A stretch of 32,000 nucleotides of DNA from Geobacter sulfurreducens PCA (GTDB taxonomy: Bacteria; Desulfobacterota; Desulfuromonadia; Geobacterales; Geobacteraceae). This document shows positions 1 to 32,000 of the stretch, piece by piece (the stretch's first letter is position 1; each line of letters opens with the position of its first letter). The stretch is from assembly GCF_000007985.2 (NCBI RefSeq), contig NC_002939.5, positions 1,320,001-1,352,000 on the forward strand, written 5' to 3'. The position numbers and the translations under genes were made by a program. The notes under the pieces are model-generated. The model saw only the letters and a list, made by a program, of their open reading frames with translations. It was not told the origin of the DNA and did no database searches.

Positions 1-1
1 C

Positions 2-1450
2 GGGCTCGCCATCCTGCGGACCGTGGGGCGCTACCTGGAGCGCCTGGTGACCCACGAGGCCGGCTTCCGGGTCCTTGCCCTCCTGCGCGTCTGGCTCTTC
101 CGGCGGCTTGAGCCCCTGGCGCCGGCAACGCTGGAGCGGTTGGGCGGGGGAGACGTGGCCGGGAGGCTCCGGTCGGACGTGGATGCCCTGGAAAGTCTCT
201 ATCTGCGGATCATGCTCCCTCTCGCCGCCGGTGGGGGGGCTATCCTGGCTGCAACGGCTTTTGTTGCCCTCTGGAGCACCTCTGCCGCCGGAGTTCTTTT
301 TCTCGCACTGCTGGCCGCCGGGGTGGGCCTGCCCCTGGTGGCGCGCCGATTGGCGGAGCAGCCCGGCCGCCGTTCCGCCGAACTGGCCGGCAGCCTGCGG
401 GAAGCCGTGACCGAAGGGCTTCAGGGCGGCGAGGAGCTGATCCTGCTGGGGGCGGTCGAGCGTCAGGCGTCGCTGGTTGATGATCTTTCGCGACGGCTGG
501 TGGCGGAGCAGGAGCGTCTGGCGGCAGGAGGAGGCGTCACCCTGGCGGGTGGGATTGTCTGCGGCGGGGTCGGGGTGGCCGCAGTCCTTGCGATTGCATC
601 CTTTCAGGTTGCCGCCGGGGAACTCGGCGGACCGCTGCTGGTGATGCTGCTACTCTTTGCCGCGGCTGCCTTCGAGGCTGCCGGCGGAATGCCCGCTGCG
701 CTCCAGCACCTGCCAGCCGCCCGGGAGTCGGCGCGAAGAATTCTCGAACTGGCCGATTCACCGCCGCCGGTGCCGGAACCCGCTACGCCGGTGCCTCTCC
801 CGGCCACCACGGAGATCGTCTTCCGCAACGTCTCGTTCTCCCATGACCCCTCTCTGCCGGTACTCCGGGACGTTAACCTGACCGTGCCCGCCGGGGGACG
901 GGTAGCGCTCATGGGCCCCAGCGGCTCGGGCAAGAGTACCGTGGCCGACATCCTCCTTCGCTTCCGCGATTACGGGGGAAGCGTCACCCTGGGGGGCATC
1001 GAACTCCGTGACCTGGGAGGGGAGGCTATTCGCGGGCTGATCGCTGTGGTTCCCCAACAGCCCCACCTCTTCAACGGCACCATCAGAGAGAATATCCTTC
1101 TGGGCAACCCGGCGGCCGAAGAGGAGCAGGTGCGTCGGGCTGTCCGGGATGCTGCCCTTGCCGAGTGGGTCGACGGATTGCCCCTGGGTCTGGATACCCC
1201 GGTGGGTGAGGGGGGGAGTGCCGTGTCGGGAGGAGAGGCCCGCCGGATCGCCCTGGCCCGGGCCCTGTTGAAGGATGCACCGGTTTTTCTGCTGGACGAG
1301 CCCACCGAGGGGCTCGACTTCGCCACCGAACAACGGGTGATTGCAGCGCTGGCGAATCGGACCGAGGGGAAGACCGTGCTGATCATTTCCCACCGTCCAG
1401 CTTGTGGTGACATGGCTGAACAGGTGCACTATTTTGTTAAAGTTCCCTGA
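2..1450 (+). CDS. cydC: Thiol-reductant ABC exporter subunit, fused permease-ATPase (CydC-like); 5' end outside the window
   Basis: The frame is open from the window edge to TGA at 1448-1450. The N-terminal half is hydrophobic. The C-terminal half is a nucleotide-binding domain with Walker A GPSGSGKST, signature VSGGEARR and Walker B FLLDEPT. The N-terminal motif RLRSDVDALESLYLRIMLP resembles CydC. Confidence 0.8.
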   Translation, partial: GLAILRTVGRYLERLVTHEAGFRVLALLRVWLFRRLEPLAPATLERLGGGDVAGRLRSDVDALESLYLRIMLPLAAGGGAILAATAFVALWSTSAAGVLFLALLAAGVGLPLVARRLAEQPGRRSAELAGSLREAVTEGLQGGEELILLGAVERQASLVDDLSRRLVAEQERLAAGGGVTLAGGIVCGGVGVAAVLAIASFQVAAGELGGPLLVMLLLFAAAAFEAAGGMPAALQHLPAARESARRILELADSPPPVPEPATPVPLPATTEIVFRNVSFSHDPSLPVLRDVNLTVPAGGRVALMGPSGSGKSTVADILLRFRDYGGSVTLGGIELRDLGGEAIRGLIAVVPQQPHLFNGTIRENILLGNPAAEEEQVRRAVRDAALAEWVDGLPLGLDTPVGEGGSAVSGGEARRIALARALLKDAPVFLLDEPTEGLDFATEQRVIAALANRTEGKTVLIISHRPACGDMAEQVHYFVKVP

Positions 1451-1509
1451 GGTTATGCCGATGAATCAGATAAAGTACTGATGCATGATCGTCCAGGGAG
1501 CCAATCTAC

Positions 1510-1677
1510 GTGGAAGAGCCAGTCTACCGTTTCTCCTTTCTTTCAGTGGCCCAGGTCCATTCGTTTGCCATGGATCAGCCGGTCTCCATCGTTCTGGGCC
1601 CCGACAACATGTACTGGGTCGTTCCCGACGCCATGGTGGGCGAACTCCACCGGCGGGGCTTTCAGTTCTTTCGTTGA
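1510..1677 (+). CDS. Candidate small ORF (55 aa, VEEPVYRFSFLSVAQVHSFAMDQPVSIVLGPDNMYWVVPDAMVGELHRRGFQFFR); not in the ORF track because it is under the size cut-off
   Basis: Hand translation of the third + frame. GTG at 1510 sits 9 nt after AGGGAG. Third-position GC is about 73% by hand count, higher than in the overlapping listed frames. An alternative ATG lies at 1570. No family recognised. Confidence 0.3.
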   Translation: MEEPVYRFSFLSVAQVHSFAMDQPVSIVLGPDNMYWVVPDAMVGELHRRGFQFFR

Positions 1678-1690
1678 TCCCACTTTGACA

Positions 1691-1720
1691 TTGACTGGAA
1701 ACGCGAGATGGCGGTAGTAT
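1691..1720 (+). promoter_or_regulatory. Putative sigma70 promoter for yacG-gltX (TTGACT-N18-TAGTAT, with a second TTGACA immediately upstream)
   Basis: TTGACA at 1685-1690, TTGACT at 1691-1696 and TAGTAT at 1715-1720, read directly from the sequence. Confidence 0.4.
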
Positions 1721-1756
1721 TCCGTGCTTGGGATCTGACCGACCGATACCGCACGT

Positions 1757-1790
1757 CCCCGGGATGCGCCTGCTCCTGGGGGTTTTTGTT
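1757..1790 (+). terminator. Terminator-like hairpin just upstream of yacG (either the end of the upstream transcript or a leader attenuator)
   Basis: CCCCGGGA (1757-1764) pairs with TCCTGGGG (1774-1781), giving 8 bp including one G-U. The loop is 9 nt and is followed by GTTTTTGTTT. Confidence 0.45.
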
Positions 1791-1800
1791 TCACCGCGAG

Positions 1801-1986
1801 ATGCCGATGATTACCACGCTGACATGCCCCCGCTGTCGAGCCGAAACCGTCTGGGAGGGGAATCCCCACCGGCCGTTCTGCTCGGCACGCTGCAAGACCG
1901 TTGATCTGGCCGCCTGGGCCGACGAGGAGTATCGCATCGCCGGTCCCGAAGCCCCTTCCGACAACGACGAAAACGACCGAGAGTAA
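1801..1986 (+). CDS. yacG: DNA gyrase inhibitor YacG (zinc-finger protein)
   Basis: [46 protein letters not shown] matches the YacG pattern CPxC...W...RPFCSxRC..DLG.W..E.Y.I. The listed ORF start at 1708 is probably too far upstream. Confidence 0.85.
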
Positions 1987-1996
1987 GGAGCACTTC

Positions 1997-3397
1997 ATGT
2001 CCGACGTACGTTTGCGCTTCGCGCCGAGCCCCACGGGCTATCTCCACGTGGGGGGAGCGCGTACCGCACTTTTCAATTGGCTGCTGGCCCGCAAGCAGGG
2101 CGGTACATTCATCCTGCGCATCGAGGATACCGATGTTGCCCGTTCCACCCAGGAATCGGTTGATGCCATCCTCCAGGGGATGGAATGGCTCGGCCTCGAC
2201 TGGGATGAGGGGCCTTTCTATCAATCCGAGCGCTTTCCCGTCTACCGGGAGTTCGTGGAACGGCTCCTGGCCGAGGGAAAGGCGTACCGCTGCTACTGCA
2301 CGCCCGAGGAGTTGGAGGCGCGGCGCGAACAGGCCATGAAGGAGGGGCGCAAGCCCAAGTATGACGGTACCTGCCGCGATCTTGTCACTCAGGACGCCGA
2401 CAGGCCCTTTGTGGTCCGCTTCAGGGCCCCCCACGAAGGGGTGACAGCCTTCGACGATCTGATCAAAGGCCGGATCGCCTTTAACAACGAGGAGCTGGAC
2501 GACCTGATCATACAGCGCACCGACGGAACCCCCACCTATAACTTCGTGGTGGTTATCGACGATGCAACCATGGGGATCACCACCGTCATCCGCGGTGACG
2601 ATCATATCAACAACACTCCCCGCCAGATTCTGCTCTACGAGGCCCTGGGCTACCCGGTGCCCCGTTTTGCCCACGTGCCGATGATCCTCGGCGCCGACAA
2701 GACCCGGCTTTCCAAACGGCATGGCGCCACGAGCGTCATGGCTTACCGCGACATGGGGTTTCTGCCCGAAGCGATGGTCAATTACCTGGTGCGGCTCGGC
2801 TGGAGCCACGGGGACGAAGAGATATTCAGCCGGCAGGACCTTGTCGAGAAGTTCACGATTGAAGCGGTGGGCAAGTCTGCAGGGGTGTTCAATCCGGACA
2901 AGCTCCTCTGGCTCAACCATCACTACATCAAAGAGAGCTCGCCCGAGCGACTCGCGGAGCTTCTGGTGCCGTTTCTCCGGGAGCGGGGTGTCGACCCCTC
3001 GACCGGACCGAGCCTCCCTCAAGTGGTCAAGACTCTTCAGGAGCGGTCGCGGACTCTCGTTGAGATGGCCGACGGTGCCCTGTTCTACTATCGGAGCGAA
3101 ATCAGCTATGACGAGGAGGCAGCCGCCAAGCATCTGGTGCCGGGGACGCTTCCTCTGCTTGCCTCGCTCGCGGAGAAACTCGACGCGTGTGCCGATTTCA
3201 GCCATTCGGGGCTCGAGGCCGCATTCAAGGAGTTCATTGCGGAAAAGGGGATCAAATTCGGGCAACTGGGACCGGCCGTGCGCGTTTCTCTGTGCGGCGG
3301 CACCGCTTCACCCGGTATCTACGAGGTTGTAGAGGCTCTCGGCAAGGACGAGACGCTGCGGCGGCTGCGCCGGGCCGTGGCATATCTGGAGCAGTAG
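1997..3397 (+). CDS. gltX: Glutamate--tRNA ligase
   Basis: ATG at 1997 follows AAGGAG. Sequence shows [22 protein letters not shown] (HIGH-type motif), a KLSKR-type motif (RLSKRHG), and class I GluRS similarity throughout. Confidence 0.97.
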
Positions 3398-3419
3398 ACC
3401 GAACCATTTCGCGCACTGC

Positions 3420-3459
3420 AAAAGGGGCGGCACGATCGGATTCGTGCCGCCCCTTTTTT
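3420..3459. terminator. Bidirectional rho-independent terminator between convergent gltX and the MshEN-REC gene
   Basis: AAAA-GGGGCGGCACG-atcggatt-CGTGCCGCCCC-TTTTTT: a perfect 11-bp GC-rich stem flanked by A and T runs. Confidence 0.85.
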
Positions 3460-3509
3460 GTCGAAATGTTCTGCTGCCCCGGCGACCCGCCGGTGCAGTG
3501 GATGTGGTG

Positions 3510-4343
3510 TTATTTGAACCGTTTCAGGAGGTCGAAGGCCCGCCGCACGCGTGTTACGATCCGGATGGGCTGAACCGGCTTGGCGATGAAATCAATGAAG
3601 CCGGCCTCCAGAGCCCGCTGCTCGTCCTCGCCGGTGGCCTTGGAGGTCAGGAGGATCATGGGGGTGTCTGCGATCGTGGGGTTTGACCGTACCGCCCGCA
3701 TGAGGCTGAATCCATCCATGCGGGGCATGACCGAGTCGCAGATGATCAGGTCGGGCTTTTCCACCACGGCGGTTTTGAGCCCTTCCACGCCGTCGCCGGC
3801 CAACAGGACATCGAATCCTTCCTTGTGCAGGGCCACCTGGATGATCGTGGCCACCGGTGGCGTATCCTCAACCACCAGGATCTTCTGACGCTGGGAATCC
3901 TTGGCTTTACCGTGCAGGTAGTGCTTTTCGATCGCAGCCAGCAGGTCCTGGCGGGTGGCCAGGACCGGGATGATCTGTACCCCGTTCTTTTTGGCCAAAA
4001 AATCGATTGTTTCTACGTCGAAGGGGTCATTGACGGCGAGCGCCAGCATGTTGTCCTTCTGCTTGATGGGAAACACCTGCTTCTGCACCGCGATGTCCTG
4101 GGGCACAAGAGCGAGCAGCTCGGGGGGGAACGCATAGTCCGCGAATCCTCTCACCGTCTTGAAGGCAAACTGTTTTGAAAGAGCATCGATCAATTCGTCG
4201 CCGTTAATGACCCCCATCTCTTCCAGAACCTGGCCGAGGCGTTTGCCGCTCCCCTTCTGGCGTTCGAGGGCCCGCTCAAGGGTCTTCATCGTGATGATCC
4301 CAGCCTCCACGAGAAGATCGCCCAACTGCTTCTTGTCCGACAT
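3510..4343 (-). CDS. MshEN (T2SS-E N-terminal, c-di-GMP-binding type) domain fused to a CheY-like receiver domain
   Basis: The N-terminus carries two 24-residue motifs, QLGDLLVEAGIITMKTLERALERQ and RLGQVLEEMGVINGDELIDALSKQ, separated by the 5-residue spacer KGSGK. A GspE_N-like segment follows (LALAVNDPFDVETIDFL). The C-terminal REC has ILVVED, IICDSVMPRMDG, LLTSK and IAKP. The RBS is GGAGAG. Confidence 0.85.
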   Translation of the reverse strand: MSDKKQLGDLLVEAGIITMKTLERALERQKGSGKRLGQVLEEMGVINGDELIDALSKQFAFKTVRGFADYAFPPELLALVPQDIAVQKQVFPIKQKDNMLALAVNDPFDVETIDFLAKKNGVQIIPVLATRQDLLAAIEKHYLHGKAKDSQRQKILVVEDTPPVATIIQVALHKEGFDVLLAGDGVEGLKTAVVEKPDLIICDSVMPRMDGFSLMRAVRSNPTIADTPMILLTSKATGEDEQRALEAGFIDFIAKPVQPIRIVTRVRRAFDLLKRFK

Positions 4344-4567
4344 GTATGCTCTCCGTTGCTTCCCTGATAGTGATCAAGCGGTCCGATCACTACTATGACA
4401 CACTTTGTACCGTATACCAACCGCTTGATATCACACTAATTGCTGTTTGGCTTCTCGGTCGGGCACGTGCATTCGCTCTGTAGCGACTGTATCACATAGT
4501 TACTATATCGGTCTGTAAAGAGAATACTTTAGAAATGTTGTCAAAAATTCGGGGGGTGATGGCTGTA

Positions 4568-4596
4568 AAACAAAAGGCCCCGGTAGGGCCTTTTGT
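4568..4596. terminator. Rho-independent terminator downstream of amt
   Basis: AAAAGGCCC-cggta-GGGCCTTTT with flanking A and T runs, about 20 nt past the amt stop. Confidence 0.7.
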
Positions 4597-4614
4597 TCGG
4601 TATGTCAGGTGAGG

Positions 4615-5835
4615 TTAGCGCACATGGTCTTCGGGATAGGCGCCAATCTGGTGGATCGAAAGGTCGGCGCCGGCAAACTCCTGTTCATCGGTTAGCCGGA
4701 TGCCCACGGTGCGGGAGAGAATGCCATAGACCAGGAAACCGTTAACAAGTGCGAAGACCACGGCCGCGAGGCTTCCCAGGAATTGGGAAACGAAGGAGAC
4801 GCCACCCATGCCTCCGAACAGCGGCTGACCGAATATCCCCGCAGCAATGCCGCCCCAGGTGCCGATGACACCGTGGAGGGGCCAGACACCAAGTACGTCG
4901 TCGATCTTGAGCCGTTCCTGCTCGTACTGGAAGCCGTAGACGAAGATGACGGAGGCAACGGCACCGGTGGCGAAGGCTGCAAGGGGGTGCATGATGTCGC
5001 TGCCAGCACAGATGGCGATGAGGCCGGCCAAGGCGCCGTTGTGAACGAAGCCGGGGTCATTCCGCCCGGCAACAATGGCTGCGAGTACGCCGCCGACCAT
5101 TGCCAGGAGCGAGTTGACCGCCACCAGCCCCGAGATTTTTTCCACATGCCCCGCGCTCATGACATTGAAGCCGAACCACCCCACGGCGAGAATCCAGGAG
5201 CCGAGCGCCAGGAACGGTATGTTGCTGATGGGGATGGGATGCGACTTGCCGCGCACGTAGCGCCCCATGCGGGGACCCAGTACCAGCACGGCCGGCAGAG
5301 CCAGCCAGCCTCCGACGGAGTGGACGACAACCGAACCGGCGAAGTCGTGGAATTCAGCTCCGCCCACGCTTTTGAAAAAGCCTTGGAGCAGCGAGGCGTT
5401 CTGGCCCCAGATCAGGGATTCGAACAGGGGGTAGGAGACGCCGGCAAAGATGGCACCCGCCAAAACCTGGGGCCAGAACTTGGCCCGCTCCGCGATTCCG
5501 CCCGAGATGATCGCCGGGATGCATGCTGCGAAACAGAGCAGGAAAAAGTAGCGGACTAGGTCGTATCCCTGGGTGGTGCCAAGAAGGTCGCCGGCAGGTA
5601 CGAGAAAGGATATTCCGTAGGAAATGGGGAATCCCACCAGAAAATAGGCCACGGTTGAAACGGACCAGTCGGTGAGGATCTTTACAAAGGCATTGACCTG
5701 GTTTTTCTTGCGGACGGTGCCCACTTCCAGGAATGCGAAGCCTGCGTGCATGGCAAAGACCATGACCGCACCCAGCATGAGAAACAGCACGTCGGCACTG
5801 TTCCTGAGACCTGTCACCATTGACAGAGAGTCCAT
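4615..5835 (-). CDS. amtB: Ammonium transporter (Amt family)
   Basis: 406-aa polytopic membrane protein with Amt-family sequence (LMLGAVMVFAMHAGFAFLEVG, FAGSVVVHSVGGW, VWPLHGVIGTWGG). RBS is GGAGGT. Confidence 0.95.
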   Translation of the reverse strand: MDSLSMVTGLRNSADVLFLMLGAVMVFAMHAGFAFLEVGTVRKKNQVNAFVKILTDWSVSTVAYFLVGFPISYGISFLVPAGDLLGTTQGYDLVRYFFLLCFAACIPAIISGGIAERAKFWPQVLAGAIFAGVSYPLFESLIWGQNASLLQGFFKSVGGAEFHDFAGSVVVHSVGGWLALPAVLVLGPRMGRYVRGKSHPIPISNIPFLALGSWILAVGWFGFNVMSAGHVEKISGLVAVNSLLAMVGGVLAAIVAGRNDPGFVHNGALAGLIAICAGSDIMHPLAAFATGAVASVIFVYGFQYEQERLKIDDVLGVWPLHGVIGTWGGIAAGIFGQPLFGGMGGVSFVSQFLGSLAAVVFALVNGFLVYGILSRTVGIRLTDEQEFAGADLSIHQIGAYPEDHVR

Positions 5836-5889
5836 TGATTACCTCCATTGGTATGTGGTCATGCCCTTCGTTGGGTCTTTGCCCTCGAT

Positions 5890-5905
5890 AGCAACCTCTC
5901 TGCCA
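5890..5905 (-). promoter_or_regulatory. Sigma54 (-24/-12) promoter for amt
   Basis: The minus strand reads TGGCAG-AGAGG-TTGCT, matching TGGCAC-N5-TTGCW with correct GG-N10-GC spacing. It lies about 55-70 nt upstream of the amt ATG. Confidence 0.65.
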
Positions 5906-6048
5906 AATCGATAATGCTGTGAAATTTCAGTAAAAGGTGGTATCCCGGCGCCCTGCGGGATGTTCGCTCTGACCAAACCTTCGGCAGGGCTGCCTTAAAA
6001 AGAGGCGCCTGTTCCGTCATCCGCATCGACCGCCGGGGAAAATAGGGG

Positions 6049-6077
6049 TTGACGGGGGGATGTCTACATTGTAAATT
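6049..6077 (+). promoter_or_regulatory. Putative sigma70 promoter for the deacetylase operon (TTGACG-N17-TAAATT)
   Basis: TTGACG at 6049-6054, a 17-nt spacer and TAAATT at 6072-6077. It is about 30 nt upstream of the first candidate start. Confidence 0.5.
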
Positions 6078-6104
6078 CGCGTGGTTAAAAGAAATTGAGG
6101 CTAT

Positions 6105-7289
6105 TTGCGTCTTTCTGTTACGGGAATTCTATTGCCAGCCAGAACAGCCCTCATATACTCGAACGATTTCGCCCGGTTCAGCTACGGCGACGATCACCCG
6201 TTCAAGATCCAGCGTTTCATTCTCGCCTTTGAGCTCATGCGCGCCTATGGCCTCATGGAGCTTCCGAACGTCAAAATCCTCGACTGCCCCCGAGCTGCGG
6301 AAGAGGCACTGCTTACCTTTCACGCGCCCGACTATCTCGATCGTCTCAGGGAATTCAGCGAGTCGGACGATGCCCGCGCCGATTTCCGGTACGGTCTCGG
6401 CGATCTGGACAACCCGGTTTTCCGGGGGCTCTACGACTGGGCACGGCTGGGTGCCGGAGGGACCATCGAGGCGGCCCGGCTGGTTGCCGAGGAGGGCTAT
6501 GACATCGCCTTCAATCTTGCGGGGGGGTGGCATCACGCCCATCGGGCCAAGGCATCGGGATTCTCCTATCTGAACGACGCGGTCGTGGCCATCAACCTGC
6601 TCCTGGAAAAGGGCCTGCGGGTGGCGTACCTCGATATCGATGCCCACCACGGCGACGGAGTGCAGGAAGCGTTTTACGATACGGACCGGGTCCTGACCAT
6701 TTCGATTCACGAGAGCGGCATGTACTTCTTTCCCGGCACCGGTTTCGAGGGGGAAACCGGCACCGGCGCGGGCACGGGGTATTCGGTCAATATCCCGCTG
6801 GTGGCCCACGCCGACGATGCGCTTTTCATGAAGGCCTTCGACGAAGTGGCGTTTCCGCTTCTCGCCGCCTATAATCCCGACGTCCTCGTGACTCAACTGG
6901 GCGCCGACACCTTCCGTACCGATCCTCTCACGCGGCTTGAGGTGACGACTCATAGCTACACCTATATCCTGCGCAAGCTCAAGGCGCTCGGCATCCCCTG
7001 GGTTGCCGTGGGAGGGGGCGGATACAACCTGGTCAATGTGGCCAGGGCCTGGACCCTTGCCTGGGGGGTGATGAACGGGGTCGAACTGCCGCCCCGACTG
7101 CCGGATTCGTTTGTGTCGATCATCGGCCGGCTCGGCTATCCCAACAGGATGCTCCTCGATGCCATGCACTGGGCCCAGGAGGACGACCGCAACCAGGCAC
7201 TGGACGCGGTGGAGCGAAGCATAGCTGTCATCCGGAAGACGATTTTTCCGGTGATCATCGGTTCCTATGGCGAGACTTCCGGGGAATGA
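6105..7289 (+). CDS. Histone deacetylase family protein / acetoin-utilisation AcuC-like deacetylase
   Basis: Contains GGWHHAHRAKASGFSYLND, LDIDAHHGDGVQEAFY and TISIHE, the hallmark arginase/deacetylase-fold zinc-site motifs. The start is uncertain: TTG at 6105 after GAGG, or TTG at 6132. Confidence 0.9.
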   Translation: MRLSVTGILLPARTALIYSNDFARFSYGDDHPFKIQRFILAFELMRAYGLMELPNVKILDCPRAAEEALLTFHAPDYLDRLREFSESDDARADFRYGLGDLDNPVFRGLYDWARLGAGGTIEAARLVAEEGYDIAFNLAGGWHHAHRAKASGFSYLNDAVVAINLLLEKGLRVAYLDIDAHHGDGVQEAFYDTDRVLTISIHESGMYFFPGTGFEGETGTGAGTGYSVNIPLVAHADDALFMKAFDEVAFPLLAAYNPDVLVTQLGADTFRTDPLTRLEVTTHSYTYILRKLKALGIPWVAVGGGGYNLVNVARAWTLAWGVMNGVELPPRLPDSFVSIIGRLGYPNRMLLDAMHWAQEDDRNQALDAVERSIAVIRKTIFPVIIGSYGETSGE

Positions 7290-8136
7290 GCCGCTGGTGT
7301 CGGCCTCGGGCCGCGAACTCCATACCCTGCGCGAGGTCAATGGTCTCGCCCCGGCGGAGCGCGACCGGGTTTACGCCGGACTGATTCCACCCCGGCTGTT
7401 TGAACTGCTTGGAATATCGCACGAAACCCTGCGTGGAGCCGACGGGCTCGGCAGGGTACGGATTATCGCGCCGGAGGGAATCGGCCTGGTGCGGATCGAG
7501 GTGAGGGCCCGGCCAGACGACCGGGACACGGTCTTCTTTCTGGAGTTGGCCGATACCCCCTACCGTCAGATTGAGCTGGCCTTTTGCATCATCGCCGACC
7601 CATGTGCCCCGCGTTTCGATGTGGACAGGGATGCCGAAGGGCGGTCCAATTACTTCGCCTCTCAGGGGCGGAACGTCCCCGAAGAGATCCGCGCCATGGC
7701 GGCGGGGCTGTTCCCGAATCAGACGCGCCGCGGCCTCAACCTGTTCGGCGAGTTCTTTCCGCGATTTGAGCGCTTTGTGGACGCCCTCGGTATGGAGATG
7801 ATTGCGGCGGAGCCCCTGACCTACGATAACGCCATCCGCTACGAAAAGTACGGTTTTGACTATGTCACGGGGAAACGGCTCATGGTGGAGATCGATCGGG
7901 AATTCAGGCCTGGCGGGATTCTCCACCAACGGCTCGACGGCTCGACGCCATTCCGGCTGCCCGGTGCCGAACGGACGGTGCGGGGGCGCAGCTGGGCCAT
8001 CCACGACGGCATCATGGACGAGCAGTGGGACGACGTGCGCATCTACAAAATGGTCGGTATCCATGCGGGAGTCGATACCTTTCCTGACCGCGAGAGCGAC
8101 CTTGTTGGCGAAACACGAGGAGGAGTACGAATATGA
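7267..8136 (+). CDS. Conserved hypothetical protein; C-terminal half has a GNAT-like motif (possible divergent acetyltransferase fold)
   Basis: Long ORF overlapping the deacetylase stop by 23 nt, with an alternative GTG at 7297. The segment NQTRRGLNLFGEFFPRFERFVDALGMEMIAAEPLTYDNAIRYEKYGFDY resembles the GNAT A/B motifs (...N..A...YEK.GF). Its stop overlaps the next start as ATGA. Confidence 0.7.
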   Translation: MARLPGNEPLVSASGRELHTLREVNGLAPAERDRVYAGLIPPRLFELLGISHETLRGADGLGRVRIIAPEGIGLVRIEVRARPDDRDTVFFLELADTPYRQIELAFCIIADPCAPRFDVDRDAEGRSNYFASQGRNVPEEIRAMAAGLFPNQTRRGLNLFGEFFPRFERFVDALGMEMIAAEPLTYDNAIRYEKYGFDYVTGKRLMVEIDREFRPGGILHQRLDGSTPFRLPGAERTVRGRSWAIHDGIMDEQWDDVRIYKMVGIHAGVDTFPDRESDLVGETRGGVRI

Positions 8137-9092
8137 GTGCGCAGGTGCAGGACCTGACCCCCATCAAGGGAGTCACCTACTATTACCCACCCCACGACGC
8201 GGTGCTCGTCTTCAAGGACGGCGCGGCCGAGATTCCCTACGGCGGGCTGCCGGTCCCCCTTCTGGAGGAGGATTACGCCTCCCTCGACGGAGAGCCTTCC
8301 TATGATGCGGTCGGAAGGGGAGTCTACCAAACCCTGCGGACCAACCCGGACTGCATCCACTGTGCGGCCTATGCGACGCTGCTGCGGGACGCCTACCCTC
8401 ACTACCTGGCGGAGCTGGCCAGCCACGCTATCATGCTCGACAGCAAGGATGTGGAGGTTCCTTACATCGACCGGAAGATCGTCAGCCTCAAGGTCCTCTC
8501 CCTTCTCGAACCGGACAACGCGGGACTCCCTCTGGAGATCGGCCGTGCCTATCTCGACCGGGGGCTGCGGCTTTCGGCGCTCCACATGTCCACGGTCAGC
8601 ATCTATCGGGCCGAGCACTTCCTGCGGCGCGCCCTGGAACTGACGCCGGAAGACGGCAGAGCGCTCCGCCTGCTGGGGGAGGTCTGCTACCTGCTGGGGA
8701 AATACGAAGAGGCGGCCTCCTGCTGGCTCGATACCCTTGATCTGGCCGATGCCGATGAAGCGGAGCGTTTCAGGGTACGTCTTGCCCGGATCAGCGAGGG
8801 ACGGCTCCCCCTTATTGCCCCGGTGGATTACCTGGAAGCCATCGGAGCAGCATTTACCTGTTTTCACACCGGCGACTACGAGGAAGCCGTTGCCATTCTC
8901 CAGGACGTGCTCATGGACGGGATTTTCTGCGCCGAGTTTCCCATTGCCGACATCCATTGCGTCATCGGCAAGAGCTTCGTGCAGCTGGACATGCCGCGTT
9001 ATGCCGAAGAGTCGTTCCGCGCCGCGCTTCAGCTGGATCCGGCCCACGAGGAGTCGCTTGCCTGCCTCAGGAAGGTCACAGGGGAGGAGTAG
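8133..9092 (+). CDS. TPR-repeat protein
   Basis: The C-terminal half has TPR-like repeats (AEHFLRRALELTPEDGRALRLLGEVCYLLGKYEEAASCW; HTGDYEEAVAILQDVL; PRYAEESFRAALQLDPAHEESL). The start is coupled to the upstream stop through an ATGA overlap. Confidence 0.8.
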   Translation: MSAQVQDLTPIKGVTYYYPPHDAVLVFKDGAAEIPYGGLPVPLLEEDYASLDGEPSYDAVGRGVYQTLRTNPDCIHCAAYATLLRDAYPHYLAELASHAIMLDSKDVEVPYIDRKIVSLKVLSLLEPDNAGLPLEIGRAYLDRGLRLSALHMSTVSIYRAEHFLRRALELTPEDGRALRLLGEVCYLLGKYEEAASCWLDTLDLADADEAERFRVRLARISEGRLPLIAPVDYLEAIGAAFTCFHTGDYEEAVAILQDVLMDGIFCAEFPIADIHCVIGKSFVQLDMPRYAEESFRAALQLDPAHEESLACLRKVTGEE

Positions 9093-9095
9093 GAT

Positions 9096-9197
9096 ATGTT
9101 TGGCTTCAGTATTGCAGACTGGATCTTCATTGCGCTGGTCATGGCCACGATTTTCGCCTGTGTCGCCATTAGCGACATGCGCCGCCCGAAGCGCTGA
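9096..9197 (+). CDS. Candidate 33-aa small membrane protein (MFGFSIADWIFIALVMATIFACVAISDMRRPKR); not in the ORF track
   Basis: ATG lies 6 nt after a strong GGGGAGGAG. The product has one hydrophobic helix and a basic tail. Third-position GC is about 76% by hand count. It sits between two co-oriented genes. Confidence 0.45.
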   Translation: MFGFSIADWIFIALVMATIFACVAISDMRRPKR

Positions 9198-9233
9198 AGC
9201 GATTCAGTCGGATCACCTCGGAAAGGCCGCCAA

Positions 9234-9680
9234 ATGACCGAAGATCAGGAACTGGAAATGGACTCGCGCCCCCTCGGCCTCGTGTTGCTGACCGGGCTCT
9301 ATCTCTTTTTCTTTATCGTTACGGCCACCAGTTACGGTAATCCCTTCCCCTTTCTGGGGCGGATATATGTGGGAACGGCGGCCAAGGCAATCGTGTTCGT
9401 CGACAGCCTCATCTGTCTCTATCTTTTTCTGGGTATCTACAAGAGACAGCTGCTGACTTGGTATTGCCTGATCGGCTACAACCTCTTCGAGGTGGTGAAC
9501 ACCATCATCAACCTGAACATGATTACCACCGCCGAACTGGAACGGATCATTGGAGAGCCGATCGACAAGGAAGCCCTGGTGGTCAACAACATCGCCAGCG
9601 CGTTGGCCATCCTGCTGTTGACGCAGTATATCTACCGGCACCGCGCGTTTTTCACCAACCGGCGCCACTATCTTTTTTAA
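9234..9680 (+). CDS. Hypothetical integral membrane protein (about 4 predicted TM helices)
   Basis: 148-aa ORF with hydrophobic segments (LGLVLLTGLYLFFFIV, AIVFVDSLICLYLFLGI, WYCLIGYNLF, IASALAILLLTQYI). No family recognised. Confidence 0.7.
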   Translation: MTEDQELEMDSRPLGLVLLTGLYLFFFIVTATSYGNPFPFLGRIYVGTAAKAIVFVDSLICLYLFLGIYKRQLLTWYCLIGYNLFEVVNTIINLNMITTAELERIIGEPIDKEALVVNNIASALAILLLTQYIYRHRAFFTNRRHYLF

Positions 9681-9746
9681 TGTGAGCGCGAAGCGGCCCT
9701 GAACACCACTGTTGAGGCGTGACCGCGCCTCTGGTATCATTGGCGG

Positions 9747-9784
9747 CCACTATCGCGCGAGGAATAGTACCGTGGTTTTTGTTT
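9747..9784 (+). terminator. Weak terminator-like element after the deacetylase operon
   Basis: Imperfect hairpin (CCAC-TAT...ATA-gtacc-GTGG) followed by TTTTTGTTT. The stem is poor. Confidence 0.3.
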
Positions 9785-9789
9785 CCCAG

Positions 9790-10650
9790 ATGGATTCGGC
9801 ACACGATGGCGAAGGGCTCTTTCATAAACTGATGCACGGTCTTGCCCCTTCCTTTTTCCACAAGGAGGGGTGCGACTGTCGGGTTGACCTGACCGATACC
9901 CGCGGGGTTTCCATCAGGATCGAGAATCTCAACAAGTATTTCGGCGAAAAGCATGTCCTGAAGGATGTCAATCTGGCCATCAATGCGGGCGAGACCTTCT
10001 GCATCATCGGACCGTCGGGAACCGGCAAGAGCGTTCTCCTGCGTCATATCGTCAAGCTGGATCGTCCCGACAGCGGAGAGATCTTCATCGACGGCCATCC
10101 GGTCTTCGTCAACGCGGGGAAGGATACGCCGAGCGACTACCGCTACAGCATGGTGTTCCAGTCGTCGGCTTTGTTCAACTCCCTGACCGTGGGCGAGAAC
10201 GTGGGGCTCTGGCTGCGCGAGAAGCGGATCTGCAAGGAACATCGCATCCGGGAGATCATCCGCGAGAAGCTGGCCATGGTGGGCTTGGAGAATACCGAGC
10301 AGCTCAAGACGTCGGAACTGTCGGGGGGCATGAAGAAGCGGGTTGCCATTGCCCGGTCCCTGGCCATGAACCCCGATCTCATACTGTATGACGAACCGAC
10401 GGCGGAGTTGGATCCCGTGACCACCGACGAACTGGCGAATACCATCCTGAAGCTCAAGGAGACGACGAAGAACACCACCATAATCGTGACTCACGACCTG
10501 AACTTCGCCCTCTATGTCTCGGACCGCATCGCCATGATGCACGACGGGCGGATCGTCGATGTCGGCACCCCAACGGAGATCAAGGCAAGTCAAAACCCGA
10601 TTGTGAGGGGGTTCATCTACACGACCACCAAGGGGATCAAGGGCGAATGA
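9790..10650 (+). CDS. ABC transporter ATP-binding protein, MlaF/Ttg2A-like; no permease gene adjacent
   Basis: Contains IRIENLNKYFGEKHVLKDVNLAINAGETFCIIGPSGTGKSVLL, LSGGMKKRVAIARSLA and LILYDEPTAELDP. The start is uncertain (listed 9712, ATG 9790 or ATG 9832). I chose 9790 because it lies past the terminator-like element. Confidence 0.85.
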   Translation: MDSAHDGEGLFHKLMHGLAPSFFHKEGCDCRVDLTDTRGVSIRIENLNKYFGEKHVLKDVNLAINAGETFCIIGPSGTGKSVLLRHIVKLDRPDSGEIFIDGHPVFVNAGKDTPSDYRYSMVFQSSALFNSLTVGENVGLWLREKRICKEHRIREIIREKLAMVGLENTEQLKTSELSGGMKKRVAIARSLAMNPDLILYDEPTAELDPVTTDELANTILKLKETTKNTTIIVTHDLNFALYVSDRIAMMHDGRIVDVGTPTEIKASQNPIVRGFIYTTTKGIKGE

Positions 10651-10692
10651 CCGCGTGACCGCGTCAGGTGTTCTGCCCACAGGGGAAGATCC

Positions 10693-11706
10693 ATGAGAGG
10701 ATACGGAAAAGCGTTTGTTGCACTGAGTGTCTCACTGGTCGTCGGCGTCTCGCTTCTCGCGGGCTGCGCGGCGCTCAAGCAGGACCGTCCGCTCCTGCCG
10801 GTCAGGGAGTATGAACGGATGATCGTTGGGCGTCTCGATGCGGAGTACGTGGGGACCGACAACTGTGTGGCCCGTTGCCACAAGCATGAAAAGATAACCG
10901 ACGATTTCCGCCATAGCGTCCACGGCGAGCAGATCCGCCCCGAAACAGGCCTCCCCCTGGTTAACTGCGAATCATGCCACGGGCCGGGAAGCCTGGCCAT
11001 CGAGAAGGTCGGGGAAGATGTGGCGTACAACGACGAACACAAAGTCAAGTGCGACACCGGCAAGCTCCTCGACATCAAAAATCTGCATACCCCCGCTCAA
11101 TCGCTCATCTGCCTCAAATGTCATACCGCCGCATCAACGCCGAGTCTTGCCCACTGGAACACCGGTGTTCATGCCTTGAACGACGTCGGCTGCTTCGACT
11201 GCCACAAGCTTCACCAGGGCTCCCAGCAGAAGGTGAGCCGGGAGGAGATGGCGGAGATGTGCTACAGCTGCCATCCCCAGGTGAAGGCCGAAGCCCAGCT
11301 CTTTTCACACCATCCGCTCCGGGAGAGGAAAATGGCGTGCACCGACTGTCATGAGCCCCATGGTTCCACCCAGGAGCACCTTCTGCGGGGCAACACGGTC
11401 AAGGAGATGTGTACCCGCTGCCACATGGACAAACAGGGCCCCTTTGCCTTCGAGCATGGCGACGTGACCGAGAACTGCTCCACCTGCCACACTCCCCACG
11501 GCTCGGTCAGCAACCACCTCCTGAACGCGGCGATGCCGTTCCTGTGCCTCCAGTGCCATTCGGGCCATTTCTACACCCTCGACGCGGACCCGGCGACTGC
11601 GTCCCAGAACAGGCGGCTTTTCGCCAACCGCTGTACCGACTGCCATTCACAGATTCACGGAACCGATATGCCTTCCGCCGAAGGGCGTGCCTGGTTCCTG
11701 CAGTGA
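10693..11706 (+). CDS. Decaheme c-type cytochrome, MtrA/DmsE/PioA family, with a lipoprotein signal peptide
   Basis: Ten CXXCH motifs: CVARCH, CESCH, CLKCH, CFDCH, CYSCH, CTDCH, CTRCH, CSTCH, CLQCH, CTDCH. Blocks resemble MtrA as I recall it (CESCHGP; SHHPL...CTDCHEPHGS; GPFAFEHGDVTENCSTCHTPHGSV...CLQCH; CTDCHSQIHG). The N-terminus is MRGYGKAFVALSVSLVVGVSLLAGC, with lipobox LAGC. Confidence 0.95.
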   Translation: MRGYGKAFVALSVSLVVGVSLLAGCAALKQDRPLLPVREYERMIVGRLDAEYVGTDNCVARCHKHEKITDDFRHSVHGEQIRPETGLPLVNCESCHGPGSLAIEKVGEDVAYNDEHKVKCDTGKLLDIKNLHTPAQSLICLKCHTAASTPSLAHWNTGVHALNDVGCFDCHKLHQGSQQKVSREEMAEMCYSCHPQVKAEAQLFSHHPLRERKMACTDCHEPHGSTQEHLLRGNTVKEMCTRCHMDKQGPFAFEHGDVTENCSTCHTPHGSVSNHLLNAAMPFLCLQCHSGHFYTLDADPATASQNRRLFANRCTDCHSQIHGTDMPSAEGRAWFLQ

Positions 11707-11737
11707 GTTGCCGACAACTGTGCCAAGGAGTCGACCC

Positions 11738-13849
11738 GTGAAGGAACTCATGAGGCTAAGAGCAAAGCTGGCGCTGGCATTTGTGTTGCTTGCGGCGGCA
11801 ATTCCGGCCGGTGCCGGATGCGAGGAGCTTGTTGCGGCGGCAGAGCCGGAGGATCTCTCCTATGTGTCCGTTGTTCCGCAGGAGAGTGTCACGGAAGAAG
11901 GTGAGTACGTCGAAGTACCCCTTGAGGAGGTTAACGTCCGCACGCGGCAAATTGTCGATCTTTCCGCCGGCTACCGGTTTGTCGATGTCAGCCGTGATGG
12001 GAGCCGGGCCGCTGAATACGATCGTCTCCGGTCGAGCGGGGCGGGGCGGTTCACCGTCGGTTCCGTGGGCAGGGATCTCAAGCTGGTTGTTGAGGGCGAA
12101 TACCTCAATACCAAGGACTACAACGCGTCACTGCTGTTTGACTACAAGGGGTATTATCGGCTGAATCTCCGAACTGAGGCGCTCTATCACAACCTTGACC
12201 ACGAAGCGCCACACGTTCCCATTGCGGCCGACCTGAACCCGACTGACGAGTACGGCATGTACGTGCGGCAGGACAGCATCAATTTCCGCTATAAGTTCCA
12301 CGACTACCCCATTCACCTCAATATCGGCCACTGGATGCTGGTACGCGACGGCTACTCTCAGCTTCGCTTTTCCGATTACGGCTTCGACGAGTCGCCCAAC
12401 CCGGCCGACCTGGACGCGAACAACCAGGACCGGCGCAACAGGCTCCTGTTTCAGAGCCGTCCCGTCAAGAACCACACCCAGGAGGGAACCATCGGCTTTG
12501 ACGCCCATCTGGGACCGGTCAATATCCTCTACACCTTCCTGATCAGGCAGCTGGACGACGGCATCGCGCCGCCCGGCTTCCAGTTTGCGCCCCGCTATGA
12601 CGAAAACGGCGACCTGCTCCGCAGCGCCGGGCTTCTCCAACACAACACGACACCGGAGAGCCGTTACTACTCCCATACCGCCAAGCTCTATACATCGCTT
12701 ACGGGGGGGATCATCGGATCCGCCTCCTATTCATACGGGAAAAGGGATAACCAGTCGTCGCTCACGACCGTGGCCGGAGCCGACCAGACCTCCAATACAC
12801 TGCAGAATGTGGCCGGAGATTTCGTCTATACCCCTTGCCAGTGGTTTTCGTTTTCGACTAAGTACCGGCACCAGGAGATCGACCGGGATGCGCCGTCCGT
12901 CGTCCAGGTGCCCTCGCTGTCGAACCCGGTTGTGAGTGTTCGCTCGGGCATGGATACGCGGCGCGATGTGATCTCGGTCAACTTTTCCCTCCGTCCGAAC
13001 ACCATCCTGACCTTCAATGGCGAGTATCGGGGTGACTTCCAGCAACGCTCGAACACCGGCACGGACGTTGACCGCTGGCGTCTGCCCGATACCACATCCT
13101 CAAACCGCGGCACAATGACCCTGCTGTATCGCCCGTTCAAGGGGATGCGCCTGCGGGCGCTGTACGCCTACACGGCCACCGACAGTCCGTCGTACGGCAC
13201 CGAGGCTGAAAACCGCCATGAGGGGAACATCCTGGCCTCCTATACCATGGCCGGGCGGTGGGGAGTCACCGCCAGCTACAAGATCGTCCGTGAAAACAAT
13301 GACCACATCACGCAGGACGTCACCACCTTCGACGATCCGCCGTTGCATGGAACCTTGACACTGCCTCGCGACCGCCGTTCGGTTCACGGCGCGGCGAGTG
13401 TCTGGTTCGCTCCCCTTGAGGCCCTCATGGTGAGCGTCAGTGCCGGATATCTCCGGGACCACTCCGATCAGGCAATCCTCCTGTCCCGCTTTCTCCTCGG
13501 AGGCTACGCAGGGACCAAGTACACATCCGAGGCGCAGATTATATCGTTGAACGCATCCTATCGGTTCACGGAGTTGGTCGATCTTTCACTGGCACTCCAG
13601 CAGGTGCGTTCGCTTTCCGATTTCAAACCCGAAGATACCACGGCCGACGGGATATCAACCTTTCTGATCAGGGACGTGTCGCAAGCGAAGACCATCGAGA
13701 ACTCGCTCTCCGCGCGGGTCAACTACCATCTCTCGCGACTGGTTTCCTGCGGCCTCGATTATTCCTATCGGGATTACGACAATAAGCTGTCTTCCCTGTA
13801 CGAAGGGAACGTGCATCAGGTAACCGCCCTTGTGAGGGCGAAGTGGTAG
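11738..13849 (+). CDS. Outer-membrane beta-barrel protein, MtrB/PioB-like (decaheme-associated porin)
   Basis: About 700 aa, immediately downstream of the decaheme gene. GTG at 11738 lies 7 nt after AAGGAG (ATG at 11750 is an alternative). It has a signal peptide (LALAFVLLAAAIPAGAGC), alternating hydrophobic beta-strand patterns rich in Y/R/D/N, and a C-terminal ...ALVRAKW aromatic terminus typical of OMPs. The family call rests on size and context. Confidence 0.75.
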   Translation: MKELMRLRAKLALAFVLLAAAIPAGAGCEELVAAAEPEDLSYVSVVPQESVTEEGEYVEVPLEEVNVRTRQIVDLSAGYRFVDVSRDGSRAAEYDRLRSSGAGRFTVGSVGRDLKLVVEGEYLNTKDYNASLLFDYKGYYRLNLRTEALYHNLDHEAPHVPIAADLNPTDEYGMYVRQDSINFRYKFHDYPIHLNIGHWMLVRDGYSQLRFSDYGFDESPNPADLDANNQDRRNRLLFQSRPVKNHTQEGTIGFDAHLGPVNILYTFLIRQLDDGIAPPGFQFAPRYDENGDLLRSAGLLQHNTTPESRYYSHTAKLYTSLTGGIIGSASYSYGKRDNQSSLTTVAGADQTSNTLQNVAGDFVYTPCQWFSFSTKYRHQEIDRDAPSVVQVPSLSNPVVSVRSGMDTRRDVISVNFSLRPNTILTFNGEYRGDFQQRSNTGTDVDRWRLPDTTSSNRGTMTLLYRPFKGMRLRALYAYTATDSPSYGTEAENRHEGNILASYTMAGRWGVTASYKIVRENNDHITQDVTTFDDPPLHGTLTLPRDRRSVHGAASVWFAPLEALMVSVSAGYLRDHSDQAILLSRFLLGGYAGTKYTSEAQIISLNASYRFTELVDLSLALQQVRSLSDFKPEDTTADGISTFLIRDVSQAKTIENSLSARVNYHLSRLVSCGLDYSYRDYDNKLSSLYEGNVHQVTALVRAKW

Positions 13850-13870
13850 CGGGATGACCGGAACCGAGTA

Positions 13871-14833
13871 ATGGCGCTCAAAAAACTCTTCATAGCACTC
13901 ACGTGCATGCTCTGCCTCTGCTGCGGCGCGTCGTCGGCGTCTGCGGCGGGCAAGCTGGTGGCTGCCGTGCTCACCAGCGATATGGAGCGTTACCGTGATG
14001 CGTACCGTTCGTTCCTCAAGGCTCTGGCGGCGAAAGGGTATGAGGAGGGGGCCGTGGAGGTGGTGACGCAGACGCCCAACCCTGACCCCATCTCCTGGGC
14101 GAACAGTGTGCGGAAATTCGATGCCATCAAGCCCGACCTGCTCGTGACGTTCGGTGCTCCCGTCACCCTTGCCGCAAAGCAGGAAACCAGCGGTATTCCC
14201 GTTGTGTTCGTGGACGTCTACGGGCCGGTCGAAACCGGCATCTCGCGCAGCATGTCCCAGGCGGGGGGAAGCCTCTGCGGAGTCAGCTCCAAGGTCCCCG
14301 TAGCAACGCTCATCAAGGCCATGGGCGATATCCGGCCCATCAGGACTCTGGGCGTCCTCTACAATACCCGGGAAGCCGGCTCAATCCTTCAGCTCAAGGA
14401 GGTCAAGCGCGTGGCGGCCCAGCAGGGGTTCGCGGTTGTCGAGGCGAATGTATCGTCCGCTGCGGGGCTCGATACGGCGCTTACCTATCTGCTCGGCCGC
14501 GCTGACTGCCTCTTCGTCTCCGAGAGTTCGGTGATCGGCAGAGGTTTCGACCGCATCGTCAGGAAGGCTACCGACGCACGTGTGGCGGTCATCTCACTTA
14601 CGCCCGGCTCTTCCGAGCGGGGGGCGCTGGTTTCCCTCGAGATCAGCCCGACCGAGCAGGGGCAACTGGCGGCGGATTACGCATCCAAGATCCTTTCCGG
14701 CCGAAAACCGGGAGAGTTACCCGTCTACACACCACGTAAGGTTGACCTGGTGCTCAACATGGGAGTTGCCAGAACGCTGGATCTCCATGTACCATTCAAA
14801 GCATTGAGCGCCGCCACACGAGTGATCAAGTAG
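13871..14833 (+). CDS. Periplasmic substrate-binding protein, ABC_sub_bind/COG2984-like
   Basis: Signal peptide MALKKLFIALTCMLCLCCGASSASAAG. The body alternates alpha/beta in a type I periplasmic-binding-protein-like manner (VLYNTREAGSILQLKEVKRVAAQQGF..., PVYTPRKVDLVLNMGVARTLDLHVP). The family was recognised from memory. Confidence 0.7.
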   Translation: MALKKLFIALTCMLCLCCGASSASAAGKLVAAVLTSDMERYRDAYRSFLKALAAKGYEEGAVEVVTQTPNPDPISWANSVRKFDAIKPDLLVTFGAPVTLAAKQETSGIPVVFVDVYGPVETGISRSMSQAGGSLCGVSSKVPVATLIKAMGDIRPIRTLGVLYNTREAGSILQLKEVKRVAAQQGFAVVEANVSSAAGLDTALTYLLGRADCLFVSESSVIGRGFDRIVRKATDARVAVISLTPGSSERGALVSLEISPTEQGQLAADYASKILSGRKPGELPVYTPRKVDLVLNMGVARTLDLHVPFKALSAATRVIK

Positions 14834-14866
14834 GGAGCGGCCGCGGCACTCCCTTTGAGGTAGTTG

Positions 14867-15262
14867 ATGGGAAATATCCTGATCGTTGATGATGACAGAT
14901 CGTTTTCGCAGTTTCTGAAAAAGTACATTCGTCAGTGCTTTCCCGCGCTGCGCGTGCATACCTGCTCGGACCCCGTCCGGGCCCTCGGACTCATCAGGAA
15001 GGGAGATGTGGATCTCCTCCTCGTGGATTACGAGATGCCTGTCATGGATGGGGAAAAGGTGGTTCGCTATGCCTGCCAGGTGGGCATGGACCGTAACAGG
15101 ATCATCGTCCTGTCGAGTCGTGATGTGGACTATCTGCACCAGCACTTTCCCCTGGGAACCTGCCTGGCGGTCATGAACAAGTATGAGGCCGGCCAGAAAG
15201 CAGTGCTCGACATGGTATTGGGGTCACTGCAGCGCAAGACGTCGGAAGCGGTATGCGGGTAA
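14867..15262 (+). CDS. Stand-alone response-regulator receiver protein (CheY-like)
   Basis: Contains ILIVDDD, LLLVDYEMPVMDG (phosphoacceptor Asp), VLSS and MNK. ATG lies 6 nt after GAGG. No output domain. Confidence 0.85.
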   Translation: MGNILIVDDDRSFSQFLKKYIRQCFPALRVHTCSDPVRALGLIRKGDVDLLLVDYEMPVMDGEKVVRYACQVGMDRNRIIVLSSRDVDYLHQHFPLGTCLAVMNKYEAGQKAVLDMVLGSLQRKTSEAVCG

Positions 15263-15278
15263 CGAAGGAGGCCATGGG

Positions 15279-15671
15279 ATGGCTGGCAAGGAGATAACGG
15301 TTACTTTCTATCGGCAGAACCACGTGCGGGACAACTGGAAGGTCGATTTGCAGGGGGCCGAGTCGCAACGTTTTTTCGGCACGCTGGCCGACGATCTCTC
15401 CCGCAGCGGGGTTATCCTCAAGCAGGCAGTCAACGACGGTTTCACCATCGACATCAACAGTTACGGCGACCTGCTCAACTCGATCCGGATTTCGTCGCCG
15501 ACCGACGGTTTCGCCAACGTGTGTATTGGCCACGTCATCGGTCAGAGCCCGAATCTCGACCTGCTGGACGATATCAGGCGCGCCGTGACGCGCATAGCTT
15601 TTGCCCCGGAAACCGTCCCTCCCGAGGACCATAACCGCAAGGTCTGCCACAACTGCGGCTGCGGCTGCTGA
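15279..15671 (+). CDS. Hypothetical 130-aa protein with a C-terminal Cys cluster (CHNCGCGC)
   Basis: ATG lies 7 nt after GAAGGAGG, 17 nt past the receiver gene stop. No signal peptide. The last 8 residues contain 4 Cys and 1 His. No family recognised. The listed ORF start at 15183 overlaps the receiver gene and was rejected. Confidence 0.7.
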   Translation: MAGKEITVTFYRQNHVRDNWKVDLQGAESQRFFGTLADDLSRSGVILKQAVNDGFTIDINSYGDLLNSIRISSPTDGFANVCIGHVIGQSPNLDLLDDIRRAVTRIAFAPETVPPEDHNRKVCHNCGCGC

Positions 15672-15681
15672 TTCAGCCCTT

Positions 15682-16167
15682 TCAGGGAAGCACGGCAGGG
15701 AGGATTTCCGCCGTGATGGAGCCGTCGGTAAGGGTTACAACGGCATAGGTAAGGTTGCCGGCTCCCCGCTTCAGGCAGCCCGGATTGACGTAGAGGATGC
15801 CGTCGGTTGTTTCGATGCAGGCAACGTGGGTATGTCCGAAGAGGACCACTGCCGCGTCAACGGCGGCGGCCCGTTCCCGGAGCCGTTCAAGGCCCGACTT
15901 GACGTGGTAGATGTCTCCATGGGTCAGAAGAAAGCGCCGGCCGGCCAGTTCCAGCGACACCTCGCGGGGGTGGGCGGGGGAGCAGTCGCAGTTGCCTTGG
16001 ACTTTGATGATGGTTTTTCCCGTGGCATCCTCAAGGAAGTCGGCATCCTGAAGTTCGTCGCCCAGATGAACGACGTGGCCGGCATCTTCGTGCAGGTCGA
16101 GGATACTCAGTGCCAGGCGCTGATTGCCGTGGGTATCGGAGAGGACCACGATTTTCATAGTATTCAT
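15682..16167 (-). CDS. Metallophosphoesterase, YfcE/MJ0936 family
   Basis: Contains MKIVVLSDTHGN, HLGD, GNCD, LTHGD and FGHTH, the classic calcineurin-like phosphoesterase motifs. Confidence 0.9.
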   Translation of the reverse strand: MNTMKIVVLSDTHGNQRLALSILDLHEDAGHVVHLGDELQDADFLEDATGKTIIKVQGNCDCSPAHPREVSLELAGRRFLLTHGDIYHVKSGLERLRERAAAVDAAVVLFGHTHVACIETTDGILYVNPGCLKRGAGNLTYAVVTLTDGSITAEILPAVLP

Positions 16168-16296
16168 TCTAGCAGAGCGCCGCTGAATGCCTCAACAGGA
16201 ATAGTGGGAACACGCGCCCATGGTGAAGCGCTTACGCAGTGATCCCGGCAACCGACGCCAGTTTCTCCGGCTCGGTGCTGGCCCGACGGACCATTC

Positions 16297-17178
16297 ATGA
16301 CCAGGAAACATGTTCTTATCGCCGGGGTAACCCTGGTTGCATTGATCATCCTCTTTACCTTTTCGGTGCAGATGGCGCGGATTCTCATGGGAGATATGAC
16401 GGCCGCAACCATCGGCGACGGGATTGGCTATGCGGAGGTGAAGGGGCCCATCATCGATTCCCAGGAAACCGTCAAACAGCTCGACGACCTTCGCAAGAAG
16501 AGCAGCGTCAAGGCAGTAGTGCTGAGGGTCGAGTCGCCGGGCGGGGTCATTGGCCCGTCCCAGGAGATATACGCCGCGGTCAAGCGGTTGGCCGCCACCA
16601 AGAAGGTTGTTGTTTCCATGGGGAGCGTGGCGGCCTCGGGCGGCTACCACGTCGCCGTGCCCGCTGCCGTGATCTATGCCAATCCGGGGACCATCACCGG
16701 CAGCATTGGCGTACTCATGAAGCTCTCGAATATCGAAGGGCTCATGGACAAGGTGGGCCTCAAGGCATTTACCCTCAAGAGCGGCAAGTTCAAGGATTCC
16801 GGCTCTCCCGTGCGGAAGCTCACCGAGGAGGAGCGGGCCGTTCTTCAGGGGGTCATCGACAACCTTCACGATCAGTTCGTACGTGCTGTGGCGGAGGGAA
16901 GACAGCTGCCGGTCGAGGAGGTGCGCCGGCTTGCCGACGGCAGGGTCTACACCGGTGAGCAGGCCCTTCGTCTCAAGCTCGTGGACCGGCTCGGCACGCT
17001 GCACGATGCCGTAATGGAGGCAGGGCGTCTGGCTGGAATCGAGGGAGAGCCGACCCTGATCATCCCCCCGAAAAAACGCAAGCTGCTGCGGGACATGCTC
17101 TTCGGCGAAGTGGCCGAGGCGGTACGCGGGTCGGTGCGCAAGGAGGAGGGACTCAGCTTCAGCTACGAACTGGAGTGA
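16297..17178 (+). CDS. sppA: Signal peptide peptidase SppA, 36K type
   Basis: N-terminal TM segment, then VVLRVESPGGV, SMGSVAASGGYHVA and ANPGTITGSIGV, as in the ClpP/crotonase-fold S49 peptidases. Confidence 0.9.
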   Translation: MTRKHVLIAGVTLVALIILFTFSVQMARILMGDMTAATIGDGIGYAEVKGPIIDSQETVKQLDDLRKKSSVKAVVLRVESPGGVIGPSQEIYAAVKRLAATKKVVVSMGSVAASGGYHVAVPAAVIYANPGTITGSIGVLMKLSNIEGLMDKVGLKAFTLKSGKFKDSGSPVRKLTEEERAVLQGVIDNLHDQFVRAVAEGRQLPVEEVRRLADGRVYTGEQALRLKLVDRLGTLHDAVMEAGRLAGIEGEPTLIIPPKKRKLLRDMLFGEVAEAVRGSVRKEEGLSFSYELE

Positions 17179-17199
17179 GTCGTCTCTCTCTGATTTCAT

Positions 17200-17237
17200 A
17201 AAAAAAGGGATGCCGCCATCGGGCGACGTCCCTTTTT
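17200..17237. terminator. Bidirectional rho-independent terminator between convergent sppA and the glutamate synthase operon
   Basis: AAAAAAA-GGGATGCCGCC...GGCGACGTCCC-TTTTT: about 10 of 11 bp pair, flanked by A and T runs. Confidence 0.8.
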
Positions 17238-17259
17238 CGTTTCCGGGTGAATTGCTGCG

Positions 17260-18006
17260 TCAGCGCGGCATGGGGCAGTAGAGGTTGCCGTAGGGGCGTC
17301 TGCTCTTGGGCAGGACTTTCACGAACTCTTCCGCCATCACTTCGCTGAAGTCGATGCCGAAGTCCGCACAGTAGTCCTTCAGGTAGCGCTCCAGTTCGGC
17401 ACGGTCGCCATCGGTCAGTTCAAAGACCCCGACCTCGCCGGAGAGCTTCGACTCGTCCACGCCGCCCCGCACGAAGATCGTTCCGCCGTGCATGCCGGTG
17501 CCGAACCGGAAGCCGTGTTTCGGCTTTTCCGGGTCATCCGTGAACATGCCGAGCAGTACCAGTACCCCGCCTGCCATGTACTCGCCGAAGAAGTCACCCG
17601 CCTTGCCACCGGCAATGAGCACGGGCTTGTTCTCGTTGTAGGATTTCATGTGGATGCCTACCCGGTAGCCCACGTCTTTGCGGATGTGGACCCGTCCGCC
17701 GCGCATGCCGTAGCCCAGGACGTCGCCCGCGTGGCCGTGCACGATGACTTTGCCCGCATTCATGGTGTTGCCGATGTTGTCCTGGCCGTTGTCGTTGACA
17801 ACCACGGTGGCGCCGTTCATGAACGCTGCCAGGTCGTTGCCGGGAACGCCGTTGATGATGATTTTTACCGGCTTGTTGATCCCGTCGCCGATGAAATACT
17901 GCCCGTTCACGTTGTCGAGCACGATCTCCGATGCTCCGGCCGCCACCGCCTCGCGTACTTTCTGGTTCAGATCCCGGTAGTAAAGACCCTGTGCGTTAAT
18001 GTTCAT
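17260..18006 (-). CDS. Glutamate synthase GXGXG-domain subunit (GltB C-terminal domain-like)
   Basis: Repetitive beta-helix motifs as in GltB domain 3 / FwdC: GDGINKPVKIIINGVPGNDLAAFMNGATVVVNDNGQDNIGNTMNAGKVIVHGHAGDVLGYGMRGGRVHI. Confidence 0.9.
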   Translation of the reverse strand: MNINAQGLYYRDLNQKVREAVAAGASEIVLDNVNGQYFIGDGINKPVKIIINGVPGNDLAAFMNGATVVVNDNGQDNIGNTMNAGKVIVHGHAGDVLGYGMRGGRVHIRKDVGYRVGIHMKSYNENKPVLIAGGKAGDFFGEYMAGGVLVLLGMFTDDPEKPKHGFRFGTGMHGGTIFVRGGVDESKLSGEVGVFELTDGDRAELERYLKDYCADFGIDFSEVMAEEFVKVLPKSRRPYGNLYCPMPR

Positions 18007-18071
18007 AATACAAACCTCTCCTGAAGGGGCAGGCTCGGAGCAATGGATATCCGGTTCCTGGTCCCGATGGT

Positions 18072-19196
18072 TTAGATGACGCCCGGCTGCATCTTGACGA
18101 TCACCGGTTCACCGCCGCGGGGTGACCATACCTTGTCTGGTGCCGGGCAGATCTCACGGATTGCAGCCTCTTCGGATGCCATGTACACGAAGTCGTCCTT
18201 GGTGGCGCAGACCAGCGGCCGCAGCTTGACCCGGTCATTGAGGCCGATGAGCCCTTCGTTGCTGGCGAAGAGGATGGCAAAGGGGCCATTGAGAAGCGCG
18301 CTGCCGTAAACCTGGCGGATGGCGGTGAGAAGCTGGCGCTCGTCGTCGGGAAGCCCGTCGATCATGTCCCAGAAGGGGGCGGCCATGGCAAGGCTTGCAA
18401 GTTCGGGTGTCAGGCCGTGCTTGCGGATCAGAAGGTCGAGGGTGTAGGCGACGACCTCGGTGTCGGTCAGCATGGTGCAGACGTATCCATACATCTCCAG
18501 GTAGCGCTTGTTGATGCCGTAGGACGAGATTTCGCCGTTATGGACGATGGACCAGTCGAGCAGCGTGAAGGGGTGGGCGCCGCCCCACCAGCCCGGGGTG
18601 TTGGTCGGGAACCGGTTATGGGCGGTCCATATATACCCCGTGTACTCTTCGAGGCGGAAGAAGTCGGCGATCTCTTCGGGGTAGCCGACGCCCTTGAATG
18701 CCCCCATGTTCTTGCCCGAGGAAACCACAAAGGCGCCTTCGATTTCGTTGTTGATCGCCATTACGTGGCGCACGACCACGTCTTCGTCGGTCATGTTCTG
18801 GTAGTCGATGGCCTCGCGGTATTCAGGCGTCTCCAAGGGCTTCACGAAGTAGCGCTTGAACAGGGGAGGATGGACTATGGCCGGGGTGCGGCGGGTGGGA
18901 ATCTCCTCGTAGTGCTCCACAAAGAAGTGGCGCTCCAGGTATTCCTCGGTCAGCTGCAAGGCCATGCCGTTCTCGTACATGAGATGGAAGGCGAAGAACT
19001 CCTTGAAGTCCGGGTAGATGCCGTAGGCGGCGAATCCCCCGCCGAGGCCGTTGCCCCGGTCGTGCATCAGGGAGATCGACTTGATGATCACGCTTCCCTC
19101 CACGAGGTTTCCCGCCGTGGATATGAAGCCGGTCAGGCCGCAGTTGGAGATGTCCTTCTGGAAGTTATGCGTCGGTTTCCGCGTTGTCTGTATCAT
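18072..19196 (-). CDS. Class II (Ntn) glutamine amidotransferase subunit of split glutamate synthase
   Basis: Contains CGLTGF, then HDRGNGLGGGFA, HNRFPTNT and HNGEISSY, as in the GltB amidotransferase domain. The catalytic Cys is at residue 19, implying a propeptide or a later start. Confidence 0.9.
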   Translation of the reverse strand: MIQTTRKPTHNFQKDISNCGLTGFISTAGNLVEGSVIIKSISLMHDRGNGLGGGFAAYGIYPDFKEFFAFHLMYENGMALQLTEEYLERHFFVEHYEEIPTRRTPAIVHPPLFKRYFVKPLETPEYREAIDYQNMTDEDVVVRHVMAINNEIEGAFVVSSGKNMGAFKGVGYPEEIADFFRLEEYTGYIWTAHNRFPTNTPGWWGGAHPFTLLDWSIVHNGEISSYGINKRYLEMYGYVCTMLTDTEVVAYTLDLLIRKHGLTPELASLAMAAPFWDMIDGLPDDERQLLTAIRQVYGSALLNGPFAILFASNEGLIGLNDRVKLRPLVCATKDDFVYMASEEAAIREICPAPDKVWSPRGGEPVIVKMQPGVI

Positions 19197-19243
19197 TGTT
19201 CGAACCTCGGTCTGGTCGTCGAATCGTGTGAGCTGCCGGTCCT

Positions 19244-20554
19244 TCAGTGCCCCACCGCCACGGCCGGTCTGCCGGTTTCCGTCACCTTGCCGGCCGGTGC
19301 GAAAAGGGCGGTCCGGATATCCTTCGGCAGGTTGGCAAAGCCGAAGTCAGGCGCGAGCAACTGGTCCTTGAAGGGGACAACGGCGATCTTCTCCCGGATG
19401 AGTCCCGAGAAAATTCCGGCCCGGTCCACTGCACCCACGAGGACCGCACCCGCCAGCAGCCCGTCCTTGATGACGATCTTGCGGTACTGGTAGTTTTCCA
19501 GGTCCTGGTAGGTGAGGATTTCGTACTCTTTGGGTTCCGCCGGATTGGTGATCCCCATGGAAATGGTCGATACCTTGAAGAGCTCGATGGAGTTCATGGC
19601 CAGGCCCCCTTCGTAGGCCTTGGTGCCGCCGGCCATGCTCACCCCGGCGATGTCGCCCTGGATGTACGCATCGGGCCAGATGGGCATGGGGTTCTTGACG
19701 CCGGAGAAGAAGTCCTTGGCTTCAGCCACGTCGCCCGCGGCATAAATGCCTTCGACCGAAGTCTCCATCCGGTCGTCGACCACGATGCCGCGGTTCACCT
19801 CAACCCCGCTTCCCTTGAGGAAGCCGCAGGCGGGGCGCACCCCGATGGCCACGATAATCGTATCGCAGGGGATAAAATCGCCGGAGCGGAGCGTTACGCC
19901 GGTAATCTCGGCCCCTTCCCCCTCGATCCGGACGACCGTATCTTCAGTGATGACGTCGATGCCGTTGGCCTTCATCTTCTTGGCTACCACGCGCCCGGCA
20001 GGGCGGTCGAAGGCGGCGGAGAGAATCCGGTCGGCCAGTTCCACGATGGTAATCTGCTTGCCGATCAGGTGGAGCCCTTCGGCGGCCTTGAGGCCGATGA
20101 GGCCGCCTCCGATAACCACCACACGGCCGATGTCGGACGCTATTCCCTTGAGCTTGGCCGCGTCGTCCCAGGTGGTGAAGGTGAAGATCCGGTCCTTGTC
20201 GGCCATTCCCTCGATGGGGGGGATGAAGGGGTCGCCGCCGGTGGCGACCAGGAGCCGGTCATAGCCGATGGTGTCCCCGCCGGCGATCCGCACTTGGCGG
20301 GCGGCGGTGTCGATACCCGTCACTTCCGAGTTGAGCAGCAGGTTGACGCGGTTCTTTTCGTAAAAGTCCTCGGGGAGGTACGCCATCCGCTTTTCCGAGA
20401 CAAGCCCTCCCAGGAGGTAGGAGATGAGTGGGCGGCCATAGGCGTTGTGGCGCTCGCGGGAGATGACGGTTATATTCCCCTGTTGGTCGATGCTCCTGAT
20501 GCCCCGGATGGCTCCTACGGCAGCCACCGAGTTGCCGATGATCACGTAGTTCAT
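19244..20554 (-). CDS. FAD/NAD(P)-dependent pyridine nucleotide-disulfide oxidoreductase (electron-input subunit of the glutamate synthase cluster)
   Basis: I chose the internal start MNYVIIGNSVAAVGA (GxGxxA dinucleotide fold). It follows AGGAGGGGAG and overlaps the upstream stop as ATGA. A second fold is VVVIGGGLIGLKAAE. The 85-aa N-terminal extension in the ORF track overlaps the ferredoxin gene. Confidence 0.9.
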   Translation of the reverse strand: MNYVIIGNSVAAVGAIRGIRSIDQQGNITVISRERHNAYGRPLISYLLGGLVSEKRMAYLPEDFYEKNRVNLLLNSEVTGIDTAARQVRIAGGDTIGYDRLLVATGGDPFIPPIEGMADKDRIFTFTTWDDAAKLKGIASDIGRVVVIGGGLIGLKAAEGLHLIGKQITIVELADRILSAAFDRPAGRVVAKKMKANGIDVITEDTVVRIEGEGAEITGVTLRSGDFIPCDTIIVAIGVRPACGFLKGSGVEVNRGIVVDDRMETSVEGIYAAGDVAEAKDFFSGVKNPMPIWPDAYIQGDIAGVSMAGGTKAYEGGLAMNSIELFKVSTISMGITNPAEPKEYEILTYQDLENYQYRKIVIKDGLLAGAVLVGAVDRAGIFSGLIREKIAVVPFKDQLLAPDFGFANLPKDIRTALFAPAGKVTETGRPAVAVGH

Positions 20555-21000
20555 TTCTGGCTCCCCTCCTTGTAGACAAGCGCCCGATTGGGGCAGGCGT
20601 CGACGCAGGCCGGAGACATGCGGTCCGGGCAGAGGTCGCACTTGTTCGCCTTCTTTTTCTTCAGGTTCCGCTGGATGGCACCGTAGGGGCAGGCCATGAC
20701 GCAGGACCAGCAGCCCACGCACTGCTCGGTGTCGATCCGGACCACGCCCTGGTCGTTCTTCTGGATGGCACCGGAGATGCAGGCCCGCAGACAGTCGGGC
20801 TCGTCGCAATGGCGGCAGGTGGTGGAGAAGGAGACGATGCCGCCGTCGATCTCCTCCACGGTGCAGCGGGCAATGGGGCGTTCGGGCTCGTGCAGGTAGG
20901 CTCGCACGGGATCCTTGGATGCCGAATGTTCGGTGATGCAGCCGACCTCACACAGGTGACAGCCGATGCAGGCGTCTTCAATCATGTAGATACGTTTCAT
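20551..21000 (-). CDS. 4Fe-4S ferredoxin-domain protein
   Basis: Cys clusters CIGCHLCEVGC, CRHCDEPDC, CVGCWSCVMACP and CDLCPDRMSPACVDACP. Confidence 0.9.
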   Translation of the reverse strand: MKRIYMIEDACIGCHLCEVGCITEHSASKDPVRAYLHEPERPIARCTVEEIDGGIVSFSTTCRHCDEPDCLRACISGAIQKNDQGVVRIDTEQCVGCWSCVMACPYGAIQRNLKKKKANKCDLCPDRMSPACVDACPNRALVYKEGSQK

Positions 21001-21004
21001 GGGG

Positions 21005-22534
21005 CTATTCTCCAGCCGGCATGACGCCGAGAATGTTCATGTCTTTTTCGCCCAGGCCCACGGCCCGCAGCTTGTAGCGGTTGCCACGGAGGGATTCCAG
21101 GGCGTTGAGGCCCATGCCGCCGAGGATTTCCTTCATTTCGTGGCCCCAGGCGTGGACCAGGTTCACCAGCCGCTCGGCCCCCAGCTCGGGATTGAGCCGC
21201 TTGGCCAGGTAGGGGTTGTTGGTTGTGATGCCCCAGGGGCATTTGCCGGTGTAACAGCGCTGGCACAGGGTGCAGCCCAGGGCCAGCAGGGTCGAGGTGC
21301 CCAGGTTGATGGCATCGGCGCCGAGAGCGATGGCCTTGATGGCGTCGCCGGAGGAACGGACGCCGCCCCCCACCACGATGGCAACCTGGTTGCGGATCCC
21401 TTCGTCGCGCAGCCGGGCGTCCACCGATGCCAGGGCTAGTTCCATGGGAAGTCCCACGTTGTCGCGGATGACCTGGGGAGCCGCGCCGGTCCCCCCCCTG
21501 AAGCCGTCAATGGTGATGATGTCGGCCCCGGCCCGGGCAACGCCGGAGGCAATGGCCGCCACGTGGTGGACCGCCGCAATCTTGACCGACACCGGTTTCT
21601 CGTAGTTGGTCGCCTCCTTGAGGGCGAAGATGAGCTGGCGGAGATCCTCAATGGAGTAGATGTCGTGGTGGGGCGCCGGCGAGATGGCGTCGGAACCCAC
21701 CGGGATCATCCGGGTCTCGGAAATCTGGTCGTTGACCTTCTCCCCGGGCAAATGGCCGCCGATGCCCGGCTTGGCGCCTTGGCCAACCTTGATCTCGATG
21801 GCGACGCCGGCGTTGAGATACTGCTCGCTTACGCCGAAGCGGCCCGAGGCCACCTGGACCATGACATTGGCGCCGTACCGGTAGAGGTCTTTGTGAAGCC
21901 CCCCCTCGCCGGTGTTGTAGAGGGTGCCCAACTCGCTGGCAGCCATGGCCATGGCCCTGTGGGCGTTAAGATTCAAGGCGCCGTAGCTCATGGCCGAGAA
22001 GATGAAGGGGTATTCCATCCTAATCTGTGGCGTCAGCTTCGTGGCGAGCTTCGGCTTGCCGGTTTGCTCATCGCGGACGATCTCAATGGAGTGGGGCTTC
22101 TTGCCCAGGTAGGTCCGCAGTTCCATGGGTTCCCTGAGAGGGTCGATGGACGGGTTGGTGACCTGGGAGGCGTCCAGCAGCAGGTGGTCCCAGTAAATGG
22201 GGTACTTGGCGGGGTTGCCCATGGCGGCCAGGAGAATGCCGCCGGTGTCGGCCTGAGCGTAAAGGTTGCGGATGTGGCCGTTGGACCAGGACTCGTTCCG
22301 CTTGAAGACCTCTTCATTGGAGCGGATCGTGATGGCACCAGTGGGACAGAGGGCCGAACAGCGGCGGCACCCGATGCAGAGTGTGTGATCCTCGGTGAGG
22401 GTGTCGATGGCCTCGGCGTAAGAATGGACCTCGTAGGCGCACTGGCGGATACAGACCTTGCAGCGGATGCATTTTGCGTCGCTGCGGTCGACAATGAACT
22501 CGTTGAACGACTCGGTTACGGATTTATAGAGCAC
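21005..22534 (-). CDS. Glutamate synthase FMN-binding subunit (GltB domain 2-like) with N-terminal 2x[4Fe-4S] ferredoxin domain
   Basis: Contains CIRCKVCIRQCA and CIGCRRCSALCP, then a TIM-barrel region (IEIKVGQGAKPGIGGHLPGEKV, DIITIDGFRGGTGAAP, VVGGGVRSSGD). I preferred the GTG start at 22534, 7 nt after AGGAGG, over the listed GTG at 22579, which would leave almost no leader after the sigma54 promoter. Confidence 0.9.
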   Translation of the reverse strand: MLYKSVTESFNEFIVDRSDAKCIRCKVCIRQCAYEVHSYAEAIDTLTEDHTLCIGCRRCSALCPTGAITIRSNEEVFKRNESWSNGHIRNLYAQADTGGILLAAMGNPAKYPIYWDHLLLDASQVTNPSIDPLREPMELRTYLGKKPHSIEIVRDEQTGKPKLATKLTPQIRMEYPFIFSAMSYGALNLNAHRAMAMAASELGTLYNTGEGGLHKDLYRYGANVMVQVASGRFGVSEQYLNAGVAIEIKVGQGAKPGIGGHLPGEKVNDQISETRMIPVGSDAISPAPHHDIYSIEDLRQLIFALKEATNYEKPVSVKIAAVHHVAAIASGVARAGADIITIDGFRGGTGAAPQVIRDNVGLPMELALASVDARLRDEGIRNQVAIVVGGGVRSSGDAIKAIALGADAINLGTSTLLALGCTLCQRCYTGKCPWGITTNNPYLAKRLNPELGAERLVNLVHAWGHEMKEILGGMGLNALESLRGNRYKLRAVGLGEKDMNILGVMPAGE

Positions 22535-22602
22535 CTTGGGACCTCCTGGCTTCGGGTCGCGTACGTTGTCAGAGTACACACGTTGATGGTGTTCTGGTCT
22601 TT

Positions 22603-22618
22603 AGCAAAGGCTGTGCCT
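22603..22618 (-). promoter_or_regulatory. Sigma54 (-24/-12) promoter for the glutamate synthase operon
   Basis: The minus strand reads AGGCAC-AGCCT-TTGCT with GG-N10-GC spacing. It lies about 70-85 nt upstream of the preferred GTG start. Confidence 0.6.
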
Positions 22619-22620
22619 GT

Positions 22621-22800
22621 TTTTGGTGCGAGGGGGGGTGCGAGGGGGGTGTGTTGTTATGTTGTTGATTTAATTGCGGATAATATGGGGTTGGTCAGCC
22701 GTCTGGGGTGGGCTGTTGTGTGGATGATTGGACGATGTTCAGGAAGTGTGGTGTGGCGGTGTAGTAAAGGTAAGCTGGTGAGTTGGTGGTGTACTTAGCG
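22621..22800 (-). other. Strongly strand-asymmetric spacer (C-rich and G-poor on the transcribed minus strand); candidate Rho-utilisation region or enhancer region
   Basis: My hand count on the + strand gives about 82 G and about 15 C in 180 nt. It contains the tandem repeat TGCGAGGGGGGG/TGCGAGGGGGG (22627-22649). It lies between the PilZ gene stop and the sigma54 promoter. Confidence 0.5.
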
Positions 22801-22842
22801 TGTGCCGGCATTGTCGTGACTCATGCCGGTCCGGATGAAGCG

Positions 22843-23841
22843 CTATCGCCAGGGGACAATGTGGCGGTATTTTTTGATTTCCCGCTCGTATGTCTGCTCA
22901 ATCTCGCCTTTTTTGCCGTTGATGCGCGAGATGATCAGGACAACCACGGCAACGATGATGAGCGTGACGACGATGATGCCCACGATGATACGGCGGAGGC
23001 GTCTGTGGCGTGAGTATTCGGCGTACTCCAGTTCGGTAACGCTCACGTTCCCTCCGCGCATGATGCGCAGATGCTCCAGCTGGGCGGCCGAAACGAATCC
23101 CACCACCATGTCCCGGTCCCGTTCATCGATGCAGAGAAAGCGGAGCGCCGTGCTGAACAGGGGGGGCTCCCCCGCCTTGTGCCGCAGCGCAGCCACATGG
23201 ACCACCTGGCAGACGACCGGCACTACGCGGAGTTTGTCCTGGGAGAGGAACAACTCCATATCCACCAGCGTATCCACGGAGAGTTCCTCGGTGATCCTGA
23301 TCCTGATGCCTGATCCGCTGATGTTTGCCGCCAGGGGCGGCGGTTGAGACAATTCTTCCTCCCGTGGCGGTTCCTGGGGAGGGGTAGTGAGAGATGCGCC
23401 CTGTGCTTCCACCGTTGTTGGGGGGGGGTAGCGGCGAGCCCGCCATCGCTGTCGGATTTCATGGTCGGAGAGACCGCGGGGGACGGAGTAGCGGAGCGGA
23501 ATATAGGCATCGATGCGATAGTATTCCCGCAATTCGTCGGGAATGACTTCGCCGATTAGCCGTACGGTCAGCCGGGCATCGCCGTGCTCTTCGACGATGA
23601 TGGCGCGGCAGCAATAGCCGTAGCCTCCCTTGCCGAGCCTGAGATCGAGGATGGTGCCGGTGCGGGCACTTACGTTCTCGGGCAGGCTGTCCCGGGAGAG
23701 CTGCAGTACCAGCAAGTCCCCATCAAAAAGGGTTACGACGCCCCATTCCCTGAACGAGACGTTCTGGGCGCGAGGAAAACGTACTTCGATCCGCTGGTCG
23801 AGGTCGAAGTATTTATAGTAGTTGAATAGTTCGTCGCTCAT
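22843..23841 (-). CDS. PilZ-domain protein with a C-terminal transmembrane anchor
   Basis: Start MSDELFNYYKY overlaps the upstream stop as ATGA. RxxxR candidates are LREYYRID and RQRWRARR. NISGSG matches the (D/N)xSxxG c-di-GMP motif. A Pro-rich insert lies between them. The C-terminal TM is RRIIVGIIVVTLIIVAVVVLIISRI. Confidence 0.75.
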   Translation of the reverse strand: MSDELFNYYKYFDLDQRIEVRFPRAQNVSFREWGVVTLFDGDLLVLQLSRDSLPENVSARTGTILDLRLGKGGYGYCCRAIIVEEHGDARLTVRLIGEVIPDELREYYRIDAYIPLRYSVPRGLSDHEIRQRWRARRYPPPTTVEAQGASLTTPPQEPPREEELSQPPPLAANISGSGIRIRITEELSVDTLVDMELFLSQDKLRVVPVVCQVVHVAALRHKAGEPPLFSTALRFLCIDERDRDMVVGFVSAAQLEHLRIMRGGNVSVTELEYAEYSRHRRLRRIIVGIIVVTLIIVAVVVLIISRINGKKGEIEQTYEREIKKYRHIVPWR

Positions 23842-24041
23842 TCCGTGCCGGAGCCGATGTGCTCGTTCAACTCGCTGAGCAGCTGCTCGATATTGACCTT
23901 GTGGACCCCCGCTCCATGCTCCAGTTCCTCGTAGTCTGCAATCTGGCATTCATTGCAGTCGAGTCCATACTTGACGAACACCGTAAGCGTCCGGGGATGT
24001 TTCCTGATGATGTCCCCAATGATCATGTCTTTGGTAATCAT
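23838..24041 (-). CDS. DUF1858-like small protein (hybrid-cluster-protein-associated redox disulfide domain type)
   Basis: MITKDMIIGDIIRKHPRTLTVFVKYGLDCNECQIADYEELEHGAGVHKVNIEQLLSELN matches the DUF1858 pattern as I recall it (ITKDM.IGE....P....VF...G..C..C......S.EEA...HG.D...LL..LN). ATG at 24041 or GTG at 24044, after AAGGGAGG. Confidence 0.7.
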   Translation of the reverse strand: MITKDMIIGDIIRKHPRTLTVFVKYGLDCNECQIADYEELEHGAGVHKVNIEQLLSELNEHIGSGTE

Positions 24042-24123
24042 CACGCCTCCCTTGTCACCTGTCCTCCCGGTACTCATCGGCACCGGGGGGGAATCTCTTT
24101 AGCCCGCTTCACGTTCGTACAAT

Positions 24124-24162
24124 AAAAAAGGCGAGGATGGAGCTGTCATCCTCGCCTTTTTT
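24124..24162. terminator. Rho-independent terminator after the aminotransferase gene
   Basis: AAAAAA-GGCGAGGATG-gagctgt-CATCCTCGCC-TTTTTT: a perfect 10-bp stem. Confidence 0.85.
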
Positions 24163-24208
24163 CCAACAATAGCAGGGTTGCGCTCCGACGCAACACCGGT
24201 GTGAATCC

Positions 24209-25408
24209 TTACTTGAGATTGCCTATCGCTTCCTCGATCCGATCGAGTCCCTTCTTGATGGTCTCCAGGCTTGTGGCGTAGGAGAGGCGGGCGTAGCGGT
24301 CGTCCCCGAATGCGATGCCGGGAACCAACGCCACTTTGGCGTCTTCAAGCAGATAAGCGGCAAAGTCGGAAGAATTCTCAATCTTCTTGCCGGCCGGGGT
24401 GGTCTTGCCGTACACGCCGGAGAAGTTGGGGAAGGCATAGAAGGCACCGGTGGACTTGAAGCAGGTGACCCCCGGAATGGCATTGAGCCGGTCGACGATG
24501 TAGGTGCGGCGTTTTTCGAATTCCTTGACCATCTCGGCCACGGGCTCCTGGGGTCCGTTCAGTGCCTCTACGGAGGCCTTCTGGGCGATGGAGGTGGCAT
24601 TGGAGGTGGACTGGGACTGCATCTTGGTCATGGCGGCCATGAGCGCCTTGGGGCCGCAGGCGTAGCCGATCCGCCAGCCGGTCATGGAGTAAGCTTTGGA
24701 GACGCCGTTTACGATGATGGTACGGTCCTTGAGCTCCGGGCAGGCCATGGGGATATTGCAGAACTCGAGCCCGTCATAGAGGAGCTTCTCGTAGATGTCG
24801 TCGGAAACCACATAGACGTGGGGGTGCTTGAGCAGCACCGCGGCCAGCGCCTTCAGCTCATCCTTGGTGTAGGTGGAGCCGGTCGGGTTGCAGGGGGAGT
24901 TGAGGATCACGTAGACGGTCCGGGGGGTGATGGCTTTTTCCAGCTGCTCGGCCGTGATCTTGAACCCGGTGGACTCGTCGGTCATGATGAACACCGGCGT
25001 GCCGCCGGCCAGCACGATCTGGTCCGGGTAGGAGACCCAGTAGGGACCAGGGATGATGACTTCGTCTCCCTCCTGGATCAGGGCCTGGGAGATGTTGTAG
25101 AGGGTGTGCTTGGCGCCGCAGGCGACGGAAATCTCGTCGCGGGTGTACTCCAGCCCGTGATCGCGCTTCATTTTGGCGATGATGGCATCTTTCAGATCAT
25201 CGGCGCCGCCCACCGGCATGTATTTGGTGAAACCTGCGTCGATGGCTTTCTTGCCGGCTTCCTTGATGTTGGCCGGGGTGTCGAAATCGGGCTCGCCGGC
25301 ACCGAAGCCGACAACGTCGATGCCCTGAGCCTTCAGTGCCTTTGCCTTGGCATCGATGGACAGGGTGGGGGAAGGCTGGATCTTGTTGACGCGGTCTGCA
25401 AGTTTCAT
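24209..25408 (-). CDS. Aspartate aminotransferase (PLP-dependent, class I)
   Basis: Start MKLADRVNKIQPSPTL follows AAGGAGGG. Contains GEPDFDTP, SKAYSMTGWRIGY (PLP lysine) and ARLSYATS. Confidence 0.93.
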   Translation of the reverse strand: MKLADRVNKIQPSPTLSIDAKAKALKAQGIDVVGFGAGEPDFDTPANIKEAGKKAIDAGFTKYMPVGGADDLKDAIIAKMKRDHGLEYTRDEISVACGAKHTLYNISQALIQEGDEVIIPGPYWVSYPDQIVLAGGTPVFIMTDESTGFKITAEQLEKAITPRTVYVILNSPCNPTGSTYTKDELKALAAVLLKHPHVYVVSDDIYEKLLYDGLEFCNIPMACPELKDRTIIVNGVSKAYSMTGWRIGYACGPKALMAAMTKMQSQSTSNATSIAQKASVEALNGPQEPVAEMVKEFEKRRTYIVDRLNAIPGVTCFKSTGAFYAFPNFSGVYGKTTPAGKKIENSSDFAAYLLEDAKVALVPGIAFGDDRYARLSYATSLETIKKGLDRIEEAIGNLK

Positions 25409-25449
25409 TGTACCCTCCTTGGGGGTGATGGAAATGTCCGAATGGGACA

Positions 25450-25944
25450 CTAACGATCTGGTCCTGCGAATTTGTCCCTGAGCGCCTGGCGGACCAGCGG
25501 CGGCACCAGTCCGTCGATGGGGCCGTTCAGGGAGCTCACCTCCTTCACGATGGAGGAGGAAAGATAGCCGTAGGGAACCGAGGTCATCATGAAGAGGGTC
25601 TCCACATCCTGGGAGATGCTTCGGTTCATCTGGGCGATCTGGAACTCGTACTCGAAGTCGGAAATGGCCCGCAGGCCCCGGATAATGACCGTTGCCTTCT
25701 GGGAGAGGACGTAATCTATCAGAAGGCCGTCGAAAGTGTCAACCCTGGCCCTGACGTTGTCGGCCAGCACCCGCTGGATCATGTCGACCCGCTCGTCGGT
25801 GGTGAACAGGGCCGATTTGGCCGAGTTGCGGGCCACCGCAACGATGACTTGGTCGAATATCCTGAGTGCGCGGTCGATGATGTCCAGGTGACCGTAGGTG
25901 ATCGGGTCGAATGAGCCGGGGTAGACGGCAATCTTGGTCGGCAT
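25450..25944 (-). CDS. coaD: Phosphopantetheine adenylyltransferase
   Basis: Contains IAVYPGSFDPITYGHLDII, RGLRAISDFEYE and SSSIVKE. Confidence 0.95.
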   Translation of the reverse strand: MPTKIAVYPGSFDPITYGHLDIIDRALRIFDQVIVAVARNSAKSALFTTDERVDMIQRVLADNVRARVDTFDGLLIDYVLSQKATVIIRGLRAISDFEYEFQIAQMNRSISQDVETLFMMTSVPYGYLSSSIVKEVSSLNGPIDGLVPPLVRQALRDKFAGPDR

Positions 25945-25950
25945 GGGCGT

Positions 25951-26514
25951 TCAGTTCCTTTTCCGGAAGAATGAGAGGGCGGTATCGCCGTAGATCCGCC
26001 GGTCAACCAAGTGGAGCGGTTCCATGAGGTCGGGTAGTACCTCGTCCACGGCGGACTCGACGACGATGATCGTCTCTTCTGCGATCAGGGGCGACCCTGC
26101 CAGGCGCCCCAGGACCTTGTCAGCCAAGCCGAGCCGGTAGGGCGGGTCGAGCATCACGAGCCGGAAGGAGGCTCCCTCCCGCTCAAGGTAATCAATGGCG
26201 GTCAGGGCATCCCTGGCGATGATGCGGGCCCGGTCGCCGAAGCCGAGTTCATCAAGGTTGCGCCGGATCACGGCCACCGATTCCCGGTGACTGTCCACGA
26301 ACACCGCTTCGCTGCAACCGCGGCTCAATGCTTCAATTCCCAGGTTCCCGGTCCCGGCGAACAGGTCCAGAACGCGTACCTCTTCGAAGCCCTCCATTCC
26401 TGAATGAAGAATGTTGAAGAGAGCCTCCTTGATCCGGTCGGCCGTGGGGCGTACCCGGTTGCCGCGGGGTGCGGCCAGGCGACGGCCCCGGGCGCTTCCG
26501 CCTACGACCCGCAC
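25951..26514 (-). CDS. rsmD: 16S rRNA (guanine966-N2)-methyltransferase RsmD
   Basis: Contains RPTADRIKEALFNIL, LDLFAGTGNLGIEALSRG and LDPPY. Confidence 0.9.
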   Translation of the reverse strand: MRVVGGSARGRRLAAPRGNRVRPTADRIKEALFNILHSGMEGFEEVRVLDLFAGTGNLGIEALSRGCSEAVFVDSHRESVAVIRRNLDELGFGDRARIIARDALTAIDYLEREGASFRLVMLDPPYRLGLADKVLGRLAGSPLIAEETIIVVESAVDEVLPDLMEPLHLVDRRIYGDTALSFFRKRN

Positions 26515-27626
26515 TGGTCCTGTCCGATGAGGGGGGCGATGCGCGAGGCGCTACCCCTGGCGTGGAAGGCCAGCAGGAATTCCTTGGCCTCCCGGTAGGC
26601 CATGTCGTGGATGAGCCGGGCGTTCGCCTCGGGAATGGCGTCGATGTCAGCTTTGAAGATCCGGGTCGCGAACTTGATGTCCCGACCGTTTTCCTTGGCC
26701 CAGCGCCGCATGGCGTCCATCAGGTCCAGGGGAAGCCCGGCATGGGCCACGTTCTGCCAGAGGGTGCCGATATTTCCTTTTCTGATGCCGTAGTCGGCCA
26801 GCTTTCCCACGAGCTTGAGGGGGGTACCGGTGATGCCGTGCTGCACCAATCCGTCCAGGCCAAAGCGCAAGGCCGTCTGGTGGATTTCGCTGGTTCGCTT
26901 GAGGTCAATCCGTACAATCTGGCCGTCCAGGTAGTTTCCCCGCTTGGAGCCGTTGTCGATGGCGAGGAGTTGGGGGTAGACGCCCTGTTCCGCCAGGGCA
27001 GAAAGGAATTCCGCCGTTTCGCTCGCAGTGGTCAGATTCGACTCGGTGCCGACGGGGGTCACCTCGCCAAGTTCCACCTCCAGGCCGTACCCCCGCTCCA
27101 TAACGGCACGGCACAGGTCGACGGTGATGCGGATGTTGTCCGGCAAGGGATTGAACGAGGCATCAACGGCAAAGGAGGTGTAGCCCGCTTCCAGTTGGGC
27201 GGCCATGAGGGCGCGGGCTTCTTCCAGTTCCTGCGATCCGGTGTTCTGGACGGTGGTATGGTCGCCGTGGATGATGAAGGGTTTGGTAAAGCCACACCGT
27301 TCGGCATAGTCCACCACGGTCTCGAAGAAAACCGCCGGCGTCTGGCCCGTGTAACCGCCGTCGACGCCACCCTCGGTGCGCGTAAGCTCGAAGGCTACCA
27401 CGGCATCCAGCTCTTCCGCAGCCTGCATGATGCCGGGGATCACATGTTTGATGCGTGTGTTGCAGGCCATGAGGATCGTGTGTTCATTTCTCAGAGCCCT
27501 GAAAATATCGCGACCGTTGAGCAGGCATACGGACGACCGGTTGCCGAGTTTTTTGCGGATATGATCCGGCACGAGGTCAAGAAGAGGAGTATTCATATCT
27601 ATCCGGGTAACGGCTTGTGTATACAC
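26502..27626 (-). CDS. Class II ketose/fructose-bisphosphate aldolase family protein
   Basis: ILMACNTRIKHVIPGIMQAAEELDAVVAFELTRTEGG...GGYTGQTP...FIIHGDHT resembles the class II aldolase/GatZ-KbaZ superfamily. The start is uncertain (GTG 27626 or ATG 27596). Confidence 0.7.
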   Translation of the reverse strand: MYTQAVTRIDMNTPLLDLVPDHIRKKLGNRSSVCLLNGRDIFRALRNEHTILMACNTRIKHVIPGIMQAAEELDAVVAFELTRTEGGVDGGYTGQTPAVFFETVVDYAERCGFTKPFIIHGDHTTVQNTGSQELEEARALMAAQLEAGYTSFAVDASFNPLPDNIRITVDLCRAVMERGYGLEVELGEVTPVGTESNLTTASETAEFLSALAEQGVYPQLLAIDNGSKRGNYLDGQIVRIDLKRTSEIHQTALRFGLDGLVQHGITGTPLKLVGKLADYGIRKGNIGTLWQNVAHAGLPLDLMDAMRRWAKENGRDIKFATRIFKADIDAIPEANARLIHDMAYREAKEFLLAFHARGSASRIAPLIGQDQCGS

Positions 27627-27653
27627 ATGTAAAATCTTAAAAAAGGCTTAAAA

Positions 27654-27682
27654 ATTTAACATGATGCGTAATGTCTAGTCAA
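27654..27682 (-). promoter_or_regulatory. Putative sigma70 promoter for the aldolase-rsmD-coaD operon (TTGACT-N17-TTAAAT on the minus strand)
   Basis: Read from the reverse complement of 27654-27682. It is back-to-back with the dgt promoter in an AT-rich divergent spacer. Confidence 0.4.
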
Positions 27683-27697
27683 GGGATGTTTTTGTTG

Positions 27698-27726
27698 TTG
27701 ACACCCATGGTACGCCCCATTAGAGT
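27698..27726 (+). promoter_or_regulatory. Putative sigma70 promoter for dgt (TTGACA-N17-TAGAGT)
   Basis: TTGACA at 27698-27703 and TAGAGT at 27721-27726. GGGAGG RBS at 27741-27746 and ATG at 27754. Confidence 0.5.
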
Positions 27727-27753
27727 TTTTTCGTTCAAACGGGAGGTGTCCAT

Positions 27754-28911
27754 ATGGTCGAAGAAGAGGGGATGCGATCCCTGGAGCGGGCTGATCTGGC
27801 CGGCTATGCGGCTCGCAGTTGCCGTTCGCGGGGGCGGATGCACCCGGAAGAGTTCCGGGACGACCGCCCCGCCTTCGAGCGGGACCGGGACAGGATCATC
27901 CACTGTGCGGCGTTCAGGAGGCTGGAGTACAAAACTCAGGTCTTCGTGAACCATGAGGGGGACTACTACCGCACCCGGTTGACCCACTCCCTGGAGGTGG
28001 CCCAGATCGGCAAGGCCATTGCCCGTCGACTCGCCCTGAACGAGGAACTGACCGAGGCTCTGGCCCTGGCCCACGACCTGGGACACACCCCCTTCGGGCA
28101 CACGGGCGAGGAGGTGCTGAACCGTCTGATGGAAGGCTTCGGCGGCTTCGAGCACAATCTTCAGTCGTTCAGGGTGGTGGACCAGTTGGAGGAGCGGTAC
28201 CCCGGCTTCAACGGGCTCAACCTTTCCTGGGAAGTGCTGGAAGGGATCATCAAGCATTCATCGCCCTACGACCGGCCGACCGGTCTGATCGAGGGATTCC
28301 TGCCCGGCGTGGTGCCGACCATCGAAGCTCAGATCATCAACTTCGCCGATGAGATAGCCTACAACAATCACGATATCGACGACGGTCTCAAGTCGGGTTA
28401 CATTACGATTGAGCAACTCAACGGGGTTGACCTCTGGCGTGAGGTTTGGGAGAGGATCGATACCGCCCATCCCGGCCTGGATCGGGAGCGGAAGAAGTTC
28501 CAGACCATAAGCGCGCTGATCGGTCTCCTCATCAGGGACCTGATTACTGCCACCGAGGCGAATCTGCGTGCTTACGGCGTCTCCACCCTTGACGACGTGC
28601 GGCGGGTCAACCGCCCCCTGGTGACCTTCTCGTCCGCCATGGAGGAGCGGAACCGTTCCCTTAAGCGGTTCCTGTTCACAAACCTGTACCGGCACCACAA
28701 GGTGGAGCGGATGCGGGTCAAGGCGGAGCGCTATCTGACGCAGCTGTTCGAGAGTTACGTGAAGCACCCGACGCTGCTCCCCCGCAAGTACCAGCAGAAG
28801 ATGGATACGCTGGGACGCGAGCGCGTGGTCTGCGACTACATCGCCGGCATGACCGACCGCTTCGCCCTTGATGAGTTCAAGCGTTTGTTCGAGCCTTACG
28901 AGCGCGTCTGA
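27754..28911 (+). CDS. dgt: dGTP triphosphohydrolase-like HD-domain protein
   Basis: Contains FERDRDRIIHCAAFRRLEYKTQVF, TRLTHSLEVAQIG, AHDLGHTPFGH, FADEIAYNNHDIDDG and DYIAGMTD. Confidence 0.9.
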   Translation: MVEEEGMRSLERADLAGYAARSCRSRGRMHPEEFRDDRPAFERDRDRIIHCAAFRRLEYKTQVFVNHEGDYYRTRLTHSLEVAQIGKAIARRLALNEELTEALALAHDLGHTPFGHTGEEVLNRLMEGFGGFEHNLQSFRVVDQLEERYPGFNGLNLSWEVLEGIIKHSSPYDRPTGLIEGFLPGVVPTIEAQIINFADEIAYNNHDIDDGLKSGYITIEQLNGVDLWREVWERIDTAHPGLDRERKKFQTISALIGLLIRDLITATEANLRAYGVSTLDDVRRVNRPLVTFSSAMEERNRSLKRFLFTNLYRHHKVERMRVKAERYLTQLFESYVKHPTLLPRKYQQKMDTLGRERVVCDYIAGMTDRFALDEFKRLFEPYERV

Positions 28912-28989
28912 GCGTGCCGGATGTGGATGCGGAGACACGACGCTTGACGGGAGCGCACCTTCTGGTGCATAGAAGATAGATAAAAGCAG

Positions 28990-29103
28990 TTCGATAGACG
29001 ATAAGACTAAACCACCCGCGAGGGTGGGGCGGAAAGCCCACGGGTCTCTCTGAGACAGCCGGGATGCCGAAATGTCGATACGATGTTTCCGTCCCGTTTT
29101 TTT
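28990..29103 (+). promoter_or_regulatory. GEMM-I class cyclic-dinucleotide riboswitch with an overlapping intrinsic terminator (expression platform)
   Basis: The aptamer reads AAGACUAAACC-ACCC-GCGA(GNRA)-GGGU-GGGGCGGAAAGCC-CACGG-GUCUC-ucu-GAGAC-AGCCGGGAUGCCGA. This parallels the V. cholerae Vc2 c-di-GMP-I aptamer as I recall it (CAGGGCAAACC-stem-GAAA-stem-GGGACGCAAAGCC...GCGGGGUUACCGA). The terminator is CGGGAUG(29060-66)-cc-GAAAUGUCG-aua-CGAUGUUUC-CGUCCCG(29090-96)-UUUUUUU. Its 5' arm shares nucleotides with the aptamer P2 3' strand. Confidence 0.75.
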
Positions 29104-29161
29104 GTGCCTGCGTGCTGCCGGTCGGGACGGCAAGACCCCTCTGTTCCGAAAGGAGATCGTC

Positions 29162-29728
29162 ATGAAGAGAGCAGTCCTCGCGTTGTCCCTGGCCTTGACG
29201 GCCGTACCCTGCTTCGCCGCATCCGATGTCGGTTTCGACGTCAACATCAATGTCGGCAACCGACCCCAGGTGGTGGTCCCGGCCCCGCCGCCGGTGGTCG
29301 TTCCCGGCCCGCCCGTGGCCATCGCCGAGCCGCCGGTCTTTCTCGTGCCCCGCTCCCTCGGGTTTTACGTGGCCGTGGGTGTTCCCTATGATCTGTTCTA
29401 TCTCTCCGGCAGCTACTATCTCTGGTCAGGCGATGTGTGGTACCGGTCGAGCCACTACAACGGTCCCTGGGGTGTCGTCAAGTACAAGAACCTTCCTCCC
29501 GGCCTGCGCAAGCACAAACTGGATCGAATCCGCTACCACCGCGACGGAGAGTACCGCGTCTACGAGGTGGAACGTGACCATTACCGGGGCAGGCATTTCC
29601 GGCCCGGCAAGGAATCGAAGCGGGAGCGCAAGATGGACCACGAGCGCTGGAAGGAAGAGCGCAGGAGAGACAAGGACGGTCGCAGGGATCACGGCGGCAA
29701 GGGCCGGGGGCGGGGGCACGACGACTAG
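29162..29728 (+). CDS. Secreted hypothetical protein (signal peptide, Pro-rich segment, aromatic YYLWSGDVWY...GPW core, highly charged R/K/E/D tail)
   Basis: ATG lies 6 nt after AAAGGAG and 58 nt after the riboswitch terminator. The signal peptide is MKRAVLALSLALTAVPCFAAS. The listed start at 29072 would lie inside the riboswitch and was rejected. Confidence 0.75.
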   Translation: MKRAVLALSLALTAVPCFAASDVGFDVNINVGNRPQVVVPAPPPVVVPGPPVAIAEPPVFLVPRSLGFYVAVGVPYDLFYLSGSYYLWSGDVWYRSSHYNGPWGVVKYKNLPPGLRKHKLDRIRYHRDGEYRVYEVERDHYRGRHFRPGKESKRERKMDHERWKEERRRDKDGRRDHGGKGRGRGHDD

Positions 29729-29851
29729 TGGCCTCACGTGCAGCGTTCGGGACCGCAACCGTTCCGGCTCCCGGGCCGTTCTGCCCAGTTGCGCCGCCGG
29801 GACACGGCGGCGCGGCATGAGCCGGAATACCATGGCAGGTAACGTCTACAG

Positions 29852-29881
29852 AAAAGGGGCCGCTGATGCGGCCCCTTTTTG
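29852..29881. terminator. Rho-independent terminator
   Basis: AAAA-GGGGCCGC-tgat-GCGGCCCC-TTTTT: a perfect 8-bp GC stem. Confidence 0.8.
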
Positions 29882-29927
29882 CGTCAGCCGCAAAAAATGC
29901 GACAGGCGAAAAATATGTTACACCTGT

Positions 29928-30266
29928 TCAGACGCCTAACACGAGGGGGATCAGGGTGAAAAGGGAATTGCGCTGTGCCCAGGGTAGCACCGCATTGCTG
30001 GTGCCGCATTCCTTTTCACAGGCAAGTCGCGGTACGCGTACGTGAAGATAGGCTGTATAATGAAAGAAATTTTCCCGGTGCCAGATTTCCTGGACCGACT
30101 CCGAAACATGGGCGTGGGCTCCGCAGCGGGGACAGCGGAATGTTCCCCCATGATAGAAATCAATGGTGATATCCATGCGCCGTTCGGTGTCGGCAAAGGT
30201 TATGGCCTTGATTTCCCATGGGGCCGTGAGGCCTAATGTTGCCGCGATGAGTGCTGCTTCGGTCAT
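29928..30266 (-). pseudogene. N-terminal fragment of an ISL3-family transposase (zf-ISL3 region only); IS remnant
   Basis: LGLTAPWEIKAITF...FRCPRCGAHAHVSESVQEIWHRENFFHYTAYLHVRVPRLACEKECGTSNAVLPWAQRNSLFT matches the ISL3 N-terminal zinc-finger pattern (CPxCG...R.WRHL...PR..C..CG....PWA...S.FT). The ORF stops after about 110 aa, whereas intact ISL3 transposases are, as I recall, about 400 aa or more. Confidence 0.7.
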
Positions 30267-30451
30267 GGATGGTATCCCTCGACCCTGATCCGGGAGAGTT
30301 TGAACTCGTTTAGTGCTGTTTATGGGCATTTACACAAAATGTGCCATGGAATTCCTGATGGCATGTTTTCTGCTGGATTCGCAGGTTAGGGCAGGCCGGC
30401 TGCAGGATGGGAGTCCCTGAGCCCTGTCAAATATCGGAGCAGTGAGTTGTC

Positions 30452-32000
30452 ATGACCAATCCCGAGCGGGCCGCACGGCGCGCGGCGCGAAAAATACGTT
30501 TCTACGAGTCACCGGTCAGGATCACCATCGCCCTGGGCGGCATTATCTTCGTGGCCGAAGCCGTTGTTATGGTCGTGATGGTGCATGTCCTGCGTTTCCC
30601 GGGCAGGGCACCCGTTGTCGACCTGTTTACCGATTCGCTGATGCTGCTTCTGCTCATCGCCCCGTTTCTCCACCGATTCATCTTCAAACCGATGGCCGCC
30701 CAGATCGCCCAGCGAGAAGAGGCCGAGACCCGCCTAAGGAGGTATCAGTCCAACCTGGAATCGCTGGTGGAGGACCGGACTGCCCGACTGACCGAGGCAA
30801 TCGAGGAGCTGGAGCGTGAAATCGTCGAGCGGAAACGGACCGAAGAGGCGCTTCTCAGGAGCGAGGAGCGTTTCCGTCAACTGTTCGAACAGACCGAGGA
30901 TGCCATTATCCTCTTTCGCCCCGGCGGGTGTCGCATCATCGACGTGAATCCGGTTGCGGAGAGACTCTACGGCTTTTCCAAAAAGGAGTTCTTCGAGCTT
31001 GGGCTCGAGTCGTTGATGGGCCCCAGTGATCTCGATACGTTCTGCCGGGCCATCGGCCAGGTCAGGATGGGAGACTCGATCCGGATCGACACCATGACCC
31101 ACACCCGCAAGGACGGCTCGGAAGTCATCGTTTCGGTGCGGGGCAAAATGGTTACGATCCAGCAGGTTGACATGGTTTACTGCACTATCCGCGACATTTC
31201 GAAGCGGATTCGCCTCGAGAAGGAAAGCCGGCTGATCCAGGCAAGGCTCATTCATACCAACAAGATGACCTCCCTGGGGGTGCTCGTGGCCAGCATCGCC
31301 CACGAGATCAACAACCCGAACAACTACATCATGGTCAACTCGGAGATACTGCGCCGTTCCTGGAACGACATCTATCCGATCCTGCGCGACTATTACGACG
31401 AACATGGTGACTTTACCATTGGCGGCATCCCTTTTTCGGAGATGCGGGAGGCCTTCCCCGAACTGATTGCAGGGGTCCACGACGGTGCGCGCAGGATTCG
31501 CGATATCGTCAACAATCTCAAGGATTTTGCGCGCAACGAGGCTTGCTCAATCGCGGGAAACGTGGACGTGAACCGGGCCATAACCATGGCGGCGACCATG
31601 CTGAACCACCAGATCCGCAAGCATACGCGGCATTTCCGGCTGGAACTCGCCGAAGATCTCCCGCTTGTCCGGGGGAGCCTCCAGCAGCTCGAACAGGTCA
31701 TCATCAACCTGATCATGAATGCAATCCAGGCGTTGCCCACCGAGGAGCGGGGCGTAACGGTTTCGACCACCCGCGACGGGAACGACGGGGGGGTAGTGAT
31801 CAGGGTTGCGGACCAGGGCAGCGGCATTCCGATCGAGATCTCCGACAGCATTCTGGAGCCGTTTTTTACGACGCGCCTCGACAGCGGCGGCACGGGGCTG
31901 GGGCTCGCCATCTGCCATTCGATCGTCCGGGATCATGGGGGGGACCTGGAGTTCACGTCAGTGCCGGGCGAAGGAACTATCTTTACCGTACACCTGCCTG
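30452..32000 (+). CDS. Membrane-bound PAS-domain sensor histidine kinase (3' end outside the window); absent from the ORF track
   Basis: Hand translation from ATG 30452 is open to the window end. It shows two TM helices (ITIALGGIIFVAEAVVMVVMV, LMLLLLIAPFL), a coiled coil, a PAS domain (SEERFRQLFEQTEDAIILF...DVNPVAERLYGFSKKEF), the H-box SIAHEINNP, the N-box NLIMNAIQA, G1 DQGSGIP and G2 GGTGLGLAI. Confidence 0.9.
   Translation, partial: MTNPERAARRAARKIRFYESPVRITIALGGIIFVAEAVVMVVMVHVLRFPGRAPVVDLFTDSLMLLLLIAPFLHRFIFKPMAAQIAQREEAETRLRRYQSNLESLVEDRTARLTEAIEELEREIVERKRTEEALLRSEERFRQLFEQTEDAIILFRPGGCRIIDVNPVAERLYGFSKKEFFELGLESLMGPSDLDTFCRAIGQVRMGDSIRIDTMTHTRKDGSEVIVSVRGKMVTIQQVDMVYCTIRDISKRIRLEKESRLIQARLIHTNKMTSLGVLVASIAHEINNPNNYIMVNSEILRRSWNDIYPILRDYYDEHGDFTIGGIPFSEMREAFPELIAGVHDGARRIRDIVNNLKDFARNEACSIAGNVDVNRAITMAATMLNHQIRKHTRHFRLELAEDLPLVRGSLQQLEQVIINLIMNAIQALPTEERGVTVSTTRDGNDGGVVIRVADQGSGIPIEISDSILEPFFTTRLDSGGTGLGLAICHSIVRDHGGDLEFTSVPGEGTIFTVHLP

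What the first reader, a model, noticed from the sequence alone, without database searches (positions are those of the whole stretch)
9790..15671. Two-component MtrA/MtrB-type porin-cytochrome module with a lipidated decaheme, inside an uncharacterised six-gene cluster
Seen in sequence:
- A 337-aa protein has exactly ten CXXCH motifs and MtrA-like blocks. It is followed 31 nt later by a roughly 700-aa signal-peptide protein with beta-barrel character and an aromatic C-terminus.
- No MtrC/OmcA-type surface decaheme is encoded next to them.
- The decaheme carries a lipobox (LLAGC), unlike soluble periplasmic MtrA.
- All six genes are co-oriented with short gaps: an MlaF-like ABC ATPase with no MlaE/MlaD partner, the decaheme, the barrel, a periplasmic COG2984-type binding protein, a stand-alone receiver and a Cys-tailed protein.

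Established knowledge: two-gene MtrAB-like modules without MtrC (PioAB, MtoAB) are associated with Fe(II) oxidation and electron uptake. Mtr modules with MtrC are associated with metal reduction. The characterised Geobacter conduits (OmbB-OmaB-OmcB and the Ext clusters) are not of this type.

Inference: this could be a regulated trans-outer-membrane electron conduit, possibly for electron uptake. Its linkage to an orphan ATPase, a binding protein and a receiver is not something I know to have been described.
Basis: partly seen in the sequence, partly recalled or inferred. Interest (0 to 1): 0.8.

Follow-up and report, generated by a model that had tools for sequence, protein, structure and literature searches.

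The report
Geobacter OmcI MtrAB-like conduit locus
This is the omcI (GSU1228)-GSU1229 locus of Geobacter sulfurreducens: a lipid-anchored ten-haem cytochrome and a 26-strand outer-membrane barrel that are real relatives of the Shewanella MtrA/MtrB electron conduit. The pairing is already in the literature and in RefSeq names, but its function has not been tested and its gene neighbours hint at a link to signalling.

Summary

**What it is**
- The window is Geobacter sulfurreducens PCA. The cytochrome is the named protein OmcI (GSU1228).
- OmcI aligns end to end with solved MtrA (E 1.9e-46) and passes the DmsE-family cut-off.
- The next gene models as a 26-strand barrel whose best structural match is MtrB (6R2Q_B, TM about 0.7). 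It fails the curated MtrB/PioB sequence models.
- No second cytochrome lies in the 32 kb window.

**What is already known**
- A 2024 survey reported OmcI as an MtrA homolog in one operon with an MtrB/PioB porin and ABC genes.
- A 2025 paper described MtrAB in Desulfuromonas.

**What 102 related loci add**
- The conserved core is OmcI, barrel and a PF04392 binding protein.
- The ATPase is left over from an MlaE-MlaF-MlaD system that is intact in Desulfuromonadales.
- The receiver and the Cys-tail protein occur only in Geobacteraceae. Another clade has a chemoreceptor in that position.

**Function**
Function is open. A published five-conduit deletion strain keeps these genes yet reduces no metals.

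Interest is moderate. The finding as given is already known.

The parts
10693..11706 (+). omcI (GSU1228): lipoprotein decahaem c-type cytochrome of the MtrA/DmsE family. Lipobox LLAG-C25; haem sites are CX3CH at residues 58-63 plus nine CXXCH.
   Evidence: TIGR03508 272.3 bits, cut-off 192.2; identical to AAR34604.1; 6R2Q_A MtrA, E 1.9e-46, residues 9-329 against 16-328; lipobox Cys and CX3CH conserved in about 60 orthologs.
11738..13849 (+). GSU1229: MtrB-like 26-strand outer-membrane beta-barrel. Start is GTG 11738, or ATG 11750. Signal peptide, acidic disordered N-terminal linker (residues 18-59), C-terminal ...KW.
   Evidence: same 90% cluster as AAR34605.2; RefSeq names close homologs 'MtrB/PioB family outer membrane beta-barrel protein'; AF2 pLDDT 85.9, pTM 0.76, 26 long strands; Foldseek top hit 6R2Q_B, E 1.4e-18, TM 0.68/0.73; next hit E 1e-8; 22 of 53 family members hit PF11854. 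No hit of its own to PF11854 or TIGR03509.
13871..14833 (+). Periplasmic solute-binding protein of family PF04392 (COG2984), with no cognate permease nearby. It is the third conserved member of the core trio.
   Evidence: 149.4 bits; PDB 3LKV E 6e-33, 6HNI, 3LFT; follows the barrel in nearly all loci of all three architecture classes.
9772..10650 (+). MlaF-type ABC ATPase (start GTG 9772 or ATG 9790), orphan in this genome region. It is a relic of an MlaE-MlaF-MlaD system.
   Evidence: ABC_tran; MlaF model 166 bits, below cut-off; 65% identical to the ATPase that lies between MlaE and MlaD in L054; MlaE 248 bits and MlaD 68 bits in L054; no MlaE or MlaD in the window; 73-83% identity across Geobacteraceae.
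14867..15262 (+). Stand-alone CheY-like receiver domain protein (131 aa) with an intact phospho-acceptor set.
   Evidence: PF00072, 48.4 bits; D8/D9/D10, D54, S83 and K105 at least 95% conserved in 41 orthologs; present only in the Geobacteraceae class of loci.
15279..15671 (+). Cytoplasmic 130-aa orphan protein with invariant C82-x-G-H85 and an invariant C-terminal C-H-N-C-G-C-G-C tail. Family is restricted to Geobacteraceae; function unknown (a metal or Fe-S ligand set is only an inference).
   Evidence: 767 homologs, 62-95% identity, none with a functional annotation; invariant residues; AF2 pLDDT 85.5; tail disordered; no PDB fold match; best E 0.04; only 23 clusters among 1.84 billion representatives; no Pfam or NCBIfam hit.
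9234..9680 (+). 148-aa membrane protein (about 3-4 hydrophobic segments), conserved upstream neighbour in Geobacteraceae. It occupies the position held by the 505-aa protein plus MlaE in Desulfuromonadales. Membership in the unit is unproven.
   Evidence: 37-78% identity in Geobacteraceae loci; no Pfam hit; 26% identity over 132 aa to the N-terminal half of MlaE, E 0.025; inconclusive.
6105..9092 (+). Three translationally coupled upstream genes: histone-deacetylase-family enzyme (6105-7289), 289-aa hypothetical (7267-8136) and TPR protein (8133-9092). They are conserved upstream of the cluster in Geobacteraceae and in the Mla-containing Desulfuromonadales class. This is context, not a demonstrated part.

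Best explanation
GSU1228 (OmcI) and GSU1229 form an MtrAB/PioAB/MtoAB-type two-component porin-cytochrome conduit.

**Proposed mechanism**
- OmcI is exported and matured with ten c-haems. Its N-terminal Cys25 carries a lipid that tethers it to the inner leaflet of the outer membrane.
- The haem wire is threaded through the lumen of the 26-strand GSU1229 barrel.
- Electrons can then pass between periplasmic carriers (PpcA-type cytochromes) and the cell exterior without an MtrC-type cap.

**Neighbours**
- The periplasmic PF04392 binding protein is a conserved third partner.
- Its recurrent pairing with a chemoreceptor (Desulfuromonadales) or a CheY-like receiver (Geobacteraceae) suggests that the conduit is tied to signal transduction.
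- The ATPase is an evolutionary leftover of a neighbouring Mla-type lipid transporter. It is not an importer working with the binding protein.

**Physiological role**
- I commit to a specialised, low-flux conduit rather than a main metal-respiration route.
- Possible roles are residual electrode current, electron uptake or DIET, or sensing.

**Shown versus inferred**
- Shown: homology, predicted fold, lipobox, gene linkage.
- Inferred: threading of OmcI through the barrel, direction of electron flow, the role of the binding protein.
For: **OmcI is an MtrA homolog**
- E 1.9e-46 to the 6R2Q_A sequence, end to end, with all ten haem motifs aligned.
- TIGR03508 score 272.3 against a cut-off of 192.2.

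**The barrel resembles MtrB**
- AF2 model with pLDDT 85.9 and 26 strands.
- Top Foldseek hit is MtrB, 6R2Q_B: E 1.4e-18, TM 0.68/0.73. This is ten orders of magnitude better than the 22-strand TonB receptors and LptD that follow.
- 22 of 53 family members hit PF11854.
- Distant family members hit TIGR03509 at E 3e-8.

**Family-wide features and linkage**
- The lipobox Cys sits at a fixed distance before a CX3CH first haem site in about 60 orthologs.
- The pair is adjacent in 69 GTDB and 33 metagenome loci. The binding protein follows in all three architecture classes, which have different flanks.
- A chemoreceptor follows in 16 GTDB and 10 metagenome loci.
- A receiver with an intact active site follows in 41 Geobacteraceae loci.
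- The ATPase ortholog lies between MlaE and MlaD in Desulfuromonadales.

**Literature**
- OmcI is grouped with MtrA/DmsE, in one operon with an MtrB/PioB porin (PMC11492766).
- D. acetexigens MtrA/MtrB homologs are expressed on electrodes (PMC12133095).
- The OmcI mutant is cited as impaired on Fe(III).
- omcI transcripts are higher in DIET-grown G. sulfurreducens.
- The delta-5 strain keeps an unexplained residual electrode current (PMC6148476).
Against: - The window barrel does not reach any curated MtrB/PioB sequence model: no hit to PF11854 or TIGR03509. A family profile finds no PDB sequence. Membership therefore rests on predicted fold and on relatives.
- It lacks the CXXC motif that I recall as conserved in Shewanella MtrB. 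Its only Cys are at positions 24, 363 and 667.
- No complex model or biochemical data show OmcI inside the barrel.
[quoted passage not shown] The pair is therefore not sufficient for outward metal reduction under laboratory conditions.
- Each signalling link occurs within a single clade with conserved synteny, so the number of independent observations is small.
- No transcript data were examined for co-transcription. The promoter and terminator scans were uninformative.
Confidence: 0.75

Rival explanations
1. Sensory conduit. The OmcI-barrel wire does not carry respiratory flux. It reports the redox state of extracellular minerals, electrodes or partner cells to the periplasm. The binding protein and a chemoreceptor (Desulfuromonadales), or an unknown kinase plus the CheY-like receiver and Cys-tail protein (Geobacteraceae), then convert this into taxis or regulation.
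For: - A chemoreceptor (TM, ~230-aa periplasmic CHASE4-like domain, TM, HAMP, MCPsignal 147-150 bits) lies directly after the barrel or the binding protein in 16 GTDB and 10 metagenome loci.
- A receiver with a conserved D54/S83/K105 set follows in 41 Geobacteraceae loci.
- The binding protein has no transporter partner nearby.
- The pair is insufficient for metal respiration in the delta-5 strain.
Against: - The evidence is adjacency only.
- The chemoreceptor and the receiver each occur within one clade with conserved flanks. Some relatives have neither: cysK follows the barrel directly in L075 and L080.
- The chemoreceptor has no haem motif.
- No histidine kinase lies in the window cluster.
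- Known ligands of PF04392 proteins are aromatic amino acids, not redox signals.
Confidence: 0.18
2. Ordinary outward EET conduit. OmcI-GSU1229 is simply a sixth, partly redundant route for Fe(III)/Mn(IV)/electrode reduction. It hands electrons to extracellular cytochrome filaments. The neighbours are unrelated genes kept together by synteny.
For: - The OmcI mutant is cited as affected on Fe(III) citrate and oxides.
- D. acetexigens homologs are expressed on anodes.
- The delta-5 strain has a residual electrode current of unknown origin, and its authors note unexamined conduit-like regions.
- The 12-gene synteny in Geobacteraceae includes opposite-strand housekeeping genes. This shows that conserved order there need not mean shared function.
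Against: - The delta-5 strain, with this pair intact, shows no metal reduction at all.
- The binding protein stays attached to the pair in three classes with different flanks. Pure synteny does not explain this.
Confidence: 0.3
3. Inward conduit of PioAB/MtoAB type. The two-gene module takes up electrons from Fe(II), cathodes or DIET partners.
For: - Two-gene architecture with no MtrC.
- omcI is among more than 25 cytochrome genes with higher transcripts in DIET-grown, electron-accepting G. sulfurreducens.
- The pair is not needed or not sufficient for outward metal reduction.
Against: - No PioC/MtoD/CymA-type accessory gene is nearby. OmcI is the only multihaem ORF in the window; a monohaem or HiPIP-type partner was not searched for specifically.
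- The DIET signal is not specific to omcI.
- The sequence gives no information on direction.
- Desulfuromonas homologs are expressed on anodes, which is outward flow.
Confidence: 0.2
4. Solute or metal uptake system, as suggested in PMC11492766. The barrel is a porin, and the binding protein plus ATPase form an ABC importer, with the cytochrome reducing the substrate (for example a metal) for import.
For: [quoted passage not shown]
Against: - No permease gene is in the cluster or anywhere in the window.
- The ATPase ortholog belongs to an MlaE-MlaF-MlaD set in Desulfuromonadales. From established knowledge, Mla systems use MlaC/MlaD rather than a PF04392-type binding protein.
- The ATPase is absent from the chemoreceptor class, where the binding protein persists.
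Confidence: 0.07

Closest known systems
MtrA-MtrB of the Shewanella MtrCAB complex (PDB 6R2Q)
   Same: - The decahaem aligns end to end with MtrA, with all ten haem sites matching.
- The partner is a predicted 26-strand barrel whose best structural match is MtrB.
- The barrel gene lies immediately downstream of the cytochrome gene.
   Different: - No MtrC-type surface decahaem is nearby. MtrC/F was found in only two Desulfuromonadia species.
- OmcI is a lipoprotein and its first haem site is CX3CH.
- The barrel is below every curated MtrB/PioB threshold and has about 10% identity in the structural alignment.
- It has no CXXC motif.
- A PF04392 binding protein is a constant neighbour.
PioAB (Rhodopseudomonas palustris TIE-1) and MtoAB (Sideroxydans ES-1), the two-component Fe(II)-oxidation modules
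   Same: A two-gene decahaem plus barrel architecture with no surface cytochrome (description of PioAB/MtoAB in PMC5566968).
   Different: - The host is a dissimilatory metal reducer.
- No PioC/MtoD/CymA-type partner is adjacent.
- The cytochrome is lipid-anchored.
- Direction of electron flow is untested.
[quoted passage not shown]
   Same: - This is the same protein family and, for the 2024 paper, the very same G. sulfurreducens protein (OmcI).
- That paper reports it in one operon with an MtrB/PioB porin, plus ABC ATP-binding and substrate-binding genes in Geobacterales.
- Loci L052/L054 are close relatives of D. acetexigens: their MlaE is 97% identical.
   Different: As far as I could read them, those papers do not describe the following:
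- the lipobox and CX3CH signature;
- the MlaFED origin of the ATPase;
- the universal binding-protein partner;
- the chemoreceptor, receiver and Cys-tail neighbours;
- the haem motif in the barrel loops of non-Geobacteraceae members.
GSU2203 (OmcK) / GSU2204 pair of G. sulfurreducens (NCBIfam NF041028 / NF041027)
   Same: This is a paralogous decahaem plus barrel-like pair. OmcI scores 256.5 bits on the GSU2203 model and the barrel 106 bits on the GSU2204 model.
   Different: - Both scores are below the cut-offs of 325 and 350.
- The GSU2204 family is defined as CXXCH-containing (seleno)proteins.
- The window barrel has no such motif, whereas its Desulfuromonadales relatives do.
Geobacter porin-cytochrome conduits (OmbB-OmaB-OmcB; ExtABCD, ExtEFG, ExtHIJKL)
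   Same: Same organism and the same design principle: a cytochrome threaded through an outer-membrane barrel.
   Different: - Those are unrelated protein families and include an extracellular lipoprotein cytochrome (PMC4282303, PMC6148476).
- Here there is one MtrA-family cytochrome and no outer partner.
- Those five clusters together account for all metal reduction.

Membership tests
MtrA/DmsE decahaem cytochrome family (TIGR03508) | Whole-protein score above the curated cut-off | tested here: met
   272.3 bits against a cut-off of 192.2; profile positions 1-257 of 258 covered.
MtrA/DmsE decahaem cytochrome family (TIGR03508) | Ten c-type haem attachment sites collinear with MtrA | tested here: met
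   Nine CXXCH plus one CX3CH. All align with the ten sites of 6R2Q_A, with a one-residue insertion in the first. Haem occupancy itself cannot be tested here.
MtrA/DmsE decahaem cytochrome family (TIGR03508) | Soluble periplasmic precursor with a signal peptidase I site and no lipid anchor, as in Shewanella MtrA (from established knowledge; not a formal family criterion) | tested here: not met
   Lipobox LLAG-C25. A Cys sits at a fixed 33 or 36 residues before the first haem site in about 60 orthologs.
MtrB/PioB outer-membrane barrel family (TIGR03509 / PF11854) | Match to the curated sequence models | tested here: not met
   - The window protein has no hit at E <= 0.1 to PF11854 or TIGR03509.
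- 22 of 53 family members hit PF11854, best E 1.4e-10.
- Distant members hit TIGR03509 at E 3e-8, but with 32 bits against a cut-off of 240.
- The protein is a remote relative, not a member by curated thresholds.
MtrB/PioB outer-membrane barrel family (TIGR03509 / PF11854) | 26-strand beta-barrel fold like MtrB | tested here: met
   AF2 model with pLDDT 85.9 and 26 long strands. Foldseek top hit 6R2Q_B with E 1.4e-18 and TM 0.68/0.73. This is a predicted structure, not a solved one.
MtrB/PioB outer-membrane barrel family (TIGR03509 / PF11854) | Gene immediately adjacent to a decahaem MtrA-family gene | tested here: met
   A 31-nt gap in the window. The adjacency is conserved in 69 GTDB and 33 metagenome loci.
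MtrB/PioB outer-membrane barrel family (TIGR03509 / PF11854) | Cytochrome physically inserted in the barrel lumen | not testable with these tools
   No multimer prediction was available and no biochemical data exist.
MtrB/PioB outer-membrane barrel family (TIGR03509 / PF11854) | N-terminal CXXC motif of Shewanella MtrB (recalled from the literature, not verified here) | tested here: not met
   Cys occur only at residues 24, 363 and 667, with no CXXC.
Three-component MtrCAB conduit | MtrC/OmcA-type surface decahaem encoded with MtrAB | tested here: not met
   OmcI is the only multihaem ORF in 32 kb. A partner encoded elsewhere in the genome could not be checked.
Two-component PioAB/MtoAB conduit | Decahaem plus barrel with no surface cytochrome | tested here: met
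Two-component PioAB/MtoAB conduit | Function in Fe(II) oxidation or electron uptake | not testable with these tools
   The only evidence is indirect: omcI transcripts are higher in DIET-grown G. sulfurreducens.
GSU2203/GSU2204 family pair (NF041028 / NF041027) | Scores above the curated cut-offs, and a CXXCH (or selenocysteine) motif in the barrel-like protein | tested here: not met
   256.5 bits against 325, and 106.2 against 350. There is no CXXCH in the window barrel.
MlaFEDB-type ABC lipid transporter | MlaF ATPase encoded with MlaE permease and MlaD (MCE) protein | tested here: not met
   - The window has no MlaE or MlaD.
- Orthologous ATPases (65-71% identity) lie between MlaE (PF02405, 248 bits) and MlaD (PF02470, 68 bits) in Desulfuromonadales.
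- Whether MlaE/MlaD exist elsewhere in the G. sulfurreducens genome could not be determined.
PF04392-type binding-protein-dependent ABC importer | Binding protein encoded with a cognate permease and ATPase | tested here: not met
   The binding protein matches PF04392 at 149.4 bits. No permease is in the cluster, and the only ATPase is of MlaF type.

The most novel reading that the evidence does not exclude
The MtrAB-like wire, its constant PF04392 binding-protein partner and the downstream chemoreceptor (Desulfuromonadales) or CheY-like receiver plus Cys-tail protein (Geobacteraceae) form an extracellular-redox sensing device. An outer-membrane haem wire would let the cell sense insoluble electron acceptors, electrodes or partner cells and steer taxis or gene expression, rather than respire through it.
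Probability: 0.15. Interest if true: 0.8.

Novelty: already known. Interest (0 to 1): 0.42.

Why it matters
**Why a specialist would care**
- G. sulfurreducens is the main model for extracellular electron transfer. The field has treated its Pcc/Ext conduits as independent inventions unrelated to Shewanella Mtr.
- A vertically inherited MtrAB-type pair present in every sampled Geobacteraceae genus complicates that view.
- It is also a concrete candidate for two open items:
  - the unexplained residual electrode current of the five-conduit deletion strain;
  - the route of electron uptake in DIET and on cathodes.

**What limits the interest**
- The pairing has been published (2024, 2025) and the cytochrome has carried a name for years. 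The finding as given is therefore not new.

**What this analysis adds as testable leads**
- The binding protein is the universal third partner.
- The ATPase is an Mla relic, not part of an importer.
- Chemoreceptor or receiver genes are linked to the pair.
- The barrels of non-Geobacteraceae relatives carry a haem-binding motif in a loop predicted to be extracellular.

Tried and rejected
1. **Barrel family profile against PDB sequences:** no hit even at E 10. Homology to MtrB had to be shown by fold instead.
2. **Search for an MlaE partner of the orphan ATPase in G. sulfurreducens:**
   - The MlaE of L054 gave 6480 hits. All 120 listed carry Desulfuromonas-type or no names, and four large clusters held no Geobacter member.
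   - The result is inconclusive. It cost the last protein search.
3. **mem148 as a degenerate MlaE:** 26% identity over 132 aa, E 0.025 in a single comparison. Too weak to claim.
4. **Cys-tail protein:**
   - No Pfam or NCBIfam hit.
   - No PDB fold match: best E 0.04, TM about 0.3, vaguely thioredoxin-like.
   - An exhaustive profile search found only 23 clusters, all about the same length except one weak hit.
   - Function is left open.
5. **Promoter and terminator scan of 5700-16400:** counts were not above shuffled expectation and no terminator lay in an intergenic gap. It is uninformative on operon structure.
6. **Rfam scan:** nothing in the cluster.
7. **Primary source for the OmcI deletion phenotype (Aklujkar 2013):** not in the held library. 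Only secondary citations could be read.
8. **Rejected: barrel as a lipoprotein.** Cys24 is a strain-specific Gly-to-Cys change.
9. **Rejected: minus-strand ORFs overlapping the cluster** (for example 9652-10680 and 12128-12676). They have no support, whereas every + strand gene has conserved homologs.

Full report
**Identity of the window**

The cytochrome ORF 10693-11706 is identical to AAR34604.1, 'lipoprotein cytochrome c' of Geobacter sulfurreducens PCA. The next ORF falls in the same 90% cluster as AAR34605.2, 'outer membrane channel lipoprotein, putative'. RefSeq names close homologs 'DmsE family decaheme c-type cytochrome' and 'MtrB/PioB family outer membrane beta-barrel protein'. Papers give GSU1228 the gene name omcI. 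The finding is therefore the omcI-GSU1229 locus of the main model organism for extracellular electron transfer.

**Check of the observation**

Cytochrome:
- It is 337 aa long with the lipobox LLAG-C25.
- It has nine CXXCH motifs plus one CX3CH (C58-V-A-R-C62-H63), not ten CXXCH.

Barrel:
- It starts 31 nt downstream at GTG 11738, or 43 nt downstream at ATG 11750.
- It has a signal peptide and ends in ...RAKW.

Gene arrangement:
- All six genes lie on the + strand, with gaps of 42, 31, 21, 33 and 16 nt.
- Pfam and NCBIfam confirm an ABC ATPase, a PF04392 (COG2984-type) binding protein and a stand-alone receiver. The barrel has no Pfam hit and only a sub-threshold NCBIfam hit to the GSU2204 model (see "Is the pair MtrAB-like?"); the Cys-tail protein has no hit in either.
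- OmcI is the only multihaem ORF in the 32 kb window.
- tblastn with MlaE and MlaD finds nothing in the window.

**Is the pair MtrAB-like?**

Cytochrome:
- OmcI scores 272.3 bits on TIGR03508, the DmsE-family decahaem model, whose cut-off is 192.2.
- It aligns over residues 9-329 with chain A of the Shewanella baltica Mtr complex (6R2Q) at E 1.9e-46. All ten haem sites are in register. The first has a one-residue insertion.

Barrel:
- It has no hit of its own to PF11854 or TIGR03509.
- A profile of 53 homologs finds no PDB sequence.
- The AlphaFold2 model built on that alignment is confident: pLDDT 85.9 and pTM 0.76. It shows 26 long antiparallel strands after a disordered acidic linker.
- Its best Foldseek match in the PDB is MtrB, 6R2Q_B: E 1.4e-18, TM 0.68/0.73. 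The 22-strand TonB-dependent receptors and LptD follow from E 1e-8.
- 22 of 53 family members hit PF11854.
- Distant members hit TIGR03509 at E 3e-8, far below the trusted score.

The barrel is a remote MtrB/PioB relative by fold and by transitive sequence evidence. It is not a member by curated thresholds.

OmcI and the barrel also score below cut-off on the GSU2203 (OmcK) and GSU2204 models. These describe a paralogous pair in the same genome.

**Family-wide features**

- In about 60 orthologs, the Cys that follows the signal-peptide h-region sits exactly 33 residues (Geobacteraceae) or 36 residues (Desulfuromonadales) before the first haem site.
- That first site is always CX3CH, followed by nine CXXCH.
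- Lipid anchoring and the odd first motif are therefore signatures of this lineage. They distinguish it from soluble MtrA.
- The barrel's Cys24 is not conserved. Strains 87-94% identical have Gly, and most orthologs show a signal peptidase I-type site.

**Neighbourhood survey**

I examined 69 GTDB species loci and 33 metagenome loci. They fall into three architecture classes.

| Class | Loci | Gene order |
|---|---|---|
| Geobacteraceae (Geobacter, Geotalea, Geomonas, Citrifermentans, Geomobilimonas and others) | about 44 | HDAC, hyp289, TPR, mem148, ATPase, OmcI, barrel, SBP, REC, Cys-tail, (YfcE on the minus strand), SppA |
| Desulfuromonadales with Mla | 6 GTDB, at least 4 metagenome | HDAC, hyp289, TPR, 505-aa protein, MlaE, ATPase, MlaD, OmcI, barrel, SBP |
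| Desulfuromonadales with chemoreceptor | 16 GTDB, 10 metagenome | OmcI, barrel, (SBP), methyl-accepting chemotaxis protein |

- In the Mla class, Pfam gives MlaE 248 bits and MlaD 68 bits.
- The window ATPase is 65% identical to the ATPase in that MlaF position, including its N- and C-terminal extensions.
- The chemoreceptor has two TM segments, a periplasmic domain of about 230 aa that is weakly CHASE4-like, a HAMP domain and an MCP signalling domain.
- Five chemoreceptor loci lack the binding protein. In two metagenome loci cysK follows the barrel directly.

Three conclusions follow:
1. The unit conserved at every depth is OmcI, barrel and the PF04392 binding protein.
2. The 'orphan MlaF-like ATPase' is what remains of an adjacent MlaFED system. 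It does not belong with the binding protein.
3. The receiver and the Cys-tail gene are additions specific to Geobacteraceae. In that family even opposite-strand housekeeping genes are syntenic, so adjacency there is weak evidence on its own.

**The other proteins**

Receiver:
- It keeps D8-D10, D54, S83 and K105 in 41 orthologs, so it is probably phosphorylatable.

Cys-tail protein:
- It is better conserved than the barrel, at 62-95% identity over 767 homologs.
- It has invariant C82-x-G-H85 and an invariant C-terminal CHNCGCGC.
- It folds confidently (pLDDT 85.5) but matches no solved fold.
- It forms only 23 clusters among 1.84 billion representative proteins.
- It is a lineage-restricted orphan. 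A metal or Fe-S site is plausible but unproven.

Binding protein:
- It resembles solved PF04392 proteins (3LKV, 6HNI, 3LFT). Their known ligands are aromatic amino acids.

**What is already published**

- PMC11492766 (BMC Genomics 2024) defines a 'DmsE/MtoA/MtrA/OmcI' group and states it had not been reported before in Geobacter.
  - It notes that the gene shares an operon with an MtrB/PioB-like porin. [quoted passage not shown]
  - It suggests a role in uptake of substances such as metals.
- PMC12133095 (ISME J 2025) reports MtrA/MtrB homologs of Desulfuromonas acetexigens.
  - They are expressed on electrodes, match 6R2Q structurally, and mtrAB is clustered in 45 other Desulfobacterota.
  - Loci L052/L054 are close relatives of that organism. 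Their MlaE is 97% identical.
- I found nothing on the chemoreceptor link and nothing under the locus tags GSU1225-1227 or GSU1229-1232.

**Function**

- Secondary citations say an omcI mutant was impaired on Fe(III) citrate and Fe(III) oxide.
- omcI is among more than 25 cytochrome genes with higher transcripts in DIET-grown, electron-accepting G. sulfurreducens.
- Against a major respiratory role: the delta-5 strain lacks omcBC, extABCD, extEFG and extHIJKL but retains this locus.
  - It kept only a slow residual electrode current of unknown origin.
  - Its authors mention other conduit-like regions not yet examined.

My best reading is a genuine MtrAB-type wire with OmcI lipid-tethered and threaded through GSU1229. 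It serves a specialised, low-flux purpose.

| Reading | Confidence |
|---|---|
| The pair is such a conduit | about 0.75 |
| Auxiliary outward route | about 0.3 |
| Electron uptake | about 0.2 |
| Redox sensing coupled to the binding protein and chemoreceptor or receiver | about 0.15-0.2 |
| Importer (the 2024 paper's suggestion) | about 0.07 |

The importer reading is unlikely because there is no permease and the ATPase is of MlaF type.

**Side observation in relatives**

- Barrels of both Desulfuromonadales classes carry an invariant C-X(2-5)-C-H-[MLK]-[QE]-S motif.
- It lies in the segment that corresponds to the loop between strands 7 and 8. By the topology of the model this loop is extracellular.
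- All Geobacteraceae barrels lack it.
- This echoes the NCBIfam name 'GSU2204 family CXXCH-containing (seleno)protein'. It raises the possibility that some MtrB-like barrels are themselves haem proteins.

**Verdict**

- The feature is real and correctly read as an MtrAB-type module.
- It is ordinary in the sense that it is already named, annotated and published.
- Its function remains open.
- The neighbourhood analysis gives several specific, testable leads.

Noticed in passing
L042-L062 and L073-L101 (for example L058 9878-12001, motif near residue 228-235); corresponds to window barrel residues about 210-230 (window about 12377-12440): MtrB-like barrels of the Desulfuromonadales classes carry an invariant C-X(2-5)-C-H-[MLK]-[QE]-S haem-binding-like motif. 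It lies in what the model predicts to be the extracellular loop between strands 7 and 8. All Geobacteraceae orthologs, including the window protein, lack it. The barrel itself may be a c-type haem protein in those lineages.
   Followed up: partly
window 28996-29071 (+): c-di-GMP-I riboswitch aptamer (RF01051, 48.6 bits, E 9.7e-7), upstream of a + strand ORF at 29226-29939.
   Followed up: no
window 15279-15671 (+): The Cys-tail protein is a lineage-restricted orphan family: 23 clusters among 1.84 billion representatives. It has invariant C82-x-G-H85 and a C-terminal CHNCGCGC. The predicted fold is confident but matches nothing in the PDB.
   Followed up: yes
window 11819-11821 (barrel codon 24): The 'lipobox' Cys24 that led to the PCA annotation 'outer membrane channel lipoprotein' is Gly in homologs 87-94% identical and is absent from the rest of the family. 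Lipidation of the barrel is doubtful.
   Followed up: yes
window 6105-9092 (+): The histone-deacetylase-family gene, a 289-aa hypothetical and a TPR gene have overlapping stops and starts (7267/7289 and 8133/8136). They travel with the cluster in Geobacteraceae and in the Mla-containing Desulfuromonadales class.
   Followed up: partly
L044, L050, L052, L054, L056, L085, L094 (for example L054 4288-5832): A conserved protein of about 505 aa, with a signal peptide, rich in W/F/P repeats and without a Pfam hit, precedes MlaE in the Desulfuromonadales class. In Geobacteraceae its place is taken by the 148-aa membrane protein at window 9234-9680.
   Followed up: no
window 17260-22579 (-): Downstream lies an archaeal-type split glutamate synthase cluster on the minus strand: GXGXG, GATase_2, a pyridine nucleotide-disulphide oxidoreductase, a ferredoxin-like protein and Glu_synthase. 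It is followed by a PilZ-domain gene. It is unrelated to the finding.
   Followed up: no

Follow-up and report, generated by a model that had tools for sequence, protein, structure and literature searches.

The GSU1247 leader of Geobacter sulfurreducens: a GEMM-I riboswitch bearing the adenine that marks the cGAMP-sensing subclass, and very probably a cGAMP-dependent ON switch

The gene GSU1247 of Geobacter sulfurreducens PCA is preceded by an RNA leader, GSUR3006, which bears the name 'cyclic diguanylate-responsive riboswitch' in the PCA annotation. The locus was analysed within a 32-kb window (the whole stretch of DNA under study, 32,000 nucleotides; positions are counted from its first nucleotide), and the features identified are listed in Table 1. 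The leader is a genuine member of GEMM-I and carries the adenine typical of the subclass that senses cGAMP; very probably it is a GEMM-Ib riboswitch through which 3',3'-cGAMP switches transcription on. As a riboswitch finding, GSUR3006 adds nothing new, since it has been annotated and in vivo data on it have been published. The useful points are the outdated c-di-GMP annotation, the conserved pairing of leader and gene with an invariant adenine at position 20 (A20) and the gene product itself, which is functionally uncharacterised.

Table 1. Features of the GSUR3006/GSU1247 locus (window positions)
Feature	Position	Strand	Basis or remarks
Putative −35 hexamer TTGACG	28944–28949	+	Conservation in orthologous leaders
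Putative −10 hexamer CATAGA	28968–28973	+	18 nt past the −35 hexamer; weak match in G. sulfurreducens
GEMM-I (subclass Ib) aptamer	28996–29073	+	RF01051 match; aptamer part of annotated GSUR3006
Adenine at the Vc2-G20/Gs1761-A14 position	29006	+	Rfam alignment column; A in 33/33 orthologous leaders
GNRA hairpin, six pairs	29012–29027	+	Stem 29012–29017 with 29022–29027; loop GCGA, 29018–29021
A47-equivalent (Gs1761 A41), intercalating adenine	29033	+	Invariant in 33/33 leaders
Second aptamer helix, P2 of the Rfam model	29035–29065	+	AG bulge; one G29036·A29064 mismatch
C92-equivalent (Gs1761 C75), Watson-Crick partner of the ligand guanine	29067	+	Invariant in 33/33 leaders
Intrinsic terminator	29060–29103	+	16-bp hairpin 29060–29096 with CC bulge; U7 29097–29103; by folding
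Ribosome-binding site AAGGAG	29150–29155	+	GGAG and ATG conserved in the orthologue alignment
GSU1247 CDS	29162–29728	+	188-aa protein
Terminator past GSU1247	29856–29880	+	GGGGCCGC-TGAT-GCGGCCCC, then T5; read directly from the sequence

Family assignment and identity of the leader

The entire 32-kb window was scanned with the covariance models of Rfam 15. RF01051 (c-di-GMP-I, equivalent to GEMM-I) was the sole family scoring above its gathering score, with a full-length match (model positions 1–87) to positions 28996–29071 of the + strand at 48.6 bits (gathering score 35). Calculated over both strands of the 32-kb window and all 4227 families, the E-value is 9.7e-7. Membership in GEMM-I, which a reading of this DNA from sequence alone had claimed together with a proposal to search RF01051, is borne out by this score. 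The strings quoted in that reading are likewise present in the leader, including AAGACUAAACC at positions 29004–29014, the hairpin ACCC-GCGA-GGGU, GGGGCGGAAAGCC, the second stem-loop, and GCCGGGAUGCCGA. The outer helix P1 of the aptamer is short, comprising the pairs C28999-G29069 and G29000-C29068. In a permissive search of positions 28900–29200 (301 nt), the top raw score within the clan was obtained with RF03167 (c-di-GMP-I-GGC), the model of which also captures the outer P1 pairs of GSUR3006. Membership in RF03167 was rejected because the score of 51.6 bits is below the gathering score of 59 and because GSUR3006 has A29033 where the RF03167 consensus is G; GSUR3006 further differs from this variant in having A, not G, at position 20.

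The ORFs of the window and their Pfam assignments match the PCA genes GSU1244–GSU1247 at a constant offset of 1,323,688, and GSUR3006 at this offset corresponds to window positions 28992–29108. In the RNA-seq supplement of Hallberg, Chan et al. (2019, eLife 8:e43959; PMC6456294), these genes appear in the order GSU1244 (methyltransferase), GSU1245 (class II aldolase), GSU1246 (dGTPase-like protein) and GSU1247 (hypothetical protein, 1352850–1353416). The element starts 85 nt past the stop codon of GSU1246, and the Rockhopper transcript end of that gene is at position 28989 (PMC6456294), both of which would suit a chance resemblance, i.e. a mere terminator of the upstream dGTPase-like gene located behind GC-rich hairpins. 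The probability of such a resemblance is vanishingly small, and the GSU1246-terminator reading was refuted by the covariance-model E-value (9.7e-7), by the conservation of the leader, which accompanies a GSU1247 homologue in 32 other genomes and has its own conserved −35 box, and by the RNA-seq data, in which the signal of the leader exceeds that of GSU1246 (113 vs 46) and co-varies with that of GSU1247 (PMC6456294).

Full-text literature searches on GSU1247, GSUR3006 and Gs1247 returned no paper, and the locus appears in supplements only. GSUR3006 was reportedly part of the set on which the GEMM-Ib class was established in 2015. It is already known, as one of the 17 GEMM-I elements that have been studied in G. 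sulfurreducens since that year. Tan et al. (2022; PMC8835794) list GSU1247 among 13 riboswitch genes in their Table S1, and 13 GEMM-Ib riboswitches are given in their main text; according to the same authors, 12 of the 17 GEMM-I aptamers of G. sulfurreducens have been shown to bind cGAMP. In their riboswitch-gene table, GSU1247 is among the more highly expressed genes (rank 666 of 3647). The status of a fresh candidate, which the sequence-only reading had given to the element, was therefore lost, the leader being already annotated as GSUR3006 and its gene being present in Table S1 of Tan et al. That reading was right about the family, the nucleotide that determines specificity and the polarity of the switch, and its value is that of a positive control.

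Binding pocket and ligand identity

In the RF01051 alignment, A29006 falls on model position 11, a conserved G directly 5' of a two-pair helix, and we take this position to be G20 of the Vc2 aptamer. The two pairs of the helix are C29007-G29032 and U29008-G29031 in GSUR3006, in place of G-C and C-G in the RF01051 consensus. An adenine at the G20 column, a change of the 21-46 and 22-45 pairs and the retention of A47 (29033) and C92 (29067) had all been noted from the sequence alone; each is reproduced by the alignment, and the adenine is found in all of the 33 orthologous leaders described below. Vc2, the c-di-GMP-I riboswitch of Vibrio cholerae and archetype of RF01051, has the same fold as GSUR3006, with the GNRA hairpin, P2, A47 and C92. 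The two differ in that Vc2 has G20 and GSUR3006 has A29006, in that the 21-46 and 22-45 pairs are G-C and C-G in Vc2 but C-G and U-G in GSUR3006, and in their ligands (c-di-GMP for Vc2 and, as proposed here, cGAMP for GSUR3006). In addition, P2 of GSUR3006 is ~12 nt shorter than the RF01051 consensus (5 vs 17 loop positions).

GEMM-I variants that respond to cGAMP are by common consent marked by an adenine at the G20-equivalent position (PMC6140456, PMC9481103), and A29006 provides the adenine by which GEMM-Ib is recognized (A at Vc2 G20 or Gs1761 A14). Gs1761 (GSUR3008, the pgcA leader, PDB 4YAZ) is a crystallised GEMM-Ib cGAMP riboswitch, which is also from G. sulfurreducens and also belongs to RF01051. 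The contact residues of the crystallised cGAMP aptamer are A14, A41 and C75 (PMC5888326), giving spacings of 27 and 34 nt, and the spacings in GSUR3006 are identical (27 nt from 29006 to 29033 and 34 nt from 29033 to 29067); the 27-nt distance is also that of Vc2. By homology to Gs1761, A29006, A29033 and C29067 may thus be regarded as putative ligand contacts. The two leaders also have in common the A at G20, a terminator-based ON switch and decreased expression in the ΔgacA strain. Their target genes are different, Gs1761 controlling the cytochrome PgcA and GSUR3006 a small secreted YXWGXW-type protein; at the sequence level, the comparison of the two leaders covers the pocket spacing.

GacA is a Hypr GGDEF cGAMP synthase and EsnD is a diguanylate cyclase. 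The normalised expression values of the GSUR3006 leader in the wild-type, ΔesnD and ΔgacA strains were 113, 164 and 32, respectively, and those of GSU1247 were 431, 579 and 120, respectively (PMC6456294). Both the leader and GSU1247 were thus down ~3.6-fold upon deletion of gacA, with q = 1e-283 for GSU1247 in the comparison of the wild type with ΔgacA (PMC6456294). Published in vivo data on this very leader and gene, both of which are down in ΔgacA (PMC6456294), support the cGAMP responsiveness proposed from the sequence, and this pattern, with a decrease in the strain lacking GacA and none in that lacking EsnD, argues for cGAMP as the operative signal. The 3.6-fold drop in RNA-seq signal is also seen in the aptamer region, which pure termination control alone is insufficient to explain; it would fit if terminated transcripts decay faster. 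In a cGAMP-Sepharose pull-down, neither the GSU1247 transcript nor any other riboswitch transcript was enriched.

These data bear on two other readings of the ligand. The first takes GSUR3006 for an ordinary c-di-GMP riboswitch, in line with its annotated name ('cyclic diguanylate-responsive riboswitch; GSUR3006'), and c-di-GMP-I is indeed its best above-threshold Rfam family. However, this family name is uninformative about the ligand, because no separate GEMM-Ib family is present among the Rfam matches to GSUR3006. With the ligand-contacting G20 replaced by A in 33 of 33 orthologues, expression depending on GacA and not on EsnD, and such elements being treated as cGAMP riboswitches in later papers from the groups that have worked on GSUR3006, an ordinary c-di-GMP riboswitch is highly improbable. 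The A20 signature and the ΔgacA data both point to cGAMP, and the annotated product name is therefore out of date.

The second reading is a dual-specificity switch, in which the aptamer would bind either cyclic dinucleotide, cGAMP or c-di-GMP, at physiological concentrations and GSU1247 would integrate the two signals. A20 is insufficient for selectivity, since binding of both ligands is found in several natural GEMM-I aptamers with A20; protonation of the adenine allows c-di-GMP to be bound (PMC6140456). The G20A variant of Vc2 likewise binds both ligands, the natural Cbe 1-2 aptamer prefers c-di-GMP, and the OmcST leader of G. sulfurreducens itself has been reported to be sensitive to both. 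For GSUR3006, however, dual specificity is unlikely: GSU1247 expression did not drop upon deletion of esnD (431 to 579) but dropped upon deletion of the cGAMP synthase gene (431 to 120), A20 together with the C-G and U-G pairs is strictly invariant in 33 genomes, and what appears to be a canonical G20 GEMM-I aptamer is also present in one of the same lineages (locus L078, described below). Control by cGAMP is thus the preferred reading of the ligand.

Conservation and switch architecture

Thirty GSU1247 homologues were aligned, and 79 homologous loci were fetched from GTDB representative genomes; the comparison covers these loci and the window, with GSUR3006 as the single representative of the 17 GEMM-I elements of G. 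sulfurreducens. RF01051 was found upstream of the gene and on the same strand in 11 of the first 20 loci, and a covariance model, R1, was built from the RF01051 hits of these loci and the window sequence (12 sequences in the seed alignment, with a mean column identity of 93%). With R1, the aptamer of the window (28996–29073) scores 96.9 bits, and the leader was found in 32 loci in addition to the window, the downstream gene being a GSU1247 homologue. The leader-bearing genomes are those of Geobacter, Geotalea, Geomonas and Citrifermentans as well as Desulfuromonadales MAGs. Position 20 is A in all of the 33 leaders, which likewise show no variation at A47, at C92 or in the C-G and U-G pairs, and the tetraloop is always G-Y-R-A. 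This pairing of leader and gene across genera with an invariant A20 supports the view that cGAMP control of the gene family is ancient.

Standard pairs occupy 98.7% of the pair cells (20 pairs in 30 distinct orthologous sequences), and slid controls were 25–53% paired. Compensatory changes on both sides were detected in four pairs, all of which reside in the six-pair GNRA hairpin, and the covariation score was reached by none of 500 shuffles. P2 and the two 2-bp helices exhibit no two-sided change among the 30 distinct sequences and are uninformative on covariation, because most of their pairs never vary.

At the 47 homologous loci without an R1 match, no GEMM-I element was found on the strand of the gene, and hence no G20 version upstream. 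Four pairs of loci originate from the same MAGs (L014/L066, L053/L075, L047/L071 and L044/L078); in each pair, one GSU1247 homologue has an A20 leader and the other is without GEMM-I on its strand, which suggests that GSU1247 paralogues in the same genomes are under different control. At L078, from a Geobacteraceae MAG, an RF01051 aptamer (positions 1045–1124 of that locus, − strand; 55.4 bits) adjoins the riboswitch-free homologue on the opposite strand. By direct reading (…AAAGGGUAAAAC…), this aptamer has G at the G20 position and, if so, this lineage contains both the G20 and the A20 type.

The terminator of GSUR3006 is located between the aptamer and the start codon, 58 nt upstream of the GSU1247 ATG. 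Its stem is formed by the pairing of 29060–29066 with 29090–29096 and of 29069–29077 with 29081–29089, the CC bulge being positions 29067–29068 and the loop AUA, and it has a folding energy of −18.5 kcal/mol with z = −2.85 (RNAfold, 29050–29110). A simple consensus scan missed this terminator, which has a bulged stem; it was found by folding and conservation. In each of the 33 leaders, the invariant aptamer strand GCCGGG serves as the 5' arm of a hairpin, and a run of at least four U within 9 nt past the stem is present in 27 leaders by the criterion of the script used. The 3' arm is lineage-specific, yet complementary in each case (CGGCAACCC in Geomonas and Citrifermentans and CGG(C/U)CCCGGC in Geobacter).

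According to the Rfam structure, the 3' strand of P2 is 29059–29065, and the overlap with the terminator also takes in G29069 of P1; the strict overlap of terminator and aptamer is therefore 29060–29065 plus G29069. The sequence-only reading had assigned 29060–29066 to both P2 and the terminator, which is correct for 29060–29065 and incorrect for G29066, a junction nucleotide outside P2. Its ON-switch terminator stands, given that nucleotides are common to the terminator and the aptamer and that the architecture is kept in all 33 leaders. In the minimum-free-energy fold of the whole leader, the terminator is present and P2 is absent. The energy of this fold is −41.0 kcal/mol, versus −21.2 kcal/mol when the aptamer fold is enforced, both values covering secondary structure only, apart from ligand and tertiary terms. 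These values indicate that the default state is OFF and, combined with the read-through expected from a ligand-stabilized aptamer, default termination would make the element an ON switch. The published RNA-seq data agree with such ligand-dependent read-through. The nucleotides shared by the two structures likewise lead to a ligand-ON transcription switch.

The proposed mechanism would operate as follows. When the ligand is absent, the strand 29060–29066 and the nucleotides from G29069 onward would pair with 29081–29096, and the resulting 16-bp hairpin, with U7 behind it, would make RNA polymerase terminate ahead of the GSU1247 coding region. When cGAMP, the product of the Hypr GGDEF enzyme GacA, is bound, its adenine would be read by A29006 and its guanine would pair with C29067, with A29033 stacked in between. 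Binding would lock P2 (29035–29065) and the short P1 (28999–29000 with 29068–29069), so that the lower terminator stem would be blocked and the polymerase would read through into GSU1247.

Mutually exclusive aptamer and terminator structures underlie the ON mechanism reported for the cGAMP riboswitches of pilM and pgcA. The pilM riboswitch of Geobacter metallireducens (Landgraf et al. 2022; PMC9262584) resembles GSUR3006 in this mutual exclusion. The pilM terminator sequesters the ligand-pairing C75, and that of GSUR3006 takes the strand directly 5' of C29067, the C75 equivalent, as well as G29069. The pilM element controls a different operon, and only for pilM have co-transcriptional kinetics been determined. 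A point against the proposal is the G29036·A29064 mismatch in P2 of GSUR3006; in 31 of the 33 orthologues, U occupies the second of these positions and forms a G·U pair. A29064 pairs with U29092 in the terminator and, together with the mismatch in P2, this pairing should shift the balance slightly towards termination.

Transcription unit and the GSU1247 protein

The 90-nt regions upstream of the aptamer were aligned for the 33 orthologous leaders using a consensus cut-off of 80%. TTGAC was retained at this cut-off, 18 nt ahead of a TAT-like hexamer; the column of CATAGA reads TATTAA, TATCAA or TATAAA in orthologues and is preceded by a conserved T..G.T block. The riboswitch promoter was not called by a simple consensus promoter scan. 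The conserved TTGAC and TAT-like hexamer suggest that the leader has its own promoter, with TTGACG and CATAGA as putative elements, from which transcription would probably start at ~28980, ~15 nt upstream of the aptamer.

An alternative start of GSU1247 at the in-frame ATG at 29072, giving an ORF of 218 aa, was rejected, as this codon lies inside the terminator hairpin and AAGGAG and the ATG at 29162 are conserved. The GC-rich hairpin at 29856–29880, ~130 nt past the GSU1247 stop codon, was unlisted by the simple scan. It is a likely terminator, which makes the unit monocistronic and GSU1247 (29162–29728) the only regulated gene.

The product of GSU1247 matches a protein of G. sulfurreducens at 100% identity. 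Its N-terminal segment resembles a signal peptide and is followed by a Pro-rich linker, a YXWGXW-type core and a K/R/E-rich tail. The core exhibits a weak, borderline match to the PF12779 (WXXGXW) repeat of Pfam, and NCBIfam contains no family for the protein. The AlphaFold2 model has a mean pLDDT of 81.2, with block means of 90–97 for residues 51–150, and contains a confident small beta-sheet and helices; a Foldseek search of this model against the PDB identified no fold relative (best E = 0.97). The earlier description as an uncharacterised secreted protein is still appropriate. Based on the pairing of leader and gene across several Geobacterales genera, the nearly invariant aptamer and the confident predicted fold without a PDB relative, it is conceivable, albeit rather doubtful, that GSU1247 is a core effector, so far overlooked, of the programme of 'transient attachment / metal-oxide respiration' under cGAMP. 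In that case, the riboswitch-free paralogues in the same genomes would have another role.

Between GSU1247 and the histidine kinase gene GSU1249, a 133-aa ORF is present on the − strand (29928–30329), which probably corresponds to the locus number GSU1248, absent from the RNA-seq table. It matches the N-terminal zinc-ribbon of ISL3-family transposases (PF14690) with E = 2.1e-5, just under the curated cut-off, and looks like a truncated IS remnant.
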